Source: an uncultured Clostridia bacterium
GTDB lineage: Bacteria > Bacillota > Clostridia > Christensenellales > Borkfalkiaceae
Assembly (NCBI GenBank): GCA_944343275.1
Contig: CALVMH010000003.1
Coordinates: forward strand, 31,632-95,631
Direction of reading: 5' to 3'
Length of the DNA stretch: 64,000 bases
A model generated the notes under the pieces. That model was not told where the DNA came from and did no database searches. It worked only from the letters and a program-made list of their open reading frames with translations. The position numbers and the translations under genes were made by a program. This document shows, piece after piece, positions 1 to 64,000 of the stretch; the first letter of the stretch is position 1; every line of letters starts with the position of its first letter.

Positions 1-317
1 ACATCACCGTAACCGCCACCCGGCATAATGAGCACAAACGGCGCGCCGCCGCCGACGATAAACGCATATACGCCCGTATCTTTCCTTTTGAGCGGAGTGT
101 AAAAAAAGCTGCCGTCTTGGGCGCGGACACGCATTTTATTGAGCGCCTCAGCCGTATCCTGCGCATTTACGGGGTAAAACCACGCAAGATTTTTTATGGA
201 ATATACCTGCATCAACGCCGCAAACTGCCTGGGCGCTATCACGTATTTTTTGAAGGGCGCAAACTGCTTGCAGTGCCTTATGCTGTACAGCCGCGCGCAC
301 GGGGTAAATTGTTTCAT
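1..317 (-). CDS. alpha/beta-hydrolase (esterase-like), N-terminal part; gene runs off the left window edge
   Basis: Open minus-strand frame from ATG at 315-317 to position 1. It is absent from the ORF track because no stop lies in the window. Translation is MKQFTPCARLYS...GVYAFIVGGGAPFVLIMPGGGYGD, and the PGGGY motif is typical of esterase/lipase-type alpha/beta hydrolases. It starts 7 nt after the SGNH hydrolase stop. Confidence 0.45.
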   Translation of the reverse strand, partial: MKQFTPCARLYSIRHCKQFAPFKKYVIAPRQFAALMQVYSIKNLAWFYPVNAQDTAEALNKMRVRAQDGSFFYTPLKRKDTGVYAFIVGGGAPFVLIMPGGGYGD

Positions 318-324
318 GGCGGTC

Positions 325-1128
325 TTATTTTACAAACTCATACAGAGACTCTTCCATTTTCGGCGTCCACCATGCGAGATATCCCGCCTTGGTGGGGTGT
401 ATGGCGTCCGCCATGTACAGCAAACGCTGTTCGTCCGTGATGTCGTTGAACGCCTCGTCGGTATACAAATCGATCACGCCGATGCCGTATTCGGTCTGAA
501 TTTGCTTTAATGCCGCGACCATTGCGGCGTAATTTTCGCTCTCGTAATATGCGTTCGTATAGAACACGACGGGGCAGCCCCATGTATCGCGCACATAGGC
601 GATGATGTACTCTATCGCGCCGCAGACGGTGGACGTATCGTAATTTCCTGCGTCTTTTCCCGCAACTTCGCCCAAAGGCTCGCGTTTTGTCGCGTCGTTT
701 GTGGAGAGCTGCACGACAAAGAGGTCGAACTCCTCCGCCCGATCCATCCGCCTCATGCGGGCGGGATAGGAATTTTCGCCGTTATCGACGAGCGTCGTGC
801 CGCTGACCGCCTCTTTGCGATAGGTAAAGCCGTTGCGCGCGGCGAGATATTCCACCAAGGACGTGCCGAGCGAGGACGCGCCGTAGGTGACGGAGGAGCC
901 TAAAAAGGCGATACGTTTCCCCTTCAACGGACTCCCGTCAAGCGGCAGAACGTGCTCTGCGGCGTATTCTTCTCCATTTCCCGCAAGGCGGGAGAGACGT
1001 TTTTCCATAAGACCTCCGAACGGCGGGATGCCCCATAAGCTGCCCGCAACGAGCAGCCCTGCAAGGACTGCGGCGAGGAGAACGGCGGCAACGACGGAAA
1101 GGATGACTGCCCTTTTTCGCCCCGTCAT
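325..1128 (-). CDS. SGNH/GDSL-family hydrolase with N-terminal membrane anchor
   Basis: Block motifs FLGSSVTYG (Ser nucleophile), VVQLSTNDA and [10 protein letters not shown] (Asp-x-x-His). Start reset to ATG 1128 ([13 protein letters not shown]..., TM helix), which forms an ATGA overlap with the upstream symporter stop (1125-1127). Confidence 0.75.
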
Positions 1129-3011
1129 GCCTGCCCCTTCTTCCTTTCGTAAGCGGCGAGAGAGCTCTGGAACTTTTTGTAGAGCGCCTCCCCCTTTTCT
1201 TCCTCGACGCGCCATGCGGCGTCGTCCTTTGCCGCGCGCTCTGCCTGTCGTTTTTCCATGGCGGCGCGCTCCTCCCCGGTCATTGCGGCAAGTTTTGCGG
1301 CGCGCTTCTCTTCGGCGCGCTTCGCCTTCTCCTCTTCCTTTATCTTGGCAAGGCGCTCCTTTTCGGCTTGTTTTTCCTCTTTTATGCGCACTGCCTCGAT
1401 ATGCTTTTCAAGTTCGGTATTGTAGTCAAGCCCCTTCTTTTCACACCTTTCTTGAAGTTCTTTGCGGTAGGCCTCCTCGGCTTCGGCGTCCTGCTGCTTT
1501 TGCTCCTCGGCGGCGCGCACTTCGGGCTCCACCCACACTTTGCCCTTCGCCTCGCACTCCGCCTTCTGACGGGCGCGGATGACTTTCTGCTTGCGGGAGA
1601 TGGTCTTTTCCACGGTGAGGAAGATGAGGACGACGGCGAGCACGGCACTCGTGATGGTCTCCAACCCCACGAAGGAGAAGGTGATGACGTCTTTTACCGC
1701 CTGCGACTGCTCGTAGGCGACCGTCGCGCCGTCGATGATCTCGGGCGCCATGTAGCCGCTGCCCGCGAGCATGGCGTTGAAGACGGCGGTCGCAACGCCG
1801 ACGATGGCGACGGCGATGGTGTTGTACACGGACATTGCCGTGCCGTCGCAGCGGACGCCGCTCTTCCACTCGAGGTTGTCCAGTCCGTCGGCGAAGAGCG
1901 CCATGAAGATATACGAGCCGGGAAGTCCGCCCATGTTCTTGATGAACTGTCCGATGAGGACGATGACGAGGTTTTCGGGCGCCATCCAGCAGATGGCGGA
2001 ACCCACCACGATGAGGAGGCACCCCGCCACCGTCACGTTCTTTTTGCCGAACTTTTTGGCGAGCGGCCACACGGCGAAGATGCCGATGCCCATGGGGATG
2101 CCGCCGATGACGGACACGAGCATCTGCGTGATGCCGTCGTTGTACGTTCCCAACACGTTGTCGCAGTAGTAGACGAGCCCGAGATTTTTCAAAGAGGCCG
2201 CAAACGTCGAGATGAGGAAATAGACGTACATTAAGATCATGTACTTATCGGTGAACACGAGCTTGAGCTGCATGAGGAAGGAAATTTTGCGTTCCGCCGC
2301 CCCGCTCAACGTCTGCTCCTCGGTGACGCGCTCCTTGGTAAAATAGTATTCAAGCAGCGTGAGCGGAAGCGCGAGGATGGACAAAATGCCCATGACGAGG
2401 ATCCACCGCGACTGATAGACGTCCATCAGCGGGCGGATGACCATGGGGAAGATGAGCGCCACCAGAATGCCACTCATCATAATGGTCGCGATCTGGTTGA
2501 AGACGGACAGTCCGCCGCGCTGCGTGGTGTTGCGCGTGGAGAGCGGCACCATCAGATTGTGGCTCATGTTGTAGATGGTGTAGGCGAAGGAGTAGAACAA
2601 ATTATAGGACAGCATCACCCAGATGACCTGCACCGTAAGGCTCGCCTGCGGCACCACAAAGAGCAAAATACCCGTGATGCACATGAGGGGCGCCGACAAC
2701 AAAAGCCACGGGCGCGCCTTGCCCTGCTTTGTCTTGGTGCGGTCGATGATGTACCCCATGATAATATTGGTGATGGCGTCGATGATCTTGGAGATGAGCG
2801 GGAACACCACCAGAAACGCCCCGCCCCACACCATGGTGAGGTGCAGAACGTCGGTATAAAAGACGTTGAGGTAGGTGGCGAGCACCGCATTGAGAAGGAG
2901 CGCGCCGCACGGGCCTAAAAGATACCCCAGCCAACGCTCCTGACCCGTCACGTTCTGCGAACGCACTCTGCTGTTCCACACTCTTCCCGAGAGTGTTTTC
3001 ACGTTACTCAT
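1125..3011 (-). CDS. GPH-family (MelB/GusB-like) glycoside-pentoside-hexuronide:cation symporter with a long charged C-terminal tail
   Basis: About 12 TM segments with GPH-type N-terminus ([59 protein letters not shown]). Start set to ATG 3011, preceded by AAAGGGAGG. The final ~160 aa are Lys/Glu/Ala-rich. Confidence 0.8.
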
Positions 3012-5460
3012 CGATCGTTCCTCCCTTTGTTTTATCGTTGTCCTTGGGCAGGGGCGGCACGGACGGTCCGCGCAGAAAGCACCCGATGCCCCTGAAAATG
3101 TGCCCGTTTGCAAGCTCCATAAAGCCCTGCGCGAAGTTGTACGGCATCGCCTCCCCCGCCGACATCGACATGGAGATGAGCGAATTGCTGTTGAGGATGC
3201 GCGCCAGAAAGTACGCGCCCTTTATTTTGTTGTCCCGTTCCTTGCCCTCGGGGAGCTTTTTTGCCGCCTTCATCTGTTTTTTGGCGACATTCAGCACGGC
3301 GGAATGCAAAATTTTCCCCATCAGCCCCGCGCGGGCAAGATAGGAAAACCGGCTCTCGAGCGTGATGGGCTTTTTTGCGGGCAGCGGCGGAATGCATTGC
3401 CCGCTCATCTGTTCAAATAATTCGTCGGAGACGTCAAAAGTCGCACCCGCATACGCTTTTAAGACTTCGGGCGAATAGGGCGCACCTTGCTCCCCCTTGA
3501 GGGTGAGCGCCTGTTCGAGGAGAACGGTCTCCGCGTCCGAACACAGCCGCAGCGCATATTCTCCGTCCGCGAGCGCCCATTCCCTTTGGGAAACGTCAAA
3601 ATAGCGCAGGTCGCTTTGGGAAAGCGTGAGGGTAACGCGCCGCGTCTCCCCTGCCGCAAGGCGCACCTTTTGAAAGGCTTTGAGCTCGTGCTCGGGCATA
3701 AAAACTGCACCCGCGGGCGCTTTTACATAGAGCTGCACCACTTCCGCGCCGCCGCGCGCGCCCGTGTTTTTCACAAGACAGGAGACGGAGACGTTCTCCC
3801 CTTCCGTCTGCACCTGCATATCCGACCAGACAAAGTTCGTGTACGAACACCCGTAGCCGAAGGGATAGCGCACTTGTTTCTTTGCCGTTGCGTAGTAGCG
3901 GTAGCCGACGAAGATGCTCTCTTTGTACACCTCGTTCTCGCTCTTTCCGAACGCCTCGCCGAAGGGCACGTCCTCATAGCGGAGCGGCCACGTCTCCGCG
4001 AGCCTGCCCGCGGGGTTTGCCCTTCCGAACAGCAAATTCGCGCACGCCCTGCCGCCGCTCTGTCCGGGCAGATACATGTTGAGAATAGCCCTCACCCCGT
4101 CTGCGAACGGCAGCTCCACGGGCGAGCCGCCGAACAGCACGACGACGACCTGTTTGCCCGCGTCTACGAGGGCGTCGATAAGTGCGAGCTGATTTTCAGG
4201 CAGGCGCATGGTTTCCCTGTCGCACCCCTCGCTCTCCACATAATCCGTAAGACCCGCAAAGACGAGCACTTTTTGGAACTTCTTTGCCCCGTCAAGCGCC
4301 TCATAAAGGAGCGCCCCGTCCGTCGAGGTGCTGTTTTCCGCATAGCCGCGGGCATACGCATAGCGGATGCCCATCGTATCGAACGCCGCTTTGGGCGACG
4401 TCAGTTTTGTAGGGGTGATCATGGAACTGCCCGCGCCCTGATAGCGCATCTTCTCAAACAGATCGCCGCAGACGAACAGGTCCTCTTTTTCGTCCAACGG
4501 AAGAATGCCGTCGTTTTTGAGAAGCACGGCGCAGTCCTCGGCGATCTTACAGGCAAGCGCATCGTTTTCCTCAAAATCGCAGTCGTCGGGCTGCTGCCGC
4601 ACATACTTCTCCACGAGCGTCAAAACGTTTTTGACGGCTTCGTCCAGAACTTCCATGGGGAGCGTGCCGTCCTTCACCCCGTCCAAGACCCACTTGCGGC
4701 AGATGGCGGTATCGCCCGGCATTTCCAGATCGAGCCCCGCCTTCAAGCCCGCAAGACGGTCGTGCGTGGCGCCCCAATCGGTCATGACCAAGCCGTCAAA
4801 CCCCCATTCCTTGCGGAGAACGTCCGTTAAAAGCCACCTGTTCTGACTGCAATATTCCCCGTTGATGCAGTTATAGGCGCACATCATCGCGGCGGGACGG
4901 CTTTCCCTGACGACGATCTCAAACACTTTGAGATAGATCTCGCGGATGGCGCGCTCATCGGCAATGCTGTTGCCCATGAAGCGGAAGGTTTCCGTGTTGT
5001 TGAGCGCAAAATGCTTGACGCAGGCGCCCACGCCTTCGCTCCGGATGCCCCTGACTTCCGCCGCCGCCATCTTGCCCGCAAGATAAGGGTCTTCGGAAAA
5101 GTATTCGAAATTGCGCCCCGCCGTGGGGTTGCGCTTGATGTTCGCCCCCGGACCCAAAACGACGTGGACACCGTATTTGTGCGCTTCTTTGCCGATCGCC
5201 GCGCCGATTTGATAAGCATTTTCAAGGTCCCATCCGGAAGCGACGGTCGCCGCCGTGGGGAAAGAAGTAGCGGGCAGACTTCCCGTTACGCCGTTATCGC
5301 CCCCTTCCGTCTGAACGCGCAATCCGTGCGGCCCGTCCGACATGCGCAGCGACGGGACCCCCAGCCTCGGCACGGGGTTGGTGTACATAAAGTCCGTTCC
5401 CGCAACGAGCGCCGCCTTTTCCTCTATGGTCAGTTCCGACAGCAAACGCCGTATCTCCAT
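3004..5460 (-). CDS. glycoside hydrolase family 3 beta-glucosidase (BglX-like)
   Basis: GH3 motifs [32 protein letters not shown] and GLVMTDWGA (nucleophile Asp), followed by a C-terminal Fn3-like region. Start set to ATG 5460 ([19 protein letters not shown]), downstream of AAGGAG. It overlaps the symporter start by 8 nt. Confidence 0.9.
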
Positions 5461-5522
5461 CCGACAAGAAACTCCTTGTGAGATTTTCACAAAAATTATA
5501 TAGCATTTATCAGCAATAAGTC

Positions 5523-5551
5523 TTGCATTTTTGTTTTATATTCGTTATAAT
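5523..5551 (+). promoter_or_regulatory. sigma-A-type promoter for the AraC-family gene
   Basis: TTGCAT (5523-5528), 17-nt spacer, TATAAT (5546-5551). The GGAGG RBS and ATG 5577 follow. Confidence 0.5.
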
Positions 5552-5576
5552 TGTTTTGACTTTGGAGGAAACGACC

Positions 5577-6785
5577 ATGCAAAATCTCGATTACGCCTAC
5601 CTGTGCACCGTGATCGGCAACCTGACGGGGGTCCCCATCCGCATCTTCCGCGGCGAAAAACAGGTTTTTTACCATGCCCTTGTCCGTTTGCCCAAGGACC
5701 CCATGACTGCCTTCCGGAAGGATATTCTGGCGATCGGCGCGCATATCGGATACTATATCACGCCGCATTTCCACTCCTACGGGATCGTCGGCGACGGGGA
5801 ATACAAGCTCGTCATCGGACCCTCCATCCAGACCGCGAGCAGCGAACAGACACTGCGGGAACTTGCTTTCAACTGCGATGTGCCGCCCGACGAAACTGCC
5901 GATTTTATGACCGGCATGAAAGGCATCGTTCCCATGCCCCTTGAAAGCATCCTGCAGATCCTGTGCGCCATGAATTACATCATGAACGGCGAAAAGCTCG
6001 GCCTTAGCGACATCATCCTTTACGACGCGGCGCAGCGGGACATGCGGACGGCGTTGGAACAGGAACGCGCAAAATCGGACCTGGACGCAGACCCCGCCGC
6101 GGTCGGGGAAGGGCAGAACGTTCATAACACCCTTGCGCTGGAACAGACGATCGTGAACTTTGTCCGCCGCGGCGACACCGCCGCCCTGAAAGAGTGGATC
6201 GCCGATGCGCCCGCCGTCCGCAGCGGCGTCCTTGCCGCAGATCAGCTGCGTCAGATCAAAAATACGTTTATCGTGACCGCCACCCTCGTCTCGCGCGCAG
6301 CCATCCGCGGCGGCATGGACGTCAACGACGCGCTCACGCTCAGCGATTCCTATATCCGGCGGTGCGAACTGCTCACAGGGCTTTCGGAGATCGCCAACCT
6401 GCAATATTGCATGGTGTTCGATTATGCGGAGCAGGTGGAAAAACTCCGCCACGGAAGCGCCCCCACAAAGCTCGTTCTGGACGTCACGAACTATGTTCAC
6501 CACCATCTTTCGGAGCGCATCACCACCCAAGAGATCGCGGCGGCGCTCTTTCTGAGCCGCTCCCGCCTGTCCGTCCGCTTCCGCCGGGAAGCGGGCGAGA
6601 ACCTCATCGATTTCATCCTGAAAGAAAAGACGGAGGAGGCAAAGCGGCTGCTGCGTTACAGCGATAAATCCGCCGCGGCGATCGCCGCCTATCTCGGCTT
6701 TTCGTCGCAGAGCCACTTTTCCCGCGTGTTCAAAAAATATGCGGACTGCCTGCCGGGCGAATACAGAAAGCGCACCGCCCCGTAA
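5577..6785 (+). CDS. AraC-family transcriptional regulator
   Basis: C-terminal double HTH typical of AraC/XylS (ITTQEIAAALFLSRSRLSVRFRREAGENLIDFILKEKTEEAKRLLRYSDKSAAAIAAYLGFSSQSHFSRVFKK). It is divergent from the GH3 operon. Start ATG 5577 follows GGAGG. Confidence 0.85.
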   Translation: MQNLDYAYLCTVIGNLTGVPIRIFRGEKQVFYHALVRLPKDPMTAFRKDILAIGAHIGYYITPHFHSYGIVGDGEYKLVIGPSIQTASSEQTLRELAFNCDVPPDETADFMTGMKGIVPMPLESILQILCAMNYIMNGEKLGLSDIILYDAAQRDMRTALEQERAKSDLDADPAAVGEGQNVHNTLALEQTIVNFVRRGDTAALKEWIADAPAVRSGVLAADQLRQIKNTFIVTATLVSRAAIRGGMDVNDALTLSDSYIRRCELLTGLSEIANLQYCMVFDYAEQVEKLRHGSAPTKLVLDVTNYVHHHLSERITTQEIAAALFLSRSRLSVRFRREAGENLIDFILKEKTEEAKRLLRYSDKSAAAIAAYLGFSSQSHFSRVFKKYADCLPGEYRKRTAP

Positions 6786-6834
6786 GGCGGCGCGTTTTTC
6801 CACGGCGGGCGTCACGCGCCCCGATCCCGCACTA

Positions 6835-6866
6835 CGCAAACAGGGCGCCGAAGCGCCCTGTTTGCG
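6835..6866. terminator. 14-bp GC-rich hairpin between the AraC stop and the tRNA 3' end
   Basis: CGCAAACAGGGCGC-CGAA-GCGCCCUGUUUGCG. It abuts the tRNA-Leu 3' end (6867). No long U tract on either strand, so terminator function is inferred. Confidence 0.5.
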
Positions 6867-6953
6867 TGGTGCGAGTAATCGGATTTGAACCGATACGGTG
6901 TCGCCACCGAGGGATTTTAAGTCCCTTGCGTCTGCCTGTTTCGCCATACTCGC
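6867..6953 (-). tRNA. tRNA-Leu (anticodon UAA), class II with long variable arm, CCA encoded
   Basis: Reverse complement reads GCGAGUAUGGCGAAACAGGCAGACGCAAGGGACUUAAAAUCCCUCGGUGGCGACACCGUAUCGGUUCAAAUCCGAUUACUCGCACCA. Acceptor stem is GCGAGUA/UACUCGC, anticodon stem-loop is AGGGA-CUUAAAA-UCCCU, and the T-loop is GGUUCAAAUCC. Confidence 0.9.
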
Positions 6954-6983
6954 ACGGTTTCGTCCCACGGAAGGAACGGGAAA

Positions 6984-7012
6984 ATTATAACAAATCGGGA
7001 AGCAGATGTCAA
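6984..7012 (-). promoter_or_regulatory. consensus sigma-A promoter driving tRNA-Leu
   Basis: On the minus strand: TTGACA (7012-7007), 17-nt spacer, TATAAT (6989-6984), about 30 nt upstream of the tRNA 5' end. Confidence 0.65.
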
Positions 7013-7143
7013 GCGCGTTTCGAGGGAGGGCTTGCGAATGCGAAAAAATCCGCCCGCGCCGAGGGGGTGAAATTGTCATGCTTTTTTATGATTTTCCCGC
7101 GCGAACGTTTGCCTTCGCCCGCAAGATCCTGTATAATAGATGC

Positions 7144-7731
7144 ATGGAGAAGCACCCTTTCCGAGAAGAACACGGCGCGCAGGACGCCCGCGACGCGGCA
7201 GAAGCGCCGCCGCAGACCCGGACGGCGGCAGCCACACCGACGCGCCGCGCACAGTTCATACAATTTTTGAAATTTACGGGATTTTCCCTCTCTGCGGGGG
7301 TCATTCAGCTCGTTTCGGACGGCATTTTATGCGATTGGACAGGCTGGCTTCCGTGGTGGCCCGCCTATCTCATCAGCGTGCTCTTGTCCGTCGTCTGGAA
7401 CTTCACGTTCAACCGCAAGTTCACCTTCCGCGCCGCCAACAACGTCCCGATGGCAATGGCGCTGGTCGCGCTCTATTACTGCGCGTTCATCCCCGTTTCG
7501 GTGCTGGGCGGCGACGCCATCGCCGCGCGGCTTCCCGCAAATCTGGGACTGCTGGTCACCTTCATGATGATGGTGCTGAACTTCGTAACGGAATTTCTCT
7601 GGGACAAGTTCGTCGTCTTCAATGCGAACGTCACGGAAAAGCTCGTGCGCGTCTTCTCCCGCCGCCGCACGGAACAGGCGCCGACCGCCTCCCCCGAACA
7701 GGAAGCGCCAACGGACGCCTCCGAACAATGA
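7144..7731 (+). CDS. GtrA-family membrane protein
   Basis: FIQFLKFTGFSLSAGVIQLVSDG...WNFTFNRKFTFR, with four TM segments typical of GtrA-like proteins. Start set to ATG 7144, which lies only 6 nt after a TATAAT, so the mRNA may be leaderless. Confidence 0.7.
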   Translation: MEKHPFREEHGAQDARDAAEAPPQTRTAAATPTRRAQFIQFLKFTGFSLSAGVIQLVSDGILCDWTGWLPWWPAYLISVLLSVVWNFTFNRKFTFRAANNVPMAMALVALYYCAFIPVSVLGGDAIAARLPANLGLLVTFMMMVLNFVTEFLWDKFVVFNANVTEKLVRVFSRRRTEQAPTASPEQEAPTDASEQ

Positions 7732-7732
7732 T

Positions 7733-7774
7733 AAACGCCGCGCCGAGGCTGCAGCCTCGGCGCGGCGTTTTTTC
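7733..7774. terminator. intrinsic terminator between convergent gtrA-like and EF-G-like genes
   Basis: ACGCCGCGCCGAGGC-UGCA-GCCUCGGCGCGGCGU followed by UUUUUU on the plus strand. Confidence 0.8.
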
Positions 7775-7782
7775 AGACCTTT

Positions 7783-9831
7783 CTATTTTGCCGCGAGCAA
7801 GGTTTGCAGCACGAAGTCGGGCGCCTGTTCATAACGCGCAAAGCTCTCCGTGAATTTCCCCCTGCCCTGCGTCATGGAGCGCAGCGCGGTGGCATACGTC
7901 AGCAGTTCTCCCTGCGGCGCCTCCGCCGTGATGACCTGCATGCCGTCCTGCGCGTCCATGCCGATGATGCGCCCGCGGCGCTTGTTGAGATCGCCCAGGA
8001 TGTCGCCGACATACTGTTCGGGCACGGCGATCTTCAAGTGCGAAAGCGGTTCCAGCAGCACGGGGGACGCCTGACGGATGCCCTCCTTGAAGGCGATCTC
8101 CGCCGCCGCCTTGAACGCGGCTTCCGAGGAATCGACGGGGTGGAAGCTGCCGTCGTAGAGCGTAGCCCGGACGCGGATGACGGGATAGCCCGCCAGCACG
8201 CCGTGCGGAAGGCACTCCATAAGCCCCTTTTCGACGGCGGGGATATACTGTTTGGGCACGGTGCCGCCCACCACTTCGTCGACGAACTCGAAGTCCTTTT
8301 CGCACGGTTCAAAGCGGATCTTACAGTGTCCGTACTGCCCGTGTCCGCCCGTCTGCTTCTTGTGCTTGCCCTCGACGTCCGATTTTGCGCGGATGGTCTC
8401 CTTATAGGCAACGGCGGGGGTGCGGAATTCGGCATCCGCGCCGAACTTGGATTTGAGTTTTTTGCGGATGACGTCGAGATGCACCTCGCCCTGCCCGCCG
8501 ACAAGCGTCTCGCCCGTGTCGGGATTTTTTGTGACGGTGAAGCTCTTGTCCTCTTCGAGAAGGCGGTTGAGACCGCCGAACACCTTGTCCTCCGTACCGC
8601 GCACGGCGGCGTACACCGCCATGAAAAGAACGGGCTTATGGAAGGGAATGGGGTCGAATCTGACGGGCGCCGCCTCGTCGCACAGCGTGTCCCCCGTGCC
8701 CGTGTTCACAAGTTTTCCGACGGCGCCGATGTCCCCTGCGCCGAGCTCGGAAAGCGGTTCGAGCTTTTTGCCGCGGATGAGATAGACGGCGCTGATGCGC
8801 TCCACCGTATCCGTGTTGGGGTTCAAAACGCTCATGCCGGGCTTCAGCGTGCCGCGCACGACGCGCAGATAGTTCATCTTCCCCACGAAGGGGTCGACCG
8901 CCGTCTTGAAGACCTGCGCGGCGAAGGGTCCCTCCTGCGTGCAGGGAATGCCGACCACCGTCCCCTTGGTAAGGTCGGTGGCGGGCTGCGCGGCGCGTTC
9001 CGCCGCTTCGGGGAGATACTTCACGATCTCGTTCATGAGGTTGATGACGCCCTTGTTTTGCAGGGCGCTCCCCGCCATGACGGGGATGATGTTGATGTTG
9101 AAAATGCCCTTGCGGATGCCGTGGATCATGTCCTCCCGCGATAAAAATCCCTGTTCGAAATATTTTTCGAGCAGAACATCGTCGTTCTCCGCAGCCGTCT
9201 CCATGAGGGCGAGCTGCATTTCCTCATAGTCGCGGCGGTATTCTTCCGGAACGGAAATCTCTTCGGGTCCCGTCTGCGTAAAGTGATAAGCCTTCCCCGT
9301 CAGCGCATTGGCGTTGCCCGTCATTTTTTTGCCGTCCATGATGGGGATCTGGATGGGCGCGAGCTTGTTTTTGTACTTTTCGCGCAGTGCCGCGATGGTG
9401 GCGGGATAGTCGGCATTCTCCTTGTCCATGCCGTTGATGAAGATGATGACGGGTTTTTTGGCTTTCAGGCACAGATCGAGCGCCTTTTCCGTTCCCACCG
9501 TCACCGTGCCGTTCGCCCCCGTGACGACGATCGCCGCGCCGCAGGCGCGCAATGCCTCCGACAGCTCCCCTTCGAAGTCATAGAAGCCCGGGACGTCCAA
9601 AAGATTGATCTTGACATCCTTCCATGTCAGCGACGCGACGGAGAGCGAAATGCTCATCTTGCGGGCGATCTCCTGCTCGTCGAAATCGGAGACGGTCGTG
9701 CCGTTCTCCACCCTGCCCATGCGTTCGATGACGCCGCCGTTGAAGAGCATTGCCTCACACAGCGTGGTCTTGCCCTCGCCGCCGTGTCCGATGACGGCGA
9801 CGTTGCGGATATTTTTTGCCGAAATACTCAT
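7783..9831 (-). CDS. elongation factor G paralogue (EF-G-like translational GTPase)
   Basis: Full EF-G architecture: G domain GHGGEGKTT and DVPG, domain IV/V motifs HKKQTGGHGQYGH and GYPV..V.ATLYDGSFHPVDSSE. It is not in an rpsL-rpsG-fusA-tuf context. Start ATG 9831 (MSISAKNIRNVAVIGHG). Confidence 0.85.
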   Translation of the reverse strand: MSISAKNIRNVAVIGHGGEGKTTLCEAMLFNGGVIERMGRVENGTTVSDFDEQEIARKMSISLSVASLTWKDVKINLLDVPGFYDFEGELSEALRACGAAIVVTGANGTVTVGTEKALDLCLKAKKPVIIFINGMDKENADYPATIAALREKYKNKLAPIQIPIMDGKKMTGNANALTGKAYHFTQTGPEEISVPEEYRRDYEEMQLALMETAAENDDVLLEKYFEQGFLSREDMIHGIRKGIFNINIIPVMAGSALQNKGVINLMNEIVKYLPEAAERAAQPATDLTKGTVVGIPCTQEGPFAAQVFKTAVDPFVGKMNYLRVVRGTLKPGMSVLNPNTDTVERISAVYLIRGKKLEPLSELGAGDIGAVGKLVNTGTGDTLCDEAAPVRFDPIPFHKPVLFMAVYAAVRGTEDKVFGGLNRLLEEDKSFTVTKNPDTGETLVGGQGEVHLDVIRKKLKSKFGADAEFRTPAVAYKETIRAKSDVEGKHKKQTGGHGQYGHCKIRFEPCEKDFEFVDEVVGGTVPKQYIPAVEKGLMECLPHGVLAGYPVIRVRATLYDGSFHPVDSSEAAFKAAAEIAFKEGIRQASPVLLEPLSHLKIAVPEQYVGDILGDLNKRRGRIIGMDAQDGMQVITAEAPQGELLTYATALRSMTQGRGKFTESFARYEQAPDFVLQTLLAAK

Positions 9832-9896
9832 ATCTGACCCCTTACCGGAATTTGCAGCCGCGAAAAGAATGTGCATTTCTGACAGCCGCTGTTTCC

Positions 9897-9924
9897 ATTA
9901 TACAGGAAATACGGAAAAAATCAA
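9897..9924 (-). promoter_or_regulatory. sigma-A-type promoter for the EF-G-like gene
   Basis: Minus strand: TTGATT (9924-9919), 16-nt spacer, TATAAT (9902-9897). Confidence 0.5.
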
Positions 9925-9956
9925 GACCCGCAGCAAAAATAATTTCCCCGAATCGC

Positions 9957-9998
9957 AAAAAAACGCGCTGCGGGCGTCCCGATGACGCCCGCAGCGCA
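9957..9998 (-). terminator. intrinsic terminator after the RNase G gene
   Basis: Minus strand: GCGCUGCGGGCGUC-AUCGG-GACGCCCGCAGCGC followed by GUUUUUUUG. Confidence 0.8.
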
Positions 9999-10009
9999 CA
10001 TTTCTGAGT

Positions 10010-11512
10010 TCAGTACAACAGCTGCGCGCCGTCCGGCAGGGTGAGCACCGCCGCATTGTCGCCGCGGACGGAGAACTTATCGTACTGCCAATCCGCATGC
10101 GGGATGAGATACACCCGCTTGTCCCGCCAGATGCCGCGCGCTTCCTCCGAAAGATAGCGCCCGAAGAGCAGGTTCTTCATGAATTCCGCGCTGCAATCGA
10201 CGATCGCCGCCATGTAATCGTCGGCAAAGCGGTCGGCAATGTCGCTGCGGATGAGGATGGAGAGATAGGTGTCCGAATGGGACGCCCCCTTCCCCGCGCA
10301 GCGGCGGCAGGGCTGCAAAAAGAAATCGGCTGCGCCGATGTTCGTGCGTTTGCGGGTGAACATGGTGACGCACATATCCCCCATGGGCGCGACGCGGCAC
10401 TTGGCGCGGTCGGGAAAGAGCGCCTCCGTGAGCGCCGCATCCACCGCCGCGCGGTGCTCCTCCTGCGTCATATCGATGAAATCGACGGCGACAAGCCCGC
10501 CGATGTTGCGCAGGCGCACCTGCCGCGCGATCTCGCGCGCGGCGGCGAGGTTGACGGCGAGCACCGTGCTTTCGAGGTCGCTGTCCCCCACGAATTTCCC
10601 CGTGTTGACGTCGATGACGGTCATCGCCTCCGTCGTGTCAATGACGAGATACCCTCCGTTGCCGAGCGGGACGGTGCGTTCCGCAAGCATGCGCAGCTGC
10701 CCCGCGATGCCGTGAACGCGGAACATGCTCCTGCCGTCCGCATACAGCGTGACGGCGCGCTCGGAAAGGTCGGGGCGCAGGCGGGCGAGCTGCACGATCT
10801 TTTCATAAGTGGCGCGTTCCCCCACATAGATATGCGTGATGCCGCTGCCGAGACCGTCGCGCATGACGCGCATGGGCAGGTCGTATTCCTGATAGACGAC
10901 GTCCCCCGCCTTTGCCGTCTGCGCCACCGCCTGCACCGACCGCCACACGCGCTTCAAATACTCCGATTCGATTTTCAGATGCCGCCTGTCGGCGTTCTCC
11001 GCCGCCGTGCGGACGATGAATCCCGCGCCCTTTTCCCGCAGTTTGTCCGCCTCCTTCAACAGGCGTCCGCGCACGGCTTCGTCCGTGATCTTGCGGGAGA
11101 TGCCAAGAAAATCCGTCTGCGGAAGGTAGATGAGCGTCTTGCCGACAAAGGACAGATCGCACGTCACCTTTGCCCCCTTCGTTCCGCGCGGAGGCTTGAC
11201 GATCTGAACGAGGATCTCGTCCCCCTCTTTGAGATCGGGCGCGCAGACGGCATTCCCCGCGCCGTCATAGGACGTGAAGAGCGCCGCGCCCTCCGCAAGA
11301 GGAAGGTAGCAGTTTTTTTCAAGACCGCAGGAGACGAACGCCGCCTGCATGCCGGGAAGCAGGTTGCACACCTTGCCTTTATAGATGTTTCCCGTCAGCT
11401 CTGCGCTGCCGCACCGCTCGAACGCCGCTTCGAGAATGTTCCCGTCCTCGGCATAGACGGCGATCTGCGTGCCGCAGAAGCGGTCAAAAAACCATTCCTT
11501 CTTCATTCGCAA
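10010..11512 (-). CDS. rng: ribonuclease G/E family (Rne/Rng)
   Basis: N-terminal S1 fold (IYKGKVCNLLPGMQAAFV), then the RNase E/G catalytic core (LVIDTTEAMTVIDVNTGKF, NLAAAREIARQVRLRNIGGLVAVDFIDM). The ORF-track start at 11512 is TTG. An ATG at 11506 is an alternative start. Confidence 0.85.
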   Translation of the reverse strand: MRMKKEWFFDRFCGTQIAVYAEDGNILEAAFERCGSAELTGNIYKGKVCNLLPGMQAAFVSCGLEKNCYLPLAEGAALFTSYDGAGNAVCAPDLKEGDEILVQIVKPPRGTKGAKVTCDLSFVGKTLIYLPQTDFLGISRKITDEAVRGRLLKEADKLREKGAGFIVRTAAENADRRHLKIESEYLKRVWRSVQAVAQTAKAGDVVYQEYDLPMRVMRDGLGSGITHIYVGERATYEKIVQLARLRPDLSERAVTLYADGRSMFRVHGIAGQLRMLAERTVPLGNGGYLVIDTTEAMTVIDVNTGKFVGDSDLESTVLAVNLAAAREIARQVRLRNIGGLVAVDFIDMTQEEHRAAVDAALTEALFPDRAKCRVAPMGDMCVTMFTRKRTNIGAADFFLQPCRRCAGKGASHSDTYLSILIRSDIADRFADDYMAAIVDCSAEFMKNLLFGRYLSEEARGIWRDKRVYLIPHADWQYDKFSVRGDNAAVLTLPDGAQLLY

Positions 11513-11593
11513 ACGTACCCTTTTCCCTAAGGGGGATCAAACAATTTGCACCATTGTACCACACCGCGCGCTTTTTTTCAAGCCTTTTTGACG

Positions 11594-12436
11594 TTATCGG
11601 AATTGCGGAAGCAATTCGCCGAGCGGCGCGCTCCACCTGCCCTCCTTGACGGCGGACAAATACTCCTCCTCGGTGAGTTCGCCGAGGAACTCCCCGCCCG
11701 TGAAGAGCACGAGCACGAGATATTTTTCCTCCCGCAAAAAGCGGAAGGCGTCCTGCACCGTCTTTTCCGCGGAGATGACGACGCGCCGCTCCTCCATGCC
11801 GCGCGCAAGCCCCTTCTCCCGCGAAAAGGTGAGGCGCGCATACCTGCCGCCGCCGAAGGCGCCCGCCGCAAGCAGGACGGCAAAGATGAGCGCGGTATAG
11901 GCGGGAGCGGAAAAACACGTCCACACAAAGTAGGCGAGCACGCCCGCCGCGGTGAGCAGCGTGACGGCGCGGCAGATCATGCGCGCGCGCCGTTCGCCGA
12001 GGGGGGACAGCAGAAGATGCAGCATCCGCCCCCCGTCGAGGGGATAGGCAGGCAGCAGATTGACGAGGAACAGCGAAAAGGAGACCTGTGCCGCCGTGTC
12101 GGTGTAGGGATAGGTCTCCGGGAAGAGCCACCACAGCGCAACAAAGGCGAGCGCCGTTGCCGCGTTTGCGAGCGGTCCCGCCGCAAGAACGCACAATTCC
12201 TGCCGCTTCCCGATACCCGCAATGTCCCCCGAAAGCACCGCGCCGTAGGGCATCAGGATGAGCCTGTCGAGCGCAAACCCGTACCTGCGCGCGGCAAAGG
12301 CGTGCGCGCATTCGTGTTCGGCGGCTGCGAGCGCCGCCGCAAGGAACATGAGCAGATCCCCCGTGAAGGCGGAGGCAAGCCCCGCCGCAAGAAAGAGCGG
12401 ATGAATGCGGAAGCGAAGCTGCTTAGCTCCAGGCAA
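11594..12436 (-). CDS. spoIVFB: M50 site-2 protease with C-terminal CBS-like domain (SpoIVFB-like)
   Basis: HExxH motif (AEHECAHAF) and NLLPAYPLDGGRML motif in a polytopic membrane protein. The C-terminus is CBS-like. It lies directly downstream of a degenerate LytM protein, as in spoIVFA-spoIVFB. The start is uncertain: TTG 12436 follows GGAAGGGGG, and ATG 12484 is an alternative. Confidence 0.7.
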   Translation of the reverse strand: MPGAKQLRFRIHPLFLAAGLASAFTGDLLMFLAAALAAAEHECAHAFAARRYGFALDRLILMPYGAVLSGDIAGIGKRQELCVLAAGPLANAATALAFVALWWLFPETYPYTDTAAQVSFSLFLVNLLPAYPLDGGRMLHLLLSPLGERRARMICRAVTLLTAAGVLAYFVWTCFSAPAYTALIFAVLLAAGAFGGGRYARLTFSREKGLARGMEERRVVISAEKTVQDAFRFLREEKYLVLVLFTGGEFLGELTEEEYLSAVKEGRWSAPLGELLPQFR

Positions 12437-13151
12437 GCGTTCCCCCTTCCACCGTGACGCAGTCGAGCAGGCTCCCTTCCTCATAGAAGGTGACGCGCAC
12501 GGGGTGCGTTCCGTCCGTATAGGCGAGCGGAACGTTGTGCAAAACGTTCTCGCCTTCCGCAAAGTAGACGTTCGTCAGCCCGCTCATGACGGTGGAGAAG
12601 AGATCGGAGTGGCGCAGTTCCACCGTATAACCGTTTTCCGCGTCGCCGCCGACGGACGCGACTTCCCCGTCGCAGGGGGCGTACACGGAACACGCCGCCG
12701 TGAAGGAGAGCACGCCCGTGTCCGAGACGGCAAGCTCGACGTCAGCAAACTCGCTGACGACGGGTGAGAGCGTGAAGTCCTCATATGTGCGCGTATCCGA
12801 CGCCTCCGCCGTTCCGTTCCACAGCCCGCGCACAAAGGTGTTGATGGCGCTGTCCGTCATGAAGATATTCGTCAGGAAGATGGTCGCGCACAGCGCGCAC
12901 ACGGCGATCAGTTCCCCCCACAGGATGCGGCGGGAGAGCTTTTCGCGCCTGTCCCGCGGCTGCGTCTCGCGCGCGATGGGCGTGCTCTCGGCATAGGCGG
13001 GATCCGCCTCCTCCATGCGGTCGTTGACCATCTCCGCCACGCGGTCGGAAAGTTCCTCCTGCTTTGCGCGGCGGCGCCGCTCCCTGCGGTTGACGGTCAC
13101 CGTCTCCACCGGGATCTCCAGCATCTCGGCATAACTGAGTTCTTCGTTCAT
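12423..13151 (-). CDS. membrane protein with degenerate M23/LytM domain (SpoIVFA-like)
   Basis: Charged N-terminus, one TM segment (ILWGELIAVCALCATIFLTNIF), and a C-terminal LytM-like fold (YAPCDGEVASVGGDAENGYTVELRHSDLFSTVMSGL...) that lacks the HxxxD/HxH metal ligands. Start ATG 13151 follows AGAGGUG. Confidence 0.55.
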   Translation of the reverse strand: MNEELSYAEMLEIPVETVTVNRRERRRRAKQEELSDRVAEMVNDRMEEADPAYAESTPIARETQPRDRREKLSRRILWGELIAVCALCATIFLTNIFMTDSAINTFVRGLWNGTAEASDTRTYEDFTLSPVVSEFADVELAVSDTGVLSFTAACSVYAPCDGEVASVGGDAENGYTVELRHSDLFSTVMSGLTNVYFAEGENVLHNVPLAYTDGTHPVRVTFYEEGSLLDCVTVEGGTLAWS

Positions 13152-13359
13152 ACCCACACCTCTTGATGAATTTCGTTTGAACGGGATTCCCGCCAAGCTA
13201 TCATACTATATGCCGCCCGCGGACGGTTTAGAAGAGAAAAACACTGTCGAAGCGCGTCGCACCCTGTCGGCGCCGACACGCAAAAAAAGCGGCGCATGCC
13301 GCACCGCCTTTTCACGGATGCGGCGCGCCGCTTCAAGGCGCGCCGCAAAGAGGTATCCG

Positions 13360-13386
13360 AAAAAGGACAGGCGTCAGTGCCTGTCC
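13360..13386 (-). terminator. intrinsic terminator overlapping the cysteine desulfurase stop codon
   Basis: Minus strand: GGACAGGC-ACUGAC-GCCUGUCC followed by UUUUUCGG. Two further hairpins lie just downstream (about 13319-13346 and 13283-13305), the latter with a U7 tract. Confidence 0.65.
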
Positions 13387-14483
13387 GCAAATCGTTTGTA
13401 ACACGCCGTCACGATGTCCGCCGCACGCGCGGCGTCCTCCTCCGTGCTCTCCCGCCCGAAGGAAAACCGCACGCCGCGCAGCGCTTCCTCCGCCGTTCTG
13501 CCCATCGCCGTGAGCACGTGCGACGGTTTTGCGCTGTGTGCGGAACACGCCGCCCCGCCCGAACAGGCGACGCCCGCAAGGTCCAGAACGTCCAAAAACG
13601 CCGTACCGCCGCGCGCGAACGTGAGATGCGAAATGTTGGAAACGCGCCGCCCGCCGTCCGCATGCACTTCCCCGCCGAGCGCCGCAAAGACGCGCTGCTC
13701 GAAGAGCGTGCGCAGCGAGCCCGTATGCCGCACGAAGCGAGCGCGTTCCGCCTGCGCCAGCGTGAGCGCGCGCGCCAGCCCGACGGCGCCTGCCACGTTG
13801 CTCGTTCCGCCGCGCAGCCCGCGCTCCTGCTCTCCCCCCGCAATGAGGGGCGCGAGCGGAACGCCCTTGCGGACGACGAGAACGCCCGCACCCTTTGGTC
13901 CGCCCATCTTGTGCGCGGAGAGGGAGAGCGCGTCGCAATGGCGGGCAAGTTCCCTGACGTCGCACGCGCAGGCCGCCTGTACACAGTCGGAAAAGAAGTA
14001 TGCGCCCGCCGCATGCGCGGCATCGGCGAGCTCCGCAACGGGCTGGACGCTGCCCGTCTCGTTGTTGACCGCCATCACGCAAACGAGGGACACGTCCGCC
14101 CGATCGCCAAGCGCATCGCGGACATGGTCATGGGTGACGATGCCGTCCGTCCCCACGCCGAGCAGGGCATGCTCCCTGCCTTGCACCCCCTGCAAGACGG
14201 CGGCGTGTTCAATGGGGGAAAGGAGCGCCGCGCCCCCCCTTGCGAGACGGCGCACCGCCCAATTGTCCGCCTCCGTTCCGCCCGAAGTGAAATACACCTC
14301 CGAGGGCTGCACGCCGAGCGCCGCAGCCGCTTCGTCGCGCGCGGAACGCAGCAATTGCGCCGCGCGGCGCCCCTGCGCATGCAGGGAGTCGGGATTGCCG
14401 AACTGTTCCGAAAAACACGGCAGCATCGCTTCGAGCACTTCCCGCCGCACGGGGGACGTAGCGGCATAATCGAGATAGATCAT
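13374..14483 (-). CDS. cysteine desulfurase (class V aminotransferase, NifS/IscS-like)
   Basis: MIYLDYAATSPV..., GGTEADNWA, SLSAHKMGGPKGAGVL (PLP-Lys), and ACSGGAACSAHS (catalytic Cys loop). Confidence 0.85.
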   Translation of the reverse strand: MIYLDYAATSPVRREVLEAMLPCFSEQFGNPDSLHAQGRRAAQLLRSARDEAAAALGVQPSEVYFTSGGTEADNWAVRRLARGGAALLSPIEHAAVLQGVQGREHALLGVGTDGIVTHDHVRDALGDRADVSLVCVMAVNNETGSVQPVAELADAAHAAGAYFFSDCVQAACACDVRELARHCDALSLSAHKMGGPKGAGVLVVRKGVPLAPLIAGGEQERGLRGGTSNVAGAVGLARALTLAQAERARFVRHTGSLRTLFEQRVFAALGGEVHADGGRRVSNISHLTFARGGTAFLDVLDLAGVACSGGAACSAHSAKPSHVLTAMGRTAEEALRGVRFSFGRESTEEDAARAADIVTACYKRFADRH

Positions 14484-15160
14484 TTGACAAGTTCTCCGAT
14501 GATGTATTCCGCCATCAGCAGCCCCATGACGGGCGGGACGAAGGAAACAGAGCCCACCATGTCCGCACTTCCCCGCTTCGGAACTTCGTCCGACCAGACG
14601 ACGGGCAGACGGGTGACGCCGCGCGCGCCGAGCTCTCTGCGCAGCACGCGGGCGAGGGGATCGACGCGCGTCTCGAACAGGTCGCCCAAACGGAAGGCGG
14701 CAGCGGAGAGTTTGTTCCCCGCCCCCGTCGCCGAAATGACGGGAACGCCCGCCTCCCGTGCGGCGCAGATGAGATGCACTTTTGCGGTGACGGTGTCGAT
14801 GCAGTCGGCGACGAAGGAATACCCCGCGAGCGGGACGCTCTGCGCCGTTTCGGGAAGATAAAACAGTTCATGCGCCTCCACGCGGCACGCGGGGGAAATG
14901 TCGGCGATGCGCGCCTGCATGACGCGCACCTTCGGCTGTCCGAGCGTGGAACGGAGCGCGACGATCTGGCGGTTCAGATTGCTCTCTTCCACGACGTCCT
15001 TATCGATGAGCGCAAGGCTGCCGACGCCCGCCCGCGCAAGCGCCTCGGCGCACCAGCCGCCCACGCCGCCCAGCCCGAACACGGCGACGCGGCTGTTTTG
15101 AAGTTTTTCCACGCCCGCTTCCCCCAGCAACAGGGCGGTGCGGCTGTAAAATTCCTGCAT
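14480..15160 (-). CDS. tcdA: tRNA threonylcarbamoyladenosine dehydratase (ThiF-family, TcdA-like)
   Basis: YSRTALLLGEAGVEKLQNSRVAVFGLGGVGGWCAEALARAGVGSLALIDKDVVEESNLNRQ. Start set to ATG 15160. An ATGA overlap links it to the downstream desulfurase start. Confidence 0.75.
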   Translation of the reverse strand: MQEFYSRTALLLGEAGVEKLQNSRVAVFGLGGVGGWCAEALARAGVGSLALIDKDVVEESNLNRQIVALRSTLGQPKVRVMQARIADISPACRVEAHELFYLPETAQSVPLAGYSFVADCIDTVTAKVHLICAAREAGVPVISATGAGNKLSAAAFRLGDLFETRVDPLARVLRRELGARGVTRLPVVWSDEVPKRGSADMVGSVSFVPPVMGLLMAEYIIGELVK

Positions 15161-15256
15161 GCCTCTATTATAAGCCTCCGCCGCCCGTTTGTCAAAAGAA
15201 ATACGCCCCGCCGCGCACGCATAAAGAACGGAACGGGAAACATACTTCATCCTGAA

Positions 15257-16696
15257 ATGGAAACCAAGGAAATAACAGGCAGGGCACAAGAGGACGCGGC
15301 GGCGCTCAAAGCGCTCCTGCCCGCGCAGGACATTCTGACCTTTTCGTTCGCGGACGGCAAGGGGCGGGAGTACGTCTGCATCTTCGCGGACGCGCTGACC
15401 GACAAGGACCTGCTCTCCGAACAGGCGCTGCGCCCCCTTTCCTGCTATGCAGGTGCGGCAGACGCGGACGCCGTCGCGCGCGCCGCCCTCTCCCCCGAAG
15501 TGCGCGCGGAGGCATCGTATGAAAAACTTGCCGCGGAAGTGCTTGCGGGCAACCCCGTTCTCGTGTGGGAAGGGGCAGACAAGGGGCTTGCGCTCGGCAC
15601 CAAAAAGATCGCCGTGCGCGCCGTTGCCGAACCGCCGACGGACGTCGCCATCAAGGGTCCGCGCGAGGGGTTCGTGGAGGACATCAAGACGAACACGTCG
15701 CTCATCCGCAGGCGGCTGAAAACGGGAGAACTGATGATCGAGATGCTGCCCGTGGGGCGGCGTTCGCAGACGAACGTGGCGCTCTGCTGGCTGGACGGCA
15801 CCTGCCGCGCGGACATCGTCGACGCGCTGCGCAAAAAACTTTCCGCCATCGACATCGACGCCCTCCCCGACGCCTCCTATCTCACGCGCTTTCTTACGGA
15901 CAAGCCCTACTCCCTCGTCAAACAGACGGGCACGACGGAAAAACCCGACATCTTCTGCGCCAAGCTCGCGGAGGGGCGGGCGGGCATCCTGACGGACGGC
16001 TCCCCCATCGCGCTCACGCTGCCCTATCTGCTCGCCGAAGATTTTCAGTCCGGCGAAGACTACTTTGTCCCCGCCGCCCGCGCGACGTTCACCCGCCTGT
16101 TAAGGCTGTTCGCGCTGCTCGTCGCCGTTTATCTCCCCGCCTTCTATGTGGCGGCGCAGCTCTTCAAACTGCGCCTTCTGCCCGTGAAGTTGCTTCTGAC
16201 CATCGCGGGGAGCATCCGCGACATCCCGCTCTCCCCTTCCCTGGAAATGCTGCTCGTCCTGCTCGTGCTGGAAGTGCTGAACGAGGCGAGCATCCGCATG
16301 CCGAAATATGTGGGCATGGCGCTCTCGGTGGTGGGCGCGCTGGTGCTCGGCGAAACGGCGGTGAGCGCGGGGTTCGTCTCCACGCCCGCCATCATCATCG
16401 TGGCATTCAGCGGCATCGGGCTGTACGCCGTGCCCAACCTCATCGAAGAGACGAGCGTTCTGCGCCTGTTCATGCTGCTCGCCGCGGGCAGCGTGGGACC
16501 TTACGGCATCATGCTCGTCTCCGCGTTCGTCCTCGTCAGCCTCGTGACGACGGAGAACTACGGCGTTCCGCTGTGCGCGCCCTTTGCCCCCTTCTCCGCG
16601 CGCGACATGAAGGACGCCCTCGTTAAATTCAACCTGCTCTCCCTGAAAGAGCGCCCGCGCGCCCTGAACAGCCCCAACAAAAGGAGGATGAAATGA
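15257..16696 (+). CDS. spore germination protein, GerA family A subunit
   Basis: GerAA-type core (AIKGPREGFVEDIKTNTSLIRRRLK, TEKPDIFCAKLAEGRAGILTDGSPIALTLPYLL) plus a C-terminal TM bundle. It is first of an A-B-C tricistron. Start ATG 15257 has no clear RBS. Confidence 0.85.
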   Translation: METKEITGRAQEDAAALKALLPAQDILTFSFADGKGREYVCIFADALTDKDLLSEQALRPLSCYAGAADADAVARAALSPEVRAEASYEKLAAEVLAGNPVLVWEGADKGLALGTKKIAVRAVAEPPTDVAIKGPREGFVEDIKTNTSLIRRRLKTGELMIEMLPVGRRSQTNVALCWLDGTCRADIVDALRKKLSAIDIDALPDASYLTRFLTDKPYSLVKQTGTTEKPDIFCAKLAEGRAGILTDGSPIALTLPYLLAEDFQSGEDYFVPAARATFTRLLRLFALLVAVYLPAFYVAAQLFKLRLLPVKLLLTIAGSIRDIPLSPSLEMLLVLLVLEVLNEASIRMPKYVGMALSVVGALVLGETAVSAGFVSTPAIIIVAFSGIGLYAVPNLIEETSVLRLFMLLAAGSVGPYGIMLVSAFVLVSLVTTENYGVPLCAPFAPFSARDMKDALVKFNLLSLKERPRALNSPNKRRMK

Positions 16697-17769
16697 CCAT
16701 CACGCCCAGACAGATCTGCTTCTTTCTGGCGGGCATCGCGCCCGTCGGAAAGCTCATTTTGCTGCCCGCGAACCTCGCCGCGACGTGCGGGAACGACCTG
16801 CTCCTGCCCGTGCTTGCGCACGTCCTCGTGCAGTCCGTCCTCGTGTTCTGCGTGCTGTTGCTGGGACGCAGGGAACGCACGCTCTGTACGCTCCTGCGGG
16901 ACGCCTGCGGAAAGACGGCGGCGCGCATCGCCGCATGCCTGCTTGCCGCCTTTTTGCTCTTTGCCGCCTTTGTGCCCGTCATCGAACAAAAACTCCTCGT
17001 CAGAAGCACGTTTTACGACACCATCCCCGCCTATCTCGTCTTTACGCCCTTTTTCCTCTTTGCGGCGTACATCTGTGCCCGTCCGCTGCCGACGCTCGGG
17101 CGCCTGTGGGACATCCTTGCCCCGCTCGCCCTTACGGGCATGGCGGGCATTGCGCTGTTCTCCGCCGGCAGCGCCGACCTCGGCGCGCTTGCCCCTGCGG
17201 GCGCGGCGGGGGCAGGCGGATTTTTGAAGGGGGTGCAGACGGCGTGCGCATGGTTCTTCGACGCCGCACTGCTGCTGTGCCTGATCGGACGCTTCCCCTA
17301 CCGGAAGGGGCTTGCCCTCGGCGGGGCGCTGTGTTCGCTGGCGGGAGGCGGCGTGCTGCTGTTGCTCCTTGCCCTCTTCTACGGCGTCTTCCCCGGCATC
17401 GCCGTCATCCAAACGCCCGCCTTTTCGCGCATGAGCGGCTTTTTTGCGGGGATGACGGTGCTCGGCCGCATCGATTACTTTTTTATCTTTGCCGTCGCCT
17501 TTGCGATGACCTTCCACGCCGCCCTGCCCGTTCAGTGCGCCGTCGGGCTGCTGACGGAGGCATTCGGGAACAAAAAATACCTTGCGCCCGCGCTCTCCGT
17601 CCTCTTCTCCGCCCTCATGCTCTCCGCCGTCTACCTCGTTCATTTCCACACGTCCGCCGCAGTGCGGACGGTGACGGAGACGCTTTTTTGGATCTTCCCC
17701 CTCTTCACCGTCCTTGTGCCGCTGCTCGCTCTGCTCGTCTTCGGGAGGCGCCATGAAACGCTTTCTTAA
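16693..17769 (+). CDS. spore germination protein, GerAB-type (APC-like permease) subunit
   Basis: MTITPRQICFFLAGIAPVGKLILLPANL..., about 10 TM segments, and an ATGA overlap with the A subunit. Confidence 0.8.
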   Translation: MTITPRQICFFLAGIAPVGKLILLPANLAATCGNDLLLPVLAHVLVQSVLVFCVLLLGRRERTLCTLLRDACGKTAARIAACLLAAFLLFAAFVPVIEQKLLVRSTFYDTIPAYLVFTPFFLFAAYICARPLPTLGRLWDILAPLALTGMAGIALFSAGSADLGALAPAGAAGAGGFLKGVQTACAWFFDAALLLCLIGRFPYRKGLALGGALCSLAGGGVLLLLLALFYGVFPGIAVIQTPAFSRMSGFFAGMTVLGRIDYFFIFAVAFAMTFHAALPVQCAVGLLTEAFGNKKYLAPALSVLFSALMLSAVYLVHFHTSAAVRTVTETLFWIFPLFTVLVPLLALLVFGRRHETLS

Positions 17770-18934
17770 ACGGCTGCCCAACCGCCTGTGGGTGCTGCTG
17801 TGCCTCATCGTCCTGTTCGCCTTTTTCGCCAACGACTTCGGGCTGGTGGACATCCAGAAGACGGCAATCGTGCTTGCTGCGGGCATCGACCGCACGCCGG
17901 AAGGCTTCACGCTGACCGCGCAGATCGCCGTGCCGAAGGGAACGGACCGCACGACGGGCGGCACCTCCGGCGTGGAGATCGGCGGACAGGGCGAAAACAT
18001 CTCCGACTGCCTTTCCGATCTGTATGCCAAGACGGGCTGGGTCCCCAAGCTCGTGTTCTGCGATCTCCTCGTGCTGGGCGAAGGCGCCGTCCGCGAAGAC
18101 GTCTTTGACGGACTTGACTACTTCCTGCGCAACGAATATATCCCCGATTCCTGTCTGCTTGCCGCCTGCGAAGGCAGCGCCGCGGAGCTGCTCTCCTCCG
18201 AAAGCGCCATCGACGACACGTCCGCCCTCGCCCTCGGAAAACTCTTTTCGGACGCGGCGACCAAGTCGGGACAGGTGATGACGACCACGCTGCGCGAATT
18301 TGCCATCGGGTATTTCAACGAGAGCCGCAGCGGATACATGCCCTATGTGCGCATGCAGCAGCAGGAGAAGGGCGCGCAGAAAGAGGCGCAGGCATCCGGC
18401 GGCGCGCAGAACAAGCAGGGCGGACAGAGCGGACAGGACGGCGCACAAAAAATTTACAGCGCACGGGAGACCGCGCTCTTTTCCGAAGGCAGACTCGCCG
18501 CCCTGCTCTCTCCCGAAGAGACGCTTGCGTTCAGCCTGCTGAAAGGGAACGTATACGCAGGCACGTTCACGACGGACGGGCGCTCCTATGTCATTCTCAA
18601 AAACAAGGGAAGCGTGGACGTCGGGACGCGGGACGTGCCGGACATCCGCCTGTATGCGGGATGCAAGGTGCAGCTGTGCGGCGAACGGGAGACCGCTTCC
18701 CCCGAACGCCTTGCGCGGGGCGAACTCTCCGAACAGGAGGAGGCACATGTCTCCGAAGTGCTCACGCAGTACGCAAAACGCCTGTGGGATACCTGCGCCG
18801 CCGCCGACTGCGATTTCCTCTTTTTCCGCCGCTCCCTGCGGCGCGCCTCCCCCGCCCTGTACGGAACATGGAAGGATGTCCCCCTCTCCTCCGTTCCCGC
18901 AGACATCGTTGTCCGCGCCGAAAGCCTGCGCTGA
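17753..18934 (+). CDS. spore germination protein, Ger(x)C-family lipoprotein subunit
   Basis: MKRFLKRLPNRLWVLLCLIVLFAFFANDFGLVDIQKTAIVLAAGID, a typical GerAC N-terminus. Start ATG 17753 follows GGGAGG. Confidence 0.8.
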   Translation: MKRFLKRLPNRLWVLLCLIVLFAFFANDFGLVDIQKTAIVLAAGIDRTPEGFTLTAQIAVPKGTDRTTGGTSGVEIGGQGENISDCLSDLYAKTGWVPKLVFCDLLVLGEGAVREDVFDGLDYFLRNEYIPDSCLLAACEGSAAELLSSESAIDDTSALALGKLFSDAATKSGQVMTTTLREFAIGYFNESRSGYMPYVRMQQQEKGAQKEAQASGGAQNKQGGQSGQDGAQKIYSARETALFSEGRLAALLSPEETLAFSLLKGNVYAGTFTTDGRSYVILKNKGSVDVGTRDVPDIRLYAGCKVQLCGERETASPERLARGELSEQEEAHVSEVLTQYAKRLWDTCAAADCDFLFFRRSLRRASPALYGTWKDVPLSSVPADIVVRAESLR

Positions 18935-18976
18935 AATGCCGAAAAAATTTTTTTCGGAAAATTTTTTCCAAACCCC

Positions 18977-19004
18977 TTGACAAATCCGAAAGACCTGCTA
19001 TAAT
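18977..19004 (+). promoter_or_regulatory. near-consensus sigma-A promoter with extended -10, driving the candidate ncRNA
   Basis: TTGACA (18977-18982), 16-nt spacer, TGcTATAAT (18996-19004). It lies 43 nt after the gerC-type stop. Confidence 0.7.
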
Positions 19005-19010
19005 AAAGGT

Positions 19011-19625
19011 ACAAAACGAAAATAACTTTCATGAAACGTTATTGAAAAACAAGGAAGGATGGTCCGATGCACAAGTAACTTGCCCAAGGGCAACCGAACG
19101 AGCGGCAGACACGGAATGTCTGTCATCGCAGGGAGACAGGGCGAAGGAAGAAACGTCTCCGAAAAATTCATGAAAAGGGAGGTACTCGACGATGTTCAGG
19201 TTCATTTCCCAAGGATTGAAGATTTCGTAGAAGGAGGACAGACCAATGTACAATTCCACCCGGAGGGCGGAGAAGTAATTCGGCTTTGAAGATATACGCG
19301 GCGGAAACAAGTGCCGCGACGGGTTCTGACCCAGATATACAAGAGCGGAAGCCGAGACTCTCTCCCACCCGCACAACGGACCGAAGAGGACGGAACCACG
19401 GATCCCGATGGTCTGCCGCAGATGCGTTACCCCGTAGAGACGCTTTGCGGAAGAAAATCGGCAGGCTTACAGGACGATGCAACCGGTGGCATCCGAATGC
19501 AGGCAGGCAAGGGATTCGCCGAAGCCTTCGGCGAGGGACGCGGGCGGCGCAGGGAATTCTCTGCCCGGATCACAACTTCATCACGATAACACTCCCCCGT
19601 GCGGTTGCGCGGGGGTTATGTTTTG
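19011..19625 (+). ncRNA. candidate large (~615 nt) structured non-coding RNA, class unassigned
   Basis: Bounded by the promoter above and an intrinsic terminator (19594-19625). No credible ORF is present: the frames are Arg-rich or low-complexity. It looks visibly less GC-rich than the flanking genes. Many local hairpins occur, including 19021-19043, 19104-19124, 19132-19160, 19297-19318, 19476-19493 and 19516-19534. The next gene downstream is convergent, so this is not a 5' leader. Confidence 0.6.
19594..19625 (+). terminator. intrinsic terminator ending the candidate ncRNA
   Basis: CCCCCGUGC-GGUU-GCGCGGGGG followed by UUAUGUUUUG. Confidence 0.75.
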
Positions 19626-19861
19626 CCCTCTCCCACCGCGCTGCCGCGAACGTTCGCCAGGCATGCCGCCTTGCGGCAACCGCACGGGGAACGCCAAAAG
19701 CGCCTACCCTGCGGCACAGGCGCAGGGCAGAGGACCATGGCTTTGCCGTGCGGAAACGGGAACGGTTGCGCTCAGAATGACAATGCGGGGCATTCTTCTC
19801 TCCCCGCATAGGTTTCCTGCAAACAACGCAGCATTTTTGCGGGATTTTCGCAGAGAAAACA

Positions 19862-19900
19862 AGAAACATAGCAATAAGCCCCGCGTAAAGCGGGGCTTAT
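19862..19900 (-). terminator. intrinsic terminator of the S8/LRR/Opp operon
   Basis: Hairpin AUAAGCCCCGC-(5 nt)-GCGGGGCUUAU at 19874-19900, 17 nt after the last stop codon. On the minus strand it is followed by UGCUAUGUUUCUUGUUUUC. Confidence 0.75.
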
Positions 19901-19916
19901 TTCGATCATCATCAAA

Positions 19917-20159
19917 TTAACGAAGCCAAAGCCAGAGCAGCAAAAAGGTTATGCCGAAGCCAAACAAAATGGCGAGGAAGCGCGGCAGATAGGCAAGATA
20001 GCCCGCGCGGATCAGGGCGCGCTTTTCCTTGCGCGTCGGCTTATCCTCTTCGTTCACCTTTTTCCCGCGGTCGGGACGGTACCACGGCATGCCTTCCACA
20101 TTCATGTCGGCGACCGTTCTGCCGTCGTCCCATTCAGGCAGCTGCTTCTTTTTCATCAC
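19917..20159 (-). CDS. small membrane protein (hypothetical), last gene of the operon
   Basis: 80 aa with a basic/acidic N-terminal part and one C-terminal TM segment (YLPRFLAILFGFGITFLLLWLWL). AGGAG lies 6-9 nt upstream of GTG 20159 / ATG 20156, and the start is 4 nt after the OppF-like stop. Confidence 0.55.
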   Translation of the reverse strand: MMKKKQLPEWDDGRTVADMNVEGMPWYRPDRGKKVNEEDKPTRKEKRALIRAGYLAYLPRFLAILFGFGITFLLLWLWLR

Positions 20160-20162
20160 AGA

Positions 20163-21329
20163 TCACTCCTGCGAATACAGATGGCAGGCACACAGATGTC
20201 CGTTGCCGTAGTCGATCAGCTTGGGCGCGACCTCTTTGCAGATGTCCATGCAATGCGCGCAGCGCGTGTGGAACTTGCAGCCCGCAGGCGGATTGGCAGG
20301 GCTGGGGATGTCCCCCTGCAAAATGATCCGCTTGACCTTGTAATGCGGGTCGGGCACGGGAACGGCGGAAAAGAGCGCCTGCGTATAGGGATGCATGGGG
20401 TTGGCGAAGATATCCTTTTTGTCCCCCATCTCCACAAAATTGCCGAGATACATGACGCCAACCCTGTCCGAGATGTGCTGCACGACGGACAAATCGTGGG
20501 AGATGAACAGATAGGTGAGCTTGCGGTCCTTTTGCAGCTCCATCAAAAGGTTGACGATCTGCGCCTGAATGGAGACGTCGAGCGCCGAGACGGGTTCATC
20601 GCAGACGACGAACTTCGGATTGAGCGCCAGCGCACGGGCAATGCAGATACGCTGCCGCTGCCCGCCCGAAAATTCATGGGGATAGCGGTCAAAGTAGAAA
20701 TCCTGCAAGCCGCAGTGCCGCATGACGGAGATGACGTAATCCCTGTATTCGGATTTCGGAACGACGCCGTGCACTTTCACCGCTTCGCCGATGATCTCCC
20801 CGACGGGCATGCGGGGCGGCAGGCTGGAATAGGGGTCCTGAAAGACGATCTGCATCTGCGGACGCAGAGCGCGCATCGCCTTCCCCTTGACGGACGTGAT
20901 GTCCTGCCCCTCAAAATACACCTTTCCCGCCGTGATGTCGTGCAGGCGCAGGATGCTCCTGCCCATCGTGGACTTGCCGCAGCCCGATTCGCCGACGATG
21001 CCGAGCGTCTGCCCGTAAGGAACATCGAAGGAGACGCCGTCCAACGCCCGCGTATACGTCTTTTTATATTCGAGCTTGCGCTTGGTGCGCATGAGAGGCG
21101 CGCCGTTTTCGTCCGTAGGCGGCTCCTGCCCCTCCTTTGCCTCCACGGGAACGCTCTCTTTGACGAGCTTCCACTCCTTGCGGATGAGGAAGTGCTTTTT
21201 CAGCCCTCTGACTTCCAGGATGTTCGCGGGGTCGTGCACGAACGGCTCTTCCCGTTCTGCACCCGGTGCGCCGTCCGCTGCCGCGCAGGGCGGCTGTGCC
21301 GCGACTTCCTCGCGCCGTTCTTCGCTCAT
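20163..21329 (-). CDS. ABC transporter ATP-binding protein, OppF/DppF-like, with N-terminal extension and insertion
   Basis: Walker [10 protein letters not shown], signature FSGGQRQRICIARAL, Walker B FVVCDEPVSALD, and an Opp-type C-terminal Cys motif (CKFHTRCAHCMDIC). Start ATG 21329 forms an ATGA overlap with the upstream stop. Confidence 0.9.
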   Translation of the reverse strand: MSEERREEVAAQPPCAAADGAPGAEREEPFVHDPANILEVRGLKKHFLIRKEWKLVKESVPVEAKEGQEPPTDENGAPLMRTKRKLEYKKTYTRALDGVSFDVPYGQTLGIVGESGCGKSTMGRSILRLHDITAGKVYFEGQDITSVKGKAMRALRPQMQIVFQDPYSSLPPRMPVGEIIGEAVKVHGVVPKSEYRDYVISVMRHCGLQDFYFDRYPHEFSGGQRQRICIARALALNPKFVVCDEPVSALDVSIQAQIVNLLMELQKDRKLTYLFISHDLSVVQHISDRVGVMYLGNFVEMGDKKDIFANPMHPYTQALFSAVPVPDPHYKVKRIILQGDIPSPANPPAGCKFHTRCAHCMDICKEVAPKLIDYGNGHLCACHLYSQE

Positions 21330-22837
21330 GCCTTCCCCTCCTTTGCCTCCGCCGCGCGGTAGCACGCCACGAAATGCGTGGGCGATACCTGCACGAGGGG
21401 CGGATACTGACCGTCGCACGCCTTGATGCAGACGTCGCAGCGATCCTTAAAGTAACAGCCATCGGGCATATCGATGGGATTGGGCACCTGCCCGTGGATG
21501 CTGTACAGCTGATCGACGTCCCTGTTGATGACGGGCTTGCTCTTCTGCAAACCGACGGTATAGGGGTGCATGGGGCGGTCGAAGATGTCCTCCACGGTCC
21601 CCTTTTCGATGATGCGCCCCGCATACATGACGACGACGTAGTCCGCCATGCCCGCGATGACGCCCAGATCGTGCGTGATGAGCATGATGGAACCGTTGAT
21701 CTTGTCCTTGATCTCTTTGAGAAGATCGAGCACCTGCGCCTGAATGGTGACGTCGAGCGCCGTGGTCGGCTCGTCCGCGATGATGAGCTTGGGGTTGCAG
21801 GCGAGCGCCATGGCGATCATGACGCGCTGCCGCATGCCGCCCGAAAGCTCGTGCGGATAGCACTTATAGACGTTGTCCGGCATGGCGATACCGACGAGTT
21901 TGAGCATCTCGATGGAGCGGTTTTTCGCCATCTCCCTGTCTGCGCCCGGGGTATGCAGCAGCACGACTTCGTCGAGCTGATTGCCGATGGTGAAGAGCGG
22001 ATTGAGGCTGGTCATCGGCTCCTGGAAGATCATTGAGATCTCCTTGCCGCGGATGCGCTGCATGGCGCTTGTGGGCATTTTTGCGATATCGTAGACCTTG
22101 TCCACCCTTTCGAAGGCGGGGAAGCCGTTGCCGTCCTTGTCCTGCACGAGGCGGAAGAGCGGCGCGCCGCTCTTGTCGGTGAGCTGCTCGCCCTTTTTGC
22201 CGGGAACGGGCTCCATGCAGATGACGCGCTCTCCTTCGGCGACGGTGAACGCCTCGCCGCGCGTTCCGACGGGCGTGCCCGTCTTTTTGTCGAGAACGGG
22301 GTTTCCCTTCTTGTCCAGGGCGGGGCAGAATCTGTACGCCTGCGCGCCCGCTTCTTCATACACCCAGATGGGGATCGGCTTGCCGTCCTCCCCGCGCCGA
22401 TAATCCTGCGAGGCGAAGCGGATGGAGCCGCTCACGATCTGACCCTGCGGCGCCTGCACGAGCTGCATGACGGAAAGGGACGTCACCGACTTGCCGCAGC
22501 CCGATTCGCCGACGACGCCGACGACGGAACGCTTGGGCACCTCGAACGTGACGCCGTCCACCGATTTGGCGACGCCCGCATCGGTGAAGAAATAGGTGCG
22601 CAAGTCCTCGATCTCAAGGATGTTCCCGTCGTCCTTCATCTCGGAGAGGAACTCCCCTTCCTCGACGCGGCGGCGCTTCTTCTTTTCGTATTCGCGCGTT
22701 GTTTTGAAGTTCTCGCGCGCGATGCGGCGGGCTTCCTTGCCCGAAATGTAGTGCGGGTCGTTTTTATGCGTCACCCGCCCGTACCACGCTTGGAAGCGTT
22801 CGGAAAGCGATTTTTTCGTATTCTTCTCGTCCGCCAT
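21326..22837 (-). CDS. ABC transporter ATP-binding protein, OppD/DppD-like, with ~75-aa N-extension and ~105-aa insertion
   Basis: Walker [11 protein letters not shown]-loop ISMIFQEP, signature [15 protein letters not shown], Walker [13 protein letters not shown], and C-terminal [14 protein letters not shown]. The protein is 503 aa. Confidence 0.9.
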
Positions 22838-22840
22838 GAC

Positions 22841-23974
22841 TCACCTCTTCATCTTGGGATCGAGCGCGTCCCGCAGTCCGTCGCCGATGAAGTTAAAAGA
22901 CAGCACGGCGAGAATGATCATGATGCCGGCAGGCAGCCAATCCATCGGATAGTAATTGAGGATGCTTGTGTTCTGTGTGGCGCGCTGCACCATCTGCCCC
23001 CACGACGCCATGTCGGGCGCAACGCCGAGCCCCAAAAAGCTGAGCGTCGCCTCGTAGAGGATGATGGAACCAAGCCCGAGCGTCATGGAGACGATGAGCT
23101 GCGGCATGACGTTTGGAACGAGGTGATGGAAAATCTTGCGCATCGGGCTCATGCCGAGCGCTTCCGCGGCGACGATGTACTCCTGCTCCCGCAGGAACAA
23201 AATCTGTCCGCGCACGAGGCGGGCAACGCCCGTCCAGCTCAGCAGCGCCAAAAATCCGAGCATAAAGTAAATGCGGAAGGCGAGGTCGAGCTGCGCGCCG
23301 TCATAGATGGCGCCTAAAATGAGCAGAATGGGAAGGCTCGGGATACAGTTCAAAATATCCACGATCCGCATGATGATCATGTCCACCCACTTGCCGAAAT
23401 ACCCCGCAAGTCCGCCCAGAATGACGCCGATGACGGTATAGATGACGACGACCAGAAAGCTCAGGATGAGCGAAAGCCTGCCGCCGTACATCAAGCGGAC
23501 AAAGATGTCGTACCCGTTCTCGTCGGTGCCCAGAAGGTGCAGCCGCGCGGGCTGCATGGTTCCGTCGGAATCCTCATAGGGCTTGCTGTATGTGAACGCG
23601 CCCGCATGAATGTTGGTCTCCGGGGTATAGTTCTCAATGAGATAGACGGTGTACCACTCGCCGTTCTCGTCCTGCGCCTGGACCTCGAAGATGTTGAGGA
23701 CGGGCTGCCCGCCCGTGCGGTCCACCTCCGATTCCCCCCACGGGACGAACAGCGGCCCCAGGAAGGAGAACAGCAGCAGGAATATGAACATGCACAGCCC
23801 CACGATGGAGAGCTTGGAACGGAAAAAGCGCTTTAAGACAAGGTGCGCGGGCGAGAGGATGCGCGTTCTGTCGGCAATGGACTCTTGCGCCGCCTCAGGC
23901 GTTTCAGGCTCTTCTTCGGGCAGCTGCGGCGCGTTCGGTCCGCGCTCCGTGATCTCTTCGGTAAATTCTTCCAC
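22841..23974 (-). CDS. ABC transporter permease, OppC/DppC-like, with enlarged first external loop
   Basis: HLLGTDENGYDIFVRLMYGGRLSL, an EAA-type loop (AAEALGMSPMRKIFHHLVPNV) and six TM segments. The start is GTG 23974 after AGGAG. Confidence 0.85.
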   Translation of the reverse strand: MEEFTEEITERGPNAPQLPEEEPETPEAAQESIADRTRILSPAHLVLKRFFRSKLSIVGLCMFIFLLLFSFLGPLFVPWGESEVDRTGGQPVLNIFEVQAQDENGEWYTVYLIENYTPETNIHAGAFTYSKPYEDSDGTMQPARLHLLGTDENGYDIFVRLMYGGRLSLILSFLVVVIYTVIGVILGGLAGYFGKWVDMIIMRIVDILNCIPSLPILLILGAIYDGAQLDLAFRIYFMLGFLALLSWTGVARLVRGQILFLREQEYIVAAEALGMSPMRKIFHHLVPNVMPQLIVSMTLGLGSIILYEATLSFLGLGVAPDMASWGQMVQRATQNTSILNYYPMDWLPAGIMIILAVLSFNFIGDGLRDALDPKMKR

Positions 23975-23984
23975 AGCGTTGCTC

Positions 23985-24983
23985 CTATTTTGTGATCTTG
24001 ATACGGGGGTCGACGATCATGTACGTGATGTCGGAAAGCAGCGTGCCGATGACCGTCAGCAGGGCGATGAACATATTGTACCCCATGATGAAGGGAATGT
24101 CGCCGAGCGTCAGGGCGCGGTAGGCGATCTGCCCGATGCCGGGCAGTGCGAACACCTGTTCGAGGATCATCATGCCGCCGAACAGGCTGGGCACGATCCC
24201 CGCCATCATCGTGACGATGGGCACCATCGTGTTGCGGAAGACGTGCTTGTAGATGACGGCATGTTCGGAAAGCCCCTTTGCGCGCGCCGTGCGGATATAG
24301 TCCTGATTGAGCACTTCCAGCGTGTTGGTGCGCGCGTGCCGCATGAGCCCGCCGATGGACACGATGGTGATGGCGAGCATGGGCAGCACGATGTGCCAGA
24401 GCTGATTGAAAAACAGCCCCACGGGGTCCCCCGCCCAATTGACCGTGACGTCCTGCAAGCCGTTGACGGGGAACCAGCCGAGGTCGACCGCAAACACTTT
24501 GATGAGCAGGATGGCGATAAAGAAGGACGGGAAGGAGATGCCGATCATCGCAAGAACGGTGGTGGCATAGTCCAGCGCGCCGTACTGACGGGTCGCTGCC
24601 TTGATGCCGAGCGGGATGGCGATGGCAAATTGCAGGATGTATGCCGCCAGCGCGATGCCGAAGGACACCCACATGTGCTCGGAAATGACCTCCGTCACGG
24701 GCCTGTCGTAGAGGAAGGAGGTGCCCATGTCCCCACGGAACATGGCGCTGAGCCACCCCCAATAGCCGCGGCAGATGCCGAGGAAGGAATCGTCCTCCAA
24801 GCCGTACAGCTTTTTGATGCGGTAGAGCTCCTCTTCGTCGATGGTCCCCTGCAAGGAAGAGTGCAGGAACTTCTGCTCGACATAGTTCATGGGCAAAAGC
24901 CTGATGAGCAGGTAGAGCAGCATGGAGACGATGAGCAGGATGAGCGCGGAATAGAGCACGCGCTTGACGATATATTTTACCAT
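23985..24983 (-). CDS. ABC transporter permease, OppB/DppB-like
   Basis: MVKYIVKRVLYSALILLIVSMLLYLL..., YIRTARAKGLSEHAVIYKHVFRN (EAA motif). Start ATG 24983 follows GGAGAA. Confidence 0.9.
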   Translation of the reverse strand: MVKYIVKRVLYSALILLIVSMLLYLLIRLLPMNYVEQKFLHSSLQGTIDEEELYRIKKLYGLEDDSFLGICRGYWGWLSAMFRGDMGTSFLYDRPVTEVISEHMWVSFGIALAAYILQFAIAIPLGIKAATRQYGALDYATTVLAMIGISFPSFFIAILLIKVFAVDLGWFPVNGLQDVTVNWAGDPVGLFFNQLWHIVLPMLAITIVSIGGLMRHARTNTLEVLNQDYIRTARAKGLSEHAVIYKHVFRNTMVPIVTMMAGIVPSLFGGMMILEQVFALPGIGQIAYRALTLGDIPFIMGYNMFIALLTVIGTLLSDITYMIVDPRIKITK

Positions 24984-25019
24984 GGTTTTCTCCGTTGTGC
25001 GCGTGCGCGCCGCAAGACG

Positions 25020-27683
25020 TTACTGCGCGTAGCTGAGCAGCCAGATCTTGGAGAGCGGGCTCTGGAACGCGCTCGATTCGTCGAAGAGCTTGAGCGTTGC
25101 TTCGTCAAAAAGTCCGCGCTGGAAGACGTAGAGCGTCTTGCGCTGATAGAGCGGGAACTCGACGGCAAGCTCCATGACAAGATCCAGCGCGCTCATGTTG
25201 TTCGGATCGCCGGTCGGGTTCTCGGTCACTGCTCCGCTTTCCGGATCCGACACATAGTAAGGCGCTGCACCGGGCGCGGATACCGAATAGGCTTCTTTGC
25301 GGCCTTCAAATTCCGACGTCTCTCTGCCCTCCTCGATTTTATCGGCAAGGAGATCGAGCAATTGCCTGTCAAATGCGCGTTCGGTGTCCGTGCTGCGCTC
25401 GATGGTCGGGAAGCCCCAATTGAGGATACTCGTTGCGGAGGAATCCTTATGATAGACCTGATACATATCGGGGTCGGAGGAGGAACTCCATGCCGCCGCC
25501 CAGATGGACAGCCCGCCGCTTGCCAGCTTGGAGAGCGCCGTGGAGTCGGTGGTCACCGTGGCGTCGACACCACATGCGGAGAGGATCTCCGCCGCCCTCA
25601 GGAAGGTGTTATAGGCGGGGTGGTCGGTCGTCTCGCCCGCAATGGTAAAGGTCAGTTTCAGCTGCGCCCCCTTGCTGTCCTTCAATGTTACTCCGTCATA
25701 CGTATATCTCGCCATCCCCGCATAAGTCAGGAAGGTCTTGCCCGACTCATCGTAGGGATAGTACTCTTGGGCGTCTTCGGGATAGTACGATTCCTCTTCC
25801 CCTTCGGCGTTGTACCCTTTCAGCATGGTGGACATCGGACGATAGATGATGCTTGCGAAATTTCCGCCACTGTAGTAGTCACTGACAAGCTTCGTGTTGA
25901 ACGTCGTCATGATGCCCTTGCGCAGATAGATGTTGTCGATCTTGTCTGCATTGATGCCGATATAACCGTAGCCGAGGGTATCCGTCATCCTGTAATCCAG
26001 CGCATTCCTGTCGCCGCCCGTGAGATTTCCATATAATTCATTGGTGACGGAGGGCGACCCGAAGTGCACGCCGCCCGTCCGGACCGTCTCATAGACAAGG
26101 GACTGCGACACGACCTGATAGCTCAAAAACCTGATCTTCGGCGCGCCGAGCAGGAAAGCATCGTTGCGTTCGAGATAGGCGGTGTTGTTCTTATAAAACT
26201 CCTCTTTGGAAATGCGGTCGGTGGCGCTGCTGCCGCCCTCGCGCGTGGCGCGGTAGGGTCCCGCGCCGAGGGGGACCTGGTTGCGGCGGATCGTGTTCAT
26301 GAAATCGGTATCCGACCAGGAGACGGCAAAGTTGTTGTCCTCCAATTGGAACACGGGATCGCCGATCTTGGAGTTGTTTGTATATTGAAACTCATCCGCA
26401 TTCGGCGAATAGTAGTGCATGGGCGCCACGGAGAAGGAGAAGTTCTGGATGGCTTTGGGGTCCTCGCCGTTGATGCGGATGTGCAGCACGTCGAGCGGTT
26501 TTTCAAAGGTCTTGCCGTCGTTATAGCCGCCGAGGTTGCCCTCCGCAATGCTGTCCTGATCAAACAAAATCTCAATGCCGCTGACCTCTTTGACGCGCAG
26601 TTCGCCGTCTTGGAGCGTCGAACGGGATGCCTCTGCAAGCAAATAATTATAAAACGTATTTGCCGTGGCACGATACGTGATGATGTCATACAAACTGTCA
26701 CGATATGCCTTCGATGCAGAACTTCTTCCCAATCCGATATTGAGTTCGTAAATATACTTGATGAGCGTCTCTTTGGAATAATCTTTCACGGCGTTTTCAT
26801 AATCGCGGATAAGCTCATATTTTTTATTTCCGTTCGAATCGGAAGTCTGCTTGACCGTGATCTGACCGTACTCATACAAAAAGATTTCCCATTTATTCTT
26901 AAAGCCCCATTTCTCGTAAATGCTATCCTTTAATTCCGTATTCATTGCCGTCGTCCAGCTGGTCTCCAATTCCTCTTGGAAGAGCCGTTCGACTTCGTCC
27001 ACCTGCTTTTTCATGACGGAATCTTCGTCATTGATCGTCGAAGCGGGGTAAGAGGGATCGTTTTCGTCCGCCTCTGCCCAAGTTTGCATATCTTGCAGCC
27101 ATCCGTCGGCGATACCCTTGACTTCGGTATCAAAACCCTCGGTATCGGATGCACCCTCCTGCTGCGTTCTGTATGCGGCAAGCCCCTGAATGTCAACGGA
27201 ATACATGGTGGCAGACCCCGTATAGTAGGGGTCGAGATACATGTAGATGTTGAACAGCACGTCTTTATACGTGAGGGGTGTGCCGTCGCTGAACGTCAGA
27301 CCGTCTTTGAGGGCAAAGTAGTAGTCGGTATAATAGTTTTCGTAGGGATTCGCAACCCCTTCCTGATAGTTATCCCGTGAGCCCGTGCGCTTGACGCTGT
27401 ACGCATAGGAGACGCAGGGCTCTCCGTCGCCCGCCGTGGGCAAGCCGTTTTTATCGCTTGCGAGCATGCCGATCTGCGTCTGCGCGACCACGTCGCCGTC
27501 CGGCTGCGAAGTATAGAAGAAGGGATTGAACACGCCGTCGAACAAGTCGCTTGCGACGGAGAGCGGCGTCGACTCGTTATCCGCCTTCTTTTTGCACGCC
27601 GAGAGCAGCACGGACGCCGTGCTCAATGTCAGCGCCGCCGCCACCGTGATCGCCACCGTGCGCTTTTTCTTGGATGTTATCAT
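25020..27683 (-). CDS. family-5 (OppA-like) ABC substrate-binding lipoprotein, unusually large (887 aa)
   Basis: Lipobox LLSAC after a basic N-terminus. SBP_bac_5-type segments are scattered through the sequence (LTFSDGTPLTYKDVLFNIYMYLDP, GAGPYRAT, YIGINADK, SIWAAAWSSSSDPDMYQVYH). Start ATG 27683 follows AGGAGG. Confidence 0.8.
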   Translation of the reverse strand: MITSKKKRTVAITVAAALTLSTASVLLSACKKKADNESTPLSVASDLFDGVFNPFFYTSQPDGDVVAQTQIGMLASDKNGLPTAGDGEPCVSYAYSVKRTGSRDNYQEGVANPYENYYTDYYFALKDGLTFSDGTPLTYKDVLFNIYMYLDPYYTGSATMYSVDIQGLAAYRTQQEGASDTEGFDTEVKGIADGWLQDMQTWAEADENDPSYPASTINDEDSVMKKQVDEVERLFQEELETSWTTAMNTELKDSIYEKWGFKNKWEIFLYEYGQITVKQTSDSNGNKKYELIRDYENAVKDYSKETLIKYIYELNIGLGRSSASKAYRDSLYDIITYRATANTFYNYLLAEASRSTLQDGELRVKEVSGIEILFDQDSIAEGNLGGYNDGKTFEKPLDVLHIRINGEDPKAIQNFSFSVAPMHYYSPNADEFQYTNNSKIGDPVFQLEDNNFAVSWSDTDFMNTIRRNQVPLGAGPYRATREGGSSATDRISKEEFYKNNTAYLERNDAFLLGAPKIRFLSYQVVSQSLVYETVRTGGVHFGSPSVTNELYGNLTGGDRNALDYRMTDTLGYGYIGINADKIDNIYLRKGIMTTFNTKLVSDYYSGGNFASIIYRPMSTMLKGYNAEGEEESYYPEDAQEYYPYDESGKTFLTYAGMARYTYDGVTLKDSKGAQLKLTFTIAGETTDHPAYNTFLRAAEILSACGVDATVTTDSTALSKLASGGLSIWAAAWSSSSDPDMYQVYHKDSSATSILNWGFPTIERSTDTERAFDRQLLDLLADKIEEGRETSEFEGRKEAYSVSAPGAAPYYVSDPESGAVTENPTGDPNNMSALDLVMELAVEFPLYQRKTLYVFQRGLFDEATLKLFDESSAFQSPLSKIWLLSYAQ

Positions 27684-27711
27684 AGTTGGATTCCTCCTGA
27701 TTTTCTGTTGG

Positions 27712-28902
27712 TTATGAATTTTCATCCTGCCCGTAAGAGGTCTTGTTTACCGTAACGCCTTGCACATTGCAAGCATCGGAAGGCAAGGTGCCCTCTCCGA
27801 CCACTGTTTTTTCGCCATTCGGGAACAAACTCTCCATAATCCCGAGCGGCTGCCCGCGATATTCCTCTATGATCGCAAAATTGAATGTTCCCGTGATTGT
27901 TACGTTTTCCACAGTCGCCCCCGACTGAACAGAACCCGCCAGAATCCCCGCCTGATAAGAGCACAGCGGATTATCGAGCGTCGCGGAATATGCAATGTCT
28001 GCAAACGTGATGTTGCGAATGGAGGCGCTTGCCCGCAAACTGCGGAACAGTCCGTAATACTGCAATTTCGCACTGCCGTTGACCGCCTGTTCCATTTTGA
28101 AATTTTTCAGCGTGACGCCGTTGCCCTCGATCTTCCCCGCATAATTTCCGGGGAGAGAGAACGATTTTCCTTGGAAATCCAATGTTGCATTCGTCATGAA
28201 ATAGAGATTTGTAAACTCGCTCAGGAACGTTTGCTGCAAATCTTCTACATCATAGATGAGCTTCCACGAACCGTCCAGCGTGTTTGCCCACAGTTCCGCC
28301 TGCGTCTTTTCGGGGGAGAAATACTCCTTCGTTTCAAACGGGAACGCAATGGGATTGGTCTCCGCCTCGGCGTCCGCCTTGGATGTGAACACGTCGATGA
28401 CCGTTGCACCCGTGATCTGGATGATCTTCAAAGGTACCGCATCGCCCGTGCTCGACTGTTCGACCGCGACCGTGGCGGTCTTTTCGTAATTTTCGCCGTA
28501 GTGCACGATGAAACTGTAATTGCTGTTCCAGCGCGCATAGAGTGTGATGTCGCTTGTGACGCGGTCGTGGGCGAAGTCCCACTCCTCGCCGTAATCGATG
28601 GTGCCGTCCGCATTCTCCGTGCCGCGATAGAAGGCATTGAACGTAAAATCGGTGCGCAGGGGCGCCTTGTCGGCTTTGTCGGACGACCCCGGTTCGAGCA
28701 CGAGGGAGTTGTCCCGCACATATTGGGTGAGTTCCTCCCGTTCGCCCGACTTGCCGCCTTGCAGATCGAAGGTGACGCAGTGCACATAGCCCATCTCGAT
28801 GAGGTCCTGAATGGTCAGCCGCTGCAAGCCGCACCCCGCAAGCGCAAGCCCGCAGGCAAGCACCGTCAGCGCGCCGATCAGCGCCAAACGTTTGCGTTTC
28901 AT
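27712..28902 (-). CDS. surface lipoprotein with Listeria-Bacteroides (Flg_new) repeat and beta-helix/GLUG-like C-terminal region
   Basis: Lipobox LALAGC. Flg_new pattern VTFDLQGGKSG...FTFNAFYRG...DITLYARW. Later YYGLFRSLRASASIRNITF. Start ATG 28902 forms an ATGA overlap with the upstream gene. Confidence 0.65.
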   Translation of the reverse strand: MKRKRLALIGALTVLACGLALAGCGLQRLTIQDLIEMGYVHCVTFDLQGGKSGEREELTQYVRDNSLVLEPGSSDKADKAPLRTDFTFNAFYRGTENADGTIDYGEEWDFAHDRVTSDITLYARWNSNYSFIVHYGENYEKTATVAVEQSSTGDAVPLKIIQITGATVIDVFTSKADAEAETNPIAFPFETKEYFSPEKTQAELWANTLDGSWKLIYDVEDLQQTFLSEFTNLYFMTNATLDFQGKSFSLPGNYAGKIEGNGVTLKNFKMEQAVNGSAKLQYYGLFRSLRASASIRNITFADIAYSATLDNPLCSYQAGILAGSVQSGATVENVTITGTFNFAIIEEYRGQPLGIMESLFPNGEKTVVGEGTLPSDACNVQGVTVNKTSYGQDENS

Positions 28903-31900
28903 GCTTCCCCTCCCGTCGTTCCGATCGCTTGTATCGTCCTCAATGTTTTCCAACCGTAAGCCGCCTGATAATCGTCCACACTTCCCGCGGGCACATACAC
29001 CGTGACCTTGGCAGCGTCGTCAAACACGGGAAGGTAGTAATCTTCCACCTTTTCCTCTGCGACGTCCTCTTCGCTGCCGGGATAGCCATTCTCGAATGTA
29101 TCGGGGTCGGCGATGATGCCGAAGAGCGCAGGGATTGCAGAATACACGGTGAACGCCTCCAGATTCTTGCAGCCCGTAAAGGCATACGCCCACACCTCGG
29201 AAAGGCTGCTGGATGCGCTGTCCGTTCCGAAGGTGACGGATTGCAGTTCGGCGCAGTCCATAAAGGCATACGCGCCGACGCTTGTAAGGCTTGCAGGCAG
29301 GGCAAGCTGCGTCACGCCGCAGCCATAGAAGGCATTCGATGCGATCGCCGTAAGGGTGCTGTTTCCCGCAAACGTCAGCGTGAATCCCGCGACGGGCGTG
29401 CCGTGCGTTACGGCGCCCGGCTGCTGTTCGGCGGAAACGGGCACCCACAGCTCCGCCATGCCCAGCCCGTAGAACGCCTCCTGCCCGATCTCGGTAACGG
29501 TTGCGGGAATGGTGAGGCTTGTCACTTCGGAACGGTAGAGGATGTAGGTATTGTTGTCCTCGCCGACTTCGCCCGCGGTGTACGCCGCATAGAACATGGC
29601 GGACGGGACCTTGGTAAGTTTCCCCAAATCGATGGTTTTCAGCCCCACGATCTCCGCAAAACTTGCCGCTCCCGCCGTGACTGCCTCCGTCGCATTGAGT
29701 CTGACTTCCGTAAGTCGCGTGCCGCGGAACGCCATGTCGCCGATTGTGGTCGCTTCGGAAAGGTCCGCCTGCGACACTTTGGTCATGTAGTAGGAGAAGG
29801 CGCCGTAGCTTTGAATTTCGCTCCCTTCGGGCAGGATGACCGTTTCCAGACTTTCGAGCAGGGCAAACGCCATATCGGGAACGGCTGTCCGTTCTGCGCC
29901 CGTGATCGTCAGCGTTTTCAGCCTGGAGGGCAGCCTGCTCACGCCGGAGACGCCCAGTGCGGCATATTGTTCGTCGGTGGTCGCGGACCAGGACATCCGC
30001 GCGCCGAACACATAGCCCATGTAGGAATTCCGGGCGCCGTCGCCGATGCAGGGAACGGTGAGCGCGGTGAGCTGCTGCATGTTCCCGAACGCCGCAAAGC
30101 CGATGCTTGCAGCCGAAGGGACAGTCAGCTCGGTGATGCTGCTGCCGTAGAGGGCATAGTCCGCAACGGCGGTAATGCTTTCGGGAAGGGTGAACGCGCC
30201 CGTGACGGAGCAGGAAACGGCATAGAGCGTGTTGTCCTGCGTCAGCATGCCGTCCTTGACCGCAACGGCGGTGCTGCCGCCCGTAAACTCCGCGATGGGC
30301 GTTCCGAGGAAGAGCCCCGCGCCGATGCTCCGCAAGGTCTGCGGCACCGCAAACGCCGTCATCGCCGTGTATGCAAACGCCTGCTTGCCGATGCTTGTCA
30401 GCCCTTCCGCCGTCACCGTCTCCAAGCCCGACGCGCCATAGAAGGCGTAGTCGGCAATGGTGGTCGCCTCCGTCAGGGTGACGGAAGTCAGCGTCGCGGG
30501 GATGTACAGGCTGTGCGTGCCGCCCGTTGTCATGTTCTCCGCCTCCGCCGCGCCGAAGCCCGCCGCAAGGAAGGAAGCGCCGTCAAACTGCAATGTGCGC
30601 AAGGTCAGGCGTTCCACGTTGTTCAGCCCGACGAGCGCGCCCGCCGCAATCTTCGTCGCCGGCGAGAGATCGACGTCCGTCAGCGCGGATGCCGCCTCAA
30701 ATGCATACGCCGAAACCTCCGTGCATTTTTCAGGCAGCGTGAAGGAAGTTTCCGCCGTCTCCCCCGCCGCATAGCGCAGGAGCGTTGTGCTTATTTTATC
30801 ATACAGGCTGCCGCCTTGAACGGAGTAGACACGGTTTGAGGTGTTGACGCCGATGACGGCAAGGCGCGTGCAGCCCGCAAAGGCGTTGGCGCCGATCTCG
30901 AACACGCCGCCCAGCGCAATGTTTACAAGCGCCGAGCACCCGTCAAACGCCTGCGCGCCGACTTCTTGGATATCTTCTACGGAAAGCGTGGTGAGCGACG
31001 TGCAGTCGGCAAACGCCTTTTCGCCGATTTCTTCCACGCTCAGCTCGTTGAGAATGCGGACGGTCTCCCAATTTTCGTCAAGTTCTTCGCGCTCGGAGAG
31101 CACGGCGAGCTTGGCACAGCCCATGAAGCACCCTTCGGGGATTTCTGAAAGTTCCGCAATGCTGCCGATGTCCGTAAGGCGCGTGCAGCCCGCAAAGGCG
31201 TACTCGCCGAGCATTTCGGCTGCGGTCAGGTCCACCGACGTGAGGTACGCGCACCCGTAGAAGGCTGCATCCCCGATCGTTGTAACGCTTGCGGGGAGGT
31301 CTGCCGTGCGGATGTCTTTCTCATGGAAGGCATATGCCGCAACGGACGTGACAGGCTTGCCTTCATAAACATTCGGAACGACGACGTCCTGCGCCGTGCC
31401 GTCGTAACGGGTGACGACGCCGTTTTCCACCTGCAAACCCTTGGTGTAGAACGCGGTATAGAGCGTGAGCTCGCCCGAAAGCGTGCCGCTCGTATATTCC
31501 TGCGTCATCGTTTTATTCGTATACCACTTGTTCGTGGTGACAAGGTCGTCCCTGCCCGCAAAGAAATCGGGCGCTTTCCATTGCGCATTGTTTTCAAACA
31601 CTTCTTCGCCGAGCAGTTTTCCGTTGCCGTAGTAGGTGACGAAGGCATAGTTTGCGCTGTCCTTTTCCCACCTGGCGTACAGCGTCATGCTCGCCGCGGG
31701 GAAGGTGTTGAATGCAAACGCTTCCCCCGTGCCGTCCTTGTCCACGTACCAGCCGACGAACGTATATCCTTTGCGCTGCGGCGCGTCCGGCGCACGGAAC
31801 CCGCTGCCGCCCGCAACCCCGATGTCGTCCTTGATGAGGGCGTCGGCAGGGGCATCGTACCCCAGATCGTAGGAGACGCGCACGCTCTCCTCCGGAAGCC

Positions 31901-32183
31901 AGCCCGCATAGACGGTGATGTCCTGCGCGGGCATCTTGCCGAAGGTGTACGGCTCCGAAAGCGCGGCATCGGCATACCAATCGTCAAAGGTGAACATCTT
32001 TTTGGACGGGTCGGCGGGACGCGTGACGCGTTCCCCCGCCGAAAGCGTCTGCGATGCGACCGCGGTGCCGCCGCGCGTATCAAAGGTCACGGTGTAGGTG
32101 TCCGTTCCGCCGCATGCCGCGAGAATTCCGCCCGCAAGCGCCGCCGTCAGCAGTCCGAGAAGCAGAAATTTCAGCTTTTTCAT
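28899..32183 (-). CDS. surface lipoprotein with two Flg_new repeats and many BspA-type leucine-rich repeats (LRR_5)
   Basis: Lipobox GILAAC. Flg_new repeats YTVTFDTRGGT...FTFDDWY...ITVYAGW and GYTFVGWYVD...MTLYARW. These are followed by repeated IG..AF.GC..LT.v.l modules. Confidence 0.75.
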   Translation of the reverse strand: MKKLKFLLLGLLTAALAGGILAACGGTDTYTVTFDTRGGTAVASQTLSAGERVTRPADPSKKMFTFDDWYADAALSEPYTFGKMPAQDITVYAGWLPEESVRVSYDLGYDAPADALIKDDIGVAGGSGFRAPDAPQRKGYTFVGWYVDKDGTGEAFAFNTFPAASMTLYARWEKDSANYAFVTYYGNGKLLGEEVFENNAQWKAPDFFAGRDDLVTTNKWYTNKTMTQEYTSGTLSGELTLYTAFYTKGLQVENGVVTRYDGTAQDVVVPNVYEGKPVTSVAAYAFHEKDIRTADLPASVTTIGDAAFYGCAYLTSVDLTAAEMLGEYAFAGCTRLTDIGSIAELSEIPEGCFMGCAKLAVLSEREELDENWETVRILNELSVEEIGEKAFADCTSLTTLSVEDIQEVGAQAFDGCSALVNIALGGVFEIGANAFAGCTRLAVIGVNTSNRVYSVQGGSLYDKISTTLLRYAAGETAETSFTLPEKCTEVSAYAFEAASALTDVDLSPATKIAAGALVGLNNVERLTLRTLQFDGASFLAAGFGAAEAENMTTGGTHSLYIPATLTSVTLTEATTIADYAFYGASGLETVTAEGLTSIGKQAFAYTAMTAFAVPQTLRSIGAGLFLGTPIAEFTGGSTAVAVKDGMLTQDNTLYAVSCSVTGAFTLPESITAVADYALYGSSITELTVPSAASIGFAAFGNMQQLTALTVPCIGDGARNSYMGYVFGARMSWSATTDEQYAALGVSGVSRLPSRLKTLTITGAERTAVPDMAFALLESLETVILPEGSEIQSYGAFSYYMTKVSQADLSEATTIGDMAFRGTRLTEVRLNATEAVTAGAASFAEIVGLKTIDLGKLTKVPSAMFYAAYTAGEVGEDNNTYILYRSEVTSLTIPATVTEIGQEAFYGLGMAELWVPVSAEQQPGAVTHGTPVAGFTLTFAGNSTLTAIASNAFYGCGVTQLALPASLTSVGAYAFMDCAELQSVTFGTDSASSSLSEVWAYAFTGCKNLEAFTVYSAIPALFGIIADPDTFENGYPGSEEDVAEEKVEDYYLPVFDDAAKVTVYVPAGSVDDYQAAYGWKTLRTIQAIGTTGGEA

Positions 32184-32186
32184 GGC

Positions 32187-35100
32187 TTAACCCCTCCTCT
32201 TCTTGCTGCGCACGAGCAGCACGACGCCCACGGCAATGCCCGCAAGCAGCACCGCGCCGCCCACCGAAAGTCCGACGATGAGCCCGACGTTTGTCCCCGC
32301 AGGTTCTTCGGGCGGCGTCTCGTCGCCGCCGTCATCCGGCGTTTCGGGCTGCACGGGCGGCAGCGCAGCCTTGGCTGCAAGCAGCGTTGCGTATTCGTCT
32401 TTGACGAACGCCTGCTGCGCCGAACCGAGCGCCGCGTAGATGCGTTCGAGAACGGTGATGGTTTCCCTGTCCGCCTCGGTGATGTCCGCAGGCAGCGGCA
32501 GGGCGCCGACACGGTCCGTAAAGTCGATGGCGCTGCGCGAAATGGCGACCTCCTCCGAGACGACGAACTGCGAACCGCTGCCGTTGATGTCTCCGAAGTA
32601 CTGCTGCCAGATATAGGCGTCGTACCCCGTGTGGTTGGCGGGAACGGTGATTTTCAGCTGGCTGTAAACGAGCGCTCCGTTCTGCGCTTCGCCGATGGCG
32701 GCGATGAAGTTGTTGTAGATGTTGACGTCGCCGTCGCTCACGACGCCCGCGGCGGGCGCGTAGGCATAGCTCTCCAACGTGGGCGCGGTGGCGGCGTTGA
32801 GCACGACGGACGTAAGGTTTGTGCAGCCGAGGAACGCCGCGGCGCCGATGATGCGCAGATGCGCGGGCAGCGTGACCGTTGTAAGATGCTTATTCCCCGC
32901 GAACGCATAGGCGCCGATGCGGATGGTGCGATCGCGCACCGTGAACTGCGAATCCTCTTTCCCTTCGGGATAGGCAACAAGCGAGACATAGCCGTTGCTG
33001 CCCGTGTTGCGGTATAGCACGCCGCCCTCGGCGAAATACCATGCGTTGCCTTCCGCAACGGTGATGGCTTCCAGCTCACGCGCCTCTGCGAATGCGCGTT
33101 CCGAGACCGACACGACGGAGGCGGCAAGCTCGAACGTGCTGACCTGCGAATTTTGGAACGCATAGGCGCCGAGCGTTTTGAGCTTGGGCAGGTCGGCGCT
33201 TACCGCATCCGTTCCCGCAAAGGCATACGCCCCCACTTCTTCCGCATTTTCAAAATCGATCGCACCGATCCCGGTCGCATAGAACGCCCCTTCACCGATG
33301 GATCGGACGTTTTTGAAGTTCACTGCGCCATTGCCCGTTCCGATCTTGCTCTGATACCAGAAGGCATACGCGCCGACGCGCTCCGCGTTGGGGAAGGATG
33401 CCGTCGTCATTTGGGCAGAATTTGCAAGCCCCGTGATCGTGCCGTCCTCCTTCGTTTCGAACAGGGCGAAGGCGTAAGCGCCGATCTCCCTGACGGTCTG
33501 AGAGGACGCCTCCGTGAGAAAGACGTTGCGGAAGGCATAGTCGCCGATCGTCTCGATGCCGTCAAAGTCGAACGTGGTCAGTCCCGTGCCCTCGAAGGCG
33601 TGGCTGCCGATCTCGGTGACGCTTACGGGAAGGGTGATGGTTGTCAAATCCTTGCAGCCGAGGAAGGCGGCATCGCCGATGCGCTCCAGCTTCCATACGC
33701 CGTCCGTGACATTCGTAAAGGTGATGGTGCTCAGCCCCGTGCCCGCAAAGGCATAGCTGCCCAGCTCCTCGACGGAGACGGGAACGGTGATTTGGGTCAG
33801 CTGTTCGTTATAGGCGAACATGCCCGCTGCAACGGTGCGAAGGCCGCTGCCGAGACCCACGGTCGTCAACGCGGCGCAGTTTGCAAATGCGTTCGCGCCC
33901 ACGGCAGGATCGCCTTCAAACGTGACGGATGAGATGCCTTCTCCCACTGCCGTGACCATGACGGAATATTCCGCCTTCTGCGTGTAATACTCCGACGCGA
34001 GATCGGTATACTCCTCCACGGAGATATAGGTCGTCTCGCCGCTGTCGTCCTGCTGTGCAAGATAGCCGTTGTAGGTGAACGCCCCCGCGCCGAGGTAGGA
34101 AAGCCCTGCGGGCAAGGTCACCTCTGTCGCGCTCAAAAACGGCGTGTTGGCAAAGGCATAATCGCCGATGTAGGTGACGTTTGTCAGGTCGGGCAGCGCC
34201 GTGATATAGGACTGCTCGAAGGCGTCGTTGCCGATGTAGCGCAGCTTCCCGCCCGTCAGCGTGACGTTGGACGTCAGCTGCATTTCGGAAGGGATCTCCC
34301 CCTGCCCCGTCGCTGCTTCATCATATGCCAGATAATGCGTCCCGAGCGAGAAGAAGGCGTAGTCCTCGATGACTTCCACGTTGGTAAGGTCAATGGAGAA
34401 CGTGCTGAGCACTTCCTTGCCAGATGCGTCATAGCCGTGATTGGTCAGCCCCGCAAAGGCATTGGCACCGATGGTGCGCACGGTAGCGGGAACGGTGAAT
34501 TTCTCGTCCACGCCCGCCGCCACGGGATAGGCGACAAGTTTGGTCATTGCGGCGTTATAGAGCACGCCGTCCTTGGAAGAGAAGTACTTGTTGCCCGCCT
34601 CCACGGTAAACTCCGCAACGGGAATGCCGTAGAAGGCGGCAAGCCCCGTTTCGCGGATGCGGGCATCCTTGGCGATGATGAGCTTCGCAACGCCCGTTGC
34701 ATAGAGCGTCTGCGAGCCCAAAATTTCCAGCCCGTTCGGGATGGTGAAACTTGCCAGCGCGGAGCAGCCCGCAAACGCCTGGTCGGCAATTTCGTACACC
34801 GTTTTCAGGAACGTGACCTGCGAAAGCGCGGTACAGCCGTAGAACGCCTGCACGCCGATGGTGTCCACATCGCCCGTGAAGACGACGCTTTGCAGCGCCG
34901 TACAGAAGGCGAAGGCGGCGTCGCCGACGTTTTTGGAGCCGATCTCCACGCGTTCCAGCCCCGTGCAGTAGGCAAACGCGAGGGCGTCCGCCGTGGTGTT
35001 TTCGGAGAGGACAAGCTCCGTAAGCGACGAGCAATAGGCGAATGCCTGTTCGCCGACGATGCCCGTCTTGGAGAGGTCCACGGACCGCAGCGACGTACAT

Positions 35101-38100
35101 CCGTAGAACGCCATGTTGCTGATGAACGTGGTGCTTGCGAGGTCATACTCCCCGTTCGGCTCCTGCGTGCGCGACGTGCCGTTGAAGCCGAGTTCGAGGC
35201 TTTCATCATAGATGAACGCGCGCGAGCCGATGATCTTGACGTTGTTGAGCCCGTGCACCGTTTTGAGCTTGGGGTTCCAGCCCATGCCGAAGGTCTGGAT
35301 CTGTTCGAGCGTGGAGGGCAGCCATACCGTTTCGAGATTGTCGCACCCGTAGATGGAGGCGTTCATGATGTACTGCACGCCCTCCGGGATGATAATCTCG
35401 GTGATATAGTCGTTGTCGAAGAAGGCGTTCGGATAGATGTAGACGATGCCCAGATCGTCGGGGATCTCCACGACGCCGTTTTCATCCCCCCTGCCCGTGT
35501 AGGAGCGCAGGTAGATGCCGTCCACATAGAACTCCTGCTTGACGGTGACGGAACAGGAGGCGCTTGCATAGCTGGGTCTTGCCCTGACGGAGACGGACGC
35601 ATTGCCCGACTCCTTTGCCGTGACCGTCGCACAGAATGCGTCGTCCACCCATTTCCCGTCCGCCCCTTCGTATCCGGGGCACACTTCGATGTTGGAGCCG
35701 GACGCCGACCATGCATCCGTCAACTGTGCTATGATCTCGTTGTACAGTTCTTTGTTGAGCGATTGCAGATTATAGGGCTGCAGCGTGAAGGAGACAACGC
35801 GCGATTCGCCGCGTTCGAGCACGAGGGAGGAATCGGATAAGGTGACGGAGACGTCGTTCTTGCCGATGGTCGCCGTGCGGGCGCTGACGTTGACGGTGAA
35901 CGTGAGTTTTGCCCTTTCGTTCCCCTGCGGATACACGGTGATGGTCGTCGTGCCCGTTTTCAGACCCGTGACGACGCCGTAGTCCTTCTCCTGCGCCCCT
36001 TCCGTTCTGAAATCGGCGACGGTGGCGACGCTTGTATCGGAGCTTTCCCAGACGAGGGGCTTCGACCAATAATTTTCCACGAAGTTGCCGCCGATGTCCG
36101 ACTTGACGGTGATATACTGCGCCAGATCGAGACGGCTGCCTTGGTCGATGGTGTATTCGTCACGCGCGGTACGCGTCTTTTCGAGCTGCATGTCCGTGCC
36201 CTCGATCTGACAGTCGTTCACGTTGACGGCATACGTTGTGGTGTTCTTGGCATAGTCCATGACCTGCAGATAGATGTTGCCGCCATGTTCCTGAATGACC
36301 GACCAATACGCCGAGACGTCGAGTTCGAGCGAAGTGACGTCGTTGAGTTCGGGATCGAAGTAATAGGCGGGAATGACGCCGTCCGACAGCTCGACCAGCC
36401 CGACGGGGGAACCGTTTGCATCCAGATGATCGTAAGTATAGACGGCAAAGCCCTGCAGATAGTGATTGTCGTATACGTTGAATTGCAGCGTCTTGTCCCC
36501 GTCGTCGTCGCGGACATAGGTGTCCTGCACGACGGGCGCCTCGTTGTCGATGGTGAAATCAAAGGAGAATGTGTTCTTGTTGCCCTTGCCTTCGTCCCAA
36601 TCGAGGTAGCACTCCATCGAGAAGGTGTACACGGAGTTGTTGGCAAGCCCCAATTCGCGCACGTCGAATTCGACCAGCACATAGCCGCCCGACTGCTCGC
36701 CGCCCGAAGAATAGGACTTCCTGCCGTTGTAGCCCGTCTTGGTCCAGATGACCTCCCCCGTAACGCTGTCCGTCACCTGCATGTCGATGCGCTTTGCGCC
36801 GCGCAGCAGACCCGCCGCAATGGAGTGGATCATGTAGTTGCCGTATTCCGAACCCGAGGAGGTGAGCGAAGCATACCGCTCCACCGTAGGCGGCATGGAA
36901 TAGCCCTGCGGAAGGACATAGCTGTATGCGCCCATGCCCCACGAACTGAGCGTCTGTTCGCCGTTCTCGTCCTGCGAATTGAAGCCCGCCATGGGCAGCG
37001 TCGCATAGACGTCGGGCTGCAGCTTGTCCTCGTCTAGCACGGACGTATCTTCAAACGATGCGCCCACTTCGTATTCGGTGACGTCGAGCATGGGTGCCGC
37101 CGCCCAATCGCCGTAGAAGGCGAGGAAGGGCAGGTTGAGCCCGATGCCGTCCGCGTTCATGGAGTTGAGGCGGACATACCCTTCGACGTACATGCCGTTC
37201 TTGAAATTTTCGTCAAGATAGCGCTTGGAACTCTCCGTCAGCTGCAGCCGCACCTGCACCTTTGCCGTGGAATACCCGCCCAGCGACAGGGACGCCCCCG
37301 CGATCTCCGCGCTGCCCTCCGTGGCAGTGGCGTCATAGGTATACGCCGCGTCCAGCAGAGACGAAAGTTCGGCGACCGTTCTGCCGTCGCTCGACATGCT
37401 CTCCGTGAACACGACGGGATCGAGCACATAGTTGAGCGACTGCGCAGACATGTTGGTGATGTTGAATTCGAGCACATATTCGCCCGTGCGGTTGGGATCG
37501 TCCCCCAACGAGAGCTTGGGCTTGTTGGACGCCTGCCCGCGCAGATCGTTCGCGTCGTCCTTGGGGACGGCGGGATTGGGCGAGGAAGGCGCGTCCACCG
37601 TGAGGTATGCTTTGGTGGTGATGGACTTGACGATGTCCGCAAGCCCCGCGCCCTGCTTTCTCGGAGAATAGGGATTGCCGTATTCGTTGTTGGCGATGGT
37701 CGCCGTGCTCATGATGAGGCTGTACGACAGATCGCGCACTTCCGCCGCCGTCAGCGTCGGGTCAAGCTCCTTGACGTACTGCCGCACGAGGATGAGCGCC
37801 CCCACGAGGTTGGGGCATGCCATGGACGTTCCGCTGATGGTATCGTATTCGTCCCCGCCGGGGAAGGAAGAGGTGATCTCCCCGCCGTGCGCCGTGATGT
37901 CGGGCGCGAGCGTCAGGTCGGGCAGCACCCCCCACGAGGAGAAGTCGGACATGAAGGGACCCGCGAGCTGCTCGCGCGAGACGGTCAGCGTGCCGCTGCC
38001 GCGTTCGGCGAGGATGCTGCCGTAGTCCATGGAGATGAGGCAGCTGGGAATGGTCTTTTGCGTGCCGACGGAAACGCTCAGCGTGCCCGATACATTATTA

Positions 38101-45293: not shown

Positions 45294-46763
45294 TCAGATG
45301 GACCGCTTGCGGTAGATGACCACGCGCTGTCCTTCGCGGATGGGAAATTCCAGATCGGGATTGCTCTCCATGACCTCTTCGGGGGTCTTGTTGAGCCGTT
45401 TGGCAAGCTCCCACAGTCCGTCGCCCGCGCGCGGGACATACACGCTGACGGCGCAGTCGTTTTCGGGCACGGCGTCCCCCTCCTCGGCGGCGGACACCAG
45501 CCGCGCCGCACTCTTCAGGCGTTCGGTCAGGGTAAATTTGAGCGTCGCCTCGGCGTCGATACTGCCCTCCTCCTTCTGCCGCGCGTTCATGCCGCAGGCA
45601 ATGACGTCCACATCGGCGTTCTCCGCCTGCACGGGAACGGAAAAGGGCAGGCTCATTTCGATCCCGCGGCGGCTGCCGTCGGCGCCGCGCACGAGCAGGG
45701 TGGCGAGCGCGACCCCCTCCGCGCGCATGCCGTTTTCCCCGCGCACGAGGTTTGCCTCCGCGCGCTGCAACGTGACCGCCTGCAGCGTATCCGAAAAATC
45801 CAGCCCGGAGGAGAGCGCCGCCTTCCCCGAAACGCGCTCGGAGAATTGCAGCGTCTCGCCCGTGCCCTCGCTCCCGTTCTCGGAATAGGCAAGTTTTACG
45901 CGGTTGGTGCGGGAGAACGCATCCGTCACGCCGTCCACCGTCACCTGCTCGGAAATGACGCCCTGCGCCCGCAGAACGAGCGTTGCGCGGATGCGGCATC
46001 TGCCCTTTTCCTCGTCCGCGTCGGCGGTCAGGTTGACCTCCGGAACGCGCACCGCGACCTGCGCGCGGCAGCCCGCCTGCGCCGCCTCGGAGGGGATGTC
46101 GATGGCAAACGGGATGAGCCGTTCGAGCGAGACGAGATCGTCCCCGCGCATGGCAAGAATGCCGAGGAACACCTCCCCTTCCGCCTTCAACATGCCTGCG
46201 GAACAGCCGACGGCGGTGATGTGCACCGTTTCCGCATGCTGCAAAATGTCGCCGATGCGCTCCGCCTCGAAGTCGTCCTCCACCTCCGTGGTGCCGTCGG
46301 CGAGGTGCGCCGTATAGAAGGCGACGGGTTCGCGGCGGCAGACGAGGTCGCCGCCCGCAAGATAGTCAAAGGACTGCTCCCCGAAGACGGCGATGTCCGC
46401 GCCGAGCAGGGCGGTCACGAAGATGCTCGCCCCCTCCTTGCGCACCGACACGTTCTCCACGGCGATCTGCGCCCGCAGCGCCTGCGCGGGAACGAGGCGT
46501 TCGTCACGGGCAAGCGCGGAAAACTCCACCCCCTTTTCGGCACGGCAGACGCGCTTGTCGCCATCCTCATAGACAATGGAGACGTGCGCACGCCCGAAAT
46601 AACGCGCCTCGCCGTTGCCCGCCTCCGCCCCTGCAAGATCGGCGCTCACATGTGCCGAAAGCACCGTCTGCGCATCGGGGAAGCGGCACTCCACCGCCGT
46701 CTGCGCATTCATCCCGAACAGTTTTCCGTACCCGCGGAACGTCTCCGTCTGCGTCTTCATCAT
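45294..46763 (-). CDS. DUF3794-type (SPOCS-like) protein with C-terminal LysM domain
   Basis: C-terminal LysM (YVPRAGDGLWELAKRLNKTPEEVMESNPDLEFPIREGQRVVIY). The repeated beta-rich N-terminal body resembles the sporulation-associated DUF3794 proteins found beside veg/ispE in Clostridia. Start ATG 46763 follows GGGAGG. Confidence 0.65.
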   Translation of the reverse strand: MMKTQTETFRGYGKLFGMNAQTAVECRFPDAQTVLSAHVSADLAGAEAGNGEARYFGRAHVSIVYEDGDKRVCRAEKGVEFSALARDERLVPAQALRAQIAVENVSVRKEGASIFVTALLGADIAVFGEQSFDYLAGGDLVCRREPVAFYTAHLADGTTEVEDDFEAERIGDILQHAETVHITAVGCSAGMLKAEGEVFLGILAMRGDDLVSLERLIPFAIDIPSEAAQAGCRAQVAVRVPEVNLTADADEEKGRCRIRATLVLRAQGVISEQVTVDGVTDAFSRTNRVKLAYSENGSEGTGETLQFSERVSGKAALSSGLDFSDTLQAVTLQRAEANLVRGENGMRAEGVALATLLVRGADGSRRGIEMSLPFSVPVQAENADVDVIACGMNARQKEEGSIDAEATLKFTLTERLKSAARLVSAAEEGDAVPENDCAVSVYVPRAGDGLWELAKRLNKTPEEVMESNPDLEFPIREGQRVVIYRKRSI

Positions 46764-46953
46764 TCCGACCTCCCAAGAACTTGCAAAACGCGTTCCGCCG
46801 CCCATGCCGCCCCGCGGCGGCACAGCACGGAACATGCCCTTTGCCCTTTTCCCTCTATCCTATGCGGCGGGCAGGCGCGGTATGCGCGCAAAAAGACGTC
46901 GAAAGCGCGGGCGCGGACGTATTTTTTGCAGGGTTTTTGTCAAAAATCACGGC

Positions 46954-47205
46954 ATGATCAAGCCGAACAACGACATCGCGCGCGTCAAACGCCGCATCCG
47001 CGACTATCAATCCAAGCAAGTGGACGTCACCGTCCGCCTCGGCCGCAACAAAGTACAGCGCTTCTGCGGCACGCTGACGGGCGTCTATCCCGCCCTGTTC
47101 ACCGTCCTGCCCGACGATAAAAATTTTCTCGGCAAGACCGCCTATTCCTATTCGGAAGTGCTCTGCGGCAGCATCGACGTCCGCCTCGTCCCGCCGAAGG
47201 AATAA
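46954..47205 (+). CDS. veg: Veg-family small protein
   Basis: The 83-aa product aligns by eye with B. subtilis Veg over its length (...GVYPALFTVLPDD...AYSYSEVLCGSIDV). The RBS is weak. Confidence 0.7.
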   Translation: MIKPNNDIARVKRRIRDYQSKQVDVTVRLGRNKVQRFCGTLTGVYPALFTVLPDDKNFLGKTAYSYSEVLCGSIDVRLVPPKE

Positions 47206-47258
47206 GGAACGCTCCCGCCCTCACCCCGAAGCGGCGGCGCGCCCGTGCCGTCATACGC

Positions 47259-47285
47259 AAAAAGAGCGGCAGATGCCGCTCTTTT
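47259..47285. terminator. bidirectional intrinsic terminator between veg and the 2064-aa gene
   Basis: AAAAGAGCGGC-AGA-UGCCGCUCUUUU. Confidence 0.75.
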
Positions 47286-47393
47286 ATGCTGTGCCCGCGC
47301 CCCTTTACGCCCTCTGCATACAACAAACTGCATGCAGAGGGCAACGGTAAAGGAGGTCGGTGTGTGCGATATTATATGCCTGCCCTTCCGCGA

Positions 47394-50300
47394 TCAAGTC
47401 CTTGTGAAGGATGTGACGTTCCATGTGGCATTATCTGCCCCGACCCCAAACGTATAATCGGTTGTGCCGTTTACGCCTGTGATCGTATAGGTTTGCGTAT
47501 AAGTGTTCGCGTACTGATTTTCGCTTTGTGTCGCAACATACTTCAGTGTAATGACAATGCTTGCACTGTCCGTGTAGTCAACCGTCAATGTTGCGGTACA
47601 ATCTTGGAAAATCTTACGAACACTTGCCCAATACGCATTATCGCCTGTAAATACCTCGGACTGGTCTTGCTTCTCCACGCTTCCGGAATGAGCGCAGGAA
47701 AGGCTATTCGCCGTAAACGCATCTTCATAAACATAGTCATCGGGGCGCAACAGGCCACAATAATTCATCCCGCTCCAAACAGGGACCACAAAGCCGCGCC
47801 AATTGTTGGAATCATATCCCCCCGACGCATTTTGCGTGGGCACGGCGTTTGCCTCCAACGTACCGCTTAATACGACCGTTTCCCCTTGGGAAATTCCAAA
47901 CCGTTTTACATACTGCGTAAATCCTGAAGGATTGGAAGCCGTAAACGCACCGTCTGCGTCCCAAGCGGGATGCGTGGGAGCTGCGGGAGCTGCGGGATAG
48001 TAGGCATTTTCCAAGAGATATGCCCGATATCTTGCCGCAGCCTCGGATGCATCGAGGACATCGTTCTGAATGATCAGATCTTCCGTCGACATCTGTCCGC
48101 TGTATTGCGTGACGTTGAATGCCATGCCCTCCTTCGCCGCGCTCAGCATGATCAGATCGACAAAATCTTTGACCGTGCCTTGCACGTTCCCTTCAAACCG
48201 CATGTCTGCCGGATATGTCAGGACCTTGTTGCCGTTCATATAATACACGATCCCGTCCGCCCCCATGGTGATCGTCATATAAACGTTGGGTGTCGTTTTG
48301 ATCGTATCCCACTGAAAGCCGCTTGCAGGCTGCGCACCCGACGTCGACGGGAAGGCATTCGCAAGTTCCCGCACGCCATTGTCGTTCGTAAACCAGAACT
48401 TATCCAGCAACGCCTTTGTTGCGGGGTCGGAGTTCAGATTTACCGAATTCGCAACATTCAATTGCAGACTCGGAAGCGAAACGTTGATATTGCCCCACTT
48501 GGAACGCATGGCAACGGCGTCAAAGTCACTGTTGGCAGATTGCAGGAAGAAGGAGACCGTAATACCGCTTTGCGGATCGATCTTGCCGGAACCGAATTGC
48601 TCCGCCGCAAGTTCAACGCCGTTTGCCGCGCCGCTTTGCAGGATCGCGCCGCACGTCTCGCAGACATAGCTGCCCGCAACGTCCCCCGCCTGCCAATTAT
48701 GTGTGGGAACAACGGCAAGATTTGCATAGAAGACAACGGATTCATCCGCCGCCGCGACCGCAATCCCCTTGTAACCGACCGTCGTTTCGGTGTGCGCAAC
48801 AAATTCCGTCGCACCTTGCGATACATCGGCGATCTCGCCCTTGGTAAGCGCTGTTTCGTCGGCGACCGTCACAATGAAGTAAGCGATGCCGCCCTCTGCC
48901 GCCGCCACGCCCGTCTTGTTGAACTCAAAACCGTATGCCGACGTCAGCCCCGTATCCACCGTAACGATCGTATAGGTCTTCCCTGCAACGGTACAAACGA
49001 CGATCTCGCCGTCCGATGCGGAAACAAACTTACCTGCGCTGCCGCTGCGGAGCGTGAAAGAATAGTCCTTCCAGCCATAAGCAACATCCTCGGAAGAATC
49101 GTTTGCATTGAGGAAGAGGTTTTCGGTGGAGCCGACTGCCAACCCCTCAAAGATGAAGATGAGTTTTCCGCCGATAGCGACGACCTGTCCGCCCTCGATG
49201 TCCGCTGCATTAGCGTCCGACGATTTGTTCGCCGCGGAAATCGTCGTCGAATTGATCAGTACACCGTTCTCATCCCGCGTTTCCACTACATACGCCTTGG
49301 GCGCTTCCCGGAAGGAAGGAATTTCCAGCGTGACGGTTTTCCCCGACAATCCTTTAAATGTCACGCCGTCCACCACGAGATCGCTTTCGCCGACGGGGAC
49401 TTGGATCCCGTTGATCCAAATCGTATTGATAATGGTATCGCCACCCTGATCGCTGTATGTGATCTTGACCTCGCCGCCCTTTGTGAACGTTGCGCCGTTC
49501 GAGACATTTGTCGTCACGTCATACAGGGAAACCGCCGAAAGGTCAAACTTCACACCGAGCGTCTGCAAGGTATAGGCGTTGTCATAGAAGAAGTTCATTT
49601 CGGCAGTGCGCGTCTCGGATTTGAGCGCAATGACGACGCTGACTGCCGTTCTGTCGGCATTAAATTCGGCATAGCCGTATTCTCCCGCAAGGCGCGCCAT
49701 GGCAACGGCTTCCTCAGGCGCACACGGCGCATCAAAGTTGACCGTAAAGGCGACATAACGCGTATAGGCGGCATGCTCTTGCGCAGGAATGCCGAGCGCC
49801 GTCTTCTGCGCCGTGCCTTCTGCATCGTCTGCAAACTTGCTGCCGACCCCCGCAAGCGCGAGCTGCGCATAGCCCGTAGCAATGCCGTCGGATATGGCGG
49901 TCACGTCATCCCCGACGGATGCCGTCAGATTTTGTGTCGGAATAAAGTTTGCAGTCCCGACTACAATCGCGTCCCCGGCTGCCGCGATTCCTTCAAGATG
50001 ATTGTTGACAACGGCGCCCGTTGTCTGCCACACGTTCTTCCCGTTCGTATTCTTTCCGAAAATCATATTCGGATCGGACATGAATCGGATGTTCAGCGTA
50101 CCGCTGACGGGAAGCGCTGCGGAATAGGTGAAATAAGGAGCTTGTTTTCCGAGATCGGCGCCTTTTGCAAACAAACTGTAAGTGATCCACAGCTGTTCGT
50201 TCAGATATGCAAGGCGGATGCGAAGCTGCGGCAGCGTGCGCATGAAAGCAATATAAGCCTCTTCCGTGATCTCATTGCCGTCGGGATCGGGTTTTCCGAG

Positions 50301-53300
50301 CGGCGTGCGCAGGTCGGGATCGTTCTCCTCCCCTTCCAGCGTGTGCGCAATGAGGTTGGTCGCAACCTTGTTTGCATAATGCGCTTCGTCCGCATCCGCT
50401 GCGTCATAGCCGATAAAGCCATCCTGACGCACCCACCAGCCGCTGCCGTCCGGCAAAGAAACAACGGTGCTTACGCCATTCAGCACAAGCGGCGCATTGT
50501 CGGTATATACCTGTGAGAAGGATTCCCGCACTTCCACAAATTCATTTTCGGAAAGCGTGAAATTCTTCCACTTCTTGTCTGCACTTTCCTCATCGGCGCG
50601 CAGGATCGTCCCGCCGCAGTATTCACACGTCACGGCATGGTCGCTGTTGCCCGCAGAATGTTCCCCGCCGGCGTCGTACACGCTTGCATAGAAGACGACC
50701 TCGTCGTCTGCAACGTATTCATACGCATAGACGCCCGTTTGGATGCATGTTCCCGCTTTCAGAACATAGACATTGAGCGCATCCGTCGAGAAATCATCGA
50801 CCTGCCCGATCGTTGTCTGCTCCGCCGCAGCGGACGGACAGACAACCTTGTACATCGTTGCCGAATCCGCCTGTTTGCCGAGCTGGAAGTAATAGCTGTA
50901 CGCCGCGCTGCCCGCCTGCACGCCATAGTCACGCGTATCGACGACCCCCGCAACGAAGTATCCCGCATCGTAGTCCCGATCGTTGCCCACCGTGCCGTAC
51001 AGTGCGGCGGAAAATTCGTCGAACACGTTCTTGTCCGCGGCAACAATGGCGCCGTTTTCATACCGGAACCCGACATTGACGAACGCAGGCGCGGCGCCGT
51101 TTTCCAGCCCCGCTTCGCCGCCGTTGACGTTCAGCCAGAGGTCGGCGGCAAGATTGTCCGCCGTAAGCACTGCATCGTCGTACACGCTCGCCGTGTAGAA
51201 GTAGAGATCGGTGCCGTCTGCATAGAAATAGGTGTTGCCGATCTTCTGAACGCCGTCCCCCGTCGGCGCGCCGTAATAGAGATAGTTCACGACGGCATTG
51301 TCGGAAGCCTTATAATAGAACGGGATCCTGCCCTCCTTGGGGATGCCTGTCAGCGCGGGGATCGTGATGGTCAGCACGATGGTATGCACGCCGCCCTGTT
51401 CCTTGACGCTGTCCACGGTGTAGGCATACTCCGCGCCGCTGTCGCTCATCAGGCTGCCCTTTGCGCCCTGCTGCAACCCGCTGACCGGTTTCGCCATCCA
51501 GCCGCTGACCGTCAAATCGATCGATGCCGACGCATAGGCGGCGTCGCTCACGGTCAGGGTGACGGTGACGTCCGCACCCGTATTGACGGGAATGGATTCC
51601 CTGCCGCCTTCGATGGCGAACTGCGCCGTCATTGCGGGGACCGAGACCTGCGCAAGGTCGATGACGATCGCCTTCTCCTGTGCGCCCGTGATCGCGACCT
51701 CGGACATGCCCTCCTTGCCGACGCCGACGATGATGTCGAGAGCGTCGCCGTTATTTGTGACGAATACGACGGGCGAAGACGCGGCGGCAGCCGTCCCGAA
51801 CGTCTGTCCGTCCGCCGCCCAGATGCGCAGGGCGACATAGCCCGTGCAGCCTTCGAGCGCCGTGCCCGCCGCCGTAAAGTCCGCGGGAAGCGCCGCAGCA
51901 TTGCCCGCCGGCTGCAAGACGATTTGATCTTGCGCGTTGCCCGTGAAAGCGATGCTGCCAAAAGCGGTGCCGTCAAACGTTGCGCCGCCATTGTTAAACC
52001 GGAAGCCGTCGGCGCTGACGATGTTGTTTTTGACGATCGCCGCGATGAATTTCTCGTCGCCGACGGCGAGCGCGATCTCCTTTGTCACGCTGCCGATGGA
52101 GACGACGATCTTGAAATCGGTATCGTCCGCAAGCAGAACGTCCCCCTCTTTGAGCGTGACCCATGCTTCATCGCGTTTCACTTGCAGTGTGAAATCGTTG
52201 TGGGGCTGCTCGGCGCCGCCGAAGGAGATCATCACCTTGTCTTTCATGCTCGCAAAATCGAACGCCTCGTTCGCGGCATAGTAGCGGTCCTCCGCGTCCA
52301 GCCCCTTGAACGTGGCAGATTGCAGCTGCTCGGTCTCCGCAATGGAGACGGACGTGAAGGTCATGTTCATATAGTCGCCGTGCAGAACGGTATCGAACTG
52401 CGCGTCCGCATATTCGTCGGGGATCCTGATCCACGCGGTCAGGACGCCTGAATCGGCATGCTCATAGACAAGCTCCACGACGTTGTCCGTGCGGAACGTC
52501 CATGTAAGACGGATGCTGCTCTCGTCGTCATAGTCGCCCGTGCGCATGATGGTCCCCGTCGAATAGACCGCCCAATTTTCCCACGAGGAAGTGTCCGCGG
52601 GCATGGCACGCGGATCGTAATGTTCCCAATAGGTGGTATTTTTGAAGTCCTCTTCGTCGGCGTCCCGATGCGACCCGTAGTTGAATTCCTCCGTCGCCCC
52701 GCCGACCAAACCTGCAAGCAGGCGGTCGGGGTTGCCGATGCCGTTCATCAGAACGAAGGAGTCGTTGCGGACGATCACGGACATGCCGCCGTCATACGTA
52801 TCGCTCGGATGGACGGGCGACGTGCGCGCATCGAACTCCCGCAGCGCGATCCCGATATTCGGGAAATACCACTGCTTGTCCCGATCGGCTGTGGGGATAT
52901 CCTCCAAAGGGACATGCTGCGCCGTGCCCGTCACCGTGACGGACATGCCTTTGCGCAGACGCCCCACCGTCATGGACCCGACGGGCGTAGAGACGGTCTG
53001 CCCGCTCACGCGGGCGTCCACATTTCCGAACGCGGTGAGGGCGGTCAGGTCGCCGTTTTCCGTATCGTTGACGACGCCTGCATGGAACATACCGTAACGG
53101 ACGGCTTCGCCCTTGCCTTCTTCGAGCGCTTGCGCGCTCTCCACGGCGCCGCAGCCGCGGCAGATGCCGTTTTGAAAATCGTGCGTGATACGCACTTCGA
53201 GCGGCAGATCGACCGCGACCTTGTTCGTATTCTTGAACGTGTCGCTTGCCTTGGGCACGGCGGTCATCTGTTGGGTGCCGATCATACCCCAATCCATTCC

Positions 53301-53588
53301 CGCCATCTCATAATCGCACGCATCGCCCTTGATCCGTTCGCGCTTGCCGCTCACCGTCTCCACGTTGATCGTGAGCGCTTTGACGGCATTGCCGAACGCC
53401 TCCGTGCGCCGTGCCTCGTCCGCCGTCTCATAGTCTGTCAGCGTGATGCGGTTTTTGTCGGACAGGAACTTGGCACTGCGTACCTCATCCGACGCGCCGC
53501 CGCCCGTGTCACCGGGCGCACAGGCAAACAGACATAAAGACAGCAACATGCAAAATAAAAGCAGTAGACCGACTTTTACTTTACGCAT
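47394..53588 (-). CDS. giant (2064 aa) secreted lipoprotein, modular, LamG/lectin-like C-terminal region; function unknown
   Basis: Lipobox LCLFAC, with ATG 53588 after GGGGGGAGGA. Three H..CxxCG motifs occur at about aa 143, 988 and 1643. The segment after the third motif resembles a concanavalin/LamG fold (ITVSFFLQSANSDFDAVAM...MTITMGADGIVYYMNGNKV). The gene has its own promoter and terminator. Confidence 0.75.
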   Translation of the reverse strand: MRKVKVGLLLLFCMLLSLCLFACAPGDTGGGASDEVRSAKFLSDKNRITLTDYETADEARRTEAFGNAVKALTINVETVSGKRERIKGDACDYEMAGMDWGMIGTQQMTAVPKASDTFKNTNKVAVDLPLEVRITHDFQNGICRGCGAVESAQALEEGKGEAVRYGMFHAGVVNDTENGDLTALTAFGNVDARVSGQTVSTPVGSMTVGRLRKGMSVTVTGTAQHVPLEDIPTADRDKQWYFPNIGIALREFDARTSPVHPSDTYDGGMSVIVRNDSFVLMNGIGNPDRLLAGLVGGATEEFNYGSHRDADEEDFKNTTYWEHYDPRAMPADTSSWENWAVYSTGTIMRTGDYDDESSIRLTWTFRTDNVVELVYEHADSGVLTAWIRIPDEYADAQFDTVLHGDYMNMTFTSVSIAETEQLQSATFKGLDAEDRYYAANEAFDFASMKDKVMISFGGAEQPHNDFTLQVKRDEAWVTLKEGDVLLADDTDFKIVVSIGSVTKEIALAVGDEKFIAAIVKNNIVSADGFRFNNGGATFDGTAFGSIAFTGNAQDQIVLQPAGNAAALPADFTAAGTALEGCTGYVALRIWAADGQTFGTAAAASSPVVFVTNNGDALDIIVGVGKEGMSEVAITGAQEKAIVIDLAQVSVPAMTAQFAIEGGRESIPVNTGADVTVTLTVSDAAYASASIDLTVSGWMAKPVSGLQQGAKGSLMSDSGAEYAYTVDSVKEQGGVHTIVLTITIPALTGIPKEGRIPFYYKASDNAVVNYLYYGAPTGDGVQKIGNTYFYADGTDLYFYTASVYDDAVLTADNLAADLWLNVNGGEAGLENGAAPAFVNVGFRYENGAIVAADKNVFDEFSAALYGTVGNDRDYDAGYFVAGVVDTRDYGVQAGSAAYSYYFQLGKQADSATMYKVVCPSAAAEQTTIGQVDDFSTDALNVYVLKAGTCIQTGVYAYEYVADDEVVFYASVYDAGGEHSAGNSDHAVTCEYCGGTILRADEESADKKWKNFTLSENEFVEVRESFSQVYTDNAPLVLNGVSTVVSLPDGSGWWVRQDGFIGYDAADADEAHYANKVATNLIAHTLEGEENDPDLRTPLGKPDPDGNEITEEAYIAFMRTLPQLRIRLAYLNEQLWITYSLFAKGADLGKQAPYFTYSAALPVSGTLNIRFMSDPNMIFGKNTNGKNVWQTTGAVVNNHLEGIAAAGDAIVVGTANFIPTQNLTASVGDDVTAISDGIATGYAQLALAGVGSKFADDAEGTAQKTALGIPAQEHAAYTRYVAFTVNFDAPCAPEEAVAMARLAGEYGYAEFNADRTAVSVVIALKSETRTAEMNFFYDNAYTLQTLGVKFDLSAVSLYDVTTNVSNGATFTKGGEVKITYSDQGGDTIINTIWINGIQVPVGESDLVVDGVTFKGLSGKTVTLEIPSFREAPKAYVVETRDENGVLINSTTISAANKSSDANAADIEGGQVVAIGGKLIFIFEGLAVGSTENLFLNANDSSEDVAYGWKDYSFTLRSGSAGKFVSASDGEIVVCTVAGKTYTIVTVDTGLTSAYGFEFNKTGVAAAEGGIAYFIVTVADETALTKGEIADVSQGATEFVAHTETTVGYKGIAVAAADESVVFYANLAVVPTHNWQAGDVAGSYVCETCGAILQSGAANGVELAAEQFGSGKIDPQSGITVSFFLQSANSDFDAVAMRSKWGNINVSLPSLQLNVANSVNLNSDPATKALLDKFWFTNDNGVRELANAFPSTSGAQPASGFQWDTIKTTPNVYMTITMGADGIVYYMNGNKVLTYPADMRFEGNVQGTVKDFVDLIMLSAAKEGMAFNVTQYSGQMSTEDLIIQNDVLDASEAAARYRAYLLENAYYPAAPAAPTHPAWDADGAFTASNPSGFTQYVKRFGISQGETVVLSGTLEANAVPTQNASGGYDSNNWRGFVVPVWSGMNYCGLLRPDDYVYEDAFTANSLSCAHSGSVEKQDQSEVFTGDNAYWASVRKIFQDCTATLTVDYTDSASIVITLKYVATQSENQYANTYTQTYTITGVNGTTDYTFGVGADNATWNVTSFTRT

Positions 53589-53654
53589 AGGTCTTTCGTC
53601 CTCCCCCCAATATACAGTTTTCCGCCATCATAACAAAAGTATGATAGCATGAAG

Positions 53655-53683
53655 ATTTTACAACAAAAAAATTTGACTGTCAA
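53655..53683 (-). promoter_or_regulatory. near-consensus sigma-A promoter for the 2064-aa gene
   Basis: Minus strand: TTGACA (53683-53678), 17-nt spacer, TAAAAT (53660-53655). Confidence 0.65.
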
Positions 53684-53888
53684 TATGTTTCGGAAAAAAT
53701 CTTTCGCGCTTTTGTGAAATTTTGTAAAACGGTTCGTGAAAGCAGAGCGCCCCGTCTTTGTCGGACGGTGCCGCCTGCCGACGGATACAGCATCTGCAAT
53801 CGGCGAAAAAGCATACCCCGCAGCACGGAGCAAGGGAACACCGCCGCGCGGCGCACGAGCCGCACATCCCGCGCGGGTCTTTGTGCGC

Positions 53889-53916
53889 AAAAAAAGCGCT
53901 CCCCGAAGGGAGCGCC
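53889..53916 (-). terminator. intrinsic terminator after the 295-aa lipoprotein gene
   Basis: Minus strand: GCGCUCCC-UUCG-GGGAGCGC followed by UUUUUUUG. Confidence 0.8.
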
Positions 53917-53932
53917 CGCTTGCCGTAGTTTC

Positions 53933-54820
53933 TTATGCCGCCGAAGAGATTCCCTCCGGAACTGTGACACTCTGCCCGCCATAGGTATAGAGGTAGCCCA
54001 TGGACATCGCGCCGTCAAAGCTTGCAAAGCCCTCGACGACGCCCTCCACCCCGTCGTCCGCATAGACCGCCGCAAGGCTGCCGTCCTTGAACTTATAGAC
54101 CGGCGCCCCGTCCGTCTGTCCGGAGCCGCTGCCCGCCGACGCGTCCGCCTTCGCTTTCACATACCCCTTATGTTCGTCACTGTATTCATATTCTGCAAAT
54201 TTCTCTGCCAATGCAGATACATCCGAGAGGCGCGCATATATATAAAGGTTTCCGGCAACCGAAGAGAGCGCCGTAAAATCCGTCTTCCCCCATGCTCCGT
54301 CCCCGTCCTTCATATACGACGTGTTGTTGGAAAGATCCACATACAGCTCCGCTTTGCCGCTGCCATACAGGATGTTCACATTCTGGTCGCTGAGCACCTC
54401 CAAAAATGCCTTGACATTGTCCGAGGCATCCGCTTCAAAGTTGTAGTCCATCGTCATATACATACGGCTCTCGTCCACCGTGAGCGTGACGGTCGCCGAA
54501 CCCTCGATGGTCACGCTGGTCGCCGCAATGCTGATGATCCCGCCATCATAGCTCTCCGTTTCGATCGACGTTCTGTATTCGAGCCCGAATTCCGTTTTAA
54601 AGTTGGGCAGTTCCGCCCCGCTCTGTGCGGCGGTCAGCTGCGCAGTACCCCCCCCCTGCGACGTTGCCGTCTTCTTCACCGCAGCGTCCCATTCCGCCTC
54701 CGTGACCTTGTCCGAAACCATGTTCTTTGCCTCGGACACGCAAGACCCGCAGCCCGCCAGCGCAAACAGCATGCAGCCCGAAAGCGCAACGGCGCCTGCC
54801 GCCAAAAAAGTTCTCTTCAT
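53933..54820 (-). CDS. hypothetical lipoprotein
   Basis: Signal peptide with lipobox FALAGC. Start ATG 54820 follows GGAGG. Monocistronic, with its own promoter and terminator. I recognise no family. Confidence 0.65.
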   Translation of the reverse strand: MKRTFLAAGAVALSGCMLFALAGCGSCVSEAKNMVSDKVTEAEWDAAVKKTATSQGGGTAQLTAAQSGAELPNFKTEFGLEYRTSIETESYDGGIISIAATSVTIEGSATVTLTVDESRMYMTMDYNFEADASDNVKAFLEVLSDQNVNILYGSGKAELYVDLSNNTSYMKDGDGAWGKTDFTALSSVAGNLYIYARLSDVSALAEKFAEYEYSDEHKGYVKAKADASAGSGSGQTDGAPVYKFKDGSLAAVYADDGVEGVVEGFASFDGAMSMGYLYTYGGQSVTVPEGISSAA

Positions 54821-54852
54821 AGTTTCCTCCTTCCGGAACGTTTTGCGATACT

Positions 54853-54881
54853 ATCATACCCTATCCGGGGTCTGTTGTCAA
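54853..54881 (-). promoter_or_regulatory. sigma-A-type promoter for the 295-aa lipoprotein gene
   Basis: Minus strand: TTGACA (54881-54876), 17-nt spacer, TATGAT (54858-54853). Confidence 0.6.
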
Positions 54882-55030
54882 GAGGTTAAGAAAAAATATT
54901 TCACGCGGCAAGGACAAGGGCGCAGGACCCGCCGAAGCGGCTGCCGACAAAAACCGTCAAAAACCGACAGATTTTTTGCCGCCCGATCTGATATGATACT
55001 TGCGTCCGGACCGCTCCGGAGCAAACTGCC

Positions 55031-55258
55031 ATGAAACACGCTTTTTTACAAGAACAAGAGACGGTGCGCCTTCTGATCGGCACCATTCACGACGCATTGC
55101 AGGAAATTTTTGCAGTTAAGGCTGCCTCGCCCGCGCGGGAATTTTTGCGCGGCGAGATCTACGCCTATGTGGAATGTCTGGAAATTTTGCAGCTCTGCCC
55201 GCGCTTTTGCGCCCTCGGCATCGATTACGAGGTCGAAAAGCGCTTCCCCCTGCCCTGA
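55031..55258 (+). CDS. small hypothetical protein (75 aa)
   Basis: ATG 55031 lies 9 nt after GGAG, with an extended -10-like TGaTATGAT upstream. The composition is helical and protein-like. I recognise no family. Confidence 0.45.
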   Translation: MKHAFLQEQETVRLLIGTIHDALQEIFAVKAASPAREFLRGEIYAYVECLEILQLCPRFCALGIDYEVEKRFPLP

Positions 55259-55263
55259 CGCAT

Positions 55264-55298
55264 CAAAAAAACGCTCCCCGCAAGAGCGCGGGGAGCGT
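55264..55298 (-). terminator. intrinsic terminator after the PPIase-like gene
   Basis: Minus strand: ACGCUCCCCGC-(6 nt)-GCGGGGAGCGU followed by UUUUUU. Confidence 0.75.
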
Positions 55299-55310
55299 CA
55301 ACACCGTTTC

Positions 55311-56267
55311 TCAGTATTTGGTCACTTTGACGGATTTGATATAGATGGGCATATCGACGGGCGTTTCGAAATCGGCGTCGAGATTGCCCTTTTGCACGTT
55401 TTCAAACACGTCGTAGCGGTTGAGCACCTGATCGGACATCGTCTGCGTGAAGGAAGCATCCTCGTCGAGCGTCTCCTTATATTCCTCAATGGCGGCGAGC
55501 AGCCCGTCCGTCATCTGTTCCTCGTAATTCTTCACTTTGCCGAACACGCAATAGCTGTCGCTCTCCGTCATCGTCTCGCCCGTGAAGGTGTAGAACATCG
55601 ACGTGGCGCTATTGTACTCATAGCCCACGAGCTGATATTTTTCGCCGTCGTTGGCGGAACCGCCGTCGATGCGCTCCACCCAGACCTCCTCGTCCGTGCC
55701 GACGCGGTTGCCGTTCCCGGCCCTGCCGAGTTTGGGCGTATAATACATGACAAGCGCGCCCGTCGTAGCGGAAATATCCCTTCCGTTTTCCTGCTCGACG
55801 CCGTTCTCGGAAAATTCCCCGTAAACGGAATAGAGGGGCTGTGTACGCGCCTCATCCTTCCAGACCGTCTGGGTGAACGCGGTGCCGTTCCCGGAAAGCG
55901 CATTCACGATGGAGAAGTAGTCGGCTTCCACCAATCCGTCCTCCCCCAGACCGTAACCGCCCGTGTACAGACGCGTGCCGCTCTCGCCCTCGTAGTCATG
56001 GACGACGAACTTGTATTCCACGCCGTCCGCGGTGAACCCGTTATAATATCCCGCATCGGCAAGTTCGATGAAGTGCTGCACCGTCCGCGGCGCGTCGATA
56101 CGCGAAAGGACGTATTCCACCTCGTAATCCTTGCCGTTGAAGGAATAGGTGATCGTCACCTCCGGATTGTTGGACGTGGTGCAGCCCGCGAACATGACAA
56201 CGGACCCCGCCGCAATGAGCACAGCCGTTCCCGCAGCCGCCATGCGGCGCAATGATTTTTTGTTCAT
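55311..56267 (-). CDS. cyclophilin-type peptidyl-prolyl isomerase-like lipoprotein (divergent)
   Basis: Lipobox MFAGC. The motifs APRTVQHFIELADAGYYNG, SVYGEF and YCVFGKV resemble cyclophilin motifs. Start set to ATG 56267, 8 nt after AGGAGA. Confidence 0.6.
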   Translation of the reverse strand: MNKKSLRRMAAAGTAVLIAAGSVVMFAGCTTSNNPEVTITYSFNGKDYEVEYVLSRIDAPRTVQHFIELADAGYYNGFTADGVEYKFVVHDYEGESGTRLYTGGYGLGEDGLVEADYFSIVNALSGNGTAFTQTVWKDEARTQPLYSVYGEFSENGVEQENGRDISATTGALVMYYTPKLGRAGNGNRVGTDEEVWVERIDGGSANDGEKYQLVGYEYNSATSMFYTFTGETMTESDSYCVFGKVKNYEEQMTDGLLAAIEEYKETLDEDASFTQTMSDQVLNRYDVFENVQKGNLDADFETPVDMPIYIKSVKVTKY

Positions 56268-56294
56268 AGCCATATCTCCTGAGATTTCCCCCCT

Positions 56295-56323
56295 ATTGTA
56301 CCCTGAAAACGCCGTTCCGTCAA
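56295..56323 (-). promoter_or_regulatory. sigma-A-type promoter for the PPIase-like gene
   Basis: Minus strand: TTGACG (56323-56318), 17-nt spacer, TACAAT (56300-56295). Confidence 0.55.
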
Positions 56324-56398
56324 GCGGTTTGCGCCGTTCGGGAATGAAAATTGTGTGTGGAACGCGCAATTCCCGCCCGCAGCGCGCCGTCTGCCCGC

Positions 56399-56444
56399 AC
56401 AAAACGCGCAAGCCGCCGCGTCAAAAGGACGCGGCGGCTTGCGC
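56399..56444 (-). terminator. intrinsic terminator after the hemolysin-III-family gene
   Basis: Perfect 17-bp stem GCGCAAGCCGCCGCGUC/GACGCGGCGGCUUGCGC, followed on the minus strand by GUUUUGUG. Confidence 0.75.
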
Positions 56445-56450
56445 AAAGGT

Positions 56451-57143
56451 TCAGATCAGCAACAGAAGAATGCTTGCAAATTGCAGCGCCGTACCCGCGA
56501 TGTCGAAGATGTGCCAGATACAGTGAAACCACGTTCTGCGCCTGCCGAAGGCGTAAAAGAGGATGCCGAGCGTGTAGGCGACGCCGCCCGCGAGCAGCAG
56601 CGCCGTCCCCGCGGCAGACATGGCAGCCAGAAGCTGCGGCAGAACGGCGAGCGCCATCCAGCCCATGACGACATAGAGCGCCATGGAGATCGCCTTCACC
56701 GCCTTGTTGTTCATGGCGACGGCGTTCAGCGCAATGCCTGCGGCGGCAAGCGTCCATTGCAGCGCGAACACCGTCCACCCCGCCGCCGTGCCGCCCAGCG
56801 CAATGAGGCAGAAGGGCGAATATGTTCCCGCGATGAGCAGGAAAATGGTGCAGTGATCGAAGATGCGGAAGACGCCCTTCCCCTTTCCGTCGGGGAACAA
56901 ATGATAGAGCGCGCTCATTGTATAGAGCAGCGTGGCGGAGGCGCCGAACAGCGAGACCGCCGCCACCGCGCCCCGCGCGGGAAGCGCATAAGCGGCGAGC
57001 ACGATCCAGAAAAACAATCCGAGGACGGCGCCCGCGATGTGTGAAACGCCGTTTGCCACCTCCTCCCGCCTGCTGTAAAAGGAATAAAATCTGCCGTCCT
57101 GCGTGGTCGTGCCGCGCTCGGTGTGTTCCGCCGTCGTCTGCAT
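56451..57143 (-). CDS. hemolysin III / PAQR-family membrane protein
   Basis: Seven TM segments with family motifs EEVANGVSHIAGAVLG, SALYH, RIFDHCTIFLLIAGTYSPF and WHIFDIAG. Confidence 0.8.
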   Translation of the reverse strand: MQTTAEHTERGTTTQDGRFYSFYSRREEVANGVSHIAGAVLGLFFWIVLAAYALPARGAVAAVSLFGASATLLYTMSALYHLFPDGKGKGVFRIFDHCTIFLLIAGTYSPFCLIALGGTAAGWTVFALQWTLAAAGIALNAVAMNNKAVKAISMALYVVMGWMALAVLPQLLAAMSAAGTALLLAGGVAYTLGILFYAFGRRRTWFHCIWHIFDIAGTALQFASILLLLI

Positions 57144-57254
57144 AGCCGCCTCCCGTTCCGAAACTTCCCTTCAAGTATATGTCGGTTTGGCGAAAGTTGC
57201 AACCTACCGTTCGGATGCCGCGCGCTACTTCGGAACGGGCGCATTCTACCGCAC

Positions 57255-57291
57255 AAAAACGCCGCTCTACCCAAAGTAGAGCGGCGTTTTT
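57255..57291. terminator. bidirectional intrinsic terminator ending the pfl operon
   Basis: AAAAACGCCGCUCUAC-CCAAA-GUAGAGCGGCGUUUUU. It touches the zinc-ribbon gene stop codon. Confidence 0.8.
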
Positions 57292-57563
57292 CAACGCAAA
57301 AAGAGCACCAGCGCGATGACCGCCACGGCAATGACCGTGCCGACAATGTAACAGACGGTGCGGATCTTCTTCTTTTTCTGCGGATCCATGGGCCGATAGC
57401 CCGCGGGAACGAGCTCCCCGCCGCAATAGGGACAGCGGGCCATGTGGTCGAGCACGCTCTTCCCGCAGTGCGGGCAGGGCAGGACATGCTTTTCCAGCCG
57501 CGCGCGCCGCCGCTCGGCGCGCGCCTCTTCCCGCGCAAGGCGTTCGTCTTCGGGACGCATCAC
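57291..57563 (-). CDS. zinc-ribbon membrane protein (hypothetical)
   Basis: CPHCG...CPYCGG double CxxC motif followed by one TM segment ([20 protein letters not shown]). Its start (GTG 57563 or ATG 57560) overlaps the stop of the GrcA-like gene. Confidence 0.6.
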
Positions 57564-57796
57564 ATGCTCTCGTGGATGGTCCGCGCAATGACGTCATCCT
57601 GCTGTTCTTTGGTGAGTTTGTTGAAATTCACCGCATATCCGCTCACGCGGATGGTGAGCTGCGGATATTTTTCGGGATGCTTCTGCGCGTCGATGAGCGT
57701 CTCGCGGTTGAAGACGTTGACGTTGAGATGATACCCGCCGTCGCCCACATAGGCGTCCAGCATATTGACGAGGTTTTCCGTTCTCTGATCGGACAT
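57560..57796 (-). CDS. autonomous glycyl-radical domain protein (GrcA/YfiD-like); corresponds to the missing C-terminus of PflB
   Basis: The 78-aa product [78 protein letters not shown] carries the RVSGYAV glycyl-radical fingerprint. It has its own AGGAGG RBS 7 nt upstream of ATG 57796. Confidence 0.85.
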
Positions 57797-58073
57797 GATA
57801 TTTCCTCCTGAAAGTTTTTTAAGGGAAATGCGCCGCTCTTCGGTCATTCCGGACGGCGCGGCGTATGCCGCGGAGCGCGAGAATCCCTTGGCGCATTACC
57901 GCTCTTACACGGTGGGATTCTTCGCTATCGCTCAGCATGACGCGTTTTGCGGGCTTTCGGTACAGCCCTTGCCTCCCCTGTGCAAGGGGAGGCAAGAAAG
58001 CGTGCCCTGCCCGTGTTTTCTCTCAAATCACGGCAAAGATTTTTGCCTTTGCAAAAAGAAATTCGTGAACCCC

Positions 58074-60113
58074 CTATTCCTTCCCCAGCGACTGCGGCGT
58101 GACGGAGAAGGTGTTGGAGATGCCGTCGCGGGCGTAGTCGTAGGGAAGTTTTGCGACCGATTCGAGCGAAGCGAGCGCGCCGTGACTGTCCCTGCCGTGC
58201 ATGGGATTGGCGCCCGGCGCGAGCGGTTCGCCCGCCCGCCTGCCGTCCGGCGTGTTGCCTGTCTTTTTGCCGTACACCACATTGGAAGTGATGGTGAGGA
58301 TGGACATGGTGGGCACCGATTCGCGGTACGTCGTATGGGACTTGATGAAGTTCATGAACGTCTTGACGAGCCAGACGGCGATCTCGTCGGCGCGGTCGTC
58401 GTTGTTGCCGTACTTGGGATAGTCCCCCTCGATCTTGAAATCGGTGACGATGCCCTTTTCGTTGCGGACGGGGTACACCTTTGCGTACTTGATGGCGGAG
58501 AGGGAATCTGCCGCGCACGAAAGCCCCGCAATGCCCGTGGCGAAGAAGCGGCGCACTTCGCTGTCGTGCAGCGCCATTTCGAGCGCTTCGTAGCAGTACT
58601 TATCATGCATGTAGTGGATGACGTTGAGCGTGTTCACATACAGCCCCGCGAGCCAGCGCATCATCTCCGTGTACTTCGCCTTCACCTCCTCGAAGCTGAG
58701 GGGACCGTCCCCCGTGACGGGCGCATAGGGCGGCGAGACCTGTAAAGGATTTCCCGCCTTGTCGCATTCCAATTCGTCCTTGCCGCCGTTGATGGCGTAC
58801 AGCAGGCACTTGGCAAGGTTGGCGCGCGCGCCGAAGAACTGCATGTCCTTCCCGACGCGCATGCTCGAAACGCAGCAGGCGATGCAGTAATCGTCCCCCA
58901 TTTCGGGACGCATCAGATCGTCGCTCTCATACTGGATGGCGCTCGTCGCAATGGAGACCTGCGCACAGAACGTCTTGAAATTTTTGGGAAGGCGCCGCGA
59001 CCAGAGCACGGTGAGGTTGGGTTCGGGCGCGGGACCCAGATTGAAGAGGGTGTGCAGGATGCGGAAACTGTTCTTTGTGACGAGCGGTCTGCCGTCCACG
59101 CCCATGCCGCCGATGCTCTCCGTCACCCACGTCGGATCGCCGCTGAACAGTTCGTTGTATTCCCGGATGCGCATGAACTTGACGACGCGCAGCTTCATGA
59201 CGAAGTGGTCGATGAGTTCCTGCGCCGCCTCTTCCGTGAGCGTGCCCTCGTCGAGGTCGCGCTGGATATAGATGTCGAGGAAGGTGGAATTTCTGCCGAT
59301 GGACATGGCGGCGCCGTTCTGATCCTTAACGGCGGCAAGATAGCCAAAGTACAGCCATTGGATCGCCTCCTGCGCCGTCTCGGCGGGTCGGGAGATGTCG
59401 AAGCCGTAGGAAGCAGCCATCTCTTTGAGCCTGCCCAGCGCTTTTATCTGCTCGGAGAGCTCCTCCCGGTCGAGGATCTTGTCGGGCGTCATTTCCCCGC
59501 ACAGGAGTGCTTTATCCTCCTGCTTCTTTTTGATGAGGTAGTCGACGCCGTAGAGCGCGACGCGGCGGTAATCCCCCACGATGCGCCCCCTGCCGTAGGT
59601 ATCGGGCAGCCCCGTTAAAATGTGTGCGTGGCGGGCGAGCCGCATTTCGGGCGTGTAGGCATCGAACACGCCGTCGTTGTGCGTCTTGCGGTATTTGGTG
59701 AAGACCTCCCTGACCTGCGGCGAAATATGATAGCCGTACATTTCGAGCGCCTCCTCCGCCATGCGGATACCGCCGAAGGGCTGCAATGCGCGCTTGAAGG
59801 GCTTGTCCGTCTGAAGCCCGACGATCTTTTCGAGCGTCTTGTCGAAATAGCCCGCCGCATGCGAATTGACGCGCGAGACGATCTCGGTGTCGGCGTCGTA
59901 CACGCCGCCCCGCTTGCGCTCCTCCTCGGAGAGGGCGAGCACCTGTTTCCAGAGCGTCTTTGTCGCCTCCGTTGCGGGCGCGAGGAAGCAATCGTCCCCC
60001 TCATAGGGGGTGTAGTTGCGCTGGATGAAATCGCGCACGTCCACTTCATCGTTCGACCATCTGCCGCGTTCAAAAGAGCGCCATGCCTTTTCAAAGTCCA
60101 TTGTCGTCACCAT
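58074..60113 (-). CDS. pflB: pyruvate formate-lyase catalytic body (679 aa) lacking the C-terminal glycyl-radical domain
   Basis: PFL N-terminus ([35 protein letters not shown]) and active-site Cys pair ([16 protein letters not shown]). It ends at ...[15 protein letters not shown] followed by TAG, which is where full-length PflB continues into the radical domain. The start could be 60113 or 60101, and the RBS is weak. Confidence 0.85.
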
Positions 60114-60180
60114 ATCGTAATGTATTTTGTGAATTTATCCCGTGTTTTACGCATGCACGGCGCAGATCCCGCCGACGGGG

Positions 60181-60453
60181 TCAGGGCTGCTCCGCAAGTT
60201 TTGCATCCAGCCAGAGTTCTAAAATTTCCTCCGGCTGAAAGCCCGTGCAGCGGGCGATCTCCTGCCCGTCCCGAAAGACGATGAGCGTGGGAACGCGCAC
60301 GATCTCCAACGCGCGCACCCGCTCCGCATTCTCCTCGTTCACTTCGAGATGCCCGACGGGAATGCCCCGCGCGGCGGCAAGCCTGCGGACGACGGGCAGC
60401 AGGCTCAGGCAGTTTGCGCAGCCCTCGCCGCTCACTTCCAGAAGTTCGTACAT
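60181..60453 (-). CDS. thioredoxin-fold protein (CxxC)
   Basis: The 90-aa product contains GEGCANCL, with VPTLIVF as the cis-Pro loop region. Start ATG 60453 follows GAGGUGA. It lies between pflA and pflB. Confidence 0.65.
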   Translation of the reverse strand: MYELLEVSGEGCANCLSLLPVVRRLAAARGIPVGHLEVNEENAERVRALEIVRVPTLIVFRDGQEIARCTGFQPEEILELWLDAKLAEQP

Positions 60454-60461
60454 CGTTCACC

Positions 60462-61190
60462 TCAGTGCGCGTATTTCCCCGCGCGCAGGATGCGCTTTGC
60501 GTTCTCCACGCGTTCGGGAGAGGGCGGCTGCACCCCTTCGAGGGGATAGCCGCGCAGCAGCGCACGGTACTTCTGCACCCCCATCGTGTGATAGGGCAGC
60601 ACCTCCACCCTGTCCACATTGCTCAACGAATCGAGGAAGGCGCGCAGTTTTTGCAGCATCGCATCGTCGTCCGTCAGACCGGGAACGAGCACGTGCCGCA
60701 CCCACATCCTGACGCCCTCCCCCTCCAAAAACTTTGCAAACGCCAGCACGGGCGCATTGCTCCTGCCCGTCAGAAACCTGTGCGCCGTGTCGTCGATGTG
60801 CTTGACGTCGAGCAACACGAGGTCTGTGACGCGCGCGAGCGCCTTGTAACGGGCATCCTCTTCCGAAAAACAGACGCCCGATGTGTCGAGGCAGGTATGG
60901 ATGCCGCGCTGTTTTAGAAGGGTGAAGAGTTCGAGCACGAAACCGAGCTGCATGAGCGGCTCGCCGCCCGAAACGGTGACGCCGCCGCCCCCTGCAAAAT
61001 AGCTCTTGTATTTGAGCACCTCGCGGGCGACGTCCTCGGCAGACATCTCCTGCCCGCCCGCAGCGTCCCACGTGTCGGGATTGTGGCAGTACTTGCAGCG
61101 CATGGGACAACCCTGCAAAAAGACGACGGAGCGGATGCCGGGGCCGTCCACCGTTCCGAACGATTCAAATGAATGCACCCGACCGACCAC
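60462..61190 (-). CDS. pflA: pyruvate formate-lyase activating enzyme (radical SAM)
   Basis: GRVHSFESFGTVDGPGIRSVVFLQGCPMRCKYCHNPDTW (CxxxCxxC cluster). Start reset to GTG 61190, 5 nt after GGAAGGGGG. The ORF-track start at 61235 would lie inside the riboswitch terminator. Confidence 0.85.
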   Translation of the reverse strand: MVGRVHSFESFGTVDGPGIRSVVFLQGCPMRCKYCHNPDTWDAAGGQEMSAEDVAREVLKYKSYFAGGGGVTVSGGEPLMQLGFVLELFTLLKQRGIHTCLDTSGVCFSEEDARYKALARVTDLVLLDVKHIDDTAHRFLTGRSNAPVLAFAKFLEGEGVRMWVRHVLVPGLTDDDAMLQKLRAFLDSLSNVDRVEVLPYHTMGVQKYRALLRGYPLEGVQPPSPERVENAKRILRAGKYAH

Positions 61191-61205
61191 GCGCGCCCCC
61201 TTCCG

Positions 61206-61312
61206 ATAAAAACAGGCAATCTTTGATCCCCTCAAAAATTGCCCAGACGAACGACATTTCCGCCCTGCGGCTTCACGCGGTGCTCCGCTTTTGCTTCGTC
61301 AGTTGCCGCAGG
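61206..61312 (-). promoter_or_regulatory. ZTP riboswitch (pfl motif) with terminator expression platform, upstream of pflA
   Basis: Minus-strand RNA is UGCGGCAACUGACGAAGCAAAAGCGGAGCACCGCGUGAAGCCGCAGGGCGGAAAUGUCGUUCGUCUGGGCA. P1 is UGCGGC/GCCGCA. The conserved ACUGACG, GGAGC and CGUCUGGGCA elements are present, and GACGAA/UUCGUC has pseudoknot potential. Next comes the terminator GGCAAUUUUUGA-GGGGA-UCAAAGAUUGCC plus UGUUUUUAU, whose 5' arm overlaps the aptamer 3' end. Confidence 0.8.
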
Positions 61313-61329
61313 CGTCTTCAACTGCCCAT

Positions 61330-61358
61330 ATCATACCACAGCTTGCGCGGCTTGTCAA
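61330..61358 (-). promoter_or_regulatory. sigma-A promoter (extended -10) of the pfl operon
   Basis: Minus strand: TTGACA (61358-61353), 17-nt spacer, TGgTATGAT (-10 at 61335-61330). Confidence 0.65.
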
Positions 61359-61493
61359 GGAAACGGGCGTATTTTGTCGGAAAAAAATTTTCCGCACATA
61401 CTAAATATTGTGTTTCATGAATGGATGTTCCACAAAATATAGATATTTCCTTTGTGAACGAAGCCGACGGCGCGGCAGGCAAAGACCGCCCGC

Positions 61494-61529
61494 AGAAAAA
61501 CGAGCGCCGCCCCGGCGGGCGGCGCTCGT
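61494..61529 (-). terminator. intrinsic terminator after the HIT-family gene
   Basis: Minus strand: ACGAGCGCCGCCC-GCCG-GGGCGGCGCUCGU followed by UUUUUCU. Confidence 0.8.
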
Positions 61530-61540
61530 CGGAGCGTTTC

Positions 61541-61876
61541 TTATTCCCACGCGAGCGGTTCGCCGCCCAGGATGTGGATGTGCAGGTGCATGACGGTCTG
61601 CCCCGCGTTCTCCCCCTGATTGACGACGAGACGGTAGCCCTCTGCAAGCCCCAGATCGGGCGCGAGCCGCCCGATTTTGGCGAGCGCGCGGGCGAGAAGC
61701 GCGGTCCGCTCCCCGTCCGCCTCCGCGAGCGTTGCAAAGTGCGCGCGCGGGACGCACAGAAGATGGATCTTCGCCTTGGGTTCGATGTCTTTGAAGATGA
61801 CGATCTCGTCGTCCTCATACACTTTTGCGGAGGGGATCTCCCCTGCGGCGATCTTGCAGAATACACAGTTTTCCAT
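61541..61876 (-). CDS. HIT-family (histidine triad) protein
   Basis: CVFCKI..GEIPS..VYEDD and the histidine triad HLHIHILGG. Confidence 0.85.
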   Translation of the reverse strand: MENCVFCKIAAGEIPSAKVYEDDEIVIFKDIEPKAKIHLLCVPRAHFATLAEADGERTALLARALAKIGRLAPDLGLAEGYRLVVNQGENAGQTVMHLHIHILGGEPLAWE

Positions 61877-61878
61877 CG

Positions 61879-63102
61879 TTATATCTCCTTTTCGATACGG
61901 GCATGATAGCCGTCTTTTTCGCGTTCCGTCAGGGTGACTTCATACATGCCCCCCTCCCGTGCCTCCTCCGCATAGACGCGGATGTAGTTGGCGGTGCAGC
62001 CGCCGTCCGCCTCGAAGAGCGCGGAAAACGTTCTGCCCGCAAACCGCGCGAGATAGCGCTCCTCCGCTTCGGCGGCAGCTTGCAGCAGCCGCGCCATACG
62101 CGCCTTCTTCACGTCCGCCGCAAGCTGTTTCCGCTTTGCCGCGTTCGTTCCGGGACGGGGAGAATAGGGAAAAGCATGCACGCGGGCAAACCCTGCCTCA
62201 CGGATGAGGGAAAGCGTCCCTTCAAAGTCCTCCTCCGTCTCCGAAGGAAACCCCGCGATGAGGTCGGTGGTGATGGCGGCATCCGGAAATACGTCGTAAA
62301 TGCGCGCGCACGCCTCCAGATATTCCGCCCGCGTATACCGCCTGTTCATGGCGGAAAGCACCCTGTCCGCACCGCTCTGCGCGGAGAGGTGGAAGTGTTC
62401 GCACACGTTCCCCGCCGCCTTCATCTTTTCGAGGAATTCCCGCGTGACGATCCCCTCTTCGAGCGACCCGAGACGGATACGCGCGGGTACGCCGGCAAGA
62501 TACAGCAGCAGATCGCCGAGGTCGGCGTCTCCGTCCCGATAGGACGTGATGTCGATGCCGGTGAGCACGACTTCGCGCGCGCCGCACGCCAGAATTTCGG
62601 CACGCACGCGCTCCATGCAGCGCGAGCGCGAACGCCCCCGCAGATAGGGAATGACGCAGTAGGAACAAAACCGGTCACACCCGTCCTGGATGCGCACATC
62701 CTGCCGCGTGCGCGTGCGCTTTGCAAAGGGCAGTTCGCAGAAGGCGCGCTCCCCTTCGAGCAGTACGCCGCGCGCATCCAGACGCTCTAAAACGAGGTCC
62801 TTGCGCATCGTGCCCGCAACAAGCGTGACGCCCTTGCGGGAAGCGAACGCCTCCGGTGCGCGCTGCGAGGCGCATCCGCACACGATGACGGGCGCAGACG
62901 GGTTATACTTTTGCAGCCGCGCCACCGCCTGACGGCTCTTTTTTTCCGCCTCGGCGGTGACGGCACAGGTGTTGAGGATATAGAGATCGGCGGCGCACGG
63001 CTCGGCGGAAGTCTCCCAGCCGCGCGCTTCCAGCCCCGCCATGAGGGAGGCGCTCTCCGCCTCGTTCACCTTGCAGCCGAGCGTAAAGACACATGCCTTC
63101 AT
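61879..63102 (-). CDS. mtaB: radical-SAM tRNA methylthiotransferase (MtaB/YqeV-like)
   Basis: MKACVFTLGCKVNEAESA (UPF0004 domain) and QDGCDRFCSYCVIPYLRG (CxxxCxxC). Conserved prmA-rsmE-mtaB order. Start ATG 63102 forms an ATGA overlap with the rsmE stop. Confidence 0.75.
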   Translation of the reverse strand: MKACVFTLGCKVNEAESASLMAGLEARGWETSAEPCAADLYILNTCAVTAEAEKKSRQAVARLQKYNPSAPVIVCGCASQRAPEAFASRKGVTLVAGTMRKDLVLERLDARGVLLEGERAFCELPFAKRTRTRQDVRIQDGCDRFCSYCVIPYLRGRSRSRCMERVRAEILACGAREVVLTGIDITSYRDGDADLGDLLLYLAGVPARIRLGSLEEGIVTREFLEKMKAAGNVCEHFHLSAQSGADRVLSAMNRRYTRAEYLEACARIYDVFPDAAITTDLIAGFPSETEEDFEGTLSLIREAGFARVHAFPYSPRPGTNAAKRKQLAADVKKARMARLLQAAAEAEERYLARFAGRTFSALFEADGGCTANYIRVYAEEAREGGMYEVTLTEREKDGYHARIEKEI

Positions 63103-63815
63103 CCGAGTTCCCCCACTGCATGCATGATGACGGCAAGCAGCGCGACGGCAGCGGTCTCGGCACGCAGGATGCGCTTGCCAAGGGAAATGCCCGCATACCC
63201 CATCGACTGCGCGAGGGCGTATTCTTCTGCGGAAAATCCCCCTTCGCTGCCGACAACGGCGCATACGGACGCCCCCATGTCCGCGACGGAGCGCTCGCTC
63301 CGTTCCAGAAATTCACAGGCGAACAGCTTGTCGCGGTATGCCGCACCCGCCGCGAGCGCCTCTTCCAGCGCGGGGAAATAGTCCACCTGCGGCACGCCCG
63401 CGCGCAGGCACTGTTTCGCCGCCTCGCGCGCCACGCGGCGCAGACGTTCAAGTTTGTTTTCGTTCATGTACGCCGCGCAGAACCGCGAGGAAAAGACGCC
63501 GATGCGGCTTGCGCCCAGCTCCGTCGCCTTCTGCACGACGAGCTCCGTCTTGTCCCCTTTCAGGGCGCCGACGAGCAGAAAGACGTCCGTCTTCGGTTCC
63601 CTGTCCGAGACGCTCTCCCGCACGACATGCACGGCGATCCCCTGCCTGTCCGCACGGGTGACGACGGCGGAATACTCCTTTCCGCTGCCGTCGAAGAGGG
63701 TGACTTCATCCCCCTCCGAAAGGCGCAGGATGTTTCTTGCGTGGCGGCTCTCCTCGGGAGAGAACACCACCTCGTCCGCGATCTCTTCCACAAAAAAACG
63801 CTTGGGCGCCGCCAT
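63099..63815 (-). CDS. rsmE: 16S rRNA (uracil1498-N3)-methyltransferase
   Basis: RFFVEE......SPEESRHARNILRLSEGDEVTLFDGSGKEY, and C-terminal SLGKRILRAETAA (SPOUT knot). Start ATG 63815. Confidence 0.8.
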   Translation of the reverse strand: MAAPKRFFVEEIADEVVFSPEESRHARNILRLSEGDEVTLFDGSGKEYSAVVTRADRQGIAVHVVRESVSDREPKTDVFLLVGALKGDKTELVVQKATELGASRIGVFSSRFCAAYMNENKLERLRRVAREAAKQCLRAGVPQVDYFPALEEALAAGAAYRDKLFACEFLERSERSVADMGASVCAVVGSEGGFSAEEYALAQSMGYAGISLGKRILRAETAAVALLAVIMHAVGELG

Positions 63816-63817
63816 AG

Positions 63818-64000
63818 TCACCTCGTATAAACAAGGGCGTACCACTCGCCCGTGACCCTTTCCTGCCGCAGCGAAAGCCCCTGCGCCTCAAACGCCTCTT
63901 TGACGAGGGAGAGCCTGTCCGCGATGATGCCGCTCAAAATGAGCGTGCCGCCCTCTTTGAGGTTCTTGGGGATGGAGGGCGCAAGGCGCACCAGCACCTC
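63818..64000 (-). CDS. prmA: ribosomal protein L11 methyltransferase, C-terminal 60 codons (gene continues beyond right edge)
   Basis: Reverse translation from 64000 reads EVLVRLAPSIPKNLKEGGTLILSGIIADRLSLVKEAFEAQGLSLRQERVTGEWYALVYTR, then TGA at 63818-63820. This is a typical PrmA C-terminus in the typical position upstream of rsmE. Confidence 0.7.
   Translation of the reverse strand, partial: EVLVRLAPSIPKNLKEGGTLILSGIIADRLSLVKEAFEAQGLSLRQERVTGEWYALVYTR

Follow-up and report, generated by a model that had tools for sequence, protein, structure and literature searches.

A predicted stand-alone structured RNA gene with three conserved mini-ORFs near gerC in uncultured chicken-gut Clostridia

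The locus described here lies in a 64,000-nt stretch of contig CALVMH010000003.1 from an uncultured Clostridia bacterium (the window), where its neighbours are gerA-gerB-gerC, an adjacent 80-aa ORF that gives no match in Pfam, and then oppF and oppD. The next gene downstream is convergent, as the initial annotation had stated, and the promoter TTGACA-16-TGcTATAAT and the intrinsic terminator that it placed at the two ends of the element both withstood scrutiny (Table 1). The promoter, of the consensus vegetative type, scores 12 out of 12 with the TG extension and is the sole such site within 18000-21000; all homologues with a 5' end retain the hexamers, the distance between them and the A/T-rich block further upstream. 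The terminator hairpin (19594-19615) has a 9-bp stem, of which 8 pairs are G-C, followed by a T-run, and its sequence occurs once in the window. The stem is invariant in 15/15 Gallimonas sequences, with a U to C change of the loop in two; the terminators of L040 and L041 are nearly identical to that of the window copy and L039 has a different hairpin. Placing the start 7 nt past the -10 (±2 nt) gives a predicted transcript of 614 nt, in a family whose members extend from 398 to 719 nt. The lower GC content previously remarked upon is found in the 5' half (0.42-0.49 at 18900-19300, compared with 0.60-0.66 in the flanks), while the 3' half is at ~0.60.

Searching relatives with blastn and nhmmer recovered a conserved unit with 18 distinct homologues, hosted by Candidatus Gallimonas and related chicken-gut MAGs, and the candidate RNA family is restricted to Candidatus Gallimonas and its close relatives, uncultured Clostridia of the chicken gut. 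Conservation extends exactly from promoter to terminator and none is seen past the terminator; nucleotide identity over this interval is 79%, in species whose GerC proteins are 64-70% identical. These boundaries argue against chance more decisively than the MFE z-scores of the two strands (plus, -3.1; minus, -2.3), and on such comparative grounds we consider a real, self-contained, stand-alone gene for a folded RNA of roughly 600 bases to be confirmed. A gerC gene is near the RNA gene in all homologue loci, and three gene arrangements occur, co-directional with gerC, inverted (one clade) and upstream of spoIIE (distant relatives), all of which retain promoter and terminator. The narrow taxonomic range, the 18 distinct sequences and the uncultured MAG hosts temper the significance of the family. 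A phage origin was rejected, as scanning viral contigs for three conserved blocks of the RNA gave no match, and so was an invertible segment, as L040 alone has long inverted repeats on either side of the gene, which the window, L025, L039 and L041 lack. A literature search retrieved no paper tying Gallimonas to a non-coding RNA.

Table 1. Positions in the window of the predicted RNA gene, its elements and the following gene
Feature	Position	Strand	Description
Promoter	18958..19004	+	conserved A/T-rich upstream stretch, -35, 16-nt spacer, extended -10
-35 TTGACA	18977-18982	+	part of promoter
Extended -10 TGcTATAAT	18996-19004	+	16 nt after -35
Predicted transcript, 614 nt	19011..19624	+	start inferred, end = terminator U-tract
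5'-proximal hairpin	19021..19043	+	AAUAACUUU-CAUG-AAA(c)GUUAUU, invariant in Gallimonas
Mini-ORF0, 3 codons	19051..19078	+	SD-like AAGGAAGGA 19051-19059; AUG CAC AAG UAA 19067-19078
Hairpin GCAGAC-ACGGAA-GUCUGU	19105..19122	+	covarying
Hairpin GGAGAC...GUCUCC	19132..19160	+	variable purine-rich loop
Long irregular hairpin enclosing mini-ORF1	19161..19226	+	two helices
Outer helix of this hairpin	19161-19171:19216-19226	+	tandem purine mismatch
Inner helix of this hairpin	19176-19183:19203-19210	+	SD1 (GGGAGGU) paired with ORF1 codons 4-6; AUG in apical loop
Mini-ORF1, 12 codons, AUG...UAG	19192..19230	+	MFRFISQGLKIS
Mini-ORF2, 10 codons, MYNSTRRAEK	19230..19278	+	SD GAAGGAGGA 19230-19238; AUG...UAA 19246-19278
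Long-range helix, 5' strand GGGCGGAG	19265..19272	+	within mini-ORF2; partner 19559-19566
Sub-domain	19280..19355	+	closing helix 19280-19287:19348-19355; nested hairpins 19297-19318, 19321-19332
C/U-rich stretch GAGACUCUCUCCCACCC	19356..19374	+	conserved block, mostly unpaired in consensus fold
Variable 3' domain	19399..19518	+	long-range closing helix 19399-19406:19511-19518
Nested hairpins in variable 3' domain	19423-19444; 19465-19504, inner stem 19476-19493	+	covarying
Long-range helix, 3' strand CUCUGCCC	19559-19566	+	closes entire 3' domain with 19265-19272
Conserved CACAACU motif	19571-19581	+	3' of domain-closing helix strand 19559-19566
Intrinsic terminator	19594..19624	+	CCCCCGUGC-GGUU-GCGCGGGGG, then U-tract
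Next downstream gene	19917-20159	-	convergent with RNA gene

Covariation across the homologues is strong. Testing a 103-pair model against slid controls and 500 shuffles, we found 96.3% of cells paired compared with 42-52% in the slid controls, and double changes in 19 pairs and 68 cells where the controls did not exceed 11 pairs and 20 cells and none of the 500 shuffles came up to the observed level. A 148-pair model has 91.7% standard pairs (38-49% in slid controls) and double changes in 36 pairs and 116 cells. With compensatory changes that include two long-range helices, these comparisons show a predicted fold of covariation-supported helices, the two long-range ones closing nested domains. 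Most of the local hairpins listed at the outset, i.e., 19021-19043, 19105-19122, 19132-19160, 19297-19318 and 19476-19493, are conserved and three of them carry compensatory changes, whereas the hairpin at 19516-19534 was rejected with 65% pairing across species, and the suggested long-range CUGCCG...CGGCAG pairing is in the window sequence but not conserved. The 5'-proximal hairpin is 100% paired in 14/14 sequences and reads GUGAC...GUUAC in L041, so that pairing is kept despite the changes. Compensatory changes affect three of the six pairs of hairpin 19105-19122 (e.g., C-G to U-A in 5 species) and three pairs of hairpin 19132-19160, whose counterparts, as read from the sequence of distant homologues, are GGAAGCC:GGCUUCC in L041 and GGGC..:..GCCC in L040.

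The hairpin that encloses mini-ORF1 is 96-98% paired and both its strands are almost invariant. The helix closing the entire 3' domain is 99% paired in 15 sequences, with a G-U to A-U change in L004, and complementarity built from other sequences can be read in L041 (GGGGCG:CGCCCC) and L040 (AGGGGC:GCCCCU). Its 3' strand CUCUGCCC and the downstream ACAAC are invariant in 15/15 sequences; among the distant homologues, L039 and L040 retain ACAACU and L041 retains ACAAC. Pairing also reaches 99% in the sub-domain, where two pairs show G-C to A-U exchanges in either direction, and in the closing helix of the variable 3' domain, where five of the eight pairs have compensatory changes. About 100 nt of this variable domain are duplicated in five species and most of it is missing from L039, L040 and L041, the number of 3' modules being 0, 1 or 2 across the family; several of the 3'-domain helices are only 65-85% paired in the consensus fold. 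The invariant helices, namely the ORF1 hairpin and, within Gallimonas, GGGCGGAG:CUCUGCCC, have no covariation of their own, and alternative pairings are possible, for instance of CUCCG with CGGAG. The C/U-rich stretch looks like an anti-SD, L039 and L041 likewise contain a GUCGAG-N-CUCC-like motif, and it is conceivable that the stretch serves as a pairing seed. The core of the RNA contains an invariant run of 22 nt; in gerA of nine species, taken as a baseline, 15% of the amino-acid-invariant codons are identical in nucleotide sequence and no invariant run exceeds 11 nt.

The initial annotation found no coding frame, which is right for proteins but overlooked three conserved SD+AUG+stop mini-ORFs of 3, 12 and 10 codons, in our opinion the most distinctive feature of the RNA. 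These three are the only sense-strand SD+ATG ORFs of at most 15 codons, compared with an expectation of 0.06-0.26 (P<=0.003 where all three are scored). Mini-ORF0 occurs in 17/17 homologues as an SD and an AUG followed, 2-4 sense codons later, by an in-frame stop, while the codons vary; it has 3 codons in most homologues and 5 in L039, L017 has TGA in place of the TAA stop, and in L039 the stop has moved. Mini-ORF1, detected in 18/18 homologues, is 12 codons long in Gallimonas, 10 in both L039 and L040, and 8 in L041. Its peptides diverge (MFRFISQGLKIS compared with MKNSRHLKIK, MRIFQSLKIK and MKLRVLEL), its stop alternates between TAG and TAA, its length changes in frame, and the spacer between SD1 and the AUG varies in sequence and from 5 to 11 nt, whereas SD and AUG are fixed. 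Mini-ORF2 has 10 codons in 18/18 homologues, beginning with AUG or GUG and ending with TAA, or TGA in L018, and its interior codons vary. The gap between ORF1 and ORF2 is 15 nt, except for 17 nt in L041, which leaves no fused frame there; a read-through fusion of the two, which share a frame in the window with a TAG in between, was rejected on this account. A pairing of ORF0 (AUGAACAG) with the ORF1 loop (AUGUUCAG) was likewise rejected, as by inspection the variants break it and do not compensate.

All changes of start and stop codons preserve function: AUG to GUG, TAA to TGA twice, TAG exchanged with TAA, and one relocated stop. The mini-ORFs are supported in all by about five independent start/stop changes and two or three independent length changes of ORF1. 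The conserved 5' module (~270 nt) shows three SD-led putative mini-cistrons in which start, frame and stop are kept and the peptides drift. Because ORF1 and ORF2 are to a large extent contained in invariant helices, the conservation of SD, AUG and stop could be a by-product of constraint at the RNA level. Codons 4-12 of ORF1 are invariant in nucleotide sequence bar one GGA to GGC change, greatly exceeding the 15% of the gerA synonymous-site baseline, and a metagenome pattern scan tolerant of synonymous changes detected no synonymous variants of these codons.

We propose that 18958-19624 is a stand-alone gene for a new, lineage-restricted structured RNA that is translation-gated and acts in trans, a reading to which we give an even chance. 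According to this proposal, ribosomes would load on the mini-ORFs, SD1 would be masked through its pairing with ORF1 codons 4-6, and ORF1 and ORF2 would be coupled by the ORF1 stop, which adjoins SD2. With the codons at the end of ORF2 forming the 5' strand of the helix closing the entire 3' domain, this domain could not fold while ORF2 is translated, nor ORF2 be translated while the domain is folded. The RNA would be a regulator or a scaffold whose conformation or stability would report ribosome traffic, rather than a cis leader or an mRNA for micropeptides. In an extended form, which we offer tentatively and hold to be possible rather than probable, it would represent a new class of highly expressed, stand-alone, ornate and ribosome-gated RNA in which three obligatory mini-cistrons would load ribosomes and translation of the last of them would unzip the helix around the modular 3' domain with its 0, 1 or 2 modules, a sensor or effector of translational status. 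Such a ribosome-gated RNA may be tied to sporulation and germination by the locus gerABC-RNA-spoIIE, where it has been retained. Features that are normally apart are combined here: the fold is ornate and covarying, and it comes with three conserved start-stop units, one of them overlapping a domain-closing helix. If it is true that ribosome loading gates the fold, this would be a new mode of coupling RNA structure to translation.

Dual-function regulatory RNAs are familiar in Firmicutes, examples being RNAIII of S. aureus with hld, SR1 of B. subtilis with SR1P, and VR-RNA of C. perfringens. The window RNA resembles them in being a predicted stand-alone, highly structured transcript of several hundred nucleotides with its own promoter and terminator, with small SD-led ORFs in its 5' part and C/U-rich stretches that might base-pair with SD regions. 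Unlike them, it has three tandem mini-ORFs of 3-12 codons whose peptides are not conserved and long-range domain-closing helices that overlap an ORF, and it bears no sequence or Rfam relationship to them. Minigenes provide a second parallel. Among them, peptidyl-tRNA drop-off is most pronounced where a strong SD is combined with a UAA stop, and through coupling such minigenes can modulate the cistron that follows (PMC8708949). With its strong SD, 3 codons and UAA end, ORF0 is similar to lambda bar and to mg2 of axe-txe (PMC8708949), yet the mini-ORFs of the window reside in a stand-alone structured RNA that has no downstream protein cistron.

The first alternative to the translation-gated RNA is an ornate or scaffold RNA with no coding role at all, a folded particle or a platform for protein binding, possibly self-associating, that would work without ribosomes and in which the mini-ORFs would be incidental to conserved purine-rich helices and loops; we regard it as a serious but improbable contender. 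The strong covariation and the long-range helices are what such an RNA would display, as are SD1 within a conserved helix, an ORF1 that is mostly nucleotide-invariant beyond what coding alone would require, and the modular 3' domain with its duplications. The window RNA is indeed like OLE, ROOL and GOLLD in its size of ~600 nt, its many covarying helices, its long-range closure and its Clostridia or gut setting, and a possible self-complementary loop in the family adds to the likeness. Symmetric kissing loops are known from OLE and GOLLD (PMC12286853), and the 3'-module loops carry palindromes of 6-8 nt, CCGCGG or ACCGGU, in 14/15 species. However, ~30% of shuffles per sequence reach such a palindrome too and the window copy has none, and the palindromic loop, lacking significance, was rejected as a kissing-dimer signal. 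Finding three SD+AUG+stop units is far beyond chance expectation, the units persist in L039, L040 and L041 despite strong sequence divergence and altered length, and the variable spacer between a fixed SD1 and a fixed AUG also argues against an incidental origin.

That the locus is a small polycistronic mRNA, in which peptides of 3-12 residues are functional and the remainder is a long structured 3' UTR, is unlikely. Canonical SDs, spacing, starts and stops are kept, and within Gallimonas three of the five substitutions in ORF1 are synonymous, as expected of such an mRNA. The peptides, however, are not conserved in the distant homologues, ORF0 is for the most part only 3 codons long, the nucleotide invariance is above coding needs, and more than 300 nt of covarying structure lie outside the ORFs.

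We give little credence to a GGA-rich sponge of the CsrB/RsmZ type that titrates CsrA, one of the two ideas raised initially. The sense strand is purine-rich (58.6% A+G), AAGGAUGG and AAGGAUUG are both present in the window copy, and the number of 3' modules varies as sponge repeats can. GGA triplets had been counted at ~25; there are 23, compared with 20.1±3.1 in dinucleotide shuffles, hence no enrichment. Conservation in 13 or more of 15 species is seen for only about 7 of the 23, most of them being SDs of the mini-ORFs or lying in helices; AAGGAUUG (19211-19218), one of the two A(N)GGA sites put forward as CsrA-type, is lost in L039, L040 and L041, and the wider family does not retain the best A(N)GGA site. 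The RNA has no repeated array of GGA hairpins. Compared with CsrB/RsmZ it therefore shares purine richness, several GGA triplets and variable 3' modules, but not GGA enrichment or repeated GGA-loop hairpins.

Equally slight is the chance of a cis leader or attenuator, in which translation of a leader peptide would control the terminator and thus a downstream gene, ancestrally spoIIE. Leader-peptide attenuators include the erm and cat leaders and those of amino-acid operons, and the window RNA is similar in having SD-led ORFs of 8-12 codons, an SD or codons in alternative pairings and then an intrinsic terminator; in L039, L040 and L041 the RNA gene is upstream of spoIIE and co-directional with it. 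In the window, on the other hand, the gene that follows points towards the RNA gene and spoIIE is 20 kb off, one clade has the element and spoIIE in divergent orientation, and every arrangement retains all features. An antiterminator was not found, and by inspection no segment upstream of the terminator is complementary to its strands; the consensus shows 100% pairing for the terminator hairpin, and ~315 nt of independently folded, covarying RNA separate ORF2 from it. A TATAAT -10-like hexamer can be read between the terminator and spoIIE in L041. In comparison with known attenuators, the window RNA lacks both a downstream regulated gene and an antiterminator.

Highly improbable is a divergent member of OLE, ROOL, GOLLD, raiA or a housekeeping RNA family, in spite of the OLE/ROOL-like size and the Clostridia host. 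The predicted RNA is previously uncatalogued, matching none of the 4227 Rfam families: searching Rfam 15 gave no match at gathering score or at E<=10 in 18850-19950, nor at E<=1 in seven homologue loci. The RNase P, SRP and 6S models gave no match in Rfam and ARAGORN found no tmRNA, in agreement with the earlier failure to recognize these elements; the OLE RNA model (RF01071) had no match in the window region or in the seven homologue loci, and neither did the covariance models of ROOL, GOLLD, raiA and HEARO. The oapA/oapB/oapC association of OLE is absent among the neighbours in the window, as had been noticed for oapA, with the 80-aa ORF offering no substitute, and the viral contigs hold none of the three conserved blocks. 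To our knowledge, SD+AUG+stop units like those of the window RNA are not a described feature of OLE, ROOL or GOLLD. The window RNA also differs from these in its narrow genus-level range and in its fixed chromosomal context beside gerC, which is not a phage, prophage or tRNA island, the surroundings in which ROOL and GOLLD occur (PMC12286853). Of the initial suggestion of a new or divergent ornate large RNA, the new large structured RNA stands and the divergent OLE/ROOL/GOLLD member does not. Large covariation-supported bacterial RNAs are rare, and new classes such as OLE, ROOL and GOLLD have opened new biology.

A decayed protein gene or non-functional spacer, finally, we regard as already refuted: ORFs are called over the locus in two relatives (264 aa on the opposite strand in L008, 72 aa in L010), but stops are present in all frames of all 18 sequences (3-5 in each of the six frames of the window copy, with no long ORF), indels that are multiples of three are outnumbered 13 to 173 by those that are not, no ORF matches Pfam at E<=1, base-pair changes are compensatory, and conservation exceeds that of synonymous sites in neighbouring genes. 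Gene callers leave the RNA locus blank or set spurious ORFs on it, and with a model of the family this annotation could be put right in chicken-gut Clostridia.

The gene-free stretch beside gerC is very probably a genuine structured RNA gene, the weight of this finding being tempered by a narrow host range. The promoter, the terminator and the gene-free interval of about 615 nt recognized in the initial annotation were all recovered: promoter and terminator bracket ~614 nt (19011-19624) that contain no long ORF and that gene callers left blank. The lower G+C content noted there holds for the 5' half (0.42-0.49 vs 0.60-0.66 in the flanks), and the predicted fold is stabler than shuffles (z = -3.1).

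In relatives, conservation begins just upstream of the -35 element and ends at the terminator, and the interval retains ~79% nucleotide identity where GerC identity is no more than 64-70%. Two metagenome contigs carry identical copies. An exact 22-mer scan (one genome per GTDB species) matched 14 species, all Candidatus Gallimonas or chicken-gut Clostridia MAGs, with one copy per species in the retrieved DNA; one further variant came from a degenerate metagenome scan. Three MAGs at greater distance, with 53-54% GerC identity, have shorter versions (398-443 nt), and the gene was not found in a MAG whose GerC is 52% identical. The family comprises 18 distinct sequences of 398-719 nt.

Features of the RNA gene and of the surrounding window
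Feature	Position	Strand	Description
gerA-gerB-gerC operon	GerC 17753-18934		upstream of RNA gene
Promoter, -35	18977-18982	+	TTGACA; sigma-70-type, whole promoter scored 12/12
Promoter, extended -10	18996-19004	+	TGcTATAAT after 16-nt spacer
ORF0	19067-19078		SD AAGGAAGGA; MHK-stop
ORF1	19192-19230		SD GGGAGGU; MFRFISQGLKIS-stop
ORF2	19246-19278		SD GAAGGAGGA; MYNSTRRAEK-stop
Helix	19105-10:19117-22		among best supported
Helix	19132-37:19155-60		among best supported
Helix	19280-87:19348-55		among best supported
Long-range helix	19399-406:19511-18		among best supported; five covarying pairs, one unpaired cell
Helix	19465-71:19498-504		among best supported
Helix	19476-80:19489-93		among best supported
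Long-range helix	19265-72:19559-66		GGGCGGAG:CUCUGCCC; no variation within Gallimonas
Terminator	19594-19615	+	9-bp G+C-rich stem, then T-run
80-aa ORF	19917-20159	-	downstream of RNA gene, convergent; then oppF, oppD, oppC; conserved (79-85 aa), hydrophobic C-terminus; end of opp operon; no Pfam family
spoIIE	40043-42271		
tRNA	6870-6953	-	84 nt
Giant ORF	32187-39629	-	2480 aa
Giant ORF	47394-53588	-	2064 aa
ZMP/ZTP riboswitch	61234-61316	-	53.8 bits vs gathering score 39

RNAalifold applied to the 15-sequence Gallimonas alignment (A6) predicted 103 pairs, of which 19 show compensatory changes. Standard pairs make up 96.3% in this model vs 42-52% in controls with partners shifted by 1-3 columns; doubly changed cells number 68, no shifted control exceeds 20, and none of 500 shuffles reached the observed values. 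A fuller model of 148 pairs gives 91.7% vs 38-49% in controls, with double changes in 36 pairs and 116 cells. The invariant long-range helix 19265-72:19559-66 has a counterpart, read directly from the sequence, in two distant homologues (GGGGCG:CGCCCC in L041, AGGGGC:GCCCCU in L040). Variability of the RNA lies in the 3' domain, which is largely missing in the three distant homologues (L039, L040, L041) and single-copy in most Gallimonas, and an insertion of ~100 nt in five species (L019, L012, L005, L014, L020; A6 columns 529-631) duplicates its module (CGCAAGAGCG...CUCCGCGGUA...AAGGGCG), so that module number across the family is 0, 1 or 2. In 14 of the 15 species the loop of the module hairpin (A6 columns 443-463, window 19426-19445) holds a 6-8-nt palindrome (CCGCGG, GCCGCGGC, ACCGGU or UACCGGUA), recalling the symmetric kissing loops of OLE and GOLLD (PMC12286853); ~30% of shuffles per sequence also reach this result, and the window's own copy has no palindrome.

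The 5' module carries three SD-led mini-ORFs, present in every homologue and the only sense-strand SD+ATG ORFs of up to 15 codons; dinucleotide shuffles yield 0.06-0.26 such ORFs (P≤0.003 for sequences with all three scored). All changes in their start and stop codons preserve function: the ORF2 start AUG is GUG in 4 of the 18 distinct homologues, TAA has become TGA in ORF0 of locus L017 and ORF2 of locus L018, the ORF1 stop is TAG or TAA depending on the homologue, and in the distant homologue L039 ORF0 has lost its stop and ends at another one two codons further on. ORF2 is constant at 10 codons; ORF1 has 12, 10, 10 and 8 codons across four lineages, and its length therefore always changes in frame. 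The SD and AUG of ORF1 are fixed, and the spacer joining them varies in sequence and length (5-11 nt). Within Gallimonas, ORF1 codons 4-12 are nucleotide-invariant save one GGA to GGC change, and a synonymous-tolerant metagenome scan recovered no synonymous variants of them; RNA-level constraint therefore acts there too.

SD1 is predicted to pair with ORF1 codons 4-6 (19176-83:19203-10), placing the AUG in the loop. The distant homologues have instead a predicted stem CAUAUCG...CGAUAUG that buries the AUG, with the SD left in its loop. SD2 directly adjoins the ORF1 stop, and the predicted helix closing the whole 3' domain takes its 5' strand from ORF2 codons 7-9. From this anatomy we tentatively propose a translation-gated mechanism, to which we give at most an even chance. 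In its simplest form, the 3' domain would fold in competition with ribosome loading and ORF1-to-ORF2 coupling, so that conformation or stability of the RNA would depend on translation. As a variant, the SDs might protect the RNA through ribosomes, a role for which STAB-SD elements provide a comparison; minigene-type effects (PMC8708949) may be another. The main rival, a pure scaffold RNA in which the mini-ORFs are incidental, we consider rather unlikely. An mRNA for micropeptides is improbable, as it fits poorly with the divergent ORF1 peptides (MKNSRHLKIK, MRIFQSLKIK, MKLRVLEL).

The CsrB-type sponge suggested in the initial annotation has little left to recommend it: GGA triplets are not enriched (23 vs 20.1±3.1 in shuffles) and the best site is gone from the distant homologues. 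Equally slim is the chance of a cis attenuator, as neighbours are convergent or divergent. The gene always lies near the 3' end of gerC, and its orientation and other neighbour differ: in the window clade it runs the same way as gerC and has the opp operon after it, one clade has it inverted and pointing away from spoIIE, and the distant MAGs carry it between gerC and spoIIE, in the same direction as both. As promoter, body and terminator are kept through these rearrangements, we regard it as an independent gene, not a leader, in line with the earlier argument from the convergent next genes.

In the distant homologue L040 the flanks (5250-5670 and 6860-7160) of the RNA gene, which lies at 6073-6470, contain direct-repeat arrays (139 nt x2, 51 nt x3, 38 nt x4) as well as long inverted repeats of 48-76 nt that are 88-96% complementary and 1.3-1.6 kb apart. 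This arrangement might serve as substrate for the inversion found in another clade; the window, L025, L039 and L041 lack repeats of this kind. At 19676-19689, inside the non-conserved spacer and 67 nt downstream of the terminator, 14 nt (GCAACCGCACGGGG) repeat the 5' arm and loop of the terminator perfectly in inverted orientation and may be a relic of rearrangement. In L005, a related locus, ~900 nt of extra gene-free, non-conserved DNA (5954-6874) separate the terminator from a small membrane-protein gene.

Membership of a known family is scarcely credible. Rfam 15 gave no match to the RNA gene at the gathering score, none in its region at E≤10 and none in seven homologue loci at E≤1, ARAGORN found no tmRNA, and three conserved blocks of the gene were not found in viral contigs; the suggested divergent OLE, ROOL or GOLLD thus fails the available tests. 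A new large structured RNA, also raised at the outset, is supported by the conservation from promoter to terminator, the covariation and the absence of an Rfam match. On sequence grounds we place the gene in a new RNA family whose unusual module putatively engages ribosomes; in the literature no paper ties Gallimonas to non-coding RNA.

A decayed gene can be dismissed, having failed direct tests. Stops occur in every frame of every homologue, pairwise indels that are multiples of three stand to others as 13:173, and a Pfam search of the ORFs (E≤1) gave no match. An invariant run of 22 nt is present in the RNA core; the longest in gerA is 11 nt, and of the gerA codons that specify an invariant amino acid only 15% agree at every nucleotide across nine species. 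The earlier view that no frame looks protein-like stands as regards coding frames, but missed the three conserved mini-ORFs. Public gene calls overlap the RNA gene at two homologous loci (L008 5495-6289 (-), 264 aa; L010 5607-5825 (+), 72 aa); neither is conserved across species, and both are probably spurious.

A ribosomal protein L10 leader (62.9 bits) was seen in the related locus L014 (2202-2328, +). The promoter part of the RNA-gene profile gave a weak nhmmer match (E=0.012) at 61329-61390 (-), just upstream of the ZMP/ZTP riboswitch, so that riboswitch and RNA gene probably have similar strong promoters.

Follow-up and report, generated by a model that had tools for sequence, protein, structure and literature searches.

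Introduction

Pyruvate formate-lyase (PFL) founded the family of glycyl-radical enzymes and is its most widespread member; in textbooks, it consists of one polypeptide chain. In E. coli, this chain comprises 759 residues and is complete in itself, while the small separate protein GrcA/YfiD is called upon only after damage (PDB 1H16, 6OWR). GrcA/YfiD, like Y06I of phage T4, carries an RVSGYAV loop together with a helix at its C-terminus, is activated by PflA and enters the barrel of PFL, where it delivers the radical. Apart from such repair parts in facultative anaerobes, no separate protein bearing the radical is known, as a 2026 review of the family states, and this review mentions no naturally split enzyme (PMC13450708). 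By engineering, a two-chain enzyme has been obtained from E. coli tPFL(1-695) and truncYfiD(61-127), which was reported to have wild-type architecture and, once activated, wild-type specific activity (Andorfer et al. 2021, PMC8683613).

Here we analyse a pfl locus in a 64,000-nucleotide stretch of DNA from an uncultured gut bacterium of the Clostridia (the window), in which the catalytic body and the glycyl-radical domain of PFL, the latter referred to as the tail, are encoded by two adjacent genes of one probable operon. Our analysis indicates that this locus very probably encodes an obligate two-subunit PFL. It was already known that the tail family bears the name GrcA3 at NCBI and that the PDB holds body-only structures; the new element is the natural two-gene PFL, of which we found no description in the literature searched.

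Results

The two halves of PFL are encoded by separate genes

The core of the locus comprises the following features:

58074..60113, minus strand: PFL catalytic body, 679 aa, corresponding to about residues 1-677 of E. coli PFL and ending ...SLGKE-TAG
57797..58073, minus strand: non-coding spacer of 277 nt between the body TAG and the tail ATG
57804..57809, minus strand: Shine-Dalgarno sequence AGGAGG, 7 nt 5' of the tail ATG at 57796
57560..57796, minus strand: glycyl-radical tail subunit, GrcA3-like, 78 aa, corresponding to about residues 678-759 of E. coli PFL

An earlier note on this DNA had described a 679-aa PflB frame that retains the Cys-Cys pair and stops after SLGKE, followed 277 nt downstream by a separate tail gene with an AGGAGG of its own, and the open reading frames and the sequence bear out both points. 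The active-site cysteines C413-C414 (IACCVS; codons at 58877..58872) are intact, correspond to C418-C419 of the E. coli enzyme and are invariant in the 43 split-type bodies aligned. The radical glycine G53 (codon at 57640..57638) resides in the RVSGYAV motif of the tail and is likewise invariant in 14 aligned tails. Thus, the catalytic sites of PFL, namely the Cys-Cys pair and the radical glycine, are located here on two different polypeptides. Body and tail are read in different frames (277 mod 3 = 1), and the body TAG is followed by additional stop codons. No obvious Shine-Dalgarno sequence was found at the start of the body gene.

The two products also share the profiles of one-chain PFL between them. 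The Pfam Gly_radical model (106 positions) is cleanly divided, positions 2-48 being matched by the last part of the body and 51-106 by the tail, and of the 744 positions of NCBIfam TIGR01255 (PFL), the body accounts for 1-662 and the tail for 663-744. Even without the tail, the body reaches 1059.5 bits with the latter model and thus exceeds its curated cut-off of 994.2. In an alignment to E. coli PFL (1h16), the body covers residues 9-677 and the tail 681-759, placing the body end at ~677, tail R5 at R681 and G53 at G734. The halves are complementary with neither loss nor duplication, which upholds the proposal that the tail is the missing domain with nothing lost. An AlphaFold2 model of the body (pLDDT 85) superimposes on 2pfl with a TM-score of 0.93 and an rmsd of 2.0 Å over 666 columns. 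Judging from this model, the body is expected to adopt the ten-stranded barrel fold of PFL, with the last strand contributed by the tail.

The split genes reside in a probable operon with pflA and a ZTP riboswitch

The following features flank the core of the locus:

61330..61358, minus strand: sigma-70-like promoter of the pfl operon, TTGACA-17-TATGAT, 11/12 consensus matches plus TG extension, a pattern match only
61234..61316, minus strand: aptamer of a ZMP/ZTP riboswitch (pfl motif), located in the leader of the operon, Rfam RF01750, 53.8 bits, gathering score 39
61245..61213, minus strand: predicted terminator-like hairpin after the riboswitch aptamer
60462..61235, minus strand: pflA, PFL activating enzyme (radical SAM), longest ORF 257 aa, TIGR02493 307.5 bits (cut-off 231.75), Pfam Radical_SAM and Fer4_12
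60181..60453, minus strand: thioredoxin-fold protein, 90 aa, between pflA and the body gene, Pfam Thioredoxin, E = 2.5e-7
57291..57563, minus strand: zinc-ribbon protein, 90 aa, Pfam Zn_Ribbon_1, start overlapping the tail stop codon (ATGTGATG)

A dedicated radical-SAM activase, PflA, is hence encoded within the split-PFL operon itself; its true start probably lies a few codons inside the longest ORF. The ZTP riboswitch is also present upstream of the split pfl operons at four other loci (L032, L033, L035 and L047). Body and tail are likely co-transcribed, since no intrinsic terminator is predicted inside the spacer and a promoter search of this region returned merely one weak promoter-like site (9/12). 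At the distal end, where the two genes overlap, translation of the zinc-ribbon gene is probably coupled to that of the tail gene. The thioredoxin-fold gene is not universal among split loci and is absent at locus L025.

The split is shared by many gut anaerobes, and both genes are under purifying selection

Fifteen other species of the genus, and G053 in addition, have the same break point. In a set of 86 loci fetched from other assemblies, which spans Bacillota, Collinsella, Gastranaerophilales and Acholeplasmatales and includes isolates as well as a complete MAG chromosome, 75 are split at the same position; the isolates with a split locus include Collinsella aerofaciens and Breznakia blatticola. 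At all 11 junctions of the genus that were read, the tail has retained its own ribosome binding site and ATG, the former being an identically placed site of the AGGAGG type (one reads AAGGAGA). Purifying selection acts on both genes: at dS 0.6-1.8, dN/dS amounts to 0.06 in the tail gene and 0.10 in the body gene. The only other gene with a Gly_radical domain in this genome is nrdD. A full-length PFL was found neither in this genome, a 92%-complete draft of 92 contigs in which an unassembled copy is conceivable, nor in five other split-type genomes, each of which carries one truncated body gene and one or two tail genes. Some split-type genomes possess an additional tail gene that is unlinked.

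The earlier note had regarded the split as apparently native to the main pfl locus, and these results agree with it, the shared break point, the purifying selection and the lack of an intact PFL all pointing in the same direction. That part of the claim stands, whereas the arrangement turned out not to be peculiar to this genome: as judged from the sequences compared, split PFL constitutes a large and widespread family shared by many gut anaerobes. In the tree, fused PFL genes are nested within the split clade, and an AU test, for which the group was defined after the tree had been seen, rejects the topology keeping all split genes together (p-AU 3.6e-5). A single clean origin of the split was therefore rejected, and the state apparently flips in both directions.

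The spacer is a lineage-specific insertion of repeats

The 277-nt spacer is strongly folded (z-score -4.1) and forms a mosaic pieced together from short dispersed repeats, with a perfect 12-bp hairpin at 57968-57996 among them. Its modules at spacer positions 3-108 and 181-233 each recur at 1-6 other sites in this genome. An Rfam search of the spacer at E values up to 10 returned no family and no intron, only noise from miRNA-like hairpins. A third small gene was also considered and rejected, because tblastn with 13 middle proteins of other clades yielded no real match in the spacer. In relatives, the distance between both genes ranges from overlap to 466 nt, with frames differing between loci. 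By sequence comparison, the spacer is a later, lineage-specific insertion of dispersed repeats into an ancestrally very short gap; it is secondary and has no required role in the mechanism considered below.

Discussion

A probable two-subunit PFL and its possible mode of action

The earlier note had inferred a two-piece glycyl-radical enzyme, a view supported by the complementary halves, their conservation and the lack of an intact PFL. The 679-aa body would provide the entire catalytic barrel including the Cys-Cys pair, except for the last strand. Translated from a strong ribosome binding site of its own, the 78-aa tail would add a short N-terminal segment homologous to residues 678-694 of PFL as well as the barrel strand lacking from the body, the finger loop that bears the radical glycine G53, and a helix at the C-terminus. 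PflA from the same operon would abstract hydrogen from G53 of the tail. With the tail docked in the body, the glycyl radical would generate a thiyl radical on the Cys-Cys pair, and pyruvate and CoA would then yield acetyl-CoA and formate in the manner known from one-chain PFL. The ZTP riboswitch would turn the operon on when the one-carbon (formyl-folate) supply runs low. We thus infer that body and tail assemble physically, are activated by PflA and are catalytically competent.

What advantage the split might confer is a separate question. In line with the replaceable-cofactor strategy that the earlier note had suggested, it could be that oxygen ruins only a cheap, replaceable piece of 78 residues. 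Tentatively, the tail may be regarded as a consumable radical cartridge, a reading that we consider possible but rather doubtful: PflA would arm free tails, which dock in a long-lived body; upon contact with oxygen, the tail alone would be cleaved, at G53, and then be ejected and replaced. The strong ribosome binding site of the tail, the extra unlinked tail genes and a third, 'mimic' protein in other clades are relevant to this reading. If it is true, strict gut anaerobes would regain PFL activity without remaking the ~76-kDa body, and the tail supply would become a control point for the flux to formate.

Alternative explanations

The main competing idea concerns why the split exists rather than what it is. 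Fission at a surface loop may have been selectively neutral, the pieces still assembling but with no benefit from replacement, and we rate this as quite possible, if somewhat short of an even chance. A state that flips in both directions is what would be expected if both forms were about equally good, and a spacer length varying without constraint from overlap to 466 nt fits as well. However, the split form has been retained over deep divergence and across phyla, some genomes carry the extra unlinked tail gene and a third conserved small protein has been added in other clades, which together suggest that the system was elaborated under selection, without being decisive. It is very unlikely that the tail is instead a GrcA/YfiD-type spare part for an intact PFL elsewhere and that the body is decaying or non-catalytic. 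No such intact PFL was found here or in the five other carriers, and strong purifying selection acts on the body. The tail reaches only 100.9 bits against the GrcA model TIGR04365 (cut-off 170), aligning with residues 17-78 only, lacks the ~60-residue disordered stretch at the N-terminus typical of YfiD and takes up the PFL sequence at the very point where the body ends.

The remaining alternatives have a negligible probability. One of them holds that self-splicing of an intron, a split intein, read-through or frameshifting restores a single polypeptide. The unusual structure of the spacer (z = -4.1) would fit an intron, and phage T4 nrdD, the gene of another glycyl-radical enzyme, does contain introns; yet no intron family was matched, the Rfam hits at E up to 10 being noise. 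A self-splicing intron is ruled out because the gaps at orthologous loci, which measure 11-30 nt or are replaced by overlap, are too short to accommodate one and the tail always has its own ribosome binding site and ATG. Removal of the spacer at the RNA level, raised by the earlier note as an alternative, is excluded by relatives whose genes overlap or lie 11-14 nt apart, together with the lack of an Rfam intron. Read-through and frameshift fusion were rejected in view of the different frames here and between loci, the several intervening stop codons and the variable spacers. The split intein was discarded too, as no intein domain is present and PFL homology fully accounts for both pieces, leaving no protein sequence unexplained. 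It is equally improbable that the split arose as an error of assembly or sequencing, or that it marks a recent pseudogene, in this one MAG. Although the genome is a draft and its spacer is built of repeats, the same split occurs in >70 independent assemblies from different projects, isolates included, and both halves show dS near 1 with dN/dS below 0.11. The dN/dS values of 0.06-0.10 at dS 0.6-1.8 likewise exclude the pseudogene that the earlier note had put forward as an alternative.

Implications

Taken together, our data favour a constitutive two-chain PFL, and the small tail ORF in at least 17 of 179 PFL-bearing genomes from an even draw of the class suggests that about a tenth of the PFL-bearing Clostridia sampled rely on such an enzyme; it would also operate in Collinsella, in relatives of Blautia and Ruminococcus and in Melainabacteria. 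The central fermentation of many gut species would accordingly be annotated in a misleading manner as 'PFL' plus 'GrcA'. The two-chain enzyme would provide a natural system to study the mutual recognition of activase, radical domain and barrel. It may also account for the ability of strict anaerobes to handle transient oxygen, and spare parts for further glycyl-radical enzymes could be engineered on its model.

Comparison with known systems

As compared to GrcA/YfiD, the tail is a similarly small, separate protein with the RVSGYAV loop and the C-terminal helix, and its residues 19-78 align to YfiD 68-127; activation by PflA and insertion into the barrel would be a further likeness. In E. coli, however, the small protein replaces a damaged domain, whereas the body studied here never has a radical domain of its own, which would make the tail obligatory. 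In place of the disordered N-terminus of YfiD, the first 18 residues of the tail correspond to PFL 677-694. The tail therefore differs from GrcA/YfiD in its score against the family model, in this N-terminal region and in that no coexisting full-length PFL was found. Of NCBIfam NF038360, 'autonomous glycyl radical cofactor GrcA3', it covers positions 2-78 of 78 at 154.8 bits, slightly below the cut-off of 158, and NCBI uses the names GrcA3 or GrcA for its close relatives, which are 86-90% identical. We found no use of the name GrcA3 in the literature searched. While this name suggests a protein for repair, our results speak for a constitutive subunit.

A three-piece PFL is present in Ruminococcus and Lachnospiraceae, consisting of the body, a Cys-motif protein of 57-76 aa and the tail. 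It shares the break point, the tail family and a monophyletic body group with the two-piece PFL of the window, which differs in having neither the middle gene nor a Cys-bearing extension of the body, non-coding repeat DNA occupying the spacer instead. Two recent PDB entries labelled 'Formate acetyltransferase' are 38la and 38lb (687 and 739 residues, respectively), both newer than 2026-04-08. The former can be aligned with the body over the entire length, terminates one residue beyond ...SLGKE and thus represents a split-type body, whereas 38lb continues for 54 residues past the break point. The PDB copy searched contained no tail chain.

The engineered tPFL:truncYfiD pair resembles the natural split, both being two-chain PFLs cut just before the last strand of the barrel. 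Activation of the engineered truncated pair was much less efficient, yielding 2.7 µM radical as compared to 15.9 µM for cPFL:YfiD (PMC8683613), and for this reason efficient activation of the natural pair is not to be assumed. The natural cut at ~677/678 lies about 18 residues before the engineered one at 695/696, and the natural tail therefore keeps an N-terminal segment that is missing in the engineered pair. As the natural partners have presumably co-evolved, the poor activation observed with the engineered pair may not apply to them.

The two genes encode complementary halves of a single PFL

In the window, the pfl genes form one compact minus-strand operon.

Features of the pfl operon (coordinates, strand, description)
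61358..61330, minus, putative near-consensus promoter (pattern match)
61316..61234, minus, ZMP/ZTP riboswitch (Rfam RF01750, 53.8 bits versus a gathering score of 39), with a terminator-like hairpin
61235..60462, minus, pflA (TIGR02493, 307.5 bits)
60453..60181, minus, thioredoxin-fold gene, 90 aa
60113..58074, minus, PFL body, 679 aa, ending ...SLGKE; Cys-Cys of IACCVS is C413-C414
58073..57797, minus, spacer, 277 nt
57796..57560, minus, tail gene, 78 aa, containing RVSGYAV, AGGAGG-N7 upstream
57291-57563, minus, zinc-ribbon gene, 90 aa, hydrophobic C-terminus; start overlaps the tail stop codon (ATGTGATG)

The earlier note had described a Cys-Cys body and a separate RVSGYAV gene, which matches the sequence exactly. 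Body and tail are complementary halves of a single PFL. They share out the Pfam Gly_radical model (model positions 2-48 close the body, 51-106 lie in the tail) as well as the NCBIfam PFL model (1-662 and 663-744, respectively). Aligned with E. coli PFL structures, the body spans residues 9-677 and the tail 681-759; tail G53 falls on G734. The body was also modelled with AlphaFold from 43 aligned split-type bodies (pLDDT 85), and the model superimposes on E. coli PFL with a TM score of 0.93 and an rmsd of 2.0 Å. These alignments and the body model place the cut in a loop at ~677/678.

The annotated body ATG lacks a recognisable Shine-Dalgarno sequence (60114-60160, minus strand) and the tail has a perfect AGGAGG-N7-ATG; given this difference, synthesis of body and tail may be unequal. 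The zinc-ribbon start overlaps the tail stop codon, which points to translational coupling of this gene with the one for the radical subunit. The ZMP/ZTP riboswitch at the head of the split operon is conserved in the lineage, being also present at the fetched loci L032:136-217, L033:142-223, L035:297-378 and L047:454-537. As the RF01750 class is a sensor of 10-formyl-tetrahydrofolate shortage, ZTP control would tie expression to one-carbon demand, and retention of the riboswitch at this position connects the split PFL with folate and one-carbon status.

The split is the native state of the locus

A second, full-length PFL was not found in the source genome, a draft MAG of 92 contigs that is 92% complete: the split locus is its one PFL-like gene, and besides this it has just one glycyl-radical gene, an intact NrdD. 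Among 36 other species of the genus, 15 have a small open frame for the tail (81-181 aa, 88-96% identity), three have a fused gene and 18 are without a match. In each of the 11 genus junctions read, the body terminates 0-4 residues past GK[DE], M[SA]xQ..ENLV has a Shine-Dalgarno sequence and an ATG ahead of it, and the gap measures 11 to 466 nt. In pairwise Nei-Gojobori estimates, dN/dS was 0.06 in the tail (16 sequences) and 0.10 in the body (last 340 codons, 8 sequences), at a dS of 0.6-1.8. Strong purifying selection on both halves thus predates the divergence of the compared species by far. Being the sole PFL found in its draft genome, split likewise in 15 other species of the genus and constrained in both parts, the locus is neither an assembly artefact nor a pseudogene, nor is the tail a spare part; the proposal of the earlier note that the split is native is thereby supported.

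Distribution and history of split and fused genes

The tail belongs to a family with at least 8000 candidates in a protein search. Where named, relatives among the matches listed are called 'autonomous glycyl radical cofactor GrcA' or 'GrcA3' and come from Clostridia, Ca. Scatosoma, Acholeplasmatales and Anaeroplasmataceae MAGs. In Anaeroplasmataceae-type and other contigs, pflA accompanies a body of 676-677 aa and a tail of 76 aa, the latter two separated by 1 nt or 20 nt as the genes are called. In public assemblies, 75 of 86 loci, a sample biased towards tail relatives, have a separate tail gene behind a body ending at the same point. The closest named relative, Ca. Gallimonas gallistercoris (86% identity over body and tail), is split, as are loci of Ca. 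Scatosoma, Borkfalkiaceae, Blautia, Lachnospiraceae, Gastranaerophilales and the isolates Collinsella aerofaciens, Breznakia blatticola DSM 28867 and a Ruminococcus. All five split-type genomes examined, one of them a complete chromosome, lack a full-length PFL and encode one truncated body plus one or two tails. Among 300 genomes drawn evenly from the class, each at least 90% complete, a PFL tail match was seen in 179 others, and no fewer than 17 of these matches lay in small open frames, an estimate based on open-frame length in this one draw.

Unlinked second tail genes lie far from the pfl operon in a complete Clostridium sp. MAG chromosome (G061:C1:857576-857818) and in Breznakia blatticola (G063:C3:71581-71808). 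In Ruminococcus, Lachnospiraceae and related loci (L059, L067, L069, L070, L078, L079, L081, L084, L087, L090, L104), the gap holds a conserved 57-76-aa ORF that resembles the front of the tail (..D.V.MLD....G.GH.N..) and has a cysteine motif, DC......AC..P, where the tail has its glycine loop; Gastranaerophilales and Blautia loci carry a similar 'GCCE' motif fused to the body C-terminus. In contrast to this three-piece form with its middle protein, the window has a simpler two-piece form with a repeat-filled spacer.

In a maximum-likelihood tree of 75 body-plus-tail sequences, one clade (SH-aLRT 99) contains all 59 split genes and six fused ones, with 10 other fused genes outside, requiring at least four changes of state. 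Holding the split genes together without the nested fused ones, a group defined after the tree was seen, was rejected by the AU test (p = 3.6e-5). The nested full-length genes, L111 (genome G031), L112 (G035), L051, L053, L082 and L092, two of which belong to the window's own genus, are candidate re-fusions of a formerly split gene. In the simplest history, a single ancient fission would have preceded a horizontal spread across phyla and some three re-fusions. Alternatively, fission might have recurred at this loop, since at their junctions the nested fused genes resemble ordinary PFL.

The spacer as a secondary insertion

The 277-nt spacer folds far better than shuffled controls (z = -4.1). 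It consists of modules recurring elsewhere in the source genome: three copies of a 312-nt tandem repeat on contig C19 contain matches to positions 15-61, a perfect 12-bp GC-rich hairpin at positions 82-108 is found at 5-6 other places, and positions 181-233 occur at three others. The C19 array (L002:878-1593, C19:20917-21632 of source genome G000) comprises 2.3 tandem repeats at 99% identity, and the first ~50 nt of its unit (TTCACG...GCAAAGGCAAAAATCTTTGCCGTGAT.TGAGAG) equal the module opening the pfl spacer. In four relatives (L018-L021), the body stop codon is immediately followed by a similar opening module. The element seems to represent a family of non-coding mobile or REP-like sequences spread across the genus. 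Since the modules recur, other relatives have only 11-30 nt at this place, and the spacer shows no RNA family match, no predicted internal terminator and no encoded 57-76-aa Cys-motif middle protein, our reading is that REP/MITE-like DNA inserted secondarily where the gap had originally been short. The insertion may influence how stable the mRNA is or how strongly the genes are expressed relative to each other, and is taken to be no part of the enzyme's mechanism.

Proposed mechanism and comparison with known systems

A conserved gene pair jointly provides one PFL, with a linked activase, a conserved ZTP riboswitch and no alternative PFL found. The tail would dock into the body and complete the barrel, placing G53 beside C413/C414; PflA would install the radical, and catalysis would then proceed as in the single-chain enzyme. 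The split arrangement could be advantageous, in that an oxygen-cleaved 78-residue piece is cheaply replaced, and the extra unlinked tail genes together with the third protein added in other clades argue for an elaborated system. Alternatively, the split may merely be tolerated; the flips between split and fused states argue for near-neutrality.

A full-text literature search turned up neither an account of a native split PFL nor the name GrcA3. NCBI's curated GrcA3 model (78 positions) gives the tail 154.8 bits versus 158 required. Two PDB entries newer than April 2026, both 'Formate acetyltransferase', are split-type bodies: 38la_A (687 aa) ends one residue past SLGKE, and 38lb_A (739 aa) extends 54 residues further. 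The PDB copy searched held no tail chain for either; evidently, these proteins are under study by others. A June 2026 review of glycyl-radical enzymes shows small radical proteins only as repair parts (PMC13450708), and another assigns them to facultative anaerobes (PMC12288474). GrcA is activated by PflA, whereupon its radical takes a hydrogen atom from C419 of PflB intermolecularly (PMC12338860). An engineered truncated PFL paired with truncated YfiD has wild-type architecture and, once activated, full specific activity, but is poorly activated (PMC8683613). The natural cut at ~677/678 lies ~18 residues upstream of that engineered tPFL truncation at 695/696 (Andorfer et al., PMC8683613).
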